Counted from the first letter of the whole stretch, positions 1-61,076 are shown. The stretch is 61,076 nt of DNA, filler included, from 6 parts of 6 records of this genome joined end to end with filler, not necessarily neighbours in it; one strand, 5' to 3'. Made by a program: numbers and translations. The notes: generated by a model not told the origin, from the letters alone.

Positions 1-75
1 CGATCCAAGTTCGAATCGAACAGGTCAAGTGAATCACAAAACCGTCATCTCAAGCCAGAAAAATGATGCAAACCA

Positions 76-942
76 TTATTTCTTAGGTGGAAAGCAGGCT
101 TCTACATAGCGCGGCAAAGCGAAAGCGGCGGCGTGCACTTGCGGCGTGTAGTAACGCGTCTCGAATGCTGCAGTCGCGAAGCGCTCCTCCAGAAGAGGCA
201 CAGGCACAGCACTCAATCCTGCATCATCCGTTCCCCAACCCATCGCCATCGGCCCGCCCACATAGGTCGGGATAGTGGCCAGATAGCAGCTCGCAACATT
301 GAAAATGCGACGGAACTTGCCGATTGTGCTGGTCAGCTCATGCGGCTGCATGAAGGGCACGCCGTTTTGCGTCACCAGCACGCCGCCCGAGTTGAGGCAG
401 CGTTTTGCATTGCGATAAAATTCTTCCTCGAACAACACAGCACCGGGTCCAACTGGATCTGTGGAGTCGACGATGATCACATCGAAGCGGTCTTCCGTTT
501 CGGCTACAAATTTTGTTCCGTCTGCAAAGACAAGATCGAGACGCGGATCGTCAAATGCACCAGCTGAAACCATAGCCAAATGCTTTTTTGAAAACTCGGT
601 CACGGCCGGATCGATTTCGACCATGGTGATCTTCGATATGCCCTTGTGGCGCGCGGCTTCGCGCAAGATGCCACCGTCGCCACCGCCGATGATGAGCAGC
701 GACGTCACGCCGCCATGTGCCAGCACGGGTACATGCGTCATCATCTCGTGATAGATAAACTCGTCGCTGGTCGTGACCTGCGTCGCGCCGTCAAGCGTCA
801 TCATTGTGCCGAACATCGGGTTTTCGAAAATCACCAGTTCCTGCTGGCCGGTGCTCTCTTCATAGAACACCTTGTCGGCGCGGAAGCTGGTTGTAAGGCC
901 CTCTTTTTCATGGAGGGTCTCACTGATCCAGCGAGCGCTCAT
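76..942 (-). CDS. speE: Polyamine aminopropyltransferase (spermidine synthase)
   Basis: Motifs LDGATQ, EFIYHEMM, LIIGGGDGG, MVEID and IIVDSTDP; start overlaps the speD stop (ATGA). Confidence 0.96.
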   Translation of the reverse strand: MSARWISETLHEKEGLTTSFRADKVFYEESTGQQELVIFENPMFGTMMTLDGATQVTTSDEFIYHEMMTHVPVLAHGGVTSLLIIGGGDGGILREAARHKGISKITMVEIDPAVTEFSKKHLAMVSAGAFDDPRLDLVFADGTKFVAETEDRFDVIIVDSTDPVGPGAVLFEEEFYRNAKRCLNSGGVLVTQNGVPFMQPHELTSTIGKFRRIFNVASCYLATIPTYVGGPMAMGWGTDDAGLSAVPVPLLEERFATAAFETRYYTPQVHAAAFALPRYVEACFPPKK

Positions 943-1460
943 ACCATGCCCCGTCCACGACGGATTTCCTCGACGCGGATGTCCGACGGCTTAAAGGCTT
1001 CGCGCAGCACTTCGATTGCATTATGCGGTTCAGCTTCGCCGCACATGAAAACGTCAAAAGCGGCATAGTCAGCTTCCGGCCATGTGTGGACCGAGATGTG
1101 ACTTTCAGAAAGAACAGCCACACCCGACACACCGCCATTGGGTGTGAAGTGATGCAGATGAATATGCAGCAGCGTCGCCTTGGAGACTTCCACGCAGCGG
1201 CGCAGCGCGTCTTCCATATGTTCCAACTCATCCAGGCGGCTGGCACCCACAAGATCGATAATCAGATGTGTTCCCGCAAAACGTTCGCCATCACGCTCGA
1301 TGAAAAAATCGGTGCGCTCATCGGTCGACGTGAACTGACCGGGCGCAGACGCGCGCGTCTCCGTGGTATCGGCACGGAACGCAACGACTTCGGCGTCGTT
1401 GTGCTGAACTGTTTTGGTGATTTCGGCGGCTTCTTTCAGAAGCACATTGGAATTGGCCAT
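939..1460 (-). CDS. speD: S-adenosylmethionine decarboxylase proenzyme
   Basis: GTHLIID, GGVSGVAVLSESHISVHTWPE (E-S self-cleavage site) and AAFDVFMCG; start set at ATG 1460 behind a GAGGGGAG Shine-Dalgarno. Confidence 0.95.
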   Translation of the reverse strand: MANSNVLLKEAAEITKTVQHNDAEVVAFRADTTETRASAPGQFTSTDERTDFFIERDGERFAGTHLIIDLVGASRLDELEHMEDALRRCVEVSKATLLHIHLHHFTPNGGVSGVAVLSESHISVHTWPEADYAAFDVFMCGEAEPHNAIEVLREAFKPSDIRVEEIRRGRGMV

Positions 1461-1494
1461 CTCGCCACTCCCCTCAAGAAAAATTTGACTAAAC

Positions 1495-1670
1495 ACCCGA
1501 TCGGCCACCTGTCAGGAGGACGGTTCGGGACACTGCAAAACCGCTGCGGGGCATGCCCGCCTTCGGCTTTTGAATTTTAGGTGGGTGTCGAGTGCGGGGC
1601 GATCTCGCCCGGCCTGCCTGCACATAAGTTCAGGTCGGCTCGACTTCATCCGGGGCGTTAGCCCCTCAGA
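1495..1670 (-). promoter_or_regulatory. Structured 5' leader of speDE (candidate cis-regulatory RNA)
   Basis: Several nested inverted repeats read by eye: GGGGC/GCCCC 1652-1665; GTCGAG 1587-1592 with CTCGAC 1639-1644 enclosing two hairpins; CAAAACCG..CGGCTTTTG ~1536-1572. Confidence 0.45.
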
Positions 1671-1960
1671 CTATAGATCGGCATATGCATTCTCCCCAGA
1701 AACCTAGCTGCCGTGCACCAAAGCACCGCCCAACTTTCAAAAAGAGACGCGTACGTCGTTACCGATACAGGTGACCTGAGGCACGTGCGATTGCGTTCTT
1801 AATTCTCCGCTGTGTAGTGCAGCGCAATATTCATGTCAATGAATACCTAGGTATTCCGCCAAATTGTCACAATGTGACAGGCTCCATGATGTGCAGCTCA
1901 TATTCATGTGGTGCTTATCGAGTTGCCTGCATCGGCAATCAATCAGCCCCAAAAATAGAA

Positions 1961-1979
1961 TTTGCGACTCATTATCAAT
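1961..1979 (+). promoter_or_regulatory. Fur-box-like operator
   Basis: TTTGCGACTCATTATCAAT resembles the alphaproteobacterial Fur motif (TGCGAnTCATTCTCA-like), ~40 bp upstream of the ATG at 2018. Confidence 0.55.
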
Positions 1980-2017
1980 TGCGATAGCGTTTCCTTCCCC
2001 ATTGAAGGAGACATGCC

Positions 2018-2530
2018 ATGCAGCCAGCCGATCTTGCCCCCTATTCCCGCCCCACACTGCAAAACGGCTTTGCCGTTGAGCAAGCCGTCAGTGATCTAGG
2101 CTTTGCGGCGCAATTCCTCACCTGGGCCATGCGGGTACAATGGACACATATCGGTGATGGCCGACATGTCTCGCACGTAGTGGAACGCGCCTGCCACGCT
2201 GCCGAAATGCCTGAAGGTGCCGCATTGGTCGCAGAGCTGACAGATGCGTTAATCCGCGCCTCCTCGCGACCGCTTTCCATTCCTTGCCCGAAATGGCGGG
2301 TACTGACCGGTGATGAAGCAAGATTGCTCGGTTTTGTTGCCGCTCTTCAGGCGCGTGACGGTACACCGCTTGCCGCCTGCGACAGGGAATGGCGCGAACC
2401 TCGTAATGCCAGTGCAATCTGGGCACCGGCACAGCGTCTCGCTCTCGCCATGAGTGCCGCAGGCTTCTATCTCAGCGCCCCGGCGCTCGCGGGTACGGTG
2501 TCATCTGACACCGCCGCCCGCTTGCATTGA
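2018..2530 (+). CDS. Conserved hypothetical protein (possibly iron-regulated)
   Basis: 170-aa ORF with a GAAGGAG SD; motifs LTWAMR and PCP..LTGDEARLL..LQ. Confidence 0.7.
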   Translation: MQPADLAPYSRPTLQNGFAVEQAVSDLGFAAQFLTWAMRVQWTHIGDGRHVSHVVERACHAAEMPEGAALVAELTDALIRASSRPLSIPCPKWRVLTGDEARLLGFVAALQARDGTPLAACDREWREPRNASAIWAPAQRLALAMSAAGFYLSAPALAGTVSSDTAARLH

Positions 2531-2537
2531 TGTCAGA

Positions 2538-3473
2538 TCAGCCGAAAGTTTTCGCCGATCCCATCGCCCCGAGACGCGCGGTGATGGCATGGAACTCGGC
2601 TACCGTTTCTTCGATGATATCTTTCACCGGTTTCACTTCATGGATAAGGCCCGCGCTCTGTCCTGCAAGCGCGGGTGCTGCTTCCATATCGCCATCAAAA
2701 TAAACGCCTTTGATATTGGCAAAGGTATCGGCGGGCATACGACCTTCTTCGTAGATCGCGTCCATCTTTTGTGACTTCAATGCACGGATGCAGGGCGTTG
2801 CCTTCTTGTTCAGCACATATGTGCCGGTTTCTTTCGAATCCACGATCTTGAGCTTGTAGTTCTTATGTACCGGGCTTTCGACGGAGCTGACGAAGCGCGT
2901 CCCCATCTGCACAGCTTCTGCGCCCAACGCGAAGGCTGCCGCCATACCGCGTCCGTCGCAAATGCCGCCAGCGGCAATCAAAGGCACATCCACCTTTTCA
3001 CGAATCGCCTGCAGCAAGATCATGGTGGAGACTTCCTCGGGGTTCTTGAAGCCACCGCCCTCTGCGCCTTCGACAACCAGACCATCGACGCCTGCATCCA
3101 CACATTTCAATGCCGCATCCAGTGTCGGTACAGCGTGATAGACCGTGATGCCCGCCTCTTTCAACGGGGCGACAAATTTGGCGGGACTGCCCGCCGATGT
3201 CGTGACGAATTTGATGCCTGACGAACAGACAAATTTCAGCATGGAGTCGTCACGCAGAAACATAATCGGCAGATTGACACCGAAAGGCAGACCTAACTCC
3301 AGCATTTTCTGGATCTCGGCCTTGCAGGCTTCTGTTTCACCAGACGAGGTTTCGATAATGCCAAGTCCGCCTGCCTTGGACACGGCGGATGCCAGCGGTG
3401 CGCGCGCAATCCAGCCCATAGGGGCTTGCACAATCGGATATTTGGCACCGGTCTGGGCAAGAAATCTGTTCAT
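2538..3473 (-). CDS. Nitronate monooxygenase / FabK-like NAD(P)H-dependent flavin oxidoreductase
   Basis: YPIVQAPMG, AGGLG, EGAEGGG, PLIAAGGI.DGRG and GAEAVQMGTRF motifs. Confidence 0.9.
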   Translation of the reverse strand: MNRFLAQTGAKYPIVQAPMGWIARAPLASAVSKAGGLGIIETSSGETEACKAEIQKMLELGLPFGVNLPIMFLRDDSMLKFVCSSGIKFVTTSAGSPAKFVAPLKEAGITVYHAVPTLDAALKCVDAGVDGLVVEGAEGGGFKNPEEVSTMILLQAIREKVDVPLIAAGGICDGRGMAAAFALGAEAVQMGTRFVSSVESPVHKNYKLKIVDSKETGTYVLNKKATPCIRALKSQKMDAIYEEGRMPADTFANIKGVYFDGDMEAAPALAGQSAGLIHEVKPVKDIIEETVAEFHAITARLGAMGSAKTFG

Positions 3474-3571
3474 CTGGTCACTCCCTGTTTTTATGTCTTC
3501 AATTTCTTATGGGCGAAAGTAAGCCTCGTCGCGGCCCCACTTGCAACCAATAGAACCCCTCGCGCATAAAC

Positions 3572-3601
3572 AAAAACGCGGAACCGTTTCCGGTTCCGCG
3601 T
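3572..3601 (-). terminator. Rho-independent terminator
   Basis: ACGCGGAACCG-tttc-CGGTTCCGCGT hairpin with an A-run at 3572-3576 (U-tail on the minus strand), just after the stop at 3628. Confidence 0.85.
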
Positions 3602-3627
3602 CCTGTAATTACCAATAGATATAGAGC

Positions 3628-4140
3628 TTACTTGAAATGACCGTAGGCTTTGACCACAGCCTCCGACAGTTCCTTGTATGCGCCTTCGACACCCACTTTG
3701 ATCTCGTCGAAAGCACCTTCGCCTTGCGTGCGCAAAGTCTTGAGGCGCTTTTCCAGTTTGGCGCGGTCCGCCTTGAGCTGACCCAGCACGCCACGATAGC
3801 GCTTCTCGGCCTGCTTAAGCGCCTTTTTGGCTTCGCGTTCTGCCTTGTCGATATCGCGCGAAACGCTCTTCACCTGCTTTTCGAGAGTTTTCCGCACCTT
3901 GACCTGTTCTTTTGTCAGTGTGCTTTTCGCGGCCTTCACTTTGGCTTTCACCTTCGCTTTTGCTACCGCTTTCGGCTTGGCAGCCGCTTTTGATTTAGCC
4001 GCCGCTTTCGGCTTTGCCGCAGGTTTTGCTTTGGTTGCGACTGTCTTCGTTGCCGCCGCAGGACGCGCTGCTGTGCGTCGTGTCGCTTTTGCAGCACGCG
4101 TCGTTTTTGGGCGACTGGTTGCTTTACGTCTTTCCGTCAT
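3628..4140 (-). CDS. Lys/Ala-rich histone H1-like protein with C-terminal coiled coil
   Basis: AAKPKAAAK repeats, then a helical region ending GEGAFDEIKVGVEGAYKELSEAVVKAYGHFK; ATG 4140 follows GAGG. Confidence 0.75.
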   Translation of the reverse strand: MTERRKATSRPKTTRAAKATRRTAARPAAATKTVATKAKPAAKPKAAAKSKAAAKPKAVAKAKVKAKVKAAKSTLTKEQVKVRKTLEKQVKSVSRDIDKAEREAKKALKQAEKRYRGVLGQLKADRAKLEKRLKTLRTQGEGAFDEIKVGVEGAYKELSEAVVKAYGHFK

Positions 4141-4267
4141 TTTGACCTCAATGATTGCGTCACGTCTGTGACGCGCCCCGACCCCTTTAACAGTGCAGCG
4201 AATATCTTCCGCACACAAGGGGAGTGCAAGGCGACACCATCAACTTTGATAAAAAATCCTGATGTAT

Positions 4268-5296
4268 TCAGCGAGCGTCCAGAGCGTCAAAACATCCTGC
4301 CTCGCGCAAGATCGGTCCCAACTTTTCACGCGCCGGAGCGGAAAGTGCCGCAAAACGCGCACGTAAGGCAGCAAGACATTTCACCTGATACTTGAATGTG
4401 CCCTGCTCGTATGGATGCCCCAACGCTGTAAAACTAAATGTTTTCTGACCACGCTCCATCGCTTCGGCGTTGGCCGCGAGGAACGGGAAATAAACGTCAC
4501 CCGCCATTTTCAACAATCCTTTAACAGCGTCCGAGACCGGCAGAGTCGGGTCGCGCCACTCACCTTCAACCCCCGACGCATCATCCAGCTGCATCAACCA
4601 GCGATATGTGAAAGGCGCTACATCGCGCAAAAGATCATTCGGCGTGGGATCAACCGCCAGTTGCGAGAACTGGCCCATCCATCCGAAATCTGCCAGCGAT
4701 GGACGCGAGCCGAACAGATACGCCTCCTCTGTCACATGCGCTTCCAGCAAGGCCAGCACTTGTTTTGCTGTTTCTTCGATCAATGGCTTATTGGCAGCGG
4801 TGCATCCGACCAGCGCCATCCGTCCAACCTGACGATTGGAAAAAGCCGCCGCATGTTGTGCAATCGATGCTCTGCCTTTGCCCGCAAGCCGGTCAAAAGA
4901 CAGCCATTCGGACATCTGTTCCTGATCGCGTTCCAGAAACCAACGGTAGTGGAACATCATTTTCGTGCCCCACTCGTCGGCCATGTCTTCCAGCAGACAG
5001 CAGAGAAATTGCTGCACCTCGTCATCAGGCAATACTGAACGGCCGTTCACGTGGCGCTTTTCTAAATCAAAGATTAACGGCGTGCTGTCTGTCTGCATCA
5101 CACCGTCTGGAAATTGCAAAACAGGAATGACGGGGGGCCGTACGTTGGCAATTTCGTAAGCGTTTCTGTCGTTCAATTGCACCCACACATGGGGGATTCG
5201 GCGATAACGCATTACCGCACGCACCTTCATAGAATAGGGGGACCCCAATCCTCCGAAAATTCGATATGTCGCGTCATTCAGATTATTGGTGTTCAT
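4268..5296 (-). CDS. Glutathione S-transferase family protein
   Basis: GSPYSMKVRA, IPVLQFPDG..DSTPLI and YLFGSRPSLADFG motifs. Confidence 0.88.
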   Translation of the reverse strand: MNTNNLNDATYRIFGGLGSPYSMKVRAVMRYRRIPHVWVQLNDRNAYEIANVRPPVIPVLQFPDGVMQTDSTPLIFDLEKRHVNGRSVLPDDEVQQFLCCLLEDMADEWGTKMMFHYRWFLERDQEQMSEWLSFDRLAGKGRASIAQHAAAFSNRQVGRMALVGCTAANKPLIEETAKQVLALLEAHVTEEAYLFGSRPSLADFGWMGQFSQLAVDPTPNDLLRDVAPFTYRWLMQLDDASGVEGEWRDPTLPVSDAVKGLLKMAGDVYFPFLAANAEAMERGQKTFSFTALGHPYEQGTFKYQVKCLAALRARFAALSAPAREKLGPILREAGCFDALDAR

Positions 5297-5379
5297 GTTG
5301 CTTTCCCCCCGTGGATCCAGTCATTGCCGTTCTGTTTTTTGCTGCGCTTCGCATCGCGCGGACATGACGGCATTTCGTA

Positions 5380-6267
5380 ATGGCGGTCATTATCATGGCG
5401 CATGATCTGGCACCGGGCAAGATTGGAAGGGCTGGCACCAGCCGCACCATCATGCTCGTGCACGGCATGTGGAGTCGCCCCTGCGTCTGGCGCAATTTTC
5501 GCCATGTGCTGGAAGATCGCGGTTATCACGTCATCACGCCTGCCTTGCGCCATCACGATATCGAACCGGACGCAGCACCGGATGCCGCTCTGGCTACAAC
5601 AAGCCTGCTCGACTATGCCGCCGATCTAGAACGCGAGATCCGCCTTCTCGACGAGAAGCCATTCATCATCGGTCATTCGATGGGCGGCACGCTGGCGCAG
5701 ATGCTGGCCGCGCGGGGTCTGGCGGAAGGTACAGTCCTGCTGGCCAGCGCTCATTGCGCGCCGGTGGTTGCTCTGAACTCATCAGTTCTCAAGTATTATT
5801 TCCGCGAACTCGCCATGACACCGTTTTGGCGTCGCACGCAACGTCCAAGCTGGAAGACCATAAGAGCAGCCGGTCTAAATGGCTTCAACGAAGCTGACGC
5901 ACGTAATCTTTACGCAACGCTCGTTCCTGAATCCGGTCGAGCGGCATTTGAGCTCATTCTCTGGTTTCTCGATCGCAAGCGCGCCAGTCTGGTCGATTCC
6001 CGTGACGTCAATTGCCCTATGCTGCTGCTTACTGGTAGTGAAGACATGCTGACCCCTCCCTATATAGCGCAACGCATTGCCGCCTATTATGGCGACAAGG
6101 CAAAACTGGAAATCCTGCGCGGTCAGGCCCATTGGTTGCCGCGGGAAACCGGATGGCGGGACACACTTGAACGCGCGTTATATTTCATCGAAGTCGAAGC
6201 CCCGCTGCTGCAAATAGAAATGGGCGCGAGTAGCCCCGCGCCCCTCTATCAGCCTCAAACCGCCTGA
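5380..6267 (+). CDS. Alpha/beta hydrolase
   Basis: LVHGMW oxyanion motif, GHSMGG nucleophile elbow, GSEDMLTP acid and AHWL histidine. Confidence 0.9.
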   Translation: MAVIIMAHDLAPGKIGRAGTSRTIMLVHGMWSRPCVWRNFRHVLEDRGYHVITPALRHHDIEPDAAPDAALATTSLLDYAADLEREIRLLDEKPFIIGHSMGGTLAQMLAARGLAEGTVLLASAHCAPVVALNSSVLKYYFRELAMTPFWRRTQRPSWKTIRAAGLNGFNEADARNLYATLVPESGRAAFELILWFLDRKRASLVDSRDVNCPMLLLTGSEDMLTPPYIAQRIAAYYGDKAKLEILRGQAHWLPRETGWRDTLERALYFIEVEAPLLQIEMGASSPAPLYQPQTA

Positions 6268-6287
6268 CCGTCACATAAGCTTTGTGA

Positions 6288-8012
6288 TCAAGCCGCCGGT
6301 GCCTGCCGGTGACCACGCACCAGCTTGCCAGGCAAAGCGCCTGTATGGGCACCATCGCGATAGATGATCTGCCCACTGGCAATCGTTGCGACATAGCCAT
6401 CGGCTTCTTGCATCAGGCGGCGCGCGCCAGAGGGAAGGTCATAGATCATATGCGGCGGACGCAATTGCAGCCGCTCGAAATCGATCACGTTCACATCTGC
6501 CTTGTACCCCACGGCGATCAACCCGCGATCCAGCAGACCCATGGCCTCCGCCGTGTCGCGCGTCTGGCTTTTGACCACAAAGGGCAGGTCCAGCTGTTCG
6601 CCGCGCGAACGGTCACGGCACCAGTGGGTGAGCATATAGGTAGGCACGCTCACATCGCAGATCGCGCCCACATGCGCACCGCCATCGCTCAGCCCGAACA
6701 ATGTGTTGGGGTTGCGCATCATGGTCAGCGTGTTATCGAGATTGAACTCGTAATAATTATGCAGCGGGAAGAACAGGAAGCCTGTGCCGCCATTGGCTGT
6801 CAGCACATCGAAGACAATCTCGTCGGGGTTCTGTCCGTTCGCCTTTGCACGAGCGCCGATGCTCTCTTCAGGCGCCGGTTCGTAATTTGGCGGATTACCC
6901 AGATCGAACATCTTGTGATAGGCGCCTGCCAATGAATTGACGAAGGGATGTCCGGCTTCAGGTGCTTCGGCGAGAAGCTTTGCGCGGAATTCCGGCTCCA
7001 GCATTTTTGCAACGCGTTCAGCCAGAGGCATATCGGCAATCGCGGCATAGCTTGGACGCGTCACGAAGGGATGCACCGAACCTTGCAAACCCAGCATCAA
7101 GCCGACTGGACGCCCTTGCACCTGCGCCTTGATCGGCAGGCCACGTGCGGCAGCTGCGTCAAGCCGTGTCGTCAGTTCGCGCCATTGGTCCGGCCACACA
7201 TCCGCCTGCACCATCGAGAAGCTCAACGGACGACCGGACAGTTCGACGAGTTCGGTGATCAGACCAAATTCGTGATCCATTTCTTTGAAGTCCGACACCC
7301 ATTGCAGCACACCGGCACCGGCATCTTTCAATCCTTGCGCGATAGCGCGCATTTCGGCATCTGCCGCACCAACGGTCGGTGTCAGGTCGCCGTCAGCCGT
7401 GCGGTGCACCATGGTGCGTGTTGTCGAGAAGCCAAGCGCACCAGCCTTGATCGCGTCACGCACGAGCACGCGCATCTGTGCAATTTCGTCGTCGGTTGCC
7501 GGTTCGCGTTTTGCACCACGCTCGCCCATCACATAAACACGCAACGCGCCATGGGGCACCTGTGCGGCCACGTCGATGTCACGCGGACGGGCATCGAGAT
7601 TGTCGAGATAGTCACCGAAACTCTCCCAATCCCACGTCAGACCTTCGCTAAGGGCAGCACCAGGAATATCCTCAACGCCTTCCATAAGGCGGATCAACGT
7701 GTCGTGATCAGATTTACGCACCGGCGCGAAACCGACACCGCAATTGCCCATCACCACCGTGGTCGTGCCGTGAATGGAGGACGGTGTCATGCGCTCGTCC
7801 CATGTGGCCTGACCATCGTAATGTGTGTGGATATCCACCCAGCCTGGTGTCACGATCTTGCCAGTCGCGTCAATCTCCTCGCGGCCCATGGCGCTGACCT
7901 CACCGACGGTCACGATCACACCTTTGTCGATCGCTATATCGGCTTTACGCGGTGCGCCACCCGATCCATCGACCAGTGTGCCGCCGCGAATGACAATATC
8001 CACTTCAGACAT
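6288..8012 (-). CDS. N-acyl-D-amino-acid deacylase family amidohydrolase
   Basis: [31 protein letters not shown] and GYKADVNVID; ATG 8012 follows GAAGGA. Confidence 0.9.
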   Translation of the reverse strand: MSEVDIVIRGGTLVDGSGGAPRKADIAIDKGVIVTVGEVSAMGREEIDATGKIVTPGWVDIHTHYDGQATWDERMTPSSIHGTTTVVMGNCGVGFAPVRKSDHDTLIRLMEGVEDIPGAALSEGLTWDWESFGDYLDNLDARPRDIDVAAQVPHGALRVYVMGERGAKREPATDDEIAQMRVLVRDAIKAGALGFSTTRTMVHRTADGDLTPTVGAADAEMRAIAQGLKDAGAGVLQWVSDFKEMDHEFGLITELVELSGRPLSFSMVQADVWPDQWRELTTRLDAAAARGLPIKAQVQGRPVGLMLGLQGSVHPFVTRPSYAAIADMPLAERVAKMLEPEFRAKLLAEAPEAGHPFVNSLAGAYHKMFDLGNPPNYEPAPEESIGARAKANGQNPDEIVFDVLTANGGTGFLFFPLHNYYEFNLDNTLTMMRNPNTLFGLSDGGAHVGAICDVSVPTYMLTHWCRDRSRGEQLDLPFVVKSQTRDTAEAMGLLDRGLIAVGYKADVNVIDFERLQLRPPHMIYDLPSGARRLMQEADGYVATIASGQIIYRDGAHTGALPGKLVRGHRQAPAA

Positions 8013-8112
8013 GATTTCCTTCACCTTTCAAATTTCTTTGGAAGGCAGCTTAGACCTGTCGGCGGCATGACGAAAGGGTCGAGAAACCCGCAAATTACGG
8101 TCTGTTTTGCGT

Positions 8113-8520
8113 TTACTGAATGGCGATCAGCATGGATTGCACGGCCGTTGCGCCCGCCTTGGCTTTTTCAAGGTCATCCTCCTCAAGTGCCGCATTGGCG
8201 CTGCCCAGTGCGGCTTCCAGAGCGATCATTGTGCCTTTTTCGCTCGCATCATTGAGCGCGCCATTGCCCAATGCGCTGCAAGGATTCATTTCCTTGACGG
8301 CAAACCCCTTGCCTTCAGGGCCGACGAGACAATTGATCGTGTGATGCAGGTGCATCCGAACGGTACTCAAATCGCCGCCAGCTGCCGCATAGCCTGCATG
8401 AGAAGCGGCCGCGGCGATTTCCTTGTCGAGCTGCGGTGACATGGCGGAAGCCGAGTTTGCCATAACCAACACGCCTGCGACGGCGAATGCCATAGCAGCG
8501 AGTTTCTGGATGTTACGCAT
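8113..8520 (-). CDS. Secreted hypothetical protein with His/Cys motif
   Basis: Sec signal peptide (ending ASA), SD GGAGGA, motif HLHHTINCLVG...NPC...GNGA. Confidence 0.75.
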   Translation of the reverse strand: MRNIQKLAAMAFAVAGVLVMANSASAMSPQLDKEIAAAASHAGYAAAGGDLSTVRMHLHHTINCLVGPEGKGFAVKEMNPCSALGNGALNDASEKGTMIALEAALGSANAALEEDDLEKAKAGATAVQSMLIAIQ

Positions 8521-8603
8521 TTTCTATCCTCCCGTTAAGAATGAACGATCTCCAAGAGCCTACACCGAACAACGGCTCAACTAAAATGACGAGATGGAAA
8601 TGA

Positions 8604-9356
8604 TTATCCCGACTTCACATAGCCACCTTCAAGAACTTTGAAATGACTCGGATATGCGACCAGAAACTTACTGAGCGATGCATGCGGAAAATTCTTGATA
8701 TCAAATTCCGGAAATTCCTTTTTCAACCGCTGCCCCAGAGACACCACTGATATTTTTTCTGTTTTACCGCCTGCGTCCGCTATGACTTTCGCGACCCGAT
8801 CAAGTACCTGGTTGGCAGGTTTCGACTTCTTGATCGCTATTGTCTTGATAGATTTTTTTAGCGGCGACTTGTTATTGGCTGGCTTGTTTGTTCTAGATGG
8901 TTTGGGCATGACAGATTCAATCGAAATGAAGTCCGTATAGGCTTTTCTGCTCACTTTTGTTTTGTCTGCCTCACCACAATTATAAACTGGCAGGCCTTCA
9001 TCTCGAATTCGTCGCGCCAATAAAACAAAATCTGCGTCGCTGGTGACCAAGCAAAAGCCTCCGAAGCGTCCGCTATGCAATAGATCCATCGCATCAATTG
9101 TCATCGCGAAATCCGTTGAGTTTGACTTGTCCCCCGGATTGAGTTGCAACATCGGATGAATACCAAAACTCTTGGCCACAGCTTTCCATTTATCCAATGC
9201 AGCCTGATGCCCGTAGACACGCATCAGGCCCACAGAGCCTTTCAATCCGAGCTTTGCGATCAGCCCGCCTATGATGTCAGGCATCAACACATTCTCTGCG
9301 TCGATCAGCACCACGATAGGCCTCAGTATGTTGTGCAATTTATTCAATGCCGACAC
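8604..9356 (-). CDS. NYN (LabA/DUF88, PIN-like) domain protein with C-terminal OST-HTH/LOTUS domain
   Basis: LIDAENV, STDFAMTIDAMD and LVTSDADF..L..RIR acidic motifs; C-terminal LGQRLKK.FP.FD.KNF...SLSKFL. Confidence 0.88.
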   Translation of the reverse strand: MSALNKLHNILRPIVVLIDAENVLMPDIIGGLIAKLGLKGSVGLMRVYGHQAALDKWKAVAKSFGIHPMLQLNPGDKSNSTDFAMTIDAMDLLHSGRFGGFCLVTSDADFVLLARRIRDEGLPVYNCGEADKTKVSRKAYTDFISIESVMPKPSRTNKPANNKSPLKKSIKTIAIKKSKPANQVLDRVAKVIADAGGKTEKISVVSLGQRLKKEFPEFDIKNFPHASLSKFLVAYPSHFKVLEGGYVKSG

Positions 9357-9515
9357 CCCTTCCCTCCACGATCAACCCGATTATCTTTGTTCAAAACAAA
9401 CTCAACGTCACGACTAGACCAGTTCCTCAGAAGCCATTAGCGATCTCATTCAAACTCTTTGGTTGAGGAATAGCGATAACCGAAAGCGCGTGGCTAACAT
9501 TTGCAACTCACCCAT

Positions 9516-9550
9516 AAAAAAGGCCGCACCCTCGCAAGGGTACGGCCTTT
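9516..9550 (-). terminator. Rho-independent terminator
   Basis: On the minus strand AAAGGCCGTACCCT-TGCG-AGGGTGCGGCC-TTTTTT, downstream of the MAPEG gene. Confidence 0.8.
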
Positions 9551-9574
9551 GAATTTTATTTCGGCTCTAACGAG

Positions 9575-9985
9575 TCAGATGAAACCGAAAGTGATGACCT
9601 GCATGATCAACTGTAGAGCTGAACCGATCACAAGAACCGCTGTTGCAAGTAGACCGATGGAAAAGCCCATGCTGCGCTTGTTGGCGGCTTCATAATAGCC
9701 TTTAGCGTAAAGCACGCGACCGATCGGATAGAAGATACCCACACAGGCAGCCCACAAATCATGGCCGCTCACGGCGAAAATCCACAAGGCAGGCAGGAAC
9801 AGGATTAGACCTTCCATCGTGTTTTCATGCACACGCAGTGCTCGCATGAATTCATCAGGTCCGGTCATGGCCGGTGCAGGTGTGTTGGTCTTACCCCGCA
9901 CTTGGCCGACTTTGATCGCCATATAGAAATAGATGATTAGGGTCAGGATTGTGACAAGACCCGTCAGAGGATAGGCAAAGGACAT
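9575..9985 (-). CDS. MAPEG family membrane protein
   Basis: F.RALRVHENTME, IGRVLYAKGY and R.MGF motifs with four hydrophobic segments; ATG 9985 follows GGGAGA. Confidence 0.88.
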   Translation of the reverse strand: MSFAYPLTGLVTILTLIIYFYMAIKVGQVRGKTNTPAPAMTGPDEFMRALRVHENTMEGLILFLPALWIFAVSGHDLWAACVGIFYPIGRVLYAKGYYEAANKRSMGFSIGLLATAVLVIGSALQLIMQVITFGFI

Positions 9986-10108
9986 TTCAATCTCCCGAAG
10001 CATTCTGATTTTGTCCATAAGCAGTATAGACAAGCGAGACAAAACAGAAGTGATACCTTTTGAACCAATGCGAACCTACTGTTCGAGTTTGAACCGCTTT
10101 GACGCAAG

Positions 10109-11296
10109 TTAGCGGGCAGCAAGCCGCGCAACTGTGCCTGCAATGCTCAATGCCGCGATCACACTGGCCATGGGCAAGGCCGTGCCGTCATTCAGCAAGC
10201 CCACCAAAGCCCCCGCGCAGGCTGCCGCACCGAATTGTACTACACCGTTCAGGGCTGCCGCCGCGCCCACATTATCGCGGGCGCGCGACATAGCGGCAGC
10301 AACAGCATTGGCACCAATGAAACCGCCACAGCCCAGCAATACAAAAAATGTAGCTGCCAGGGGCAACATCAGATGGGGTGCCAAAAGCGAGAGTCCGAGC
10401 AGAACCATACTCGCCACCAGATGCACACTCGTCCCGACACCAAGAATGAGCCGCCCCTCATATGTGCGCAGTAACCACGCATTGACCTGCGCACCGATAA
10501 TGAAGCCCAGCGCATTAACGCCGAAGATCACGGCAAAATATTCCGGACTAAGATGATGGTAGCTTATGAAAACGAATGACGAACCGGTGATATAGGCAAA
10601 CATGCTTCCCGAAATCGCGGCATTGGCCAGCGTGAAGGCCACATATTGCCGGTCCCGCATCAAGGCCAGATAGGCATAGAGCACCGACACAAAACCGCTG
10701 GCCACGCGCTTGCCTTGAGGCAAGGTTTCGCCAAGGCCACGCCAGACGGCAAAAAAGCACAACACGGCAAAGCCACCCTGGAACAGAAAGATCAGCGTCC
10801 AGTTGAAATGCGCTATCAAAAAACCGCCGAATAGTGGCGCGAGAATAGGTGCCACCCCCATCACCAGCATGAGCAGCGAATAGACCTGCGCCGAGTGCCG
10901 CTCATCAAACAGGTCACGCACCATAGCGCGCGCAACCACAATGCCCGCACAGCCCCCGAGCGCTTGCAGGAAACGCGCAGCCACCAGCCAGTCAATGCTT
11001 GGGGCAAAGGTCGCGCCCACGGATGCCAATGCAAAGGCGGAGATGCCCAGCAGCAATGGCGGCAGGCGTCCATACCGGTCCGACAACGGGCCGATCACGC
11101 TCTGGCCAATCGCCATGCCGATGAAATAGGCCGCCAAAGTACCCTGCACCGCGCCTTCGCCTGTTCCGAAATGTGCAGCAATGGCCGGAAAGGCGGGCAG
11201 ATACATGTCAATGGCCAGCGGTGCAAAGGCTGTCAGAGCGCCCAGAATCAGAATGAACCGCAGGTGTCCGCGATGGATTCCGGTCTTATCCGTCAT
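10109..11296 (-). CDS. Bcr/CflA family MFS drug efflux transporter
   Basis: PLAIDMYLPAFP, GPLSDRYGR and RFLQALGG motifs; ~12 TM; start set at ATG 11296. Confidence 0.92.
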   Translation of the reverse strand: MTDKTGIHRGHLRFILILGALTAFAPLAIDMYLPAFPAIAAHFGTGEGAVQGTLAAYFIGMAIGQSVIGPLSDRYGRLPPLLLGISAFALASVGATFAPSIDWLVAARFLQALGGCAGIVVARAMVRDLFDERHSAQVYSLLMLVMGVAPILAPLFGGFLIAHFNWTLIFLFQGGFAVLCFFAVWRGLGETLPQGKRVASGFVSVLYAYLALMRDRQYVAFTLANAAISGSMFAYITGSSFVFISYHHLSPEYFAVIFGVNALGFIIGAQVNAWLLRTYEGRLILGVGTSVHLVASMVLLGLSLLAPHLMLPLAATFFVLLGCGGFIGANAVAAAMSRARDNVGAAAALNGVVQFGAAACAGALVGLLNDGTALPMASVIAALSIAGTVARLAAR

Positions 11297-11533
11297 GTCT
11301 GGTCCTTGTGGTTTCTTGCCGAGATCGAGGTGGCAGATCGCAATGCGACCGGTCGGCTTCCTGCATTTTCGGCACATCGCCTTTGCATCCGGGCTGTTCT
11401 TACATCAAATCAGCGCATGGCGATTAAGATTCCAGCGCCGCGAACATTGTCCCCGCGCGCCATGTGACGCCTAAAAGCAACATTTTCCTCAGTACTGCAT
11501 GAAAATGACATTTCCGTCATATTGATTGTTGAT

Positions 11534-11552
11534 AATAGGAATGATTCTTAAT
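11534..11552 (+). promoter_or_regulatory. Fur-box-like operator upstream of TonB-dependent receptor
   Basis: AATAGGAATGATTCTTAAT, a near-palindromic 19-mer similar to the Fur consensus, in an AT-rich promoter region. Confidence 0.65.
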
Positions 11553-11689
11553 ATCTTCCACGAACCTTGGAGGGCTACAGTGCATTACCGACTTTTAGGC
11601 AGTTGCGCGCAGCTAAGCCTCCATAGGTGCCTGTCGAAGTAAAGGCGCGGCCTCGGCCTGACGCCGCTATCCAACTGGGGGATACCAGA

Positions 11690-13951
11690 ATGAAGACCAC
11701 CAAGATGCCGGCGCGTGTGCCGGGGTCACTGCGGACCCATGCCCGCATGCCAGCCAGCGCGACACAGACCGGCGGTGCAGCGCTGTTCACGGCCGCCTGC
11801 GTTGCCGCCAGTATGATGACGCCCGCCTTTGCCGCCGACGCGCCCAAAACGGGTGACGATGTAGCTGTCGAGCTGCCCGAACTTCTGGTGGAAGGCAGCG
11901 ACGAGCGCGGTGCCAACCCCTATGCCGATCCGGCAGCGCCCTACAAGGTGGACCGCTCCGCCAGTGGCAAAATCTCACAGGACATTCTCGACTTCTCCAA
12001 AGAAGTCACAATCATTCCGAAAGAAGTGATTACGGATGCCGGTGCCACATCGGTTAAAGACGTTATCCGCACACAGCCCGGCATCACCATTGGCACAGGC
12101 GAAGGTGGCAATGCTCTGGGTGACCGTTTCATTATTCGTGGCTTTGAAGCCCGTGGTGACGTCCTTGTCGATGGCCTGCGTGATCCCGGTGTTGTGAGCC
12201 GCGAAACATTTGCGCTGGAACAGATCGAAATTTCCAAAGGCCCGGATTCGACCTTTGCCGGTCGCGGTACCACAGGCGGCGCGATCAACATGATCACCAA
12301 GATGCCGCAATCCCAGACCTTCACCAAGGTTTCAACGGGTATCGGCACGGACGAGTATAAACGCGTGACGGTTGATACCAATCAGGTGGTCGGTGACAAT
12401 TTTGCCTTCCGCGTCAACGGTATGTGGCATGACAGCAATGTGGCGGGCCGCAGCGACGATGTGGATGTCTTTGATGACCGTTGGGGTGGCGCGGCCGCTT
12501 TTGAATGGCAGGCATCCGAGAAGTTCACTCTGCTCGGCGACTATTACCATCTTTCTACGGACTCAATGCCGGACTTTGGTGTGCCGTGGAACGCCACAAC
12601 CAACAGCCCTTATCTCGTCAATGGCGAAGACAAGTTCTACGGCCAGATCAACCGCGACTTCTGGGAAACCACACAGGATGTCGCCACCATCAATGGCCAG
12701 TACCAGATTAACCCCAACCTTCTGTGGAGCACGCAGGCCCGTTACGGCCACGCCACTAACGACTATGTCGTCGGCGCGCCTGAAGGTCCGAACCTCACGC
12801 TTGACACGGTACGCTCCAGCGCAAAATCGCGCCGGCAGAGCTGGGATTTCTATGGTGTCCTCAGCACGCTCGCCTATGACTTCAAAACCGGTCCCTTTGG
12901 TCACAATCTGATCACTGGCGTTGAAGCGACATATGAAAAGAGCATCAATCCGGGCTGGACGGGACAGAGCAATGTCACAATCGACATCAACAACCCCGAC
13001 AACTACGCCTGGGTTGGCGCCATCACCAAGAACAACTCGCCAACCTCCAGTCACATCCGCACACAAGCTCTCTTCGTGTCGGACACGATGACGATCACCG
13101 ATCAATGGCAGATCTTTGGCGGACTTCGTCTCGACCACTACAGCATGATTCAGGAACAGAGCATTGGCGGCGGCAGCCCCTATCCTGAAACATCAGGCGA
13201 TACGAACACAATGTTCGTAAACTGGCACGCCGGCGTCACCTTCAAGCCAGTGCCCAATGGCAGTATCTACGCATCCTTTGCCTCTTCCTCGAACCCGCCC
13301 GGTGCCCTGTCTGATAGCACAAGTGCGGCTTACGGCGGCAACACCACGGCCATTCAGTCAATCGATGCCGAACGCATCCTGTCCTACGAACTGGGTACCA
13401 AATGGGAGCTGTTCAATCAGCACCTCCTCCTCACAGGCTCGGTTTTCCAGATCGACCGGACAGGCGGTCTTGATGTCATCGTCGCAGGTGAAGGTGAAGG
13501 CGAAAAGCGCGTGCGCGGTGTTGAAGTTGGCTTTGCTGGCAATGTGACTGAAAAACTCAGCCTCATCGGTGGCGCATCGCTTCTTGATGCTCAAGTTATC
13601 GAAAGCCCGTCAGGGCCCGGTGTGATGGTCAATACCGCGGAATCGAGCGGCTACATCCAGGCCAAATATGCGGTCACGGATGCATGGTCGGTCGGCAGCA
13701 CCGTCACCTATACGGGCAAGATCTACGGTGGCACCTATTCTGCCAACCGTGAAACGGGCAAGACAGTTGACGACTGGACCCGCGTTGACCTGATGTCCGA
13801 CTATCAGATCACACCCGATGCCAAACTGCGCCTCAATGTGCTGAACGTCTTTGACGAGCTTTACTATGACGCGCTCTATCGTAGCGGCACACCGTTTGTC
13901 TTTGTTGCCCCCGGCCGTTCCGCTGTGGTGACACTCGACTATACGTTCTGA
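11690..13951 (+). CDS. TonB-dependent siderophore receptor (Fiu/PiuA-like)
   Basis: Plug motifs PGIT.GTGEGGN..GD..IRGF and E.IE..KGP.S...GRG..GG.IN; C-terminal LNV.N.FDE.YY...PGRS...Y.F; adjacent piuC; ATG 11690 follows GGGGGA. Confidence 0.93.
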   Translation: MKTTKMPARVPGSLRTHARMPASATQTGGAALFTAACVAASMMTPAFAADAPKTGDDVAVELPELLVEGSDERGANPYADPAAPYKVDRSASGKISQDILDFSKEVTIIPKEVITDAGATSVKDVIRTQPGITIGTGEGGNALGDRFIIRGFEARGDVLVDGLRDPGVVSRETFALEQIEISKGPDSTFAGRGTTGGAINMITKMPQSQTFTKVSTGIGTDEYKRVTVDTNQVVGDNFAFRVNGMWHDSNVAGRSDDVDVFDDRWGGAAAFEWQASEKFTLLGDYYHLSTDSMPDFGVPWNATTNSPYLVNGEDKFYGQINRDFWETTQDVATINGQYQINPNLLWSTQARYGHATNDYVVGAPEGPNLTLDTVRSSAKSRRQSWDFYGVLSTLAYDFKTGPFGHNLITGVEATYEKSINPGWTGQSNVTIDINNPDNYAWVGAITKNNSPTSSHIRTQALFVSDTMTITDQWQIFGGLRLDHYSMIQEQSIGGGSPYPETSGDTNTMFVNWHAGVTFKPVPNGSIYASFASSSNPPGALSDSTSAAYGGNTTAIQSIDAERILSYELGTKWELFNQHLLLTGSVFQIDRTGGLDVIVAGEGEGEKRVRGVEVGFAGNVTEKLSLIGGASLLDAQVIESPSGPGVMVNTAESSGYIQAKYAVTDAWSVGSTVTYTGKIYGGTYSANRETGKTVDDWTRVDLMSDYQITPDAKLRLNVLNVFDELYYDALYRSGTPFVFVAPGRSAVVTLDYTF

Positions 13952-13969
13952 TCTGAACGGCTAGAATAG

Positions 13970-14009
13970 ACGGCAGGCCGGACCATTTCCGGCCTGCCGT
14001 TCTTTTATT
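13970..14009 (+). terminator. Intercistronic terminator/stabilising hairpin
   Basis: 13-bp stem ACGGCAGGCCGGA/TCCGGCCTGCCGT followed by TCTTTTATT. Confidence 0.75.
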
Positions 14010-14018
14010 GAGGCTTCC

Positions 14019-14702
14019 ATGCTTATCACCATTCCCGATCTCCTCAGCAAAGACGAAGTGTCCGCAATGCGCGCGGAAATGGACAAGGCCGACTGGATTG
14101 ATGGAAAAGTAACCGCAGGCGAACAATCAGGCGCGGTCAAACATAACCAGCAGATCAAGGAAGGTACGGCCCTTGCCAATGCGCTTGGCGATAAAGTGCT
14201 GGATGCGTTGGCCCGCAACGAGACATTTGTCTCGGCCTCTCTCCCCCTCAAGATTTTTCCACCGCTGTTCAACCGCTATCAGGGCGGCGGCCATTTCGGC
14301 ACCCATGTGGATAATGCGATCCGCATCGTGCCGGGCACGCCTGTACGTGTGCGCACTGATCTGTCGATGACACTCTTTCTCAGTGAGCCCGACGAGTATG
14401 AAGGCGGCGTTTTGACGGTCGAGGATAATTACGGCACGCAGGAAGTGAAGCTCAACGCTGGTGACATCGTGCTTTATCCCTCCAGCAGCCTCCACCACGT
14501 CACGCCGGTCACACGCGGGGCGCGCGTCTCGTCATTTTTCTGGTTGCAAAGCATGGTGCGCGACGATGGCGAACGCACATTGCTATTCGATCTCGACATG
14601 TCAATCCGCACCCTTGCCGCCACGCATGGCAGCAACGATCCTGAAGTGGTGCGCCTCAGCGGCATCTATCACAATCTGCTGCGCCGCTGGGCCGACACGT
14701 AA
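14019..14702 (+). CDS. piuC: PKHD-type Fe(II)/2-oxoglutarate hydroxylase (PiuC/YbiX)
   Basis: PPLFNRY, HVDNA, RTDLS.TLFL..P.EY.GG.L and [15 protein letters not shown] motifs; C-terminal YHNLLR.WA. Confidence 0.93.
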
Positions 14703-14710
14703 AAATCGCC

Positions 14711-16291
14711 TCAGATTTTCTTATCACCCTGCCAATAGCGGTCGCGGATCGTGCGCCGAACGATCTTGCCCGACGGCATACGCGGCAGATCATCGGTGAA
14801 GTCCACCGAGCGTGGACGCTTGTAGCTCGGCAGGCGCTCGGCGGCGAAAGCCACAATCTCGGCAGCAAGTTTGTCTGATGGCGCAACACCTTCGTTCAGC
14901 TGCACCACGGCTTTGATCTCCTCGCCCCATTCCTCGTTGGGCACACCCACCACAGCCACGTCATAGACATCGGGATGTTCCAGCACCTCCTGATCGATCT
15001 CGACGGGATAGATATTCACGCCGCCCGAAATGATCACTTCCGCACTTCGGCCTGTGAGATAGAGAAATCCATCGGCATCGATGTAACCCATATCGCCCAT
15101 CGTATAGTCATTGCCGCGATAGGCACCTTCGGTCTTTTCGGGGGCTTTGAAATATTCAAACCGTCCCTGTTCGGGGGCCTGAAAATACACCGTACCCACT
15201 TCGTCGGGGTTGGCTTCTTCGCCATTGTCATTGATGATCCGCACCACCACACCGGGCAGCGGCTTGCCGACCGAGCCGGGCTTGGCTTTCCATTCATGGC
15301 TGTCGACGAAAATGCCGCCACCCTCGGTCGCCGCGTAATATTCAAAGACCACCGGCCCGAACATATCGATCGAGCGTTCCTTCACATGGGTCGGGCACGG
15401 GGCCGCACCATGCAGGATCCAGCGTAGGCTCGAAAAATCATATTTCGCGCGCGTCGCTGCATCGAGGCTCAGAATACGGTGCAGCATGGTGGGCACAACA
15501 TGCGTATGTGTCACGCGATGCTCCTGCACAAGACGCAGAGTTTCTTCTGCATCCCATTTATCCATGATGACGCAGCCGACACCGGCATTGATCGGAAAAC
15601 TCAAATTCAGCGCCAGCGGTGCGGCGTGGTAGAGCGGGCCTGTTACAAGCGCTATATCACCCGGCTTGAAGGCCGCGGTTTCCGTCAGCTTCACCAGCAA
15701 GGGTGATACAGGCGCGGCCTCACGACGAAACACACCCTTGGGGTGCCCTGTCGTGCCGGATGTGTACATCATCTGGGTGCCAAGCACCGGATCATCTATA
15801 TTGCTATCCTCTTCGGCATTGATCGCATCGTCATAGAGGATAAATCCGTCAATCGCGCCGCCCACGCAAAGCCGTGCGATGAGACCAGGCGACATTGCCT
15901 CTGCTTCTCCCGCTGATCCCTTAAAACGCGCATCGGCGACAAATGCCTTCGCCTCGCAATTTTCGACAATATAGCCGACCTCCTTGCCCGTGAGATGCCA
16001 GTTCACGGGCGTCATGCGAAATCCACCGCGCTGACATGCGACCACGGTCTCCACGAATTCTGGCCGGTTGGAACAGAGCAAGGCTACCGCATCGCCCGCT
16101 TTGAGGCCCGCTCGTCGCAAAGCGCGAACAAGCTTATTGGCCTTGGCATTCAGTTCGCCATAGGTCCGGTTTCCAGCTTCGGAAATGATGGCTGGTTTGT
16201 CGGGGTTCTCACCAGCATGAAATGCAATCACCATCCCATTGGCTGCCGCTTCCTCACGCGTCATGCCTGACCCTATTTGCGACACATTCAT
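14711..16291 (-). CDS. Acyl-CoA synthetase / AMP-binding protein
   Basis: YTSGTTGHPKG, YYAATEG, GDMGYID.DG.LY..GR and LPR.PSGK motifs. Confidence 0.93.
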   Translation of the reverse strand: MNVSQIGSGMTREEAAANGMVIAFHAGENPDKPAIISEAGNRTYGELNAKANKLVRALRRAGLKAGDAVALLCSNRPEFVETVVACQRGGFRMTPVNWHLTGKEVGYIVENCEAKAFVADARFKGSAGEAEAMSPGLIARLCVGGAIDGFILYDDAINAEEDSNIDDPVLGTQMMYTSGTTGHPKGVFRREAAPVSPLLVKLTETAAFKPGDIALVTGPLYHAAPLALNLSFPINAGVGCVIMDKWDAEETLRLVQEHRVTHTHVVPTMLHRILSLDAATRAKYDFSSLRWILHGAAPCPTHVKERSIDMFGPVVFEYYAATEGGGIFVDSHEWKAKPGSVGKPLPGVVVRIINDNGEEANPDEVGTVYFQAPEQGRFEYFKAPEKTEGAYRGNDYTMGDMGYIDADGFLYLTGRSAEVIISGGVNIYPVEIDQEVLEHPDVYDVAVVGVPNEEWGEEIKAVVQLNEGVAPSDKLAAEIVAFAAERLPSYKRPRSVDFTDDLPRMPSGKIVRRTIRDRYWQGDKKI

Positions 16292-16394
16292 GCTTATTCT
16301 CCCCTTGCGTTCACCCTCCCCGGGCGGACATATTTTTTGTGTTATCTTTGCCAGTATTGGACAGCGGCTTCTTTCCTCCAGTCAAGAAACCATT

Positions 16395-17561
16395 ATGTCG
16401 AGCCATTTACACTCCATGCAAAATTCATCCAGTTTCCGTACAAAATCTCGTTTCTCCCAGAAGGCCCGCCGCGCATCTTTTTGTGCCGCCGCTTTCGGAT
16501 TGGCGTTGCTGAGCGCCCCTCTCGCCGCAACAGCTGAAGAGGATGCTGCAATTCCGCCGGCGCCCGCCGTCTTGCCCGATCCGGCGATCACTCCCGATGG
16601 CGGCTTTGTCACCATCGAGGTGGAGAATGATCTTTTTGCAAAGATCGCCAATACCGACCGGCATTATACAAATGGGCTGAAACTTTCTTGGCTGTCCGCG
16701 CCGACCAATGATCTGCCAGACTGGCTGAAGTCACTTTCCGCGCCGCCGCTATTTTCGATTTTCACCAATGACAATAATGTCACCGGCGTTTCACACCGGG
16801 TCGGCTTCGCACTCTCGCATGTGATCTTCACACCGGACGACACAGACAATGTCGCACCCATTCCAAATGACCGGCCCTATGCGGCATGGCTGCATGCCAC
16901 GCTGGGTCTGCAAAGCATACGCTCAAATGATTTGGGTGAGGCATGGCAAGACCAGTGGAAGCTCGATATCGGCATGGTCGGCCCGTCTGCCTATGGCGAG
17001 GATGTGCAGAACGGCTGGCACCGCATCATCAATGTCGATGAGGCACAGGGCTGGGACAACCAGTTACATGACGAGCTTGGTGTCAATCTCAGCTTCGAGC
17101 GGGCATGGCGTTCCAATGTGTTGCGCACGCCTGAGATGTTCGGACTTCAAACCGACGTCATCCCTTATGGCACCGTAGCTCTGGGCAATGTTGCCACCTA
17201 TGCCGGTCTTGGCGGCGTCTGGCGCATCGGACCGACCCTGCCCGACGATTTCGGTCCGCCGCGCATCTACCCCTCGTCCGGCGGTTCGGAGTGGTTCCAC
17301 ACCTCGTCCGGCTTTGACTGGTATCTCTTTGCCGGTCTTGAGGGTCGCGCAGTTGCCCGCGACATCTTCCTTGACGGTAATACATTCCGCGACAGCGCCA
17401 GCGTGAACAAACGTCCTCTGGTCGGTGACTTCAAGTTCGGTGGTGTCGTCGTCGTGAAATCCGTGCGGGTCAGCTTCACCCACAATCTGCGCACCAAAGA
17501 GTTCTATGGCCAGACCAAAGCCGACCAGTTCGGTTCGATTGTTCTGGGACTGGCACTCTAA
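16395..17561 (+). CDS. Lipid A deacylase LpxR family (DUF2219) outer membrane protein
   Basis: ENDLF....DRHYTNG, DRPYAAWL, Q..WH......GW.NQL and IFLDGNTF motifs; start uncertain (16395 or 16416). Confidence 0.88.
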   Translation: MSSHLHSMQNSSSFRTKSRFSQKARRASFCAAAFGLALLSAPLAATAEEDAAIPPAPAVLPDPAITPDGGFVTIEVENDLFAKIANTDRHYTNGLKLSWLSAPTNDLPDWLKSLSAPPLFSIFTNDNNVTGVSHRVGFALSHVIFTPDDTDNVAPIPNDRPYAAWLHATLGLQSIRSNDLGEAWQDQWKLDIGMVGPSAYGEDVQNGWHRIINVDEAQGWDNQLHDELGVNLSFERAWRSNVLRTPEMFGLQTDVIPYGTVALGNVATYAGLGGVWRIGPTLPDDFGPPRIYPSSGGSEWFHTSSGFDWYLFAGLEGRAVARDIFLDGNTFRDSASVNKRPLVGDFKFGGVVVVKSVRVSFTHNLRTKEFYGQTKADQFGSIVLGLAL

Positions 17562-17616
17562 AAGCTGACGGCCTCCGACCGCGTGGTCGGGCACGCAGAC
17601 AACAGGGCTTTGCGGC

Positions 17617-19503
17617 CTAAACTTCGGTCTTTGTGCCCAGTTCCACAACGCGGTTCGGTGGCAGCTGGAAATATTCCGTTGGTGAGAGCGCGTAGTCCAT
17701 CAACAGAATGAAAAGCTGCGACTGCCAGCCGGGCATTTTGGACGAATGTTCATGCACCAGCGTCTGGCGGCTCACGAAATAGCTCGTTTCCATCGGCGGA
17801 AAGTCGAGGCCGAATGTGCGGCAGCGTTCCAGCGATGCGGGCACATCGACCTGCTGCATGAAGCCGTGACGGATTTCGATCCGCGCAAAGCCGTTTGACA
17901 TGGTCTCGACATTGAGCTGATCAGCCAACGGCACACGCGGCATGTCTTCCGTGTTGACGCGCAGCAGCGCCACACGCTTATGCAACACCTGATTATGCTT
18001 GAGATTGTGCAACAGCGCTGTCGGTACCGTATCGAGATTGCTCGTCAGGAATACGCCTGCGCCCTTTACGCGCTGGATTTTCTGGTCAGCGGCTTGTTTC
18101 AGCAATGTCTCCAGCGGAATGGCGCCATCAAGAAATTGCTCGGCCAGCAATTTGCGGCCCCGTCGCCATGTTTCCATGGTGGTGACAATAACCACGCCGA
18201 TCATGATCGGCATCCAGCCGCCTTCCAGCACCTTCGTCAGGTTAGAGAAGAGGAAGCCCATATCCATGACGAAGAATAACAGCGCCACCAGAAAGACGGG
18301 GATCAGCGGCCAGCCCGCGATGAAGCGGTAATAGTAGAAGCCGAGCAGCGTCGTCATCACCATGGTGCCCACCACGGCAATGCCGTAGGCAGAAGCAAGG
18401 TTGGACGAGTTTTCAAAGCCGAAGACCACCGCCAGCACACCCACCATCATTGCGGCATTGATCTGCGGCACATAGATCTGGCCACTTTCACGCGCCGACG
18501 TATGGCGAATACGCACGCGCGGCAACCAGCCCAGCTCCACAGCCTGGCTCGTCACAGAGAAGGCGCCGGAGATCACTGCCTGCGAGGCAATGATGGCGGC
18601 CATAGTCGCCAGCAACAGCAGCGGAATGCGCAGCACTTCGGGAGCGAGCAGATAGAAGGGATTTTCAACAGCGGTCGGGTCATGCAGGATCAAGGCGCCC
18701 TGACCAAAATAGTTCAGCACCAGAGCAGGCCAGACCAGCGTGATCCAGATACGGCGGATCGTGGGCGCACCGAAATGCCCCATATCGGCATAGAGCGCTT
18801 CAGCGCCCGTCACCGCCAGCACGACGGCGCCCAGCAACAGCAGGGGCCGCACATGGCCGCTTACCAGCAATTCCAGCCCATGGCGCGGATCGAGCGCTTC
18901 CAGTACTTCGGGCGAATGCCAGATACCCCAGACGCCGAGTGCAGCCAGCGTCAAAAACCAGACACCCACAATCGGGCCGAAGAAAGCACCCACACGGGCT
19001 GTGCCACTTTTTTGCGCCAGAAACAGCCCCACCAGCAGCACAGCTGCAATCGGCACTGTCATGTCGGCGAATGCCGGCGAAATCACTTCCAGCCCTTCCA
19101 CCGCACCCAGCACCGAAATGGCCGGTGTGATGATGCCGTCGCCATAAAACAGCGCCGCGCCGATCATACCGGCCACCATGATGAAACCGCCAAGGCGCGT
19201 ATTGGCTCCGGCCCGTTTCAACGACAGGGCTGCCAGTGACAGCACGCCGCCTTCGCCTTTATTGTCGGCTTTTAGAATGAAGAAGACATACTTCGTCATC
19301 ACGACCAGCGTGATAGCCCAGAAGACAAGCGACAGCACCCCAAGCACGCTTTCCGGTGTCGGTTCGAGACCAACCTTATGCTCGAAGCATTCCCGGATCG
19401 TGTAGAGAGGACTTGTCCCGATATCGCCGAAAACGACGCCCAGGGCGGCGACGTGGAGAGCGAGCCTCAGCGGCTTTTTCTCGTCGGATGAAGCGGTGCT
19501 CAA
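17617..19503 (-). CDS. kup: KUP/HAK potassium transporter
   Basis: GVVFGDIGTSPLY, DN.GEGG, YGDGIITPAISVL, GAEALYADMGHFG and GQIYVP motifs. Confidence 0.97.
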   Translation of the reverse strand: MSTASSDEKKPLRLALHVAALGVVFGDIGTSPLYTIRECFEHKVGLEPTPESVLGVLSLVFWAITLVVMTKYVFFILKADNKGEGGVLSLAALSLKRAGANTRLGGFIMVAGMIGAALFYGDGIITPAISVLGAVEGLEVISPAFADMTVPIAAVLLVGLFLAQKSGTARVGAFFGPIVGVWFLTLAALGVWGIWHSPEVLEALDPRHGLELLVSGHVRPLLLLGAVVLAVTGAEALYADMGHFGAPTIRRIWITLVWPALVLNYFGQGALILHDPTAVENPFYLLAPEVLRIPLLLLATMAAIIASQAVISGAFSVTSQAVELGWLPRVRIRHTSARESGQIYVPQINAAMMVGVLAVVFGFENSSNLASAYGIAVVGTMVMTTLLGFYYYRFIAGWPLIPVFLVALLFFVMDMGFLFSNLTKVLEGGWMPIMIGVVIVTTMETWRRGRKLLAEQFLDGAIPLETLLKQAADQKIQRVKGAGVFLTSNLDTVPTALLHNLKHNQVLHKRVALLRVNTEDMPRVPLADQLNVETMSNGFARIEIRHGFMQQVDVPASLERCRTFGLDFPPMETSYFVSRQTLVHEHSSKMPGWQSQLFILLMDYALSPTEYFQLPPNRVVELGTKTEV

Positions 19504-19674
19504 TAGACCGAGCCTTCAATTGTTTCAGGGGCAGCAAAGTGGCGCATGCTGTCCGAAGCCACTCGCCGGGTCAACACATGCCTCGCCCAGCCCGATTGCG
19601 GCCAAACGCCCCCTCTGATAGACGAGGATATCAGCCAAATACAGTGCAAATAATGACGTTATGGAGAACCAAAA

Positions 19675-20463
19675 ATGACAAATTCAGCCGAAGCGCCGCT
19701 GGTCATCGTCGAAAAAAACGGGGGAATCGCAACCGTCACACTCAATCGCCCGACCGCCATGAACGCGCTGTCGTCCGGTTTGCGGGCGGCCATTGCCGAC
19801 ACATTCGAGGCACTGGAAGCCGATGACGAGGTCAAAGCCGTCGTCCTTACAGGGGCGGGCAAGGCGTTCTGCGCCGGTCTCGACCTGAAAGAACTCGGCT
19901 CTGGTGCCAGCACAGTCGGCGGCACGATCAGCGACAAGGATCCTGTCACCTCCATCAACCGTTTCTCCGGTCCGGTCATCGGGGCCATCAATGGCGTTGC
20001 GATCACCGGCGGCTTCGAGCTGGCGTTGGCTTGCGATGTTCTCATCTGCTCCACCAACGCGCGCTTTGCTGATACGCATGCCCGCGTCGGCATCCTGCCG
20101 GGCTGGGGCCTCAGCCAGAAGCTGAGCCGTGTGCTTGGCATCTACCGCGCGAAGGAGCTTTCACTCACCGGTAATTTCCTGTCTGCCGAACAGGCCAATG
20201 ACTGGGGCATGATCAACCGCGTTGTCTCACCGGAAGATCTGCTGCCGGTCTGCCAGAAGCTTGCCGAAGACATGCTGACCGTCGTGCCCGAATGCCTGCC
20301 TGCCTACAAGAAACTCATCAATGACGGCTTTGCCCAGAGCTTCGGCGACGGCCTGAAGACCGAGCTGCAATTCTCCACGCTGGCCAATGGCGGTGTCGAT
20401 GCCAAAGCGATTGAAGAACGCCGTGCCGGCATCCAGAGCCGCGGTAAGCAGCAGACAAGCTGA
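19675..20463 (+). CDS. Enoyl-CoA hydratase family protein
   Basis: TLNRP..MNAL, AFCAGLDLKE, GGFELALACD and FADTHARVG..PGWG motifs; SD GGAGA. Confidence 0.93.
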   Translation: MTNSAEAPLVIVEKNGGIATVTLNRPTAMNALSSGLRAAIADTFEALEADDEVKAVVLTGAGKAFCAGLDLKELGSGASTVGGTISDKDPVTSINRFSGPVIGAINGVAITGGFELALACDVLICSTNARFADTHARVGILPGWGLSQKLSRVLGIYRAKELSLTGNFLSAEQANDWGMINRVVSPEDLLPVCQKLAEDMLTVVPECLPAYKKLINDGFAQSFGDGLKTELQFSTLANGGVDAKAIEERRAGIQSRGKQQTS

Positions 20464-20484
20464 CACCTCGCGCGTCACAAAGAC

Positions 20485-20524
20485 AAAAGGCCAAGGCATC
20501 ATCTGCCTTGGCCTTTTTTGTTTT
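20485..20524. terminator. Bidirectional Rho-independent terminator
   Basis: AAAAGGCCAAGGCA-tcatc-TGCCTTGGCCTTTTTT between convergent genes. Confidence 0.85.
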
Positions 20525-21611
20525 ATTTCTTGTCCGACGTATCCGGCCCCAGAAAGACAAACTTCTTAGCTTCCTCACCCTGCAACCCCACAAGGAAGGG
20601 CGCGAAAGACCCCGGCAGCGTGATCACGTCGTAAAGCTCTTCCACCGAACCCGTAATATCGATGCGGTGTTCGATCTCGCCTGTGGTGATGTTGACCATA
20701 TAGATGCCGCAGACGGGTTCGACACCGCGCTTGCGCAATTCTTCGTCCAACGGCAAGCCTTCAAAGACTTTGTTGCGCGGTTTTGAAATGCCGATAATCG
20801 CATAGTCGCCGATGAAGCGCAGACCGCGCACAAACCCCGGACACCACGCCACCTGCACGAATTTGTCGGTCTGACGGTCCACATAGCCAAACCAGCCCGT
20901 GCCCGCTTCCAGCACCCAGAGCTTGCCGCGATAGAGGCGCGGCGAATGCGGCATCGCAAGCCCCTCGCACACCACTTTGTCGCCACGCATATCCATGACC
21001 ATGCCGCCATCGGCGCGATGATCGCGCCATCCGCCACGCACATTGGAATTGCCGATCAGTGTCACATAGGCAGGGATACCATTCTCAAGGCAGAAGCCGT
21101 TCAGATGGCAGCGGTCCTCGTTGACGATACGGTCGATAAAGGGCGGGCGCCAGATCGGATTGAAACTGCCACGCATATCGAGGCTCGCCACACAATTATA
21201 GCCTGTGGCCACGGTTAGAAGCCGATCTTTGCGATCAATCGCCAGATCATGCACATCCACTGCGCCGGTCACATGGGCTTGCCGCGGTAGATAGAGCCGG
21301 TCCCAGCCTTCATAGAGCTGGCCTGGCAAGAGCGAATTGGCAAACCGCCAAACCTGATGGCGCATGGACAGCATGAAGCCGTCATCGGTCGGTGCAATTG
21401 CCATGGCCATGTCGAATGTGCGCTCAGAGACAGCAAAGCCGCTGCGCCCGCGCCCGATCATCACCACTTTGCCCGCGGCATAAGTCGAAAAGGCAATGCC
21501 CGCATCATGACGTGCCAGCCAGGCCTGAAAGCCCGGCGTGAAGTTCAGATGAAAGGGAGCTTTCAACTCCTTCTGGGCGTCATCGCCTGCAACCATGGGG
21601 GTCGTTGCCAT
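20523..21611 (-). CDS. TIGR03032 family (DUF4915) protein
   Basis: YLPR..HVTG.VDVHD, F.P.WRPPFI....EDRCHLNG, GL.MPHSPRLY.G.LW.L..GTG and CPGF.RGL.F motifs. Confidence 0.88.
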   Translation of the reverse strand: MATTPMVAGDDAQKELKAPFHLNFTPGFQAWLARHDAGIAFSTYAAGKVVMIGRGRSGFAVSERTFDMAMAIAPTDDGFMLSMRHQVWRFANSLLPGQLYEGWDRLYLPRQAHVTGAVDVHDLAIDRKDRLLTVATGYNCVASLDMRGSFNPIWRPPFIDRIVNEDRCHLNGFCLENGIPAYVTLIGNSNVRGGWRDHRADGGMVMDMRGDKVVCEGLAMPHSPRLYRGKLWVLEAGTGWFGYVDRQTDKFVQVAWCPGFVRGLRFIGDYAIIGISKPRNKVFEGLPLDEELRKRGVEPVCGIYMVNITTGEIEHRIDITGSVEELYDVITLPGSFAPFLVGLQGEEAKKFVFLGPDTSDKK

Positions 21612-22607
21612 TTATCTCTCCTCGGATCGTATCACCGGCGTATTTGCCGCCGGATCATCTCTCCGGTCAAAATTCGGATCGAAATTCAAATCGGCCAATA
21701 GCACCTTTTTGATCGATCGTGTCAGCGTCTCTTCATCCATCTTGCGCACTCTATTGAAGCGCGTTTGAAGATAGTCATCGGCATCGGCGCAAAACCACAT
21801 CCAGTGATCGCGCTTTGCCATGCGGCTGTCACGTGCCGCGTGGCGCTCTAACCGCTGCAACAGTTCTTCCCCGATAGCCAGGGGCACATTGTCATCCATC
21901 ACATAGTCATAAGCGGGCTGGAATTTCTTGTGCAGGTTCATCGGGAACAAATAGGTGTTGCGACTCTCAAACCGCATGCTGCCATCCTTGTCAAACAGGA
22001 TCGCAGGAAAGAAGGGCGCAAGATTGGGAAAATAGCGGTTGGGAATGATTCTGCACTTCCAGTAGTGCCGCGCCACACCGGCAAATTCGAAAAACGAACC
22101 CAGATTATTGAAATTTGCTTCCGAGAGCGGCAGCATCTCCACCTTGATCTTTTTGGGATCGACAGTGTCATTGGCCACATCGAGATAGTAGGAACCGACC
22201 TGTATGGCGTTCTGAAAATAACCACCACGCAGCGCGCCCCATACCCGCTTGATTACACCGCCCGCGCGTACAAACTCATGCATCGCCAGCATACCTGTCA
22301 TATGAGCGGGAACAGGTTCGCGCGACAATTGTGCCAGCATATGGCGCGTAATTTCGAGGCAGAAACTGAGGGGATATTTGGCAGGATCAGCCGACAAGCC
22401 CTCATCGCCCTTGACCGCGCCTTCGGCAGCCCGGTTTCTAAAATGCCGGTCTGTGTTGACGCGCAACTCCAGCATATCGCGGATAATTTCGTCGATACGG
22501 GGCACGATGATTCGTTCGGTCAGCGCCTGCACTGCAGGCGTCACGGGCTGCAGACTGTCAGCCTTGTAGCGTGCGATCAGGCCGTCTACTGAAAATTGAG
22601 TGCTCAT
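21612..22607 (-). CDS. Conserved hypothetical protein (possible transglutaminase/papain-like fold)
   Basis: 331-aa ORF with SD CAGGGGA; motifs KYPLSFCLEIT, WGALRG.YFQNAIQ.G.YY.DVANDTV and YW......N..FP.LAP.FP; its stop abuts the next ATG. Confidence 0.75.
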   Translation of the reverse strand: MSTQFSVDGLIARYKADSLQPVTPAVQALTERIIVPRIDEIIRDMLELRVNTDRHFRNRAAEGAVKGDEGLSADPAKYPLSFCLEITRHMLAQLSREPVPAHMTGMLAMHEFVRAGGVIKRVWGALRGGYFQNAIQVGSYYLDVANDTVDPKKIKVEMLPLSEANFNNLGSFFEFAGVARHYWKCRIIPNRYFPNLAPFFPAILFDKDGSMRFESRNTYLFPMNLHKKFQPAYDYVMDDNVPLAIGEELLQRLERHAARDSRMAKRDHWMWFCADADDYLQTRFNRVRKMDEETLTRSIKKVLLADLNFDPNFDRRDDPAANTPVIRSEER

Positions 22608-22690
22608 AGAATTCCCCTGTCGCTGATTATACAGAATTCAGCATCAGAGCAATGCCTGCAAGTTTCTGGGACCATTGGTGGCTGGAATAG

Positions 22691-22721
22691 AAAAACGGGG
22701 CTGTGATGATCACAGCCCCGT
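22691..22721 (-). terminator. Rho-independent terminator after autotransporter
   Basis: ACGGGGCTGTGA-tga-TCACAGCCCCGT stem with AAAAA at 22691-22695. Confidence 0.85.
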
Positions 22722-22751
22722 CTTCATATGTGTTCGCGTATCAGATGCGTC

Positions 22752-25700
22752 TTACCATTCGAGACGGGCACCCAGCTTCACGCCGCTGGAATTGCCGTTG
22801 TCGCCGCCATAGCCGCCGTCATAGGAGACAAAGGCGGTAAGACCGTTGCCGAAAGTGACATCCACTGCCGCACCCAGCGCCGCGTATGTATTGTCACGCG
22901 TATCGAGTGTCGAGGTGAAGGCACCGCCAGTGGTGTTGAATGTGCCCGAAGCGGTCTGGTCGCCTGCGCGCCACTCCTGCGCCAATGCCGCACTCACTGC
23001 CGGACGGATTGCCCATGCACTGTCAGGGGCTTTGATAGTCACGGCAAGTTCCGCGCCCACGCTGCCACGATAGGTTTCGCTCGTCACGTCACCCACCGAC
23101 ATGCCGCCCGTGCCGCCACCCGTTTCCGTGTAGCCTTCACGTGCCACATGCTGCCAGCCAAGATTGGCTTTCGGCGTCAGTGTCCAGTTGCCCTGGATCG
23201 GGATCGTGTGACCGATCCCCACGCCCGCACCTGTGGTCCAAGCCGTCGGCGATCCATTGGCATTGACCAATGTGCCGCCCGACAGGACCGTACGCTGGAT
23301 ATCCATATCCTGATAACCGGCTGTCACGGCACCCGTCAGGAACGTGTTGCCCATGACGTAATTGGCATAAACGGCTGTGTTGAAACCGTCGATCGTTGTG
23401 CGCGAGCCGCCACCGGATGTTCTAACCGTGCTGTCGATATAGCCACCGGCCAGACCGATGGACAGATTGCCGGTCTTGAAGAGTTCGCCACCGATTGCGC
23501 CGCCAGTGCTGCGCTGCTCGTAGCCACGGGCAAAACCGTCACCCGAGCGGGTGTCGTTCTGCCACAGACCTGTGCCCCACAGACCCTTATTGTGACCGGC
23601 GCCATTGCGCGCCTGACCCAACACAGCATCAAGGAAGCTAAAGCTCGAGGCCGAAGCGCCGCCCACCGAACCGTTGACGCTCGAAGGCGAGGCAGTGGTC
23701 AACGATGCCGTGGTGCCGGTATAGACAATCGCACCGTTCACCACCGTGAATGTACCCGTCACGCCGCCTGTCGAAGTCAGGAAGTCACCAGAGAAGCCGT
23801 CAGCACCACCAAGGAACTGTGGAACGATAGTTGCTCCGGCTGCCACAGTGGCTGTACCGGGTGCGCCAAACACGTTCACGAGATCGGCCACGCCGTTCTC
23901 GATCTGGATGACGAGCTGCGAACCGGCTGCGAAGTTCACGCTGCCATTGATATTCAGAGTTCCGGGCGAATTGCCGGGCGAGATCGTGCCGTAGTTGGTG
24001 ACCGCGCCATAGATCGTGCCGCTACCACCCAGCGTACCGCCGGTATTCACGGTCACACCACCTTCATCAGCATAGAGGTGACCATTGACCTTAAATGTAC
24101 CGCTATTGATCGTTAGCTGATTGACCTCAACATATTCGGTCAAATTCCAGATGCCCGTTGCATCCACCGTCATATCGTCAATGCCGAGAATTTCGTCATT
24201 GAACGTGCCCGCGCCTAGAAGCACCAGATCGTTATTGCTGCCTTCACTGCTGATATCGCCATACACAACAGCAGAATCCAGCGTCAGCAAATTGTTGGAA
24301 GCTTCAAGACTGATGGCAGCGCCTTCAAAGCCCGCAACCGTACCCGCCAAAACAATCGTATTGTTTGAGCCGCTCACATCAATACCTGTGCCGCCATAGA
24401 CTGACGCATCGGAACCGACGTTGATGCTGCTATTCGAACTGTGCAGCACGATGCCTGTGTCACCGCCAAAGACCGAGGAAGACCCGTTCAGGGTAATGCT
24501 CGTCTCGTTGCCCGTTGTGGCAATACCAAAGCCGTAATCGGAACTCACGACGGCAGAATCGTTCAGCGTCAGGTTAAACCCGTCTGTTTCGCCCGACGTC
24601 AGAATAGCCGTATTGTTGGAGCCGTAGCCATGTGTGCGAACAGCGGATGTGCCGTTCAGCGTGATTGTTCCATTGTCTCCGGTCGCATAAATGCCGACAA
24701 CCGAGAATGAGTATTTAAAGCCCGCTGATCCATAAACATCAATGCTGGAGGAGCCGTTCAGCACGATCGCTGTATTGTCACCGCTGGCAAAAACACCAAC
24801 GGCCTGACCGCCAGTTTCAGCAGTCGTAAGAACTTTGATCGACGACGCTCCATTCAGGGCAATCGTACTGGCATTACCGGCGCTGAAAACACCAAGATAC
24901 TTATTCTCGTCGCCACCGGTGCCGATGATGTTGATGGCGGAGTCATTCAACGTTATGTCGCTGGCATATTTGGATTCACCCGTCGCAATAACATTGATGC
25001 CGACATACTTGTTATCCGCGCCGCCATGCGCGTTCACATTGACCGACGAGCCGCCGTTCAGCGTGATCGATCCTGCGTCATCCGAATAGGAGCCGGTAGA
25101 AATGACATTGATGCCGGTATATTTGCTTTCAGTGCCGCCATAGGCGTTGATCGTCACATCCGATCCGCTGTTCAGCGTGACCAGCGACTCAAGACCGCCA
25201 CCATAAATGCCGGAATATTTGTTCGAATAACCGTTAGCCGCGAAGACATTGATGCTCGATCCGTCATTCAGCGTAACTGAAGGGGCAGAGCCACTACCAG
25301 AACCGAAGACCACACCGGCGCTCTGCGCATCCGTCGTACCGCTATAGGCACCGTAAAGTGTGATATCAGAACCACCGTTCAGCGTCAGCGAAGCCACTTC
25401 ATCTGCATATTTGCTTCCGGAGCCGATCATCACCCCGATGATATCGCTATCATTGACGCCGCCTTGCGTGCGTTCCACCACAACACTGGAACCGCCGTTC
25501 AGCGTTACAGAACTGCCGTCGCCACGCGCATAGATGCCCACATATTTCGAGATGCCATCATCCGAGCGGGCAGTGACTTCGACGCTCGACCCGCCGTTCA
25601 GTGTCACGCTGTTGTGGTCGCCATAGCTGACCAGGCCGGTATATTTACCGGAGGCAAGGCCACCATAGCCTTCAAGAATGATCTGCGAACCACCGTTCAG

Positions 25701-26057
25701 CGTCACCGTGTTGTCGTCGCCATAAACGAAGACAGAATATTCGTCGCCATAGGTCTGCGCGATCGAACCGGCACCCAGTGTCACTGTGTTGCTGTCGCCA
25801 TAAAGGCCAATTACGTTTCTGCCTGCATTATACAGTTCCGCATCCGCGTTCAGTGTGATCGTCGCATCATCGGCCGAACCACGGATCGAACCGTAATTAT
25901 AGCCGGAGCAAACAATATCAACGCCATCATCAAGCGGGCCGCCGACGCAAACACTTATAGGATCGGCCGCCGCCGCCGGTGTGGAAATGATGCCGAGGAA
26001 TACAGTACCGGCAGCCGCCAATGCGGACGTGCCCAGCAAGCGGGTGCGCAAGCTCAT
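22752..26057 (-). CDS. Autotransporter (type Va): beta-helical repeat passenger plus outer membrane beta-barrel
   Basis: Signal peptide LLGTSAL...PAAAA; many VTLNGGSS-type repeats; GGTLGGSGTI.G.V.N.GTISPGNSPGTL junction; barrel with YTETG and a C-terminal aromatic (LGARLEW); start ATG 26057 or TTG 26069. Confidence 0.9.
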   Translation of the reverse strand: MSLRTRLLGTSALAAAGTVFLGIISTPAAAADPISVCVGGPLDDGVDIVCSGYNYGSIRGSADDATITLNADAELYNAGRNVIGLYGDSNTVTLGAGSIAQTYGDEYSVFVYGDDNTVTLNGGSQIILEGYGGLASGKYTGLVSYGDHNSVTLNGGSSVEVTARSDDGISKYVGIYARGDGSSVTLNGGSSVVVERTQGGVNDSDIIGVMIGSGSKYADEVASLTLNGGSDITLYGAYSGTTDAQSAGVVFGSGSGSAPSVTLNDGSSINVFAANGYSNKYSGIYGGGLESLVTLNSGSDVTINAYGGTESKYTGINVISTGSYSDDAGSITLNGGSSVNVNAHGGADNKYVGINVIATGESKYASDITLNDSAINIIGTGGDENKYLGVFSAGNASTIALNGASSIKVLTTAETGGQAVGVFASGDNTAIVLNGSSSIDVYGSAGFKYSFSVVGIYATGDNGTITLNGTSAVRTHGYGSNNTAILTSGETDGFNLTLNDSAVVSSDYGFGIATTGNETSITLNGSSSVFGGDTGIVLHSSNSSINVGSDASVYGGTGIDVSGSNNTIVLAGTVAGFEGAAISLEASNNLLTLDSAVVYGDISSEGSNNDLVLLGAGTFNDEILGIDDMTVDATGIWNLTEYVEVNQLTINSGTFKVNGHLYADEGGVTVNTGGTLGGSGTIYGAVTNYGTISPGNSPGTLNINGSVNFAAGSQLVIQIENGVADLVNVFGAPGTATVAAGATIVPQFLGGADGFSGDFLTSTGGVTGTFTVVNGAIVYTGTTASLTTASPSSVNGSVGGASASSFSFLDAVLGQARNGAGHNKGLWGTGLWQNDTRSGDGFARGYEQRSTGGAIGGELFKTGNLSIGLAGGYIDSTVRTSGGGSRTTIDGFNTAVYANYVMGNTFLTGAVTAGYQDMDIQRTVLSGGTLVNANGSPTAWTTGAGVGIGHTIPIQGNWTLTPKANLGWQHVAREGYTETGGGTGGMSVGDVTSETYRGSVGAELAVTIKAPDSAWAIRPAVSAALAQEWRAGDQTASGTFNTTGGAFTSTLDTRDNTYAALGAAVDVTFGNGLTAFVSYDGGYGGDNGNSSGVKLGARLEW

Positions 26058-26232
26058 ATTTATCTTCAAGATAATTCCCCAATAAATCCCTGCGTCCGAC
26101 ACAATGCGGACGTCAGACTACTCACGGTAGCGCATTTTGCGACTCACCGTGAGCACTTCGTAACACCAATCAGATTAAGAATATCGAATTTCGTAGGAAT
26201 AAAAAACCTACCGGGACGATTTCTTCGCCACC

Positions 26233-26712
26233 CTAAACTTCGATCCGGAAATGGTCGAACCAATAGGCTCTGATCTGCCGTCCTTTGGAATTATATCCGA
26301 TCAGCACCAGTCCGGCTGGCAGCACCGGCTTCCGGCCATAGCCCGGCGCCGTGATGACGGCGGCATACCCTGCCACTTTCTCCTGCGGATTGGCTTTGGA
26401 CCACTCGCGCAGCACCTCGCGGGCATGAATGGTCAGGGGCACCGAAACGCCAGATTTTTCTACGTCGGGATGCATCAGAATGCGCAGTTCGGCAAATTTC
26501 TGGCGCACCTGCTCCAGATAGCGCACTTCCGCCGTGGTCACTCCCACCACGCGATCTCCTTGATAGGCGATTGAGACAATTTGCTTGGCCCGCTGGCGTG
26601 GGTCAACATCGGACGGCAACATGCGCGTTTCCTGCCAGAAGGCGACCACATCCTCCTCGCATTTTGCATCATTGCACTGCCAGGCTGGCACATAACGAAT
26701 ATTGTCAGGCAT
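26233..26712 (-). CDS. Hypothetical protein, GNAT-like fold suspected
   Basis: 159-aa ORF with SD AGAGGA; pattern AFW....LP......[17 protein letters not shown]...RILMHPD resembles acyltransferase beta strands. Confidence 0.65.
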
Positions 26713-26821
26713 GAACGCCGAATCCTCTTTGATTTTGGCAGACGCTAGCACCTGTGACAGCCACGGTAAAACAGGTAAGCTCTCGACCAAAGCCATTAGA
26801 GCCCATCCGGAGGAAAACCCC

Positions 26822-27167
26822 ATGCATGATCTCGTGATCAAAGGCGGCACTGTTTATGACGGCACGGGTGCAGCCCCTGTCGAGGCCGACATCGCCATCG
26901 ACAATGGCGTCATCTCCGCCATCGGCAAGCTTTCGGCGGGCGGCCGCGAGGAAATCGACGCCAAGGGCCAGATCGTCACGCCGGGCTTCATCGACGTTCA
27001 CACCCATTATGATGGTCAGGTCACATGGGACCCCTATCTCCAACCCTCCACCTTCCATGGTGTCACCACCGCCGTCATGGGCAATTGCGGTGTCGGCTTT
27101 GCCCCCTGCAAGCCTGAACAGCGCGACTGGCTGCTTAGCCTGATGGAAGGTGTCGAGGATATTCCCG
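26822..27167 (+). CDS. N-acyl-D-amino-acid deacylase family amidohydrolase (5' partial gene, cut by contig end)
   Basis: [20 protein letters not shown] and [18 protein letters not shown]; paralogue of 6288-8012. Confidence 0.9.
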
Positions 27168-27267
27168 NNNNNNNNNNNNNNNNNNNNNNNNNNNNNNNNN
27201 NNNNNNNNNNNTTAATTAATTAANNNNNNNNNNNNNNNNNNNNNNNNNNNNNNNNNNNNNNNNNNNN
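27168..27267. other. Artificial contig spacer
   Basis: 44 N + TTAATTAATTAA (stops in all frames) + 44 N. Confidence 0.99.
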
Positions 27268-28613
27268 CCGATGGTCATGCCGAAACCGGCGAGATAGCCC
27301 TCACCCAGAATGCTTCCGGCCATGATTTCCCCCGCCGCCCAGACATTTTCGAGTTTCTTTCCAGCCATGGTCACCCGTGCCGTCTCGTCCACCTTGAGGC
27401 CGAGATAGGTAAAGGTGACGCCGGGACGCAGCGAATAGCCGTAGAACGGCGGCTCCGTGATCGGTCTTGCCCAGTTGGTTTTCTGCGGCTCGACACCATC
27501 CGTCGCCAGTCCGTCCAGCTCCGTCGGATGGAAATCGCCTTCCCGGCAGGCCGCGTTGAAAGCGTCGACCGTCTCCCGCAGCTTCGCGGCGGGGAGGCCC
27601 ATCTGTTCCGCCAGCCCCTCCAGCGTGTCCGACTGCACCGCCGGGAAAACCGAAGGCATGAAGAGCGTGCTGCTCTTGGCATCGATGATCGAATAGGCGA
27701 TCTGATCGGGCTGGGCGGCGACGAGGCGCCCCCAGATGGCATAGCGCTTCGGCCAGACATCCTCCCCCTCGTCGTAGAAGCGTTCACCGTTCTTGTTCAC
27801 AACAACGGAGAACGGCACGCAATCGAGCCTTGTGACGATACCGCCATCGAATTTCGGTGCCCGTCCGTCGATAGCGACGGCGTGGCACTGGGTCGGGTCG
27901 CCGACAGAGTCCGCGCCCTGATCCAGCATGTCCTTCAGAACGACGCCCCGGTTATACGGCGTACCCCGGATCAGGAAATTCCTGGCCGCCGGACCCCAGG
28001 CACGGGCCAGCCAGTCGATATCGCCCTGGAAACCGCCGGAGGCGAGCACGATGGCGCGGCCGACCACCCGGCTGGGCGCGGCCCCCGCGATCTCCACCTC
28101 GACCGCCTGAAACCGCCCATCCTGGATTTCGACATGTTTCACCTGCGCCTCGTAAACCACCTCGACACCGAGGTCGGCCGCCGTGTTGTAATAGGCATTC
28201 ACCAGGGCCTTGCCTCCGCCGAGGAAAAACGCATTGGTTCGTCCCAGCGACAGGGTTCCAGATAGAGACGGCTGAAACCGGACGCCATGGGCTTCCATCC
28301 AGGGCAGACATTTCTCCGATGTCCGGATCGCCAGCCGGGCCAGCCCCTCGTCCGTGTTGCCCTTGGTCACGCGCAGCAGATCGTCGAAATATTCATCCTC
28401 TGCATAAGTATCCGTCAGGACCGACAGCGGCCCCTGATGCATGCAGCGAAAATTCCGTGTGTGGCGCGAATTGCCGCCGCGATAAGTTTTCGGGGCGCCT
28501 TCCAGGATGATCACCCGGCAACCGGCTTCGGCTGCTTCGATGGCCGCGCACAGGGCTGCGTTTCCACCGCCGACAACGACGACATCCCACACTTTATTGG
28601 TAATTTCAGACAG
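27268..28613 (-). CDS. tcuA: FAD-dependent tricarballylate dehydrogenase TcuA-like (3' end truncated)
   Basis: DVVVVGGGNAALCAA, RGGNSRHTRN, RTNAFFLGGGKAL, CHAVAID.RAPKFDGGIVTR and GYLAGFGMTI; likely CTG start at 28613 behind GAAGGAG. Confidence 0.88.
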
Positions 28614-28682
28614 GGCTTCTCTCCTTCGGCGGGCCGTTCGGCCAAGCATCATGCGATGCCGGTCAGCGGCCTTCTTGGAAGG

Positions 28683-28712
28683 ATTGTATACAATGTTTCT
28701 TCGTGCAGTCAA
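28683..28712 (-). promoter_or_regulatory. Sigma70 promoter overlapped by palindrome ATTGTATACAAT (GntR-type operator)
   Basis: Minus strand TTGACT (28712-28707), 18 nt spacer, TACAAT; perfect palindrome at 28683-28694. Confidence 0.7.
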
Positions 28713-28742
28713 TCGGCCTGGACATGCGTGTTCCGCCCAGCC

Positions 28743-29495
28743 TCAGCGCTTGGCCGCGTAATAGGAGACCCGTCGCTCAAGATAGGAGAGGCATTCCGAA
28801 ATCGTGAAGGCGAGCGCGAAAAGCACGATCAGGACAGCCCAGAAATGCGCCATCAGGAAGTTGTTCGCATACAGCTCGAACAGCGCCCCAAAGCCGACGA
28901 TGGAGATCAGCAACTGACCGATGATCACGCCCTTGACCGCCCGGATCACGCCGATCCGCACGCCGCCCAGGATTTCCGGCAGGGCAGCCCAGAAATAGAT
29001 CTTGAAAAAGGCGTCCAGCGGCGACGCCCCGAAAGAGCGGGCCATCTCCACCAGGGACCGGTTGATCTGTAATACGCCGGCGCGGGAATTCAGGATGATG
29101 ATCCAGATCGCGAACAGCGTGGTGGTGATGATGATCGCCTTCATGCCGAAACCGAAAAGGACCATCAGCACCGGCACCAATGCCGTCAGGGGCGCGCTCA
29201 GGAACATGTTCACCCAGGGCAGCAGGAGTTCATCGAGCAGGCGGCTCTTGCCCATCAGGATGCCCGTCGGAATTCCGATGAAGACAGCAAAGAATACACC
29301 GGCGAAGAACGCGTAGGCCGTTTCGTACAGGGCTTTCAGAAATGCCGGGGTCCCGATAACGGAGATCAGGGTGCTCACCACCTCGGAAAGCGGCGGCACG
29401 AAGAAGGTCACATCGAGTCTGCCGACGACCTCCCAGAGCAATCCCCAGAGGATCAGCGATGACATGCCGGGAAGCTTATAGCCGAAAAGTGTCAT
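28743..29495 (-). CDS. NitT/TauT family ABC transporter permease
   Basis: EAA-like loop LVEMARSFGAS..D.F.KI..WAALPEI; multiple TM segments. Confidence 0.9.
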   Translation of the reverse strand: MTLFGYKLPGMSSLILWGLLWEVVGRLDVTFFVPPLSEVVSTLISVIGTPAFLKALYETAYAFFAGVFFAVFIGIPTGILMGKSRLLDELLLPWVNMFLSAPLTALVPVLMVLFGFGMKAIIITTTLFAIWIIILNSRAGVLQINRSLVEMARSFGASPLDAFFKIYFWAALPEILGGVRIGVIRAVKGVIIGQLLISIVGFGALFELYANNFLMAHFWAVLIVLFALAFTISECLSYLERRVSYYAAKR

Positions 29496-29503
29496 CTCAG
29501 CCC

Positions 29504-30304
29504 TTACTCCACATAACTGCGCAGGGAAGCCCAGATCCGGTCGACGATATCGAGATATTCCGGATCGCGCCGGATACTGTCGGCACCCTTGCCGCGGATT
29601 CCGGATGGCCGGATGATTTCCGAGACCCGGCTTGGACGGGGCAGCAGGATCGCGATCTGGTCCGAGACATAGACCGCCTCCTCGATCGAGTGGGTCACGA
29701 AGATGAAGGTCTTGTTCTCGTTCGCCACCAGATTGAGCAGATCTTCCTGGAACTTGCGCCTCGTCTGCTCATCGACGGCCGAAAACGGCTCATCCATCAA
29801 CAAGACCTGCGCATCGACGGAGAGCGCCCGTGCAAGGCCCACGCGCTGGCGCATGCCGCCAGAGAGTTCATGCGGATAACTGTTCTCGAAACCGGCGAGA
29901 CCGACATCCCGAATATAGCGTTCGGCAATCCCTTCCCGCTCCGACTTGGCAACCCCTCTGAGCTCCAGGCCGAAGGCGACGTTCCGGATCACGCTGGCCC
30001 AGGGCAGAAGGGCGAAATCCTGAAACACGAAGGCCCTGTCCGGTCCGGGTCCGGCCACCTGCTCGCCATTGACCAGGATCTCGCCCGACGACGGCTCCAG
30101 GAGTCCCGCGATGATTTTCAGCAGGGTTGTCTTGCCGCAGCCGGACGGGCCAAGCAGCGATGTCAGCTGACCGCGCGGAAAATCGAGCGACAGATCGCGC
30201 AATGCTTCAACGTCACCGTAATTCTTCGAGATGTTGCGCGCGGTAACCGCGTTCTCCGGTGCCGGAGTTGAGGGAGTGTCCGGCCTATCGCTAATCTGAG
30301 ACAT
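29504..30304 (-). CDS. NitT/TauT family ABC transporter ATP-binding protein
   Basis: Walker A GPSGCGKT, signature LSGGMRQR, Walker B LLMDEPF and H-loop VTHS. Confidence 0.95.
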   Translation of the reverse strand: MSQISDRPDTPSTPAPENAVTARNISKNYGDVEALRDLSLDFPRGQLTSLLGPSGCGKTTLLKIIAGLLEPSSGEILVNGEQVAGPGPDRAFVFQDFALLPWASVIRNVAFGLELRGVAKSEREGIAERYIRDVGLAGFENSYPHELSGGMRQRVGLARALSVDAQVLLMDEPFSAVDEQTRRKFQEDLLNLVANENKTFIFVTHSIEEAVYVSDQIAILLPRPSRVSEIIRPSGIRGKGADSIRRDPEYLDIVDRIWASLRSYVE

Positions 30305-31055
30305 AGCCACGGTCGTTTCCTTTGAAGAGTATGTTTTCAAGCCGTTCAACCAGGTTCAGGAACAGCACGGCGAAAAGAATGATCGAGAAGATGGCCGCAT
30401 ACATGCTGGGGTAATCGGCAATCGAGCGGCTGTAGGTGATGATGTCGCCAACCCCGGTCGGCGTGATCTTCAGCTCCGCCAGAATGGCGCCGATGAAACC
30501 CGCTGAAATACCGAGACGCAGGCCCGAAAAGATGACCGGCGATGCCGCCGGGATAATCACCTTCAGGAGGATCTGGTCTTCACGGGCAAGGAAGGAGCGT
30601 CCCATTTCCTGCAGGGACGACGGCGTGTTGCGGACCGCGCCCCCTGTATTCAGCACGATCACGGGCATCGCCATGATGCAGACCACGAACACTTTCGAGG
30701 TCAGGCCAACCCCGTAGGCCATCACGAGCAGGGGAATCAACGCCGCCAGGGGCGCCGCCTGCATGACGATAAAGATCGGCGAGAAGAGCCAGTCGAAACG
30801 TGCGCTCAGCCCGACCCAAAGCCCGATCCCGATACCGAAGACGGCGGAAATCGATATCCCGACCGCAAGCGGCTGAAGCGTCTCCGCATAAGCGCGGAGC
30901 ATGGTGCCGTCGAGTGTCAGGGTAACCAGCGCCGACATGGTGTCGAGGAATGTCGGAAAAGAATAGCTGACCGGGATCCGGCCCGCGATTTCCCAGGCGC
31001 CGAAGACAAGCACGGCGGACAGCACTTTCAGAGAGAGTGAGCGATAGCCGGTCAT
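30291..31055 (-). CDS. NitT/TauT family ABC transporter permease
   Basis: EMGRSF.A.....L.KVIIPAASP.IFSGLRLG motif; TM segments. Confidence 0.9.
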   Translation of the reverse strand: MTGYRSLSLKVLSAVLVFGAWEIAGRIPVSYSFPTFLDTMSALVTLTLDGTMLRAYAETLQPLAVGISISAVFGIGIGLWVGLSARFDWLFSPIFIVMQAAPLAALIPLLVMAYGVGLTSKVFVVCIMAMPVIVLNTGGAVRNTPSSLQEMGRSFLAREDQILLKVIIPAASPVIFSGLRLGISAGFIGAILAELKITPTGVGDIITYSRSIADYPSMYAAIFSIILFAVLFLNLVERLENILFKGNDRGYVSD

Positions 31056-31084
31056 GGCCGCTCCCGATGATTTGAGCAAAAAGC

Positions 31085-31115
31085 GCGGCCGCCGGGATCA
31101 CTGCCCGGCGGCCGC
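31085..31115. other. GC-rich intercistronic hairpin after substrate-binding gene
   Basis: GCGGCCGCCGGG-atcactg-CCCGGCGGCCGC perfect 12-bp stem. Confidence 0.75.
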
Positions 31116-31124
31116 AGGCAGAGG

Positions 31125-32099
31125 CTAGTTTGACGCGTCGTCGAGCGGCTTCAGGTACCAGAAGTCTTCGATCTTCAATGACGCGAGATCGCCGGTAAGC
31201 TGCCCCGCAGCCGAGTACCATTCCATGTCCGCCTGTGCGGCTTTGCGGCCGCCGCCGTTCGGGTCATAAAGACCGCCCGCCACGGCATCCGTGTAGAACC
31301 CGTCGAGACTGTCCAGAATCTCTTTCGGCAGCTGTCCGATAGGCCCGTCCGGATTGGTTTCCCGGCTGATGACGGTCGGGTCCTTGTGCATGTCCCGCCA
31401 GACGCTGAGCAGCGCTTTCACGAAGATATCGACGTCCTTTTCGTTCGCCTTGATCCAGTCAAGGTTACCAAACAGGGCCTCGTCACTGGCATCGACCTCG
31501 AACATCGGCAGCACGTTGAACTTGTCGCCCTGCAGTTTCATCAGCTTGTTCTTGTTCGAGAGATCGACGATCGTCGCATCCGTCTGACCAGCGATCAGCG
31601 CCGCAATCCGGTTCGACGAGCCGGGCACGTAAGAGCGCTTGCCGAATTTGATGTCCAGCTTGTCCTCGATGACATTTGCAATCGAATCCGTCCCGCCGCC
31701 ACGGGAGTGCAGCATGATCGGCTCGCCATTCAGATCCTCAAGCTTGCTGTATTTCTTCGAGGTGACCGGGAAGAACTTCAGCTTGGAGAGCTGGAAGACG
31801 ATGCGGATCGGCGCCCGCGAGCGCTGCATGGCTGCATAGGGCGTTCCGAAGCCGATATCCATCTGGCCACTGAGAACGGCCTGAATAGCCAGCTCCTCGT
31901 CCGAGAAGGCTGTCCACTCGTAATCGAGACCGTTTGCCTTGGCCCGCTCGAGGGCGACGAAGAATGCCGCGAGCTCATCAGAGGGTGTTTCGGCAAGGGC
32001 GATACGGATCTTGTCCGCCCGGGCAGACGAGACCGTCATCATGGTGATGAACGGAACGGCGAGGCAGAACGCAAGCGCCGCTTTCAGAATTTTATTCAT
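31125..32099 (-). CDS. NitT/TauT (NMT1/SsuA-like) ABC transporter substrate-binding protein
   Basis: Signal peptide; AIQAVLSGQMDI and R.AAL.AGQ.DAT motifs; SD GGAGGA; heads the ABC operon. Confidence 0.88.
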   Translation of the reverse strand: MNKILKAALAFCLAVPFITMMTVSSARADKIRIALAETPSDELAAFFVALERAKANGLDYEWTAFSDEELAIQAVLSGQMDIGFGTPYAAMQRSRAPIRIVFQLSKLKFFPVTSKKYSKLEDLNGEPIMLHSRGGGTDSIANVIEDKLDIKFGKRSYVPGSSNRIAALIAGQTDATIVDLSNKNKLMKLQGDKFNVLPMFEVDASDEALFGNLDWIKANEKDVDIFVKALLSVWRDMHKDPTVISRETNPDGPIGQLPKEILDSLDGFYTDAVAGGLYDPNGGGRKAAQADMEWYSAAGQLTGDLASLKIEDFWYLKPLDDASN

Positions 32100-32208
32100 T
32101 GTTTCCTCCCTTTGTTCACTTTCGGGCCTTTAGTCACTTTCGGACGCGGTTCCCGTGGCTGGGGGTTTTCCCCTCTTCGCCGCAAACAGACCTTCTTAGG
32201 TTAAGCGG

Positions 32209-32898
32209 TCAGTCCTCCCCGAAAAGACGCGCGGAAACGGAGGCGATATGCTGCCGCATCGCCGCTTCCGCACCAGATGGATCCCGCGACTCTATGGCCG
32301 CCGTAATCCGCTCATGCTCGGTAAAACTGGAATGGTTTTCAGGCGGGCGCTCCGAGCCGCGCACGACATTGCCGAGCGCCACGGCCCGGCGCACCTGATT
32401 GAGCTGGTCAAACATGCCGATCAGCAATGGGTTATCCGTACATTCGACGATAGCCCGATGCAGGTGATCGTCTTCCGCCTCATAGTCGGCCCAGTTTGAA
32501 GCCTGCCGCGCCCGGTCTTTTGCCGTATTGATCATCAGGATCGATTCTCGCGAAGCATTGATCGCCGCCTCGCGGGCAATCGCGGGCTCAATACAAAGCC
32601 GTGCCCGGATCATCTTCACCGGCGTCATCTGACGTCCGAGTTCGAGAAGACTGCCGGGGCCGCCCGGGCCACCCTGACTGGCGATGAACGTGCCCTTGCC
32701 GACATGCCGCCAGATGGTTCCGTCACGTTCCAGAACGTCCAGAGCCTTGCGCAAAGTCGCCCGGCTCACATCGAGACTCACGATCAGTTCGCGCTCGGCC
32801 GGGAGCCGGTCACCCGGGACATAGCCGCCATCAGAGATAAAGTTCCGCAGGGCCGATACCGGGCTTTCCCGCTCAGGAGACTCAACTCTTTTCAGCAC
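32209..32898 (-). CDS. FadR/GntR family transcriptional regulator
   Basis: PGDRLPAEREL...L.VSRATLRKAL..LE..G...R..GKGTF winged HTH; FCD domain (D..LH..I....N, EH..I..AI). Confidence 0.93.
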   Translation of the reverse strand: MLKRVESPERESPVSALRNFISDGGYVPGDRLPAERELIVSLDVSRATLRKALDVLERDGTIWRHVGKGTFIASQGGPGGPGSLLELGRQMTPVKMIRARLCIEPAIAREAAINASRESILMINTAKDRARQASNWADYEAEDDHLHRAIVECTDNPLLIGMFDQLNQVRRAVALGNVVRGSERPPENHSSFTEHERITAAIESRDPSGAEAAMRQHIASVSARLFGED

Positions 32899-32910
32899 GC
32901 CAACACCTCA

Positions 32911-32926
32911 AATTGGTTGACCAATT
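32911..32926. promoter_or_regulatory. FadR-type operator AATTGGT-TG-ACCAATT
   Basis: 7-bp perfect inverted repeat 12 bp upstream of the regulator start, in a divergent intergenic region; extra ATTGGTT half-sites nearby. Confidence 0.75.
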
Positions 32927-33065
32927 TACGCATATTGGTTCGAATATGGCAGAACATCGTATTAAACGGAAGAAAATTGGCCTTACTTTTAGATTGGTTG
33001 AGATTGATTTTTCTCCGAGACCAGCTTAAGTCAGCCTTTATCCCGACAGCACAACGGAGGTTTGC

Positions 33066-33752
33066 GTGCACGATTACGTCATAGAAACACCCCGGCAGGT
33101 CGCCATACCGGTCGCCGGCTCAAGCGCGCTTTTCCCCGTGCGCCGCGTTTATTGCATTGGTCGCAATTATGCAGCTCACGCGGTCGAGATGGGGCATGAC
33201 CCCGACCGCGAAGCACCGTTTTTCTTCCAGAAAAACCCGGACAATCTCGATCCCTCGGGCGAGTTTCCCTACCCGCCGGAATCGTCCGACGTTCACCATG
33301 AGATGGAAATGCTCGTGGCGCTGAAGTCAGGCGGCACGGATATCGCGATCGAAGACGCGCTTGATCATGTCTATGGCTACGGCCTGTCCCTCGACATGAC
33401 GCGCCGGGACCTGCAGGGCGAGCAGAAGAAAATGGGCCGCCCCTGGGAAATCGGCAAGGCGTTCGAACGCTCCGCTCCGGTTGGCCCGGTGCATCCGGTG
33501 GAGAAGGTCGGGCACCTCGACCAGGGCCGCGTGGCACTGAGCATCAATGGCGAATTGCGCCAGGAAGGCGACCTCAACCAGATGATCTGGAAGGTTCCCG
33601 AAATGATCTCCTACCTGTCGCGCTTCTTCGAGCTCGCCGCCGGAGACGTCATCCTGTCCGGAACACCCTCGGGCGTTGGCCCGGTTTCCAAGGGAGACGT
33701 GATGGAAGCGAGCGTGGACGGGCTCGGCAGCATGGCCGTAAAGGTCGTCTAA
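33066..33752 (+). CDS. Fumarylacetoacetate hydrolase family protein (FAHD1/NagK-like)
   Basis: RRVYCIGRNYAAHA.EMG, PFFFQK, HHEME, DMTRRD.Q and GDVI.SGTP.GVG motifs. Confidence 0.93.
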   Translation: MHDYVIETPRQVAIPVAGSSALFPVRRVYCIGRNYAAHAVEMGHDPDREAPFFFQKNPDNLDPSGEFPYPPESSDVHHEMEMLVALKSGGTDIAIEDALDHVYGYGLSLDMTRRDLQGEQKKMGRPWEIGKAFERSAPVGPVHPVEKVGHLDQGRVALSINGELRQEGDLNQMIWKVPEMISYLSRFFELAAGDVILSGTPSGVGPVSKGDVMEASVDGLGSMAVKVV

Positions 33753-33765
33753 CCAAAATCAACCA

Positions 33766-33798
33766 CGGAGCCGTGTCAAAACACGGCTCCGCTCTTCC
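33766..33798 (+). terminator. Terminator-like hairpin
   Basis: CGGAGCCGTGT-caaa-ACACGGCTCCG 11-bp stem directly after the FAH gene; weak U-tail. Confidence 0.6.
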
Positions 33799-33873
33799 CG
33801 GACCTCCGGCATTCCAGCCAGCACGATAATGCGATCTCCGCCCGGCGCGTGGCAGGTCCCTGCTGTAGTTTGC

Positions 33874-33903
33874 TTGACGAAATTGTATACAATTCAATAA
33901 GAT
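33874..33903 (+). promoter_or_regulatory. Sigma70 promoter with AATTGTATACAATT operator in the spacer
   Basis: TTGACG 33874-33879, palindrome 33881-33894, TAAGAT 33898-33903. Confidence 0.72.
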
Positions 33904-33987
33904 TCAAACAACACGACCGAGATGCGCGACGTATCCAAGAGCGCGACACTTGGCACAACATCATGCCGGCCCGGGGGAAACACCAAG

Positions 33988-35649
33988 ATGACCGCGAAAA
34001 AAACCTACCAAATCCTGGCGGAAGCCTTCCGTCAGGAAGAGGTGGATACCTGCTTTGCCCTGCTCGGCGATGCAAACATGAACTGGGCCACGTATTTTGC
34101 CGAGCTGGGGGCGGATTTCGTCTATGTCCGGCACGAGCATTGCGCGGTTGCGGCGGCCATGTCCTACGCCCGCGCGCTGGACAAGGTCGGGGTCGCCACG
34201 GTCACTTGCGGGCCGGGCCTGACGCAAATCATGACCGCCCTGCCCGCCGCCGTGCGGGCGCATATCCCGCTCGTCGTTTTCGCCGGCGAGTCCCCGTTAC
34301 GCAACAACTGGTACAATCAGGAGCTGGATCAGGCCCCCTTCGTTACCGCCTGCGGCGCGGCCTATCATGCCCTGCATCACCCCGACCGCATGCTGCGTCA
34401 GGTCCGGGATGCTTTCGTGCAAGCACGGGAAGAAATGCGCCCGGTTGTACTCGGCGTTCCGTTCGATCTGCAAAACAAGGACTGGACCGGCGCGAACGAG
34501 CTGCCAGCGCCATCACGTGACATCCTGCCGAAAATGCGCCCGATGCCGCCACATCCCGACGATGTAGCCGAAGCTGCCACGCTGATTGCCGGAGCAAAGA
34601 AGCCGATCATCATGGCCGGGCTCGGCGCCGTCCGCTCGGCTGGCGCGGGTGAGGCCTGCCGGGCTCTCGCCGAGAAATGCGGCGGCCTGCTCGCGACCAC
34701 CCTGCCGGCACGCGGTCTGTTCCACAACGACCCGTTCAACCTCAGCATCGCGGGAGGGTTTTCGAGCGACTTCACCCGGGAATGTTTTGCCGAAGCCGAT
34801 CTGATTATCGCGATCGGCACCAGCCTGGCGCACCATAATGCCGATGGCGGCAAGCTCTACGGTCACGCGCATGTCCTGCAGATCGACACCAATCCCGCCG
34901 CCCTCAGCCAGGGCCGGGTTCCGGCGGATACGTATCTGCGCGGCGATGCCGCCCTCGCCGCCCAAGCGCTGGCCGTCGCGCTGGAGCCGCGCCCGGAGGA
35001 TACCGGTAACTGGCGCAACCCCGCACGTGCCAAGCGTATCAAGGATACCCCGCCGGACAGCTCCGACTTCCGGGCAGAACAGGGTCTGCTCGACCCGCGC
35101 GACGTGGCCTCGGCACTGGACGATGCCCTGCCGATAAACTGGGAAGCCGTGAACTCCTCCGGCCATTGCTCATATTTCTTCGCCCAGATGCCGAAACGGC
35201 CGGTTGAGCGCTTCCACACCATCCGCGAGTTCGGCGCCATCGGAAACGGCATCTCCTTCGCCATCGGCGTCGCCGCGGCCAAGCCAGACGAGACAGTCGT
35301 GATGTTCGATGGCGACGGCAGCCTGCTGATGCATATCCAGGAGCTGGAGACCATCCGCAGACACGGCATGAAGGTGCTAATCTGCGTGCTGAACGACGGC
35401 GCCTATGGCTCCGAGATCCACAAATTGCGCTCGGAAGGTCTGTCGGACGCCGGAGCGGTCTTTGGCCGGCCGGATCTGGCGGGGATCGCAAAAGGCTTTG
35501 GGCTGGACGGCGAGACCGTCAGCGATCTCTCCCAGTTGCCCGATCTGGTCAAAAGATTCAGCGCATCGGACCGCGGCGCCGTCTGGGATTTTCACATCTC
35601 GGACCAGATACTCTCTCCCGTGATGCAGAGAGCGCACCCCCGCACCTAG
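33988..35649 (+). CDS. Thiamine-diphosphate-dependent enzyme (acetolactate synthase-like family)
   Basis: VRHEH.A, TVTCGPG.T and ThDP motif GDGS...N; start set at ATG 33988. Confidence 0.9.
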   Translation: MTAKKTYQILAEAFRQEEVDTCFALLGDANMNWATYFAELGADFVYVRHEHCAVAAAMSYARALDKVGVATVTCGPGLTQIMTALPAAVRAHIPLVVFAGESPLRNNWYNQELDQAPFVTACGAAYHALHHPDRMLRQVRDAFVQAREEMRPVVLGVPFDLQNKDWTGANELPAPSRDILPKMRPMPPHPDDVAEAATLIAGAKKPIIMAGLGAVRSAGAGEACRALAEKCGGLLATTLPARGLFHNDPFNLSIAGGFSSDFTRECFAEADLIIAIGTSLAHHNADGGKLYGHAHVLQIDTNPAALSQGRVPADTYLRGDAALAAQALAVALEPRPEDTGNWRNPARAKRIKDTPPDSSDFRAEQGLLDPRDVASALDDALPINWEAVNSSGHCSYFFAQMPKRPVERFHTIREFGAIGNGISFAIGVAAAKPDETVVMFDGDGSLLMHIQELETIRRHGMKVLICVLNDGAYGSEIHKLRSEGLSDAGAVFGRPDLAGIAKGFGLDGETVSDLSQLPDLVKRFSASDRGAVWDFHISDQILSPVMQRAHPRT

Positions 35650-35873
35650 CAGGGTACGACACCCGCCCCTCCAAGATATATTGATTTTACAGGGAAATTC
35701 TTACTTCCTCGATCTAAGTACCTAATTTCTGCGGATTTTGGGCGGCTTTGATTGCTCTCACCGGCAGTCTCAGTTAAAATGCATTTACCTTAAAGGTAGT
35801 AAATTCGACTGCCGTGCTCAGAAGAGCACGAACATAGGCGCGTCACTGCACAAAGCCAGAATGGGGATAAGTG

Positions 35874-36806
35874 ATGAGCAAGGGATCGTTGCACGATTCA
35901 GATTCCTGTTTGCGTACAGAGACTACGCCTGCAGAACCAAGCTCCGGCGATAGGCTGGACGAGCGATTGACGGATTCTCGTCAAAAACCCAGAGTTTCGT
36001 CAGGCCAAGGCTTCGACACCCTGACCTCGGCCCTGAAAGACTGGGCAGAAGGTCCCTTTCACCTTGACGAACAACGCCAGCTGCCAGCCAACAAGACACC
36101 AACCTCGCAAGCACTCAACACCATCGAATTCGAGATATTCAAAATCACCGAGATGGCCCGGCGATGGATCGTCGAGAACGGCCTCTCGCCCTATAAACTC
36201 GCACTGACCACAGGGACATCCCCAAGCCAGGTCCATCGCATCATGGAGCCCGGCTGGACACCCTCGCTGAAACTTGCACGGCGCATCGCCTCGTCCCTGC
36301 CCGATGACTGGGTCAGCATGTTCGAGCGCGACTGCAATGCCTGCTTGCCGCGTATTTTCCATCTGCACCCTTCACCGGACAACTCCTCCGATCCGGTCAC
36401 GCGTCTGCTTCATGCCATGACCGGCACCGATACAGTGCACATCCTGGACACTTTGGTGGAGGACAAATGGAGCGTTCGTCATCACGCGTATGTTTCCCGC
36501 GCAGAGACGGAAATGTTCATGGCGAATCACACAACTTCCGGCCTTATCGAAACCGATTATGCGCCACCGCTTCCGCGCATGAGCTGGTCCGCCGATGCAA
36601 AGGAGCCGAAAACTCCGAACTGCGCGTTACTCCTTCACCGGGTTCCGCTCAAGGTGGGTGAGAAGCTGAAGCTCTATACGATCCATATCGCCGAATATTC
36701 CGGGAAGAACTGGGCGACCCAATTCTGGAAAGTCGATACCAGCAAGGATCTGACCAGCCTGCGGCAGTTGGATATTCTGAAAGCCTATCTGGCCGAGAAA
36801 GCCTGA
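35874..36806 (+). CDS. Hypothetical protein with central XRE-like helix-turn-helix
   Basis: 310-aa ORF; GLSPYKLALTTGTSPSQVHRIMEPGWTPSLKLARRIA is HTH-like; start uncertain. Confidence 0.6.
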   Translation: MSKGSLHDSDSCLRTETTPAEPSSGDRLDERLTDSRQKPRVSSGQGFDTLTSALKDWAEGPFHLDEQRQLPANKTPTSQALNTIEFEIFKITEMARRWIVENGLSPYKLALTTGTSPSQVHRIMEPGWTPSLKLARRIASSLPDDWVSMFERDCNACLPRIFHLHPSPDNSSDPVTRLLHAMTGTDTVHILDTLVEDKWSVRHHAYVSRAETEMFMANHTTSGLIETDYAPPLPRMSWSADAKEPKTPNCALLLHRVPLKVGEKLKLYTIHIAEYSGKNWATQFWKVDTSKDLTSLRQLDILKAYLAEKA

Positions 36807-37285
36807 CCCGGTCCCTGTTTTGCCGGACGGCCAGCGATATAGGTCTCCACGACAGCACGATCGTCTCCGAGGGTCTGCAGGACGAAAAGCTCTTCCTGCA
36901 GACTTTCCACCGTCTCCATACGCAACGCCATGACATCCGTCGCGCGGCTGTTCAGCACTGTGATATCGGCGTCCGTATCCGGCTCCAGTGTGCCGATCCG
37001 GTCTTCCAGCGTGAGCGCACGAGCATTGCCAAGGCTGGCCCAGTAGAAGCTGCGCAGCGGGTCGATATTCTGGCCGCGCAATTGCAGCGCCTTGTAGCCC
37101 TCATCCAGGGTCCGCAGCATGGAATAGTTCGTGCCGCCGCCGACATCCGTGGCGATGGCCCGCCGGACGCCTGCTTCCTTCAGCCCCGCCTCGTCATAGA
37201 GACCACTGCCGAGGAACAGGTTGGAGGTCGGGCAATAGACCGCGACCGAGCCGGTCTCCGCCATCCGGTCCCGCTCCCGGTGGGT
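36785..37285 (-). CDS. guaD: Guanine deaminase (3' part; 5' end beyond contig)
   Basis: CPTSNLFLGSGL, ATDVGGGT..SML, LF.L.TLGDDRAV.ETYIAG. Confidence 0.92.
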   Translation of the reverse strand, partial: THRERDRMAETGSVAVYCPTSNLFLGSGLYDEAGLKEAGVRRAIATDVGGGTNYSMLRTLDEGYKALQLRGQNIDPLRSFYWASLGNARALTLEDRIGTLEPDTDADITVLNSRATDVMALRMETVESLQEELFVLQTLGDDRAVVETYIAGRPAKQGPGQAFSAR

Positions 37286-37385
37286 NNNNNNNNNNNNNNN
37301 NNNNNNNNNNNNNNNNNNNNNNNNNNNNNTTAATTAATTAANNNNNNNNNNNNNNNNNNNNNNNNNNNNNNNNNNNNNNNNNNNN
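37286..37385. other. Artificial contig spacer
   Basis: N-run with TTAATTAATTAA. Confidence 0.99.
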
Positions 37386-37494
37386 AGGGTGATGAAGAGT
37401 GATGAAGGGTGATGAGCGCGAGCATCGAGAGCGTTCCCTGTACCAGGCTCTCTGTTATGCTGAAGGCGAGAAACGGGTAATCGACGGAGCCGAC

Positions 37495-38871
37495 ATGACG
37501 CAGAGCGAACAGGCGCAGAAAACAGAACTGCTGGCCGAGTTGGAGGCGACCCGCCAACGGACCTTTGAACTGGTGGACTCCCTCAGTGATGAGCAGCTTG
37601 AGGTGCCCTACCACCTGGGCGTGAACCCGCCACTTTGGGAAATGGGGCACGCGAGCTTTTTCTACGAAGTGTTCGTTTTTAACCTTCTGGATGGAACCCC
37701 GAGCTACGATCCGTCCATGGATGACCTGTGGGATTCGTTTCACATTGATCATGGAGACCGTTGGAGTCGCAAACTCTTCCCCGGCCGTGAGCAAACCCTT
37801 CAGTATTTCAACACCATCTACGATCGTGTTGCGTCGCGCATCGCACAGCAACCACTGACCGACGAGGCCCTGTACCTCTATCGCTACGCCATTTATCACC
37901 AGCACATGCACATTGAGTCGATGACGTGGTGTCGGCAGACGGTTGCCCTGCCTGCTCCCCCCGGCATTGTTGGCGCCTTGCCAGAACGTGTGGAGCCTCT
38001 GCCCGGCGATGCACTCATCCCCGGCGGTCGCTACCAGATTGGAATGCCGGGCGAGTCTGACTGCTACGCCACCACCGACTTTGCCTTTGATGGGGAAAAG
38101 CCGCGTTTCGAAACCACGGTGGAGCCGTTTGCAATTTCCCGCACCCTTGTTTCCAACCGCGATTTCCTGGCGTTCGTTGAGGATGATGGCTACCGGCGAC
38201 CTGAACTCTGGTCTTTCGGAGGACGCAAGTGGTTGAGTACCGAGACCGATACTGCCCTGGTGCATGGCAGCTCCCAGCCAATGTTGCGGGAGCCCAGGCA
38301 TCTACTTTACTGGCGCTGGCACGAGGGCGAATGGCAGGAGCGTGTGTTTGACCGCTGGCAGGCCCTGAATCTGGATGCGCCTGTCGTCCACGTCAGCTAT
38401 TGGGAGGCCGAGGCCTATTGCCAGTGGGCCGGCCGCCGCTTGCCAACAGAAGTGGAGTGGGAGGCTGCGGCACTGGGTAACCGGATTGGCGAGGATTTTC
38501 GTCGTTTTCCCTGGGGGAATGAACGCCCAACACCCGACCATGCGGATCTCGACGCCACCCACATGGCGCAGCAGCCGGTGTGGGATTATCCGGCGGGTGA
38601 TAGCCGCTCCGGCTGTCGCCAGATGATCGGCAGTGTCTGGGAATGGACCAGCAGTCAGTTTCTTCCCTACGACGGATTCAGGGTCGATATGTACCCCTTT
38701 ATGTCTACCTTGCAGTTCGGTGATCACAAGGTGACCCGGGGTGGTGGGTGTGCGACATCCTCATGCCTGATCCGGGGCACTTACAGGCAAGCCTATCTGC
38801 CCCTTCGCAACGACGTGTACACCGGGTTTCGCACCTGTGCGCTGTCGGATTCGGCTTCTGGTACACGCTGA
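37495..38871 (+). CDS. SenA/EgtB-family non-heme iron sulfoxide/selenoxide synthase (DinB + FGE-sulfatase domains); probable ovoselenol synthase OvsA
   Basis: NPPLWEMGH and HQHMHIE iron-ligand motifs; FAFD.EKP, PVVHVSYWEAEAYC.WAGRRLPTE.EWE, G.VWEWT and GFRTC; ATG 37495 follows GGAG. Confidence 0.85.
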   Translation: MTQSEQAQKTELLAELEATRQRTFELVDSLSDEQLEVPYHLGVNPPLWEMGHASFFYEVFVFNLLDGTPSYDPSMDDLWDSFHIDHGDRWSRKLFPGREQTLQYFNTIYDRVASRIAQQPLTDEALYLYRYAIYHQHMHIESMTWCRQTVALPAPPGIVGALPERVEPLPGDALIPGGRYQIGMPGESDCYATTDFAFDGEKPRFETTVEPFAISRTLVSNRDFLAFVEDDGYRRPELWSFGGRKWLSTETDTALVHGSSQPMLREPRHLLYWRWHEGEWQERVFDRWQALNLDAPVVHVSYWEAEAYCQWAGRRLPTEVEWEAAALGNRIGEDFRRFPWGNERPTPDHADLDATHMAQQPVWDYPAGDSRSGCRQMIGSVWEWTSSQFLPYDGFRVDMYPFMSTLQFGDHKVTRGGGCATSSCLIRGTYRQAYLPLRNDVYTGFRTCALSDSASGTR

Positions 38872-38881
38872 GGATCTTGAT

Positions 38882-39625
38882 ATGAATGTCTATGAAACCG
38901 ACGAACTACTCGGGCAGTACCTGGGGTTCCATTTTGGTGAAAGCCATTTCGGAGTGGGAAATTATCCCGCCCGCTGCGCCGGTATCTGCCAGGAGTTGAT
39001 GGCAGGCCGGGATAAACGACGAGCGCTTGATCTTGGGTGCGCGGTGGGCCGAACCGCCTTTGAGCTTGGCCGGGTCTTTGACCATGTGGTGGGAGTGGAC
39101 CTTTCCCGCCGGTTTATCGATGCGGCGACTACCCTGCAGAAGACCGGAGAGATCGATTACTTCCGCCGCGACGAAGGGGAACTTGGCGAACGCGTAACGG
39201 TGAGCCTGAATGCCCTGGGGCTCGACCGGGCGACGGAAAAAGTATCGTTTGCCACCGGCGACGCCAGCAACCTGGGGCCGGAACATGTGGATTATGACCT
39301 GGTCTTCGCGGGCAACCTGATTGACCGTCTTCAGGATCCGGGCGCCTTCCTGGAAAGCATCCATAGACGCCTGGCTCTGGGCGGCACTCTGGTGATCAGC
39401 TCGCCCTATACCTTGATGGATGAATTCACCCCGATTGCCAACTGGATTGGCGGATACGAACGCAATGGCCAGCCCTATACGGTCTATCAGGGTATGAAAG
39501 AGATACTCTCGCACCATTTTGAAGAGATACAGCCGCCCAGGGATGTGCCGTTTGTCATCCGGGAAACCCGCCGTAAATTTCAGCACACCATTGCGGAGCT
39601 CAGTGCCTGGCGTCGAACCCGGTGA
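38882..39625 (+). CDS. OvoA-type 4-mercaptohistidine N-methyltransferase (stand-alone; probable OvsM)
   Basis: N.YETD.L..QY..FH.G, RALDLGCAVGR..FEL, NLIDRL..P, SPYT and VPFVIRET.RKFQHT match the OvoA C-terminal methyltransferase domain. Confidence 0.88.
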   Translation: MNVYETDELLGQYLGFHFGESHFGVGNYPARCAGICQELMAGRDKRRALDLGCAVGRTAFELGRVFDHVVGVDLSRRFIDAATTLQKTGEIDYFRRDEGELGERVTVSLNALGLDRATEKVSFATGDASNLGPEHVDYDLVFAGNLIDRLQDPGAFLESIHRRLALGGTLVISSPYTLMDEFTPIANWIGGYERNGQPYTVYQGMKEILSHHFEEIQPPRDVPFVIRETRRKFQHTIAELSAWRRTR

Positions 39626-40267
39626 TCAGTCCCGGCGGGTAAAAAATGCTGTCTGGGTAGGGTGCCCAACGTCGGGTACGTAGTCTCCAATGCCTCCAAA
39701 TCGCACGTCATAGCCGTTGCGCTCGGCCACACCACGGGCCCAGCGCTGGAACTTGGGCCTGTCCCATTCGAATTTGTGGTCTTCCTCGCGGAATTCACCC
39801 GGCGCCAGGTCGAACAGGGGGTTGTACTCCCGATTTGGCGTGGTCATGAACAGATACCCTGGCCGGTATTCCCCGAACACCGCGCGTTCCACCCTCGACA
39901 GCTGCTCTGGCCGGACATGTTCAATGGTTTCCACCATGGCGGCCGCATCGTAGCCGGTCAGGGCAGGATTGCTCTCGGCGTAGGAACCGCGGACCAGCCG
40001 GATCCTCGGCGTTTCTTCGCACAGGTATTCAGCGAGCACTGCACGGGCCTGCTGAAGAGACACGCCGGAATCCTCAAGGCCGGTTATGCTCTCGAACTGT
40101 GGGTCGGCAAGCATGCGGTAGAGCAGGGAGCCGGAACCGCAACCCAGGTCGAGTACACGCCTTGCCCCAGTCGACTTCAGGGTACGCAATACGAAATCCA
40201 GACGCTCCTCGTGGAGGGAGGTCATCTGGGTCATCATGCTGTTATCCGGAGCCTTGAGTTCGTGCAT
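39626..40267 (-). CDS. Hen1-like RNA 3'-terminal 2'-O-methyltransferase (catalytic domain only)
   Basis: SLHEERL, VLDLGCGSG, YDAA..VE.IEH, TTPN.EYN, FR..DHKFEW.R..FQ.WA and G.PTQ.A.F are Hen1 C-terminal motifs. Confidence 0.85.
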   Translation of the reverse strand: MHELKAPDNSMMTQMTSLHEERLDFVLRTLKSTGARRVLDLGCGSGSLLYRMLADPQFESITGLEDSGVSLQQARAVLAEYLCEETPRIRLVRGSYAESNPALTGYDAAAMVETIEHVRPEQLSRVERAVFGEYRPGYLFMTTPNREYNPLFDLAPGEFREEDHKFEWDRPKFQRWARGVAERNGYDVRFGGIGDYVPDVGHPTQTAFFTRRD

Positions 40268-41841
40268 CAGGCTTTTGCGTTCTCCGTTGGTGATGGTGCC
40301 TGGCCGTCGCGATGCAACACCTGGCTTGCCAGGGCGACGCCGGTTTCGCTCATGGTCAGGTAAGCCTCGTCCGCACCCGCTTCGCGAATTCGCTCTGCTT
40401 CGTCGGCGTACAGGGTATGCGCCACAATATAGCCGGTGAAGCCCTTTTTCCGAAGGTTTCTGGCGGCGATCAGTTTGCCTTCGATGTCACCCATGGCAAG
40501 GATGACGGCTTCAACCGCGGGCATGTGCAGCCCCTGCCAGAAAGAGATGTCCTCCGCGTCACCAAAGACCACGTTGCGTCCTTCCTTCTGGTGTTTTTCC
40601 ACCTTTGCCGGGTCGGAGTCAAGCGCCTTGATCAGTGGCTCCTCACGAGCAAGCTGGTCATAGGCGGCTGAGCCGGTACGGCCCATACCCATCACCAGTA
40701 ATCTGGTGTTGCCCAGGGAGATCGGTTGTTCGTCGGGGTGGCGCCGCTGGCTCTCAAAGGGAGCCAGACGGGCACTGAGGCGCTCATAGACCGTGTGGGA
40801 AAGCCGGTTCACGGGGGCAGACACCACGAAGGACAGTGCCACGGTGATGGCCAGGGGGACCAGCCACTCCGGCAGGGCGACACTGGCCACGATAAGGCCA
40901 AATTCACTGTAGTTGGTCAGTGACAGGGCGCTCAGGAAACTGCTGTGAGAGCGCAGGCGGAAGGCCAGCAACAGGAAGAAAAACAGCACCCCTTTCAGGG
41001 GCACTACCAGCAGCGCTACGGCTGCAAACAGCAATGCCTCGCTATCCGGCAGGCCGCCAATGCCGATCTGAAGGAAAAAGCCCACAAGGAACATTTCCTT
41101 TACGCTCCAAAGCGATTTGGCCAGTTCCTGGGCGCGTGGATGATTGGCCAGCATGGCGCCAAGCACCAGGGCGCCAAGCTCCGAGCTCAGCCCCACTGCT
41201 TCAAAACCGAGCCCGCCAAGAACCAGAGCCAGTAGGAGCCCGAGCAGAACCAGCAACTCATCGTGACCACTAGCATCCAGCAGTTTGAACAGCAGTGGTC
41301 TGAGCAGGGGCAGGCCAAAGATGATCAGCGCCCACTGGGAGGGCGTCTGGCCGGCGGCCAGACTCATCACCACGAGGGCAATCAGATCCTGCATGATCAG
41401 GATTCCGATGGCGACACGCCCATGGAAGGCTCTCAGTTCACGCTTTGTTTCCAGCACCTTGGCGGCCAGCACGGTACTGGAAAAGGAGAGTGCGATGGCG
41501 AGCAGAAATGCAGTCTGCCACGTGAGTTCCATCAGCAGGTAGAGGCCGGGGGTAAACACCGCACAGGTGATGCCAAAGTGAAGCAGGCTGCCGCCGATGA
41601 CTTCAGGGCTGATGATGGAACGTAGCTTCAGCTTCAGGCCAACGGTAAACAGCAGCAACAGGACGCCCAGGTGGGCGATGTGTTCAAGAACATCGGTAGC
41701 TTCAATGGCCAGGTCAGTGGCGGCGGAGAGACCGCTCAGCACAAACCCTGCTGCCAGGTATCCCACCAGGGGCGGCAGGCCAATGGCTTTGACCGTCAGG
41801 CCGAGGACAAAGGCAAAGGATATCCATAGTGCTTCGGGCAT
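40267..41841 (-). CDS. CPA2 cation:proton antiporter with C-terminal TrkA-N/RCK domain (Kef/RosB-like)
   Basis: LPPLVGYL, LSFSST, LIMQD and SEFG motifs, ~13 TM, then GMGRTG Rossmann and GDAED. Confidence 0.92.
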   Translation of the reverse strand: MPEALWISFAFVLGLTVKAIGLPPLVGYLAAGFVLSGLSAATDLAIEATDVLEHIAHLGVLLLLFTVGLKLKLRSIISPEVIGGSLLHFGITCAVFTPGLYLLMELTWQTAFLLAIALSFSSTVLAAKVLETKRELRAFHGRVAIGILIMQDLIALVVMSLAAGQTPSQWALIIFGLPLLRPLLFKLLDASGHDELLVLLGLLLALVLGGLGFEAVGLSSELGALVLGAMLANHPRAQELAKSLWSVKEMFLVGFFLQIGIGGLPDSEALLFAAVALLVVPLKGVLFFFLLLAFRLRSHSSFLSALSLTNYSEFGLIVASVALPEWLVPLAITVALSFVVSAPVNRLSHTVYERLSARLAPFESQRRHPDEQPISLGNTRLLVMGMGRTGSAAYDQLAREEPLIKALDSDPAKVEKHQKEGRNVVFGDAEDISFWQGLHMPAVEAVILAMGDIEGKLIAARNLRKKGFTGYIVAHTLYADEAERIREAGADEAYLTMSETGVALASQVLHRDGQAPSPTENAKA

Positions 41842-41946
41842 GGGTCACTTCACGGTTTAGAAACAAGGCTCTGGCAAGGCTACCGTGTTTCCGTCGGGCC
41901 GTGTAGTCAAAACTGACTTGTCGTGCCAGTTATCACGCGTTGGCGA

Positions 41947-42894
41947 TCACTTTCCCTGGCCGGTGGCGGTTGCGACGAACTCGCGGAACAAGCGTGCGGA
42001 TTCTTCTGGCACCTCGACCATGGGGGCGTGGCCGACGCCTTCCAGAAGCACTTTACGGGCATCTGGGATTCGCTCGACGAACACATCAGCGTTGCGATAA
42101 TTGATCACCCGGTCTTCCATACCCCAGACCACCAGAACCGGTGCCTGGATGCGGGTGATGGCATTGCGGAAGTCATCCTCGTAACCGGTATCCCGGATGG
42201 CATCGAAAATCACTTCGTTGACGTCGCGGTTGGCAATGGCCTTCTCTTCCATGACGTCGTAAATGGGCCAGGGCACGAAGGGTTTCTTCTCCAGCGCAAA
42301 ATCAACCAGGCGTTCAAAGTCGCCCTCCTGGGAGGGGATCAGCGGATTGTCACCGCCCATGACCAGGCTGACCAACTCGCTGTCGTACTCAAAAATTCCC
42401 GCCGGATCAAAGAGGGTGGCGGTGAGGATCTGGTCCGGGTAGGTCGCTGCATAGAGAGCGGTGATGGCGCCGCCCATGGAGTTGCCCATCATGTGCGCTC
42501 TCTGGACGCCCAGAGCATCGAGAATCCTCGACAGGTGCCTGACCTGATCCTCGAATCGATATCCCAGGTCCAGCTCCTTGCTGCTGTCACCATGGCCGGG
42601 CAGGTCGATGGCGTAAACGTTGAACTCATCCGTCAACTGCCGCGCCAGTCGGGTCCAGTTGTCCTTGTTGGCGCCAAAGCCATGGACGAGCACGATGGTG
42701 TCGCCGTCCACCGGCTCTGCATTGCTCAGGTAGGCAATGGTCATCTCACCAACGGTGATACTGGATTCCTCCAGCCCGGCACTGGAGCGTTCCCAGCCAA
42801 TGGCGTTGTCATACAGAGCCTGGCGGGAACAGGCACTGATCATCAAGGTGATGATCAGTATTGAGAGGGTCGACAGGACAGATCGTTGAGCCAT
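41947..42894 (-). CDS. Lipase/esterase, alpha/beta hydrolase lipoprotein
   Basis: Lipobox ISAC, HGFGANKDNW, GNSMGG, WG.EDR and GHAPM.E; start ATG 42894. Confidence 0.9.
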   Translation of the reverse strand: MAQRSVLSTLSILIITLMISACSRQALYDNAIGWERSSAGLEESSITVGEMTIAYLSNAEPVDGDTIVLVHGFGANKDNWTRLARQLTDEFNVYAIDLPGHGDSSKELDLGYRFEDQVRHLSRILDALGVQRAHMMGNSMGGAITALYAATYPDQILTATLFDPAGIFEYDSELVSLVMGGDNPLIPSQEGDFERLVDFALEKKPFVPWPIYDVMEEKAIANRDVNEVIFDAIRDTGYEDDFRNAITRIQAPVLVVWGMEDRVINYRNADVFVERIPDARKVLLEGVGHAPMVEVPEESARLFREFVATATGQGK

Positions 42895-42938
42895 CAGAGC
42901 GTTCCTTGCGAAGAGTGGGCAGATTCGGGCCTGCGCTA

Positions 42939-43650
42939 TCAGGTGTTTTCCCTGGCAATCGCGCGATAGGCAATGTCCTTGCGATAGAAGGCACCGTCCC
43001 ATGAAATGCGCGCAGCTACCTCGTAGGCGCGCTTCTGTGCCTCCGTGACGGTATTGCCCAGGGCCGTGGCGCACAGCACTCGTCCACCGTTGGTAGCCAC
43101 CTGTTCCCCGTTCAAACGGGTACCGGCGTGGAAGACCTTCTCGCCCTCGGTTTCCGATTCTGGCAGCCCGGATATGACGTCGCCCTTGTTGTAGCTGCCA
43201 GGATAGCCGCCCGCAGCCAGCACGATGCCCACGGAAGCGCGCTCGTCCCAGTCTGAACGGCACTGGTCAAGCTTGCCGTCAATGGCAGCCCCGCAGAGTT
43301 CCACCAGATCCGATTTCATCCGCAGCATGATGGGCTGGGTTTCCGGATCGCCAAAGCGGCAGTTGAATTCAATGACCTTGGGGGTACCTTCGCCATCGAT
43401 CATCAGGCCGGCGTACAGGAAACCTTTGTAGGGGTGGCCTTCCGCGGCCATGCCGCGCACGGTGGGATAGATTACTTCGTCCATGATTCGCTTATGGACA
43501 TCCTGAGTGACCACAGGAGCCGGGGAGTAGGCCCCCATGCCACCGGTATTCGGACCAGTGTCACCGTCGCCCACACGCTTATGGTCCTGGGAGGTCGCCA
43601 TGGGTAATACGTGCTCGCCATCTACCATGACGATAAAGCTGGCTTCTTCG
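42939..43650 (-). CDS. purD: Phosphoribosylamine--glycine ligase (3' part)
   Basis: QDHKR..DGDTGPNTGGMGAYSP, EFNCRFGDPETQ, GGRVL and YRKDI. Confidence 0.97.
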
Positions 43651-43750
43651 NNNNNNNNNNNNNNNNNNNNNNNNNNNNNNNNNNNNNNNNNNNNTTAATT
43701 AATTAANNNNNNNNNNNNNNNNNNNNNNNNNNNNNNNNNNNNNNNNNNNN
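43651..43750. other. Artificial contig spacer
   Basis: N-run with TTAATTAATTAA. Confidence 0.99.
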
Positions 43751-45159
43751 GTCAGGAAACTGGTTTGCAGGTTCATGGCGATCAGCACACCAAGCCAGAT
43801 CGGGCCATAGGTGCCGTCCATTGCCAGAAGGGCGGGCGCCACCACAGGTACCACAACAAAGGTGATCTCGATAAAGTCGAGAAAGAAGCCGAGCACAAAC
43901 ATCAGCACCATCACGAGTAAGATGGCGGTAAACTGACCGCCGGGCAGGCCGTGCAACAGGTCTTCAATAGCAGCGTCACCACCCAGCCCACGGAACACCA
44001 GCGAGAACAGCGCAGCACCAATAAGAATGGCATAGATCATGGTGGAGATACGCACCGTTGATTTCAGTACTTCACTTAGCACATTAGCCCGGTACGTTTT
44101 GAAAAGCGCCCATGCAAGGCCACCGAGAAACGCGATGGTGAGTGCAATTGCGCCATAATAGGCGACCTGGTCACTTGTGGGCACTATTGCGCGCTCCATG
44201 CGCAGGTCTGCCACATTACTGATGCTCAGAAGCACAACAAGGCACATCAGCGCGCCAATCACCACCTTGCGGGTCAGGCCGTCAAGCCGTGCGGCCCCCA
44301 GCATGATGGCACCAATCGCACCAACAGAAGCTGCCTCAGTAGGGGTCGCGATGCCGGTGAGGATAGAGCCAAGCACCGCCACAATAAGCACCAGTGGTGG
44401 TGCCAGCGCCAGAAACAGCCGCCCGTAAAACGCGGCATCCAGCACATCGGTCTCCTCTTTGGGTATCGCCGGGCTTGCGTTTGGCCGCAGGATAGCAACC
44501 GCTATTTGATAGAGAATATACAAGCCCACCAACACAAGGCCGGGGATAAGCGCGCCGGCGAACAGCTCGCCTGCGCTCATGGGAATGGGGGAGAAATTGC
44601 CGTTGTTGAGCTGTGCCTGCTGCCACGCAGAAGAGATAACGTCAGCGAGCAGAATAAGCACGATTGAAGGCGGAATGATCTGCCCCAGGGTGCCAGCTGC
44701 CGCGATGGAGCCCGTTGCGAGGGAAGGGTCATACCCACGCTTGAGCATGGTTGGCAGGCTGAGAAGCGCCATGGTGACCACAGTTGCGCCCACAATACCG
44801 GTTGAGGCCGCGAGCAGCGCACCAACGATGGTAACAGAAATACCAAGGCCACCCCTGAGCGTGCCAAAGAGCCGCCCCATATTCTCAAGCAAATCCTCCG
44901 CCACGTTGGATTTCTCCAGCATCACTCCCATCGAGACGAAAAGCGGGATCGCGAACAGAAGCTCGTTGCGGATCACATTACCAAACAACCGGTTCGGCAG
45001 GATCTCAAGGAACGTGGCGTCCAGCGTACCGGTCGCCATGCCGATAAGGCCAAAAAGAAGCCCTGTGCCCCCAAGAGTGAAAGCCACCGGGAAGCCGCTC
45101 AGCAAAAAGCCCACGAGCACCACAAACATGCTGAGCACGAGGAAAATATGCATATCCAT
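43751..45159 (-). CDS. dctM: TRAP transporter large permease (3' truncated)
   Basis: G.PVAFTLGG, AASTGIVGATVV, GTLGQIIPPS, ATPTEAA and NLQTSFL. Confidence 0.93.
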
Positions 45160-45162
45160 GGC

Positions 45163-45660
45163 TTAATCCTTCCCCAGAAGCGCGCGGCCATAGCGCATCA
45201 GGTCGGCCACAGCATGAAGTGACAGTGTGACGGCAAACAGCAAGAGCGTGGACTTGAGGATATAGATATACGGCAGGCCGCTTGCTTCAACACTGGTTTC
45301 CATAATCGTCCAGCTCTCTGTCACATAAGGCACAGAAGACATCCAGAACAGGATCAGGAATGGGATGAGAAGGAAAAGCGTGCCAAGGAAGTTTACGCGG
45401 GCTTGCGCGCGGGGTGCCATCTTTGAGTAGAAGATATCTACCCGCACATGCTCACCGCGCACAGCCGTGTAGCCCGCGCCACCCAAAAACATCAGTGCGT
45501 TAATATATTGGAGACTTTCCTGCAGCTGTATGCTGCCCGATTTGAACACATACACCAAGAGCACAACGGCAAACTGGATGAGGACAAGCAGAAGCGGCAG
45601 CACAGCAAGAACGCCGCCGCTTTTCTCAAGGAAAGCGTCAATCAGGGCAACAGGGCGCAT
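45163..45660 (-). CDS. dctQ: TRAP transporter small permease
   Basis: HVRVDIFY motif, four TM segments, located between dctP and dctM. Confidence 0.9.
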   Translation of the reverse strand: MRPVALIDAFLEKSGGVLAVLPLLLVLIQFAVVLLVYVFKSGSIQLQESLQYINALMFLGGAGYTAVRGEHVRVDIFYSKMAPRAQARVNFLGTLFLLIPFLILFWMSSVPYVTESWTIMETSVEASGLPYIYILKSTLLLFAVTLSLHAVADLMRYGRALLGKD

Positions 45661-45663
45661 GGA

Positions 45664-46845
45664 TTATCCGTCGATCAGGCTGCGGGCGTGGGCAAAGGCC
45701 TGCTCAGAAATAGCACCCCAACGGATGCCTTCCTGCCGTGCCTTGCGGAAGCTTTCAAACACCTTGCCGGTGGTCTCATCCGCTTTGGCTGCGTCGGCCA
45801 GTACTTCGGCTGAAAGTGTGCCAAGCGCGCGCAGGATATCGTCGCTGAAGCGTTTCAGTTGCACACCGTGTTCGTTTACAAGCGTGTCGAGCGCGCGGGC
45901 GTTGTTGGCATTAAACTCGGCAAACATCAGGTCATTCTCGGTTGCGGCAGCAGCGCGCACGATTTCCTGCTCACGCGGGCTCATATCTTCCCACAGCTCT
46001 TTATTGAGACCGAGGGAGAGCGAGGTGCCGGGCTCATGAATGCCGGGGTAATAATAGTTTTTCACAATGGTGTGGAAACCGAAAGCGAGGTCGTTCCATG
46101 GGCCGATCCACTCGCTTGCGTCAATATTGCCCTGGCTAAGCGCCTGGAAAATCTCGCCGCCCTGTTTGGTTACAGGGGTCGCGCCAAAGCGTTTCATCAC
46201 TTCACCGCCAAGGCCGGGCATGCGAATGCGCAGACCTTGGAAGTCTTCAACGGAATGGATGTCTTTTTTGAACCAGCCGCCCATTTGCACGCCGGTGTTG
46301 CCTGCAAGGAAAGGCTTCACATTGAAACGGCCGGAAAGCTCGTCCCAAAGCTCTTGGCCGCCACCAAAGCGGATCCAGGCATTCATCTCATTTGCAGTCA
46401 TGCCCATGGGCACAGCGGCGAAGAAGTTGAACGCGGGTGATTTGCCCTGCCAGTAATATTCTGCGGCGTGGTACATGTCCGCTTTGCCTTGGCTTACGGC
46501 GTCAAAACCGCCCAGCGCACCAACCAGTTCGCCCGCAGCGTATACTTTCACCGTGATGGAACCGTCCGACAGTGCTTCGATGCGCTTGGCAAGCCGTTCG
46601 GCACCTGTGCCGAGGCCGGGGAAGTTTTTCGGCCAGCTTGTCACCATCTTGAGCTGACGCCGTTTGGTCGCAACGGCGGGGCCGCTTGCGCCCGACTGCG
46701 CGTCGCCACTATCACAGGCGGCCAACATCGCGGCGCTGCCGACAAGGCCAGCGCCCTTGAGCAGCGAGCGACGATTTAACAGCTTGTCCGCCGCTTGTTG
46801 CGGCTTGGCTTTTTGTGATGGTGTGTGTTGGGCTTTTTTGCGCAC
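45664..46845 (-). CDS. dctP: TRAP transporter substrate-binding protein (TakP-like, Tat-exported)
   Basis: NRRSLLK Tat motif, YYWQGK, GNTG.QMGGWF, R.PGLGG, EWIGP and YYPG.HE; GTG 46845 follows GGGGAG. Confidence 0.92.
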   Translation of the reverse strand: MRKKAQHTPSQKAKPQQAADKLLNRRSLLKGAGLVGSAAMLAACDSGDAQSGASGPAVATKRRQLKMVTSWPKNFPGLGTGAERLAKRIEALSDGSITVKVYAAGELVGALGGFDAVSQGKADMYHAAEYYWQGKSPAFNFFAAVPMGMTANEMNAWIRFGGGQELWDELSGRFNVKPFLAGNTGVQMGGWFKKDIHSVEDFQGLRIRMPGLGGEVMKRFGATPVTKQGGEIFQALSQGNIDASEWIGPWNDLAFGFHTIVKNYYYPGIHEPGTSLSLGLNKELWEDMSPREQEIVRAAAATENDLMFAEFNANNARALDTLVNEHGVQLKRFSDDILRALGTLSAEVLADAAKADETTGKVFESFRKARQEGIRWGAISEQAFAHARSLIDG

Positions 46846-46957
46846 AGATAACTCCCCCTGAACCGAATTTTTGGACAGCGGATGCAGCCAATATGGCATA
46901 TGGCAGCTGTCGGCGCACAGTATAGAGTGCGCACCGGCTTGAGCAAGCAAAGAGCGG

Positions 46958-47695
46958 TTATTTTGGTGCTTCTTGGTCCTGAATTTCGAACCAGCCGTTT
47001 TGACCAAGGCGTTCCAGTGGCCTGAAGCGCCCCTTGTAGTTCATTTTGGGGCTGTCTTTGACCCAGTAACCCAAATAAACGTATGGCTGATTCGCATATC
47101 TCGCCCGCACGATATGATCATAGATCAGATAGGTGCCGAGGCTTCTGGAGGTTTCTTGTGTGTTGAAGAAGCTGTAAATCATCGAAAGGCCGTCGGACAG
47201 TTCGTCCGTCAGCGCGGTTGCCATCAGCTTGCCGTCAATTGCGCGGCGATATTCCACCAGCACAGTGGGCACCGGGCTGGTTTCCACCATGTCGCGGAAC
47301 TCTTCCGCTGTCATATCGGCCATGGTGCCGTCCGCGTGCCGTTCCTCAAGATAGGTGCGCAAAAGTTCATATTGTTCGTCGGTAACGATGGGCGGCCGCA
47401 CCTCAGCCTTGAGGTCTGAGTTGGATTTGGCCACCCGGCGCATCGAGCGTGTTGGCTTGAAGTCTTTTACCCGAACCCGGACAGATACGCATTCCGAGCA
47501 CCCTTCGCACGCAGGGCGGTAAACCACAGACTGGCTGCGGCGGAAACCAACACGGCCCAGCGCTTCATTCAGCGCGGCGGCGTCTGGTCCTCTGAGTTCC
47601 GTAAAAACCTTGCGCTCAATCCGACCGTCGAGATACGGGCACGGCGAGGGTGCCGTGACGTAAAACTTCGGAAACTGGAGCCCTTGGTCTGTCAT
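46958..47695 (-). CDS. bpt: Arginyl-tRNA-protein transferase-like / aspartate-glutamate leucyltransferase (Ate/Bpt)
   Basis: PCPYL.GR.ERK, GFRRSQ...YRP.C..C..C, GLS.IYSFF and YVYLGYWV..S.KM.YK. Confidence 0.9.
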   Translation of the reverse strand: MTDQGLQFPKFYVTAPSPCPYLDGRIERKVFTELRGPDAAALNEALGRVGFRRSQSVVYRPACEGCSECVSVRVRVKDFKPTRSMRRVAKSNSDLKAEVRPPIVTDEQYELLRTYLEERHADGTMADMTAEEFRDMVETSPVPTVLVEYRRAIDGKLMATALTDELSDGLSMIYSFFNTQETSRSLGTYLIYDHIVRARYANQPYVYLGYWVKDSPKMNYKGRFRPLERLGQNGWFEIQDQEAPK

Positions 47696-47716
47696 GAGTA
47701 CATATTTCTCCTTGCC

Positions 47717-49549
47717 CTAGAGGAGACCATAGTACCACGGAACGAACAGGGAGAAAGTAATCCAGCACACAAAAATGAGCGGTGTACCGACTTTCATGAA
47801 ATCAACAAAGCGATAATGCCCCGGTGCCATCACAAGAAGGTTGGTCTGATAGCTCATCGGTGTTGCGAAACTACAGTTCGCGCCGAATATCACCGCCAGC
47901 AGGAACGGCATGGGGTCAACCCCGAGTTCACTGGCGATTGAAACCGCAATTGGCGTGAAAAGAACTGCTGTGGCGTTGTTTGAGAGCACGTTTGTGAGCA
48001 GCGCCACAAGCAGGAAGAAGCCCGAGAGTAGCACAGCCACAGGCGCGCCGCGCAAGCTCTCGATCACCGCATGCGCGAGCCATGTGGCACCACCAGTGCC
48101 TTGCATGGCGGTGCCAAGCGCAAGGGCCGCACCAACGATGGTGAACACCCGGCGGTCAATGGCACGGCCAGCCTGCCGCACATTAAGGCAGCGGCTTGCC
48201 ATCATCAGCGTGGCGCCCAGAAGGGACGCCACCACAATTGGCATGATTTCAAGCGCAGCTAGCGCCACAACGCCCGCAAAGATAGCGAGTGCCCGCCACG
48301 CAAATTCTTGCATTGGTACATCGCTCGCGGATGATTCCATCAAAAGAACGTCGCGGTTGTCCCTTAGCGCCAGTACAGCAGAGCGGCTACCCATTACGAG
48401 AAGCACGTCACCCGCTTCAAGCCGAAGCTGGGAGAGGGCTGCGCGGATCATGCGGCTACGGCGCTGTACGCCCAGCACGGAAACGCCGGTATCGGCCCTG
48501 AAGCCGGTTTGAGCAAGGGTGCGACCATCCATGCGCGAGGCTGGTGCCACGACGGCTTCTGCGATCACCCGGCGTTCACCGGCCTTGTCGTCCACATCCT
48601 CACCCTCGGCGCTTGAAACAAGGTCGGGTGAGGCGTTGAGAAGCTCGGTCATCACCGAGCGCGTGGCGGCCACAAGCACAACATCGCCCACTTCAAGCGT
48701 GATATCGTCATAAGGGGGCAACAGCTTTTCGCGACCGCGTTCAATCATGCGAACGGTCACGTCCTTGAGGCCGGGGAACATGCCCGCGACGGCTGACTGG
48801 CCCACGAGACCGTTATCGGGTGCGAGTTCCATCTGGAACAGGAACTGTTTACCGCCGCCACCAGCGAGGCGCTTGGCCAGGCCCGCGCGGTCCACAAGCA
48901 GGCGGGGCGCAATAACAATCACATAGATAAACCCGACAAAAGCGATCACGGCGCCAGGAATGGTGAAATCAAAAAAGCCGATGCCGCTGCCACCGGCCTG
49001 CTCATAGGCACCAATGGCCAAAAGGTTGGTGCTTGAGCCGATCTTGGTCATATTACCACCAAGGATGGCCGCAAAACTGAGCGGCATCATCACCATGGCT
49101 GCTTTTTTGCCAAGCCGTTCCGCGAGTGCTGCGAGGATAGGGATGAAGATCACCACCACAGGTGTGTTGTTCAACACGCCTGAGATCACCATAACGACAA
49201 TAAGACAGGCCACGATAATAAGCCGCGGGAAGCTTTTCCCCAGCACCATCAGGAAGCGGGCAGGGCCGTTTAGCGCCCCGGTTTGCACCAGCCCTTGCCC
49301 CACAACAAGCAGTGCCATGATGGTAATAAGGGCGGGGTCTGCAAAGCCCTGCAGCAGGTCACGCCGGGTGATAAGCTGCTCGCCATCGGCGCTCATCATC
49401 GGGGCGATTTCAAAAACAAGCAGCAACAACGCAACCGTCGCGATGGAGGAAATCTCAAGCGGGATGCGGTCATAGGCGTAGGCCACGATTGCGCCCAGCA
49501 CAATCGCGAAGGTCAGCCACATTTGAATGGTTGGTTCAACAAGATCCAT
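47717..49549 (-). CDS. SLC13/DASS family permease with TrkA-C domains
   Basis: LNNTPVV, LGG..T.IGSSTN, SNNATAVL and TP.SYQTNL motifs; central RCK-C repeats. Confidence 0.92.
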   Translation of the reverse strand: MDLVEPTIQMWLTFAIVLGAIVAYAYDRIPLEISSIATVALLLLVFEIAPMMSADGEQLITRRDLLQGFADPALITIMALLVVGQGLVQTGALNGPARFLMVLGKSFPRLIIVACLIVVMVISGVLNNTPVVVIFIPILAALAERLGKKAAMVMMPLSFAAILGGNMTKIGSSTNLLAIGAYEQAGGSGIGFFDFTIPGAVIAFVGFIYVIVIAPRLLVDRAGLAKRLAGGGGKQFLFQMELAPDNGLVGQSAVAGMFPGLKDVTVRMIERGREKLLPPYDDITLEVGDVVLVAATRSVMTELLNASPDLVSSAEGEDVDDKAGERRVIAEAVVAPASRMDGRTLAQTGFRADTGVSVLGVQRRSRMIRAALSQLRLEAGDVLLVMGSRSAVLALRDNRDVLLMESSASDVPMQEFAWRALAIFAGVVALAALEIMPIVVASLLGATLMMASRCLNVRQAGRAIDRRVFTIVGAALALGTAMQGTGGATWLAHAVIESLRGAPVAVLLSGFFLLVALLTNVLSNNATAVLFTPIAVSIASELGVDPMPFLLAVIFGANCSFATPMSYQTNLLVMAPGHYRFVDFMKVGTPLIFVCWITFSLFVPWYYGLL

Positions 49550-49694
49550 AAACTTGGGGTATCCACGCGTGTTTAAAACAGCTTAAGGGAAATTGTTACA
49601 GGTCAGCCTCATGGCCGACAAGTCAAATCTGAACGGACAGCGCTAGTGCGCGCCATGAGCGAAACTTAAGGTCGTAAAGCGCTCTTGGTCTATT

Positions 49695-50597
49695 TTAGTT
49701 GGTCAGGTTAGGCGGTACAACCGGCGCTTCACGAAGAACGAGGATCGTGATCCTGCGATTCTCGGTTCTGTTAGGTTGGTCAGGGTAAAGTGGGTCAGTG
49801 CCCGCTTTGCCAATGACCTCAGAGAACCGATCCATTGATACACCGGATGTGTCAAGTTGCCTGCGGGCCGAATTCGCGCGGCCTGCGCTGAGCTCCCAGT
49901 TGGTTTCACCCTGCGGGCCGAAATATACTGCGCCGTCTGTATGGCCAAGGATAGTGATTCTGTTCGGCAAGGTCTGTACTGACTTGCCGATCTCGGTAAT
50001 CATGCTTTTAGCGAAATCATACAGCTCATCGGTGCCGGATTTGAACATGGGGCGGCGGTCCTTGTCGATCAGCTGGATCTTCATGCCGTCTTCGGTGATC
50101 TCCATGATCAACTGATCCGCAACCTGCGACAGCTCGGGCGATTGCTGGATCGCCATTCTGAGTTGCTCTTGCAATTGGCTGAAAGCTGCGTCTTCTTGCG
50201 CCTGAATGCGCTTGGCCAGCGTGTCGTCAATACCGCCTGCTTCATCCGTGCCCCGGTTTTCTCCGTCATCCTCACCGCTTTGCGGTGGGCCGGGCACACT
50301 GATGGCGACAATAGGTGTCGGGTTCGAGCCAATCGCATCGGCAGAGGGCGCATTTACGGCGTCAGCACCTGTGCGGCCTGATACTGCGGCTGTCGTAGGG
50401 CTGAAATAGTCAGCAAGGCCAGCGAGTGTTTCGGGGGGCGCCACATTGAGAAGCCACAACAGCATGAAAAACGCCATCATCGCGGTGGTGAAGTCAGCAT
50501 AAGCTACCTTCCAGGCGCCGCCATGGTGGCCGCCGCCCTGAACCTTCTTCACCTTCTTGATGATTGGGCGTACGTCATTGTCGTCGTTTTTCGCCAC
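49695..50597 (-). CDS. motB: Flagellar motor stator protein MotB
   Basis: HHGGAWKVAYADF.TAMMAFF; OmpA-like GHTD, NWELS..RA and NRRI. Confidence 0.93.
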   Translation of the reverse strand: MAKNDDNDVRPIIKKVKKVQGGGHHGGAWKVAYADFTTAMMAFFMLLWLLNVAPPETLAGLADYFSPTTAAVSGRTGADAVNAPSADAIGSNPTPIVAISVPGPPQSGEDDGENRGTDEAGGIDDTLAKRIQAQEDAAFSQLQEQLRMAIQQSPELSQVADQLIMEITEDGMKIQLIDKDRRPMFKSGTDELYDFAKSMITEIGKSVQTLPNRITILGHTDGAVYFGPQGETNWELSAGRANSARRQLDTSGVSMDRFSEVIGKAGTDPLYPDQPNRTENRRITILVLREAPVVPPNLTN

Positions 50598-50708
50598 CCG
50601 TATCTCCCGGTTGTGGTGCGTATGTCGCCAAACTATGGCGCCTTAGTCTTACCAAAAGGATAACCGCCTGATTTCATTCTGTTAAGGAGAATCTGGCGGC
50701 CACCCCTT

Positions 50709-53150
50709 TTAGTGCGGATGCAGGATCAGGATATCCTCCGCCCCATCGGTCACATTACCACTTGCGGGGATAGTAATATATTCCACATCACGCCAGCGTG
50801 GGAACAGGTCATCAAACTCGCCTGAGAACGGATTGCCAGACTGGCCGGTTGGCAGCACATAGAGCGATTTGTTGAGGTCGCTCAGGTCAAAAATACCACG
50901 GTAGCTTGGCCCGAAGGTAGAGCGGTTGAGCGTGCTTTTGCTTTCGCTCACGCCAGCGACATTGATGGTGTTGCGGCTGCCCGAGATCGGCGTTTCAATT
51001 TCAAAAAAGGAAGATACTACGGGCACTTGGCTCATGGGTCTGTGTGACTGGGTCAGGATATGTTCATCCCCCCACTTCCACGTTGTCCAGTTGTCGTGCC
51101 GACGCACAGACAGGTTATGCACCGTATCCCTGAGCGCGGCTTTCGCAAGCTCACCGCAGGTCTCAATCTTATCTTCCGTGACAATATCATCACACCAGGC
51201 TGTGGCTGCCTCACGGTCAATTGGTGTCAGATGATAGTAGGCATCTGGCAGTTCAAAACCATCGGGGGCAGAAAACAAAAGGCTGTCGCGGATCAGGCGG
51301 GAACGAATGCCGGTGAAGTCTTCGGCCATACTGCCAAGCTCATCATTCATCAGGCGAGCCTGATAGCTGCGCATAAACTCGTGGAAGATCAGCGGCTCGG
51401 GCCTGTCTGCATCCATGGTGCCGTCCCACGCCAGAAGGGCGTCAGCGACCTCACCTTCACCGGCAAGATGAACCTTCAGTACGGGTAAAAGGTCCCGCGC
51501 CATGTCTGACACCACATCGCCATGAAGTGCTTTGAAACTATCGAGGTCATGCGGGGCAAGGCGTTCAAGTTCAGCCCGGATACGGTTGCCCCGGTACGGC
51601 AAAGCCCAGTCGCGGGTGATGAAATGCGGATAGTCACCATCAACGATTTTCTCGTTTGCGGTGGCGATCACACCGCCTTCCGGGTTGAAGTAGGTTGGCA
51701 ATTCTTCATACGGGATGAAACCCTGCCAGTCGTATTTCGCGATCCAGCCCGGCGAGGGCAGGCGGCCCATGATCTCGTTATCGCTGTGGCGTACTGGCAC
51801 TTGCGCAGGCGCATAATAGCCGATGTTGCCGTCGGTATCGGCGTAGATCATGTTCTGCTCAGGCCCGAAATAATATTGGCCAGCGGCTTTGAAGGCTTCA
51901 AAGTCCCGCGCTTGTGAGAGCTTGAGCAGTCCCGTGGGTGCGGTGTCTGTGTCGCCCAGCGCTGTCCATTGCAGCGCAAGCACATAGCCGTCCTCGATAA
52001 AGTTGGCGCGGTCACCCAGTACGTCAGACACCACGGGACCATGCCGTGTTTCCTTCACTGTCAGGTGTATGTCGTCACCACCCTTGACCTTGATAACCTC
52101 AACACGAGTGGTGAAATCAGCCGGGCCGTCAGGCGTCAGATATTGTGTACCGTCATCCCCCACCAGTTTCTCAACAAAAAGATCCTGAATATCAGGCGCT
52201 GTGTTGGTGAAGCCCCAGGCGATCTTGTCATTACGGCCCAGAATAACAGACGGCGTACCAGGGAAAGTGACCCCAATCACATTGGTGCCGGTTGTGGTGT
52301 TATGAAGCCGCGCCAGATACCAGATCGACGGTGTAGTCAACCCAAGGTGCGGGTCATTCGCCAGCAGTGGCATGCCGCTCTTGGTCATGCTGCCATCAAC
52401 CACCCAGTTGTTGGAGCCGTAACCCTCCTGTTTCTCAGGCCCAACAAGCGCCGCTGCGCCATCAATGCCAGCGCGGGCGTATATAGCACCAAGATCAGGG
52501 AAGGGGCTTTCTTCATCACCCGGGTAGGGCGGATAAATAGAGCGCACCTGCGCTGGTGTGAGTTTGCTGAGGAGCTTGGCGCGTGAAAGCTCTGAACGCA
52601 TGTTGCCAGACAAGTCCAGCCACATCATCTTCTGCCACACGAGGGTGTCAACCGGGCTCCATGGCTCGGGCTTTACGCCGGTGAGAACAAACTCTGGCGG
52701 CAATGCGCCCTTGCGGGTGCGCGCGTAAGCGTTCACACCGTTGGCATAAGCTTGCAGTGCGCTTCGCGTGGCTTCATCCAGGTTAGCCAATGCGCTTTCA
52801 GCCTTGCGGCGAAAACCAAGCGTGCGGAAGTAGCGGTCGAAACCAAGGCCTGCTTCGCCAAGCACTTCAGCCACGCGGCCATTACCAATGCGGCGGTTCA
52901 TTTCCATCTGCCACAGGCGGTCTTGCGCGTGCACATAGCCTATCGCGAACTGGAGGTCATGTTCGCTCGCGGCACCAATATGCGGGATGCCGTGGGCATG
53001 ACGCGCGATGGTAATGGGGGCCGTGGGGCCTTCAAGCGTGACCGTGCCGCTTACTTTTGGCAAGCTGCTTCGCATCCAGCCAAAGGCCAGAAACAGCACG
53101 CAGATTAGAAAAAGTAAGACGATAGACGACCATAATTTAACCGCGCGCAT
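50709..53150 (-). CDS. Penicillin acylase family Ntn-hydrolase
   Basis: GIPHI, GYVHAQDRLWQM, GSNNWVV (catalytic Ser), LANDPHL and GQSGNP.S. Confidence 0.94.
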   Translation of the reverse strand: MRAVKLWSSIVLLFLICVLFLAFGWMRSSLPKVSGTVTLEGPTAPITIARHAHGIPHIGAASEHDLQFAIGYVHAQDRLWQMEMNRRIGNGRVAEVLGEAGLGFDRYFRTLGFRRKAESALANLDEATRSALQAYANGVNAYARTRKGALPPEFVLTGVKPEPWSPVDTLVWQKMMWLDLSGNMRSELSRAKLLSKLTPAQVRSIYPPYPGDEESPFPDLGAIYARAGIDGAAALVGPEKQEGYGSNNWVVDGSMTKSGMPLLANDPHLGLTTPSIWYLARLHNTTTGTNVIGVTFPGTPSVILGRNDKIAWGFTNTAPDIQDLFVEKLVGDDGTQYLTPDGPADFTTRVEVIKVKGGDDIHLTVKETRHGPVVSDVLGDRANFIEDGYVLALQWTALGDTDTAPTGLLKLSQARDFEAFKAAGQYYFGPEQNMIYADTDGNIGYYAPAQVPVRHSDNEIMGRLPSPGWIAKYDWQGFIPYEELPTYFNPEGGVIATANEKIVDGDYPHFITRDWALPYRGNRIRAELERLAPHDLDSFKALHGDVVSDMARDLLPVLKVHLAGEGEVADALLAWDGTMDADRPEPLIFHEFMRSYQARLMNDELGSMAEDFTGIRSRLIRDSLLFSAPDGFELPDAYYHLTPIDREAATAWCDDIVTEDKIETCGELAKAALRDTVHNLSVRRHDNWTTWKWGDEHILTQSHRPMSQVPVVSSFFEIETPISGSRNTINVAGVSESKSTLNRSTFGPSYRGIFDLSDLNKSLYVLPTGQSGNPFSGEFDDLFPRWRDVEYITIPASGNVTDGAEDILILHPH

Positions 53151-53279
53151 GTTTTTATTCTCCCCCGAAAGTGCATGCTGGACTTAAGGCCATGAGCCGC
53201 ATAGGAACATAACCAAGCTTATCACCAACTAACCTTAATGGACCTTGAAGTCCATAAATAGTCAGCAAGGGAGCGTATC

Positions 53280-54007
53280 ATGGCGAATGTTGCATTTCTG
53301 GGTTTGGGTGTCATGGGATATCCAATGGCGGGGCACCTTGCCGCCGCAGGGCACAATGTTACTGTTTTTAATCGAACTGGCGCCAAGGCCGAAGCCTGGG
53401 TTGAAGACTATGCTGACAAGGCGACGGGAGAGCTGTATGCCGCACCAACGCCTGCCGGTGCCGCAGCGGACGCTGACATCGTGTTTGCCTGCGTGGGGGC
53501 AGACAAGGACGTGGCCGAGGTTTGCGTGGGCCCGGAGGGCGCCTTTGACGCCATGAAACAGGGTGCGATTTTTGTTGACCACACCACGGCATCGGCCGAT
53601 TGCGCCCGCACCATGGCTATAGCTGCAAAGCAGAAGGGCCTTGAGTTTATTGATGCGCCAGTCTCAGGCGGCGAAGCGGGGGCTGTGAACGGGGCGCTGA
53701 CAGTGATGTGTGGCGGTGACGATGCGGCGTTCAAAACAGTGGAACCCGTGATCACGACCTATGCCAAGTCGGTCAAGCTTCTGGGTGCTGCGGGCGCTGG
53801 GCAGTTGACCAAAATGGTCAATCAGGTGTGTATCGCGGGCGTGGTGCAGGGCCTCGCGGAAGCACTGCATTTTGCTATGGAAGCCGGGCTTGACGCCAAG
53901 GCTGTGGTTGATGTGATCTCCAAAGGGGCGGCACAAAGCTGGCAGATGGAAAACCGGGCCGAGACCATGATCGACGGCAAGTTTGACTTTGGCTTTGCCG
54001 TTGACTG
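53280..54007 (+). CDS. 3-hydroxyisobutyrate dehydrogenase-family NAD(P)-dependent oxidoreductase (3' truncated)
   Basis: FLGLGVMGYPMA, DAPVSGG and GAGQLTKMVNQ. Confidence 0.92.
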
Positions 54008-54107
54008 NNNNNNNNNNNNNNNNNNNNNNNNNNNNNNNNNNNNNNNNNNNNTTAATTAATTAANNNNNNNNNNNNNNNNNNNNNNNNNNNNNNNNNNNNN
54101 NNNNNNN
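54008..54107. other. Artificial contig spacer
   Basis: N-run with TTAATTAATTAA. Confidence 0.99.
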
Positions 54108-54755
54108 CGGATAGTCCTTGTTGGCGACACCGAGGATTGAGTTGTCGTGCTTGCCGGAGAAGACCGGCTCGAAATCGCGCTCCGGCAGCATGTCGTAATC
54201 GGCCTTCAGGATCGCCGACGGTGCTTTGAAGCCCGAGTTCGAGGTCTGCGAGGTGAAGGCCATCTTCTTGCCTTTGATATCCTCGACCTTCTCGATGCCG
54301 CTACCCGGATAGGTGATGATTTCCATGTTGTAGCCGAAGTTTCCGTCCTTCGACGCCATGATGGCGAAGGAAACGAACCCGGCGCAATTCACAGCCAGCG
54401 GGTTTGAACCGGTGTTGAAGCCCGCAATATGCAGGCGGCCGGCGCGCATGGCTTCGATCTGGGCGGCGTTGGACTGGACCGGGAAGAACTGAACCTTCTT
54501 GCCTGTCACATCTTCCATATGGCGCAGGAAGCCATCCCAGACCTTGGCATAGACAGCGGGATCCTCGACCGGCGTATAGGCGAAGATAAGGGTGCTCGGA
54601 TCGATCTGCTGGCTCGGATCGGTCGGTGTGTCGGCGACCAGATCGCCGTTCTTGTCCTGGAACCTTGCGTCGAGAGCATGGGATGCGCCGGACCAGCCCA
54701 TGGTCAGGGCGCTAACGGCGACTGCGGCGAAACGAATAATCCCGCGTGTGTTCAT
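54108..54755 (-). CDS. phnD: Phosphate/phosphite/phosphonate ABC substrate-binding protein PhnD-like (3' truncated)
   Basis: Signal peptide, AQIEAMRAG, TSNSGFKAP and FSGKHDNS. Confidence 0.85.
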
Positions 54756-55050
54756 AACGGGTAACCTCCCTGTGTCAGATTGGGCACCTCATTTACCTGA
54801 AGTGCGTTTTCATTTGAAGATACAGACTTTCATTCGAAAGCGAACCTTTCGTCAGAATAATCGAATTGTCGAGCGGAACCGTATGGCTATCAAGAAATTT
54901 CCGGCGCTGCGGAGCGGCGCGCGGATGGTTTCGTTCGCTCGACCGTAACCATTCAGGGTTTGCCCATACCTGGCCCGATAGCGAATCGAGGGCGTCATTT
55001 TTCCGGCTTCAGATGCGTGCAGCGCCGCTTTCGGGCGCCGGGACGGCTGC

Positions 55051-55530
55051 TCAGGCCTCGCGGTCGAGTTCTCCGAAATCAAGCACGGGGGCCGCGTCGA
55101 TTTCCTCGGCGTCGAGCATGGTGGCGATCCGTTCCAGTCCCGCCACCAGCATCATTTGCTCCCAGTCCTTCAGCTTGTCGAAGCGTTTTCGAAACAGTTC
55201 CTGAAGATCGTCCGGTGCTTCGGCCAGCCTGATGCGCCCGCTGTCGCTGAGTTTGAGCCAGACCTGACGGCGATCGGTGTTGCCGCGCTGTTTCACCACC
55301 AGCCCCTTGGCTTCCAGCTTGTGGACCAGGGATGTGGTCGTCGCCTGGGTGATCCCCAGCCGGGAAGCGATGGTCCCCGCCGTGCATTCGACCTCGTCGG
55401 CGAGGGTCTGCAGCAGCAGGAGCTGGGATGCCGTGAGGCCCGATTCACGGGACAGTGCCCGGGCACGGTTTTCCGTGGCCCGCAATATCCGGCGCAGCAC
55501 GACGAGGGCGTGTTGTGACTGGTGGTCCAT
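55051..55530 (-). CDS. ectR: MarR family regulator of ectoine synthesis (EctR-like)
   Basis: LRRI.RA....AR.L....GLT.SQL, DRRQV, MLDA..IDAAP.L; divergent from ectABC. Confidence 0.85.
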   Translation of the reverse strand: MDHQSQHALVVLRRILRATENRARALSRESGLTASQLLLLQTLADEVECTAGTIASRLGITQATTTSLVHKLEAKGLVVKQRGNTDRRQVWLKLSDSGRIRLAEAPDDLQELFRKRFDKLKDWEQMMLVAGLERIATMLDAEEIDAAPVLDFGELDREA

Positions 55531-55759
55531 TTTGTCTCCGAAAGCTCGCGGCCCGACTATGACCCGAGCGGGCGATAGCGAGAAATTGTTTTAGTTTTAT
55601 CAGCTAAATAATTTTTTTGCCCAAAGGGCCTGCTTGTTTCGATTCACAGACATAATAATGCCTAATTCCGACATAGGAAGTTGGCGTCGAGATTCAGAAA
55701 AAATGCGATTAAGCGCGCTTTGGAAACATAAATGTCTTGTTTGCGACATGGCAATAACG

Positions 55760-55787
55760 TTGACAAAATTAGTTAGGCTAACTAAAT
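55760..55787 (+). promoter_or_regulatory. ectA promoter -35 with 8-1-8 palindromic operator
   Basis: TTGACA 55760-55765 followed by TTAGTTAG-G-CTAACTAA (55769-55785). Confidence 0.75.
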
Positions 55788-55815
55788 AACAGCCACCTAC
55801 TCAAAAGGGGTGGCT

Positions 55816-56373
55816 ATGAAGATCGAGATATCAAAAGACGGATCGCGCCATAAGGCGGGCCGAAAAGATGGTGTGACCTTTCGTCGTCCGACGTCGACGG
55901 ACGGAGCGTCTGTGTGGAACCTGATCGGTGACCTGGACGCGCTCGACGACAATTCGATGTACTGCAACCTTCTGCAGTGCACGCATTTCGCGGAGACCTG
56001 CGTGGTTGCGGAGTTGGACGGGGATGTGATCGGCTGGGTATCGGCCTATCTGCCACCTGCCAAGTCCGGAACCCTGTTCGTCTGGCAGGTTGCCGTCGCT
56101 CCCCAGGCGCGCGGGCGTGGGCTGGCGAAAGCCATGCTGCGCGACCTGCTGAAGCGGGGCGCCTGCGCGGATGTCACGCATATGGAGAGCACCATTACCA
56201 AGGACAACGAAGCGTCCTGGGCTCTCTTCCGGTCGATTGCCGGAGAGATCGAAGGCGATCTCAATCACAATCCCCATTTTCGGCGCGATCAGCATTTCGA
56301 TGGTGAACACGCGACGGAACATCTGGTCCGCATCGGGCCAATCGAGAGCGAACGCTACGCCAGCGCGGCCTGA
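55816..56373 (+). CDS. ectA: Diaminobutyrate acetyltransferase
   Basis: LDDNS.YCNLLQC.HFA.TC, LFVWQVAV...ARGRGL and TIT.DN.ASWALF. Confidence 0.95.
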   Translation: MKIEISKDGSRHKAGRKDGVTFRRPTSTDGASVWNLIGDLDALDDNSMYCNLLQCTHFAETCVVAELDGDVIGWVSAYLPPAKSGTLFVWQVAVAPQARGRGLAKAMLRDLLKRGACADVTHMESTITKDNEASWALFRSIAGEIEGDLNHNPHFRRDQHFDGEHATEHLVRIGPIESERYASAA

Positions 56374-56439
56374 CAGCCGCCGCCGTGCGCTTATTGGCGT
56401 TCGCCCATCCAAGAAAAATCAGGCCACAAGGAGCCGAAA

Positions 56440-57714
56440 ATGACGAACGATCTTTCCGTTTACGAGAATGTCGAATCGAACGTGCGCAGCTATTGCCGCA
56501 GCTTTCCGGTCAGCTTCACCAGCGCCTCCGGCGCGGAGATCACCGGTGCGGACGGCAAGACCTATATCGACTTCCTGGCCGGCTGCTCGTCGCTGAATTA
56601 CGGCCATAATGACGAGGACATGAAGCAGGCGCTGGTCGACTACATCACCAGCGACGGCATCACCCACGGTCTCGACTTCCACACGGAAGCCAAGGGCGCC
56701 TTTCTGGAGGCGTTCGACCGGATCATCCTGCAGCCGCGCGAGATGGATTACCGTCTGCAATTCACCGGCCCGACCGGCGCCAACGCCGTGGAAGCGGCGC
56801 TGAAACTTGCGCGCAAGGTCACTGGCCGCGACCGGATCGTTGCTTTCACCAACGGTTTTCACGGTGTGACGCTTGGCGCACTGGCCTGCACCGGCAACGG
56901 CTATCACCGCAAGGGCGCATCCCGCCCGCTCGATGGTGTCGACCGCATGCCGTATGAAGGCGCGCTCGGCAAGGACATCGACTCCCTCAAGGTGCTTGAG
57001 GAAATGTATCGTAACCCGTCCAGCGGCTTCGAGGCGCCGGCGGCCTTCATTCTGGAAACGGTCCAGGGCGAGGGCGGTCTGAACGATTCCAGCGCCGAAT
57101 GGCTGCAGGGTGTCGAACGGCTGGCACGCGAGCTGGGCGCCTTGCTCATCGTCGACGATATCCAGGCCGGTTGCGGCCGGACCGGTACCTTCTTCTCCTT
57201 CGAGAAGATGGGCATCGCGCCGGATATCGTGACCATGGCGAAATCGCTGTCCGGCATGGGCCTGCCCTTTGCCATGACACTGCTGCGTCCGGAGCTCGAT
57301 ATCTGGTCGCCGGCCGAGCATAACGGCACCTTCCGGGGCAACAACCACGCCTTCGTTACGGCCCGCATCGCGCTTGAGAAATTTTGGTCCGATGCCAGCT
57401 TCTCCCAGAAGGTCGAGGCGAAAGCCGAGCTGCTGGAAGGCCGGCTGAGGGAAATCGCCATCAAGACCGGTGGCAAGGTCAAGGGCCGCGGCATGTTCCG
57501 CGGTGTCGATGTCGGCTCCGGGGAGCTGGCGGACGAGATCTGCCGCGAATGTTTCGAGAACGGCCTGATCATCGAGACCTCCGGCGCCCATGGCGAAGTG
57601 GTCAAGGTGCTGGCGCCGCTGACTATTGATGTTGGTCTGTTTGAGCGCGGTCTCGACATCATGGCCGAGGCGGCTGCTACTGTGGTCAAGGCCCGGCTGT
57701 CCGCCGCGGCCTAA
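56440..57714 (+). CDS. ectB: Diaminobutyrate--2-oxoglutarate transaminase
   Basis: ESNVRSYCRSFP, LNYGHN, GPTGANAVEAALKLARK, DDIQAGCGRTG, AKS.SG.GLP and EHNGTFRGNN. Confidence 0.97.
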   Translation: MTNDLSVYENVESNVRSYCRSFPVSFTSASGAEITGADGKTYIDFLAGCSSLNYGHNDEDMKQALVDYITSDGITHGLDFHTEAKGAFLEAFDRIILQPREMDYRLQFTGPTGANAVEAALKLARKVTGRDRIVAFTNGFHGVTLGALACTGNGYHRKGASRPLDGVDRMPYEGALGKDIDSLKVLEEMYRNPSSGFEAPAAFILETVQGEGGLNDSSAEWLQGVERLARELGALLIVDDIQAGCGRTGTFFSFEKMGIAPDIVTMAKSLSGMGLPFAMTLLRPELDIWSPAEHNGTFRGNNHAFVTARIALEKFWSDASFSQKVEAKAELLEGRLREIAIKTGGKVKGRGMFRGVDVGSGELADEICRECFENGLIIETSGAHGEVVKVLAPLTIDVGLFERGLDIMAEAAATVVKARLSAAA

Positions 57715-57759
57715 CGCCCGAAACGCATTACAATTCACTTCAAGATACGAGAGTTAAAA

Positions 57760-57927
57760 ATGATTGTTCGTTCCTATGACGATTGCCGCGACACCGACCG
57801 CCATGTTGTGACGGAAGGCTGGGAAAGCGTGCGTATGTTGCTGAAGGACGACAAGATGGGCTTCAGCTTCCATATCACGACCATCTTCCCGAACAGCGAG
57901 CACACGTTCGAATACAAGAACCATTTC
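57760..57927 (+). CDS. ectC: Ectoine synthase (5' part)
   Basis: MIVR...[16 protein letters not shown]...Y.NH. Confidence 0.94.
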
Positions 57928-58027
57928 NNNNNNNNNNNNNNNNNNNNNNNNNNNNNNNNNNNNNNNNNNNNTTAATTAATTAANNNNNNNNNNNNNNNNN
58001 NNNNNNNNNNNNNNNNNNNNNNNNNNN
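57928..58027. other. Artificial contig spacer
   Basis: N-run with TTAATTAATTAA. Confidence 0.99.
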
Positions 58028-58304
58028 GATGCCGATCATTTTCCCGACCGATGGCGGACAAAATGCCGCAATCAGTGCGCTTCGCGGTGCCGGGGATAAA
58101 TGGGCGCCGACGGTTCTGCATCTGGTGTCATATATCCTTGTGATGATCCCGGCGGGCTATTACCTGACATTCGTTATGGAAATGGGCGTGCCCGGATTGT
58201 TCTGGGGCATCGTGATTGCAAGCCTTGTCGCCGTGTGTGGCCTTGCAATCCGGTTTAAAATTGTCTCGGGCCGGGAAATCCCGGCATATGTCAGACGCAC
58301 CTGA
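58028..58304 (+). CDS. MATE family efflux transporter (3' end only)
   Basis: DG.Q....ALRG.GD...P, Y....P.GY and G..G.FWG motifs of the MATE C-terminus. Confidence 0.8.
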
Positions 58305-58325
58305 ACCAAGCCTCCGCTTGAAATC

Positions 58326-58367
58326 AAAAAGGTCCGCTGGATTAATCTGGCGGACCTTTTATGTTTT
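58326..58367. terminator. Bidirectional Rho-independent terminator
   Basis: AAAAAGGTCCGCTGGA-ttaa-TCTGGCGGACCTTTT between convergent genes. Confidence 0.8.
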
Positions 58368-58385
58368 CGACCTTGACCCGCTGGA

Positions 58386-59651
58386 TCAGGAGCGCGTGGC
58401 ATCAAACTGACGACGCGGCATCAGCAAATCACAGAACGGCAGAACCAATGTGTCGAAAGCAGATGCCGCACGGGCGGCATCAATACGGATAATGTGCTGT
58501 TCGATATCACGCTGGGTTGCCAAATCCCCAAGCGGGGTAAGTTCCGGCAGCGCATCAACCAATGTTGCGTAAAATTCAATCTGATCATCGCGGGCCGTAC
58601 CAGATGCCAGATTGCCCAAATGATTATAAAGCGCCATGGCAAGGAACCAGCGACAATACGGCATCAGGCCCTGAAGAATTTCGCCGCGTTGTTGCGGCTG
58701 TAAATATTGCTGAAGGTCATTATCAAGCCAGACGGCATTTTGCACACCGGCAACAAAGGCATTGCGCAAGGCGGGCTGTTCATCGGTAAAGAACACAGTT
58801 GTCAGCCAAGCAGAAAGATCATCAAGCGATTTGCGCCGGGTATCGGGGGTGCTGTCGGGTGCGAAATCAAGGGCCGGCATTGCCGGTTTGCCCGACATCG
58901 CAAGGCTTGCCACCGCCGGATCGATCAGCGCATTGGAAAGCCATGCGTGATGCCAGATGCGCATTGGCCGGAAATAAGGTTCTTTTTCAAAACCGCCTGC
59001 TTCGATCCAGCTTTCGATCAAATGCGCACGGCCCAGTGCCATGCCAAGACGCATGGCATCTTCAAATCCCATCCCCCCCATCAGGAACGGATCCCCCAGC
59101 ATGTCTTCGAGCAAGGGAAGCGATGCCGCAACGTGATCGGCGCGAAGCCCCGCCCCCAGCGGTTGATAGAACGATGCACCATCGCCATGATCAAAGATCG
59201 CACGGGCATGTTTTGCAAACGCCCCCCAGAAAACAAGCTTTACCGGTTCTGCCCGTTTGCGCCAAAGCGGTCGGGTCATGTGCCAGTTTTCTGTTTCAAA
59301 CTCGGCCAAAGCCATCGCATCAACCAGACGGGCAAGCGGCTTTGCCACCGCACGTTCAAGATCATCGACCGCCCCCAAATGCCCGACCGACAGGCGCCAG
59401 CCCGGCTGTTCATGCGGGTGATGATCAAGCCATAACATGGCAAATCCCGATGCGCCGACACGTTGTGCCGATGGCGCAACCAGATCAAAGAACAAAGACA
59501 ACGGAGCTGGTATTTCCGGAACCGTATGATCGGCCAAAGCATCCCCAACCAGCCAGGTTTTGACCATCACGTCATCGGCATCTGGCCGATCCTTGAAACG
59601 TGGCGGCAGGAACCCCGAATACTGGCCGGAAGCATTGGAAATGTCGGTCAT
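58386..59651 (-). CDS. Hypothetical protein
   Basis: 421-aa ORF with SD GAGG and a downstream terminator; no family recognised. Confidence 0.7.
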   Translation of the reverse strand: MTDISNASGQYSGFLPPRFKDRPDADDVMVKTWLVGDALADHTVPEIPAPLSLFFDLVAPSAQRVGASGFAMLWLDHHPHEQPGWRLSVGHLGAVDDLERAVAKPLARLVDAMALAEFETENWHMTRPLWRKRAEPVKLVFWGAFAKHARAIFDHGDGASFYQPLGAGLRADHVAASLPLLEDMLGDPFLMGGMGFEDAMRLGMALGRAHLIESWIEAGGFEKEPYFRPMRIWHHAWLSNALIDPAVASLAMSGKPAMPALDFAPDSTPDTRRKSLDDLSAWLTTVFFTDEQPALRNAFVAGVQNAVWLDNDLQQYLQPQQRGEILQGLMPYCRWFLAMALYNHLGNLASGTARDDQIEFYATLVDALPELTPLGDLATQRDIEQHIIRIDAARAASAFDTLVLPFCDLLMPRRQFDATRS

Positions 59652-59792
59652 GGCAGCCTCGTCTAAGCAAATGGCGCACGTCAGGGTGCAGGATCTGCGA
59701 CCTGCTGATAAACAAGGTTGCCGATCAGGTCAATCACACCGGGTGAATGCAAATCCATGATGGATGCCAGTTCCGGCACAGCAAGGCTCGGT

Positions 59793-60752
59793 TTAGACCC
59801 GGGTCAGTCCGGCATGACCAATGCTGGCTTCGCGGTAAACCGATGGCGGCATGGAAATCAACCGTCTGAAATCGCGGGAGAAATGGGCATTGTCGGTAAA
59901 GCCACACCAAAAGCCGATTTCACCAACCGACAATCCGGTACCGTATAACAAACGGCATGCTTCACGTACGCGGACAAGGCGCAGCAAATCGGAAAAACGG
60001 GTATTGGCCTGTTGCAGGCGACGCTGCAATGTCCGGCCTGATGTCTCGAGCGCATTGGCGACTTCGTCAATGGTCCAGCTGCGCCCGACATCCTGTTCAA
60101 GGATCGTGCAAAGCTGCTGAACAATCGGGCGTTGCGCCCCGATCGGCGGGGCCGTTCCGGGCATATTGGCCAAGAACGGATAGGACGATGAAACCGGCTC
60201 AAAGCTGGTCCAGTTTATCCGGAAACGCAAACCACGCCCGGCAAAGTCCAGTTTGTTATTAATGCGATCATTGCGCACGACCCGAACCGATGGACCGTGG
60301 CTTGGCAAAATCGTGCCATCAATATTTTCGGCACCAACGGCTTCGAGCAAGCCAATCAGGAACCCCTGCAACAACAGATTTTCCACACGTGCGGGCGGCT
60401 GTCCACGCACAACACCGCGATGGATGGTCATGGATTTTCCCGTCACCGTAAAATCACTGCGTGCACGGGCATGGGAATAGCCTTCTAACCGGCGCCAGCG
60501 ATCCGCGATCATTTCCGGCGTTGCCGAATGGCGCAACATGGTCAGGATCGGTTCCTGTTCCTTGGCAGCAAGATGGCGTCCAAGGCGCACCAGAACGGCC
60601 GGGCCGTTGACCTTTTCAAGGGCAAGCATGATGCTGCGTAACTTGGCAGAGGTCACAACTGTCCCTGCCGGCACAAGGTCATAGCCCCGCGGCAGCCAAG
60701 CCAGTTGCCGGATCAGGGCAACATGCAATCCAAAAGAGACAAATTCCTGCAT
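59793..60752 (-). CDS. AraC family transcriptional regulator
   Basis: C-terminal WTIDEVA..L.TS.RTLQRRL...R...A..LL......EI.F.CGF.D.AHFSR.F; start uncertain. Confidence 0.9.
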   Translation of the reverse strand: MQEFVSFGLHVALIRQLAWLPRGYDLVPAGTVVTSAKLRSIMLALEKVNGPAVLVRLGRHLAAKEQEPILTMLRHSATPEMIADRWRRLEGYSHARARSDFTVTGKSMTIHRGVVRGQPPARVENLLLQGFLIGLLEAVGAENIDGTILPSHGPSVRVVRNDRINNKLDFAGRGLRFRINWTSFEPVSSSYPFLANMPGTAPPIGAQRPIVQQLCTILEQDVGRSWTIDEVANALETSGRTLQRRLQQANTRFSDLLRLVRVREACRLLYGTGLSVGEIGFWCGFTDNAHFSRDFRRLISMPPSVYREASIGHAGLTRV

Positions 60753-60966
60753 CAATACCCGCCAAAAATCAAATCGTGGCGCGATCATACAAATTATTAA
60801 CCAGACTGTCAGTGGACGATTCAAAATGTCACGAAGCTGTTACAATGAACCGATATCAAGCGGTAAAACCGTAATCAAGATGATGGGCGAAGATACCGGC
60901 CATTGCCCGAAATGCATCACCATGGCAGTCTGACATCCGGTTCAAAATCCAACGCGGATAATCAAA

Positions 60967-61076
60967 GTGATCAAGGTTCTTTTTGTCTGCACCGGCAATA
61001 TTTGTCGGTCCCCCACCGCTGATGGCGTGTTTCGTAAAATTGTTGATGCTGCCGGTCTTTCTGATCAGATCAGTGT
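60967..61076 (+). CDS. Low-molecular-weight protein-tyrosine phosphatase (5' part; absent from the ORF track)
   Basis: Hand translation from GTG 60967 gives [24 protein letters not shown], with the CX5R P-loop. Confidence 0.92.

What the first reader, a model, noticed from the sequence alone, without database searches (positions are those of the whole stretch)
20523..26712. Autotransporter flanked by three uncharacterised putative enzymes: candidate surface-protein modification system
Seen: four co-oriented minus-strand genes bounded by a convergent terminator (20485) and a divergent gene (26822): a GNAT-like hypothetical (26233-26712), the autotransporter (22752-26057), a Cys-motif hypothetical (21612-22607) and TIGR03032/DUF4915 (20523-21611). 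The last two are coupled (TAA directly followed by ATG, SD inside the upstream gene). None of the three accessory proteins has an obvious signal peptide, so they could act before export. Known: some autotransporters have dedicated adjacent modifying enzymes (AIDA-I/Aah, TibA/TibC); TIGR03032 has no assigned function. Inference: a new autotransporter maturation pathway acting on the repeated Lys-Tyr sites. Caveat: a terminator at 22691-22721 separates the autotransporter from the downstream pair.
Basis: partly seen in the sequence, partly recalled or inferred. Interest (0 to 1): 0.75.

Follow-up and report, generated by a model that had tools for sequence, protein, structure and literature searches.

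The report
Autotransporter with three candidate modifying partners
An outer-membrane surface protein gene sits among three cytoplasmic proteins of unknown function, and one of them, a beta-propeller of unknown function, turns out to be encoded next to giant surface proteins in many unrelated bacteria, which points to an undescribed surface-protein maturation system.

Summary
The four co-oriented genes, both terminators and the TAA-ATG coupling are as described.

**Cross-genome evidence**
- **DUF4915/TIGR03032 (20523-21611)** folds as a six-bladed beta-propeller with about 48 invariant residues. In 14 of 15 plasmids that encode it, a large exported repeat protein lies within two genes; five of these are autotransporters from three alphaproteobacterial orders.
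- **DUF4915 fusions:** of 120 listed longer homologues, 64 are fused to TPR-GT41 glycosyltransferases and 52 to GNAT acetyltransferases.
- **The 331-aa protein (21612-22607)** belongs to a small family with no Pfam model and no match among solved PDB structures. The family is fused to SapC, glycosyltransferases, a methyltransferase-regulatory domain or an acyl carrier domain. In 29 of 80 loci it lies near giant secreted proteins, type I secretion genes or GT41 genes.
- **The 159-aa protein** is a divergent GNAT at family level only.

**Reading**
A cytoplasmic, pre-export modification or maturation module for the autotransporter is the best explanation (about 0.6). The chemistry is unknown. The proposed Lys-Tyr target is real as a repeat motif but is not shared by other DUF4915-linked surface proteins. 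I found no paper naming these families.

The parts
26233..26712 (-). 159-aa cytoplasmic protein, a divergent GNAT-fold family member and candidate acyl/acetyl-transferase
   Evidence: ORF and start are supported by 159-160-aa homologues. Eight of 22 family members hit the GNAT models PF13508 or PF00583, best E 6e-6, but the window's own protein does not. A profile-profile comparison aligns the family to the GNAT part of DUF4915-GNAT fusions at E 8.8e-4, probability 23%. In the Atlas search the top cluster carries PF00583 in 13% of members. Homologues lie directly upstream of the autotransporter in L001 and L004.
22752..26057 (-). Classical (type Va) autotransporter of 1101 aa: signal peptide, repeat passenger, C-terminal beta-barrel
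   Evidence: PF03797 E 3.3e-44. Hydrophobic N-terminus. About 12 repeats carrying LN[GD][GSTA] and 9 Lys-Tyr sites. Orthologues or paralogues sit in the same position in L001-L004, as tandem arrays in L002 and L003.
24678..25700 (-). Passenger repeat region carrying the [SN]-K-Y-x-G motif (about residues 120-460)
   Evidence: Nine KY against 0.7 expected. Positions 138, 171, 216, 280, 312, 350, 363, 386, 448. Repeat markers are spaced at about 31-40 residues.
22818..23582 (-). Autotransporter beta-barrel domain
   Evidence: PF03797 covers its full profile length, 1-255 of 255. Coordinates are converted from residues 841-1095 of the 1116-aa ORF.
22691..22721 (-). Intrinsic terminator after the autotransporter, followed by a TATAAT box ahead of the 331-aa gene
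   Evidence: Perfect palindrome, -27.6 kcal/mol, then U5.
21612..22607 (-). 331-aa cytoplasmic protein of an unnamed family with no known fold match; probably an enzyme
   Evidence: No Pfam, NCBIfam or PDB sequence match. The model has pLDDT 89.9, yet Foldseek against PDB gives no hit at E <= 1e-3. Invariant R49, D53, Y78, P79, D143, D147 and near-invariant C83. The family has 439 clusters among 1.84 billion representatives. Fusions and neighbours are listed.
20523..21611 (-). DUF4915/TIGR03032 protein: six-bladed beta-propeller, translationally coupled to the 331-aa gene
   Evidence: Pfam and NCBIfam matches. TAA-ATG junction. The model has pLDDT 91.2 and gives generic propeller matches. 48 invariant columns, including D166-R-C-H-L-N-G172 and M220-P-H-S-P-R225. 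76-87% identical to the copies in L001-L004. Adjacent to large surface proteins in 14 of 15 plasmids.
20485..20517 (.). Two-way intrinsic terminator that closes the cluster against the convergent enoyl-CoA hydratase gene
   Evidence: 14-bp stem with T runs on both strands; -27.3 kcal/mol.
26822..27166 (+). Truncated remnant (first 115 residues) of a divergent amidohydrolase gene; marks the upstream edge
   Evidence: Only positions 1-70 of the Amidohydro_3 profile are matched. 85% identical to residues 1-115 of the intact 581-aa orthologue in L001.

Best explanation
The cluster encodes a classical autotransporter together with three cytoplasmic accessory proteins. These most likely act on the unfolded passenger before Sec export, either as modifying enzymes or as a maturation aid.

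The conserved core partner is the DUF4915 beta-propeller. Its family is encoded beside, or fused to transferases that sit beside, giant exported repeat proteins of several export types. These include autotransporters, RTX/cadherin/FG-GAP proteins, and choice-of-anchor and IPTL-CTERM proteins.

The translationally coupled 331-aa protein and the divergent GNAT are add-ons specific to this clade. They would supply or assist a group transfer, with acyl or acetyl the most likely group here because no glycosyltransferase is present.

**What is shown:** gene order, coupling, folds, family fusions and neighbourhoods.

**What is inferred:** that the autotransporter is the substrate, that the step happens in the cytoplasm, and the chemistry.
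For: **1. DUF4915 neighbours on plasmids.** tblastn found 15 plasmid records. In 14 of them a large exported repeat protein lies within two genes.
- Autotransporters: Phyllobacterium, Novosphingobium sp. P6W (two copies), two N. resinovorum plasmids (stop and start overlap), and Loktanella.
- Choice-of-anchor Q giants: Planctomyces and Synechocystis 6714.
- An IPTL-CTERM protein with a PMP repeat, next to a hydroxylase-sulfotransferase fusion: Diaphorobacter.
- FG-GAP, cadherin, VCBS, Ig or RTX proteins: Acaryochloris, Gloeothece and four Nostoc plasmids.
- Control: two arbitrary 50-kb stretches of two of these plasmids hold 0 autotransporters and 1 surface protein among 82 CDS.

**2. DUF4915 fusions.** By my count of the 120 listed longer homologues, 64 carry GT41, 52 carry GNAT and 4 carry both. 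Others carry sulfotransferase, GT2, GT4, GT9 or NodZ domains. GT41 includes HMW1C, which glycosylates an adhesin in the cytoplasm (PMC3983070, passages read). The fused GNAT best matches protein N-acetyltransferases in PDB: YpeA, RimI, Naa10/30/60.

**3. DUF4915 looks like an enzyme.** It has 48 invariant columns, including His, Cys, Arg and Asp motifs. It is as conserved as housekeeping neighbours: 86-87% against 81-90% for the hydratase and Kup.

**4. The 331-aa family.**
- Fusions: SapC in 7 of 28 long forms tested and in L049 and L070; GT4-type in 2; MethyTransf_Reg in 1; GT41 in L067; an acyl carrier domain in P0028, P0033, L007 and L009.
- 29 of 80 loci hold a large exported repeat protein (19), type I secretion parts (9) or GT41 (10).
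- Annotated examples: an RTX protein followed by the homologue, beside a type I secretion system, in Rhodospirillum rubrum; and a DUF4347 giant-TolC-HlyD-homologue operon in Niveispirillum.

**5. In this window.** The TAA-ATG junction couples the two families. All three accessory proteins lack hydrophobic segments. The order GNAT-autotransporter(s)-331-aa-DUF4915 recurs in L001 and L004. L004 has a different downstream flank, a DEAD helicase gene.
Against: - No chemical modification has been observed, and nothing identifies a donor or an acceptor.
- A strong terminator separates the autotransporter from the downstream pair.
- Synteny with L001 and L003 continues through the hydratase, Kup, LpxR and AMP-ligase genes, so it is largely inherited.
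- Two Parvibaculum loci (L005, L006) carry the 331-aa homologue with neither partner nearby.
- 51 of 80 loci of the 331-aa family show no secretion-related neighbour in what was examined, and no matched random control was run for that set.
- One DUF4915 plasmid locus (Qingshengfaniella) has no surface protein. It has instead GT2, hexapeptide acyltransferase, ACP, adenylating-enzyme and SDR genes.
- The window's 159-aa protein does not itself reach any GNAT model.
- The plasmid sample is small and includes related records.
Confidence: 0.6

Rival explanations
1. The accessory proteins are not enzymes acting on the passenger. They are cytoplasmic holding or targeting factors, a propeller peptide-binding platform plus helpers, that keep very long repeat proteins export-competent.
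For: The best structural matches of DUF4915 are peptide- or ligand-binding propellers: Kelch, YWTD/LRP6 and YVTN. The partners use different export routes and repeat types, which fits a general handling role. A chaperone role has also been considered for HMW1C (PMC3983070, passages read).
Against: 48 invariant columns rich in His, Cys, Arg and Asp, with housekeeping-level conservation, are more typical of an active site. Systematic fusion to catalytic transferase domains suggests a shared chemical pathway.
Confidence: 0.15
2. The accessory genes build or tailor a glycan, lipid or other small surface molecule. They sit near surface-protein genes only because cell-surface genes cluster together.
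For: - Neighbours and fusion partners are typical of polysaccharide loci: GT2/GT4, epimerases/dehydratases, RmlA, ManC, methyltransferases, sulfotransferases, cysC/cysDN.
- The Qingshengfaniella locus has ACP, adenylating-enzyme, acyltransferase, GT2 and SDR genes followed by DUF4915, with no surface protein.
- ACP fusions of the 331-aa family follow an AMP-ligase and a GNAT gene.
Against: The window and the simple Novosphingobium and Phyllobacterium loci hold no glycan genes, only DUF4915 beside autotransporters, in one case with overlapping stop and start. GT41 and the RimI/Naa-like GNATs are protein-modifying families.
Confidence: 0.2
3. The adjacency is coincidental: four unrelated genes inherited together.
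For: A terminator lies between the autotransporter and the downstream pair. Synteny with close relatives includes unrelated housekeeping genes.
Against: 14 of 15 independent plasmid contexts pair DUF4915 with a large surface protein, against 1 of 82 CDS in the control stretches.
Confidence: 0.05

Closest known systems
TibC/TibA and Aah/AIDA-I (autotransporter heptosyltransferases, GT9-like)
   Same: A dedicated cytoplasmic enzyme is encoded next to an autotransporter and modifies repeats of the passenger before export. This is recalled; the search listing and abstract start of PMC3835316 were seen.
   Different: No GT9 or any other glycosyltransferase domain is present in the window. The accessory proteins belong to other families. 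GT9 appears only as a fusion partner of DUF4915 elsewhere: P0070, and a weak match at E 5e-5 in Synechocystis 6714.
HMW1C-like N-glycosyltransferases (GT41) with HMW1 and with trimeric autotransporters
   Same: Cytoplasmic modification of an adhesin before Sec export (PMC3983070, passages read; PMC4550697, listing and abstract start). GT41 is the commonest fusion partner of DUF4915. It is also fused to, or neighbours, the 331-aa family.
   Different: The window has no GT41 gene. DUF4915 and the 331-aa family are unrelated in fold to GT-B enzymes.
HlyC/CyaC-type acyltransferases that activate RTX toxins (recalled, not tested by a paper here)
   Same: A small accessory gene lies beside a type I secretion substrate, and the acyl donor is carried on an acyl carrier protein. 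The 331-aa family sits beside RTX proteins and type I secretion genes and is sometimes fused to a carrier domain.
   Different: No Pfam match of any kind, so no HlyC-family match either. The fold matches no solved structure. No acyl transfer has been shown.
SapC of the Campylobacter fetus sapCDEF S-layer locus
   Same: SapC is an accessory protein of unknown role kept with an S-layer locus (PMC4943207, passages read). That SapDEF form the type I secretion system is recalled. SapC is the commonest fusion partner of the 331-aa domain.
   Different: The window protein has no SapC domain.
Arylsulfate sulfotransferase (ASST) and other enzymatic six-bladed propellers
   Same: ASST (4p04) is among the top Foldseek matches, with TM 0.53 normalised to the query. 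Sulfotransferase and PAPS-synthesis genes recur in DUF4915 loci.
   Different: The match is no better than matches to binding propellers. There is no sequence match to any PDB propeller. ASST is periplasmic (recalled), whereas DUF4915 has no signal peptide.

Membership tests
DUF4915 / TIGR03032 | Score above the curated cut-offs of PF16261 and TIGR03032 over the full profile length | tested here: met
   PF16261: 390.9 bits (cut-off 35), profile positions 2-314 of 316. TIGR03032: 375.5 bits (cut-off 251.5).
Classical autotransporter (type Va) | C-terminal PF03797 beta-barrel | tested here: met
   E 3.3e-44, profile positions 1-255 of 255.
Classical autotransporter (type Va) | N-terminal Sec signal peptide and a long repeat passenger | tested here: met
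   Hydropathy peak of 1.80 at residue 7 and the sequence MSLRTRLLGTSALAAAGTVFLGIISTPAAAADP. About 12 passenger repeats. No dedicated signal-peptide predictor was available.
GNAT acetyltransferases (159-aa protein) | Match to a GNAT profile | tested here: inconclusive
   The window protein has no GNAT hit at E <= 1. Eight of 22 family members hit PF13508 or PF00583, best E 6e-6. Profile-profile comparison to a fused GNAT gives E 8.8e-4, probability 23%.
GNAT acetyltransferases (159-aa protein) | GNAT fold and an acyl-CoA binding loop | not tested
The P-D-V-E-K-S-G-V-S stretch lies where the fused GNATs have R-x-x-G-x-G.
Autotransporter heptosyltransferases (TibC/Aah, GT9-like) | GT9-type glycosyltransferase domain in an adjacent gene | tested here: not met
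   No glycosyltransferase family hit in any of the three accessory proteins or in the neighbouring genes.
HMW1C-like / GT41 protein glycosyltransferases | GT41 (PF13844) catalytic domain | tested here: not met
   Absent from the window ORFs I scanned (the four genes and 47 further ORFs). Present only in fused or neighbouring genes in other genomes.
HlyC-type toxin acyltransferases | Match to the HlyC family profile | tested here: not met
   No Pfam family at E <= 0.1 for the 331-aa or the 159-aa protein.
Arylsulfate sulfotransferase-like propellers | Specific structural or sequence match with the catalytic histidines in place | tested here: inconclusive
   Only a generic propeller match, TM 0.53. 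No sequence match.

The most novel reading that the evidence does not exclude
DUF4915/TIGR03032 is the catalytic core of an unrecognised post-translational modification system that spans several phyla. It would act on giant exported repeat proteins: autotransporters, RTX/cadherin/FG-GAP adhesins and sorting-signal proteins. The propeller would install or read a primary mark in the cytoplasm. Fused or neighbouring GT41, GNAT, sulfotransferase and, in this clade, 331-aa-family enzymes would then elaborate it. The 331-aa family would be a second new enzyme fold dedicated to secreted giant proteins.
Probability: 0.3. Interest if true: 0.85.

Novelty: new variant of a known kind. Interest (0 to 1): 0.72.

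Why it matters
**Candidate biological role.** Dedicated enzymes that modify adhesins before export are known from a few pathogens (TibC/Aah, HMW1C, HlyC). Here two families with no assigned function gain a concrete, testable candidate role: partners of giant surface proteins.
- One of them, DUF4915, has a Pfam and an NCBIfam model and more than a thousand fused relatives.
- For DUF4915 the link holds across Alphaproteobacteria, a betaproteobacterium, a planctomycete and cyanobacteria, and across export routes.

**Easy to test.** The simplest loci hold only an autotransporter and DUF4915, for example in Novosphingobium and Phyllobacterium. They offer a two-gene system for testing by co-expression and mass spectrometry.

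**Practical consequences if the link holds.**
- It would affect how surface adhesins and S-layer-like proteins of environmental bacteria are annotated.
- It would matter for expressing them in other hosts.
- It could reveal new protein-modification chemistry.

**Literature.** Full-text searches for DUF4915, TIGR03032, PF16261, IPR017481, DUF6447 and PF20045 found no paper.

Tried and rejected
- **Complex prediction.** DUF4915 with the 331-aa protein gave no verdict (score 0.00, controls not run). This is not evidence either way.
- **PDB by sequence.** Searches with the three proteins and with family profiles found nothing relevant. The A2 profile hit only through its fused GNAT part.
- **Foldseek.** The confident model of the 331-aa protein gave no hit at E <= 1e-3. 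Weak hits to a CHAP domain and to Rad4 are not significant. A papain-like reading (Cys at a helix start) fails for lack of a conserved His.
- **Atlas look-alikes.** Only unnamed clusters for the 331-aa protein. A 13% PF00583 lead for the 159-aa protein.
- **Profile comparison.** The 331-aa family against the extra region of DUF4915-GNAT fusions gave nothing.
- **tblastn into plasmid loci.** The 331-aa, 159-aa and autotransporter proteins against the DUF4915 plasmid loci gave no hits. phmmer of the window autotransporter against the plasmid autotransporters found no match either.
- **Lys-Tyr as a shared target.** Rejected as a general feature.
- **Rfam.** The region gave only a sub-threshold sRNA match lying on the terminator hairpin.
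- **Promoter scan.** Fewer sites than in the shuffles.
- **AMP-ligase as a system part.** The window's AMP-ligase (14711-16291) is only 26% identical to the ligases beside the carrier-domain fusions.
- **Not available.** Chromosomal neighbourhoods of DUF4915 therefore stayed unchecked, and so did the AlphaFold database.

Full report
**1. What is in the window**

- 20523-21611 is a full-length DUF4915/TIGR03032 protein (Pfam E 5.8e-117; NCBIfam 375.5 bits against a cut-off of 251.5).
- 21612-22607 encodes a 331-aa protein with no Pfam or NCBIfam match.
- 22752-26057 encodes an autotransporter. It has a complete PF03797 barrel (E 3.3e-44), a hydrophobic N-terminus and about 12 passenger repeats.
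- 26233-26712 encodes a 159-aa protein. Its start is fixed by 159-160-aa homologues.

The sequence features around the genes are also as described.
- The 331-aa gene ends in TAA directly followed by the ATG of DUF4915, with GAGGAG just upstream.
- A perfect palindrome (-27.6 kcal/mol, then U5) follows the autotransporter, and a TATAAT box follows that.
- A two-way terminator at 20485-20517 closes the cluster.
- None of the accessory proteins has a hydrophobic segment.

The upstream 'divergent gene' is a remnant. Only residues 1-115 of an amidohydrolase remain, whereas the orthologue is intact at 581 aa in a relative.

The surroundings are ordinary metabolism and transport genes: Kup, LpxR, an AMP-ligase, an enoyl-CoA hydratase, an ABC transporter and others.

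**2. Close relatives**

A scan of one genome per species with a 39-sequence alignment of the 331-aa family (A1) found 178 relatives, of which 80 loci were kept.

Only the four closest loci (L001-L004: Parvibaculum and an alphaproteobacterial MAG, 52-58% identity) also have DUF4915 directly downstream and one or more autotransporters directly upstream.
- L002 and L003 have three tandem autotransporter paralogues.
- The 159-aa homologue is upstream in L001 and, in two copies, in L004.
- Locus tags place the 159-aa homologue a few genes further upstream in the L003 genome (this is inference).

In L001 and L003 the synteny runs on through the hydratase (81%), Kup (85-90%), LpxR and AMP-ligase genes, so much of it is plain inheritance. 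L004 has a different downstream flank, a DEAD helicase gene. L005 and L006, also Parvibaculum, carry the 331-aa homologue beside GreA or CorA genes with neither partner nearby.

DUF4915 is 86-87% identical to the copies in L001-L003, which is as conserved as the housekeeping genes. The 331-aa protein is only 53-58% identical.

**3. DUF4915**

*Fold.* The model is confident (pLDDT 91.2). It is a six-bladed beta-propeller with generic matches at E about 1e-7 and TM 0.44-0.53: Kelch, YWTD/LRP6, YVTN, arylsulfate sulfotransferase and strictosidine synthase. An alignment of 52 sequences at about 40% identity has 48 invariant columns. These include H121, C140, D166-R-C-H-L-N-G172, W195-R196, M220-P-H-S-P-R225 and C301. 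That pattern looks more like an active site than a scaffold.

*Fusions.* Among proteins of 635-2000 aa, 1235 are relatives. By my count of the 120 listed:

| Partner domain | Number of 120 |
|---|---|
| GT41 (mostly with TPR) | 64 |
| GNAT | 52 |
| Both of the above (counted in each row) | 4 |
| DUF4915 only | 3 |
| GT9, GT4, sulfotransferase, GT2-type, TPR only | 1 each |

I did not search stand-alone relatives of similar length, so the ratio of stand-alone to fused forms is unknown.

*Neighbours.* tblastn against 72,556 plasmids found 15 records, and I looked at all 15.

| Adjacent protein type | Plasmids |
|---|---|
| Autotransporter, adjacent or one gene away | Phyllobacterium; Novosphingobium sp. 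P6W (two autotransporters upstream); two N. resinovorum plasmids (stop and start share a coordinate; not independent of each other); Loktanella |
| Choice-of-anchor Q protein of about 2,500 aa | Planctomyces; Synechocystis 6714 |
| IPTL-CTERM protein with a PMP repeat, divergent from an operon of an Asp/Asn-hydroxylase-sulfotransferase fusion and DUF4915 | Diaphorobacter |
| FG-GAP, cadherin-like, VCBS/calcium-binding or Ig-like proteins of 788 to more than 2,800 aa | Acaryochloris; Nostoc (three plasmids); Gloeothece |
| Unlisted ORF across the record origin with FG-GAP, cadherin, Big_9 and RTX repeats | Nostoc pNsp_b |

That makes 14 of 15. The exception is Qingshengfaniella, which has GT2, hexapeptide acyltransferase, ACP, adenylate-forming enzyme and SDR genes followed by DUF4915.

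As a small control, two arbitrary 50-kb stretches of the Phyllobacterium and Novosphingobium plasmids hold 0 autotransporters and 1 sortase-target surface protein among 82 CDS.

The fused forms sitting in these loci have these architectures:
- DUF4915-TPR-GT41
- DUF4915-GNAT-GT2-TPR-GT41
- DUF4915-GNAT
- DUF4915-TPR with a weak GT9 match

A profile that includes the fused GNAT finds protein N-acetyltransferases first in PDB: YpeA, RimI and Naa10/30/60. The adenylyl-sulfate kinase gene cysC or a sulfotransferase gene recurs in five of the 15 loci.

**4. The 331-aa family**

*Size and fold.* It is small: 439 clusters at E <= 1e-3 among 1.84 billion representatives. It has no Pfam model. The model is confident (pLDDT 89.9, pTM 0.86), yet Foldseek finds nothing in PDB at E <= 1e-3, with TM 0.16 or less. 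The AlphaFold database could not be searched. Conserved motifs are YPxGxC(L)EI, YFQNAIQxGxxYLDVANDTVD and PNxxFPxLAP.

*Fusions.*

| Partner | Where seen |
|---|---|
| N-terminal acyl carrier domain | P0028 and P0033; L007 and L009, each preceded by an AMP-ligase and a GNAT gene |
| GT41 | L067 |
| SapC | L049, L070, and 7 of 28 long representatives tested |
| GT4-type | 2 of 28 |
| MethyTransf_Reg | 1 of 28 |
| Weak DUF6447 tail | 3 of 28 |
| None | 15 of 28 |

SapC belongs to the conserved sapCDEF part of the Campylobacter fetus S-layer locus (PMC4943207, passages read).

*Neighbours in the 80 loci.*
- 19 hold a large exported repeat protein: 4 autotransporter, 11 DUF4347 giants, 2 RTX, 1 DUF5649 and 1 DUF4214/beta-helix.
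- 9 hold type I secretion parts.
- 10 hold GT41.
- The union is 29 of 80.

The other 51 show housekeeping or unrelated neighbours in what I examined. That was the whole locus for the phmmer seeds, but only two ORFs on each side for Pfam. No random control was run for this set, and several loci come from related genera.

*Plasmid contexts.* Of 18 plasmid hits I opened five; one had no annotation.
- Rhodospirillum rubrum: an RTX protein followed directly by the homologue, beside a type I secretion system.
- Niveispirillum: a DUF4347 giant-TolC-HlyD-homologue operon.
- Azospirillum B510: cysDN, a sugar dehydrogenase gene and an Ig-like giant 3.5 kb away.
- A. brasilense Sp7: unrelated neighbours.

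**5. The 159-aa family**

The search found 21 relatives. Eight of the 22 sequences hit the GNAT models PF13508 or PF00583 (best E 6e-6), but the window's own protein does not. Profile-profile comparison aligns the family with the GNAT part of DUF4915-GNAT fusions, but weakly (E 8.8e-4, probability 23%). An Atlas lead agrees. A separate GNAT gene together with a separate DUF4915 gene therefore resembles the common fused architecture. Orthology between the two GNATs is not shown.

**6. The Lys-Tyr idea**

KY occurs 9 times in the autotransporter against 0.7 expected. It takes 9 of the 16 lysines, always within [SN]KYxG of the repeat. The motif is shared by most clade paralogues (10, 7, 5, 5 and 3 copies), but one paralogue has none.

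Outside the clade it is enriched in only 3 of 12 DUF4915-linked surface proteins. One is the Loktanella autotransporter. The other two are Nostoc proteins, where it is part of the FG-GAP consensus. It is a real repeat feature, but it is not supported as the shared target.

**7. Reading**

Two independent families, each tied elsewhere to giant exported proteins and to transferases, are translationally coupled here, downstream of an autotransporter, with a GNAT-like gene upstream. The most economical explanation is a cytoplasmic, pre-export modification or maturation module. The known analogues are HMW1C (a GT41 enzyme acting in the cytoplasm; PMC3983070, passages read), TibC/Aah and HlyC (both recalled).

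| Reading | Probability |
|---|---|
| Modification or maturation module | about 0.6 |
| Chaperone-type handling | 0.15 |
| Glycan or small-molecule synthesis that merely co-locates | 0.2 |
| Coincidence | 0.05 |

None of the known families is present in the window, so this is a new variant of a known kind rather than a member of one. Full-text searches for DUF4915, TIGR03032, PF16261, IPR017481, DUF6447 and PF20045 found no paper. Subscription journals are not covered by those searches.

**8. Limits**
- Nothing biochemical is shown.
- The plasmid sample is small and partly redundant.
- The complex prediction gave no verdict.

Noticed in passing
window 26822-27223 (+), boundary near 27170-27223: The amidohydrolase divergent from the 159-aa gene is cut after about 115 residues. 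Its orthologue in L001 is 581 aa. The 3' end of a FAD-binding oxidoreductase gene (27216-28712, minus strand) abuts the break, which suggests a deletion or rearrangement boundary.
   Followed up: partly
window 36785-37264 (-) and 42939-43628 (-): Two more genes look truncated. One ORF matches only the C-terminal part of amidohydrolase profiles. The other is a purD-like ORF with the ATP-grasp and C domains but no N domain. The window may carry several gene remnants.
   Followed up: no
window autotransporter residues 37 and 50; L001-L004, L081-L083, L085, L095 autotransporters: All 12 autotransporters found beside DUF4915 have a pair of cysteines 10-13 residues apart just after the signal peptide. 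In 10 of the 12 these are the only cysteines; the other two have one extra cysteine near the N-terminus. No autotransporters lacking a DUF4915 neighbour were available as a control.
   Followed up: partly
window 11627-14702 (+); L012, L021, L027, L029, L047, L064, L072: A TonB-dependent receptor plus PKHD-type Fe(II)/2-oxoglutarate hydroxylase pair lies 7 kb from the 331-aa gene. The same pair (hydroxylase 59-62% identical) sits right beside distant 331-aa homologues in six Niveispirillum/Azospirillum-type loci. The hydroxylase alone is adjacent in L012.
   Followed up: partly
P0052: One 545-aa homologue of the 331-aa family carries intein-type domains (Hint/Vint) in the precomputed Pfam column. 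This suggests an intein inserted in the conserved core.
   Followed up: no
L089, L092, L096 (cysC); L087, L090 (sulfotransferase); L012, L041, L045, L101 (331-aa family loci): Sulfate-activation genes (cysC, cysDN) and sulfotransferases recur near both DUF4915 and 331-aa-family genes. Sulfation may be one of the modifications in these systems.
   Followed up: partly
L002 1-9951 and L003 1-9931: In two Parvibaculum genomes the single autotransporter is replaced by a tandem array of at least three paralogues between the accessory genes. Lys-Tyr counts in these paralogues range from 0 to 7.
   Followed up: partly
L001 14941-16398 and L003 15000-16451: The relatives carry an extra AMP-ligase gene between Kup and LpxR that the window lacks. 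It is 33-34% identical to the window's AMP-ligase.
   Followed up: no
window 20476-20568 (-): A sub-threshold Rfam match to the enterobacterial sRNA STnc380 (32.6 bits against a gathering score of 60) lies on the terminator hairpin. It is most likely a chance match.
   Followed up: yes
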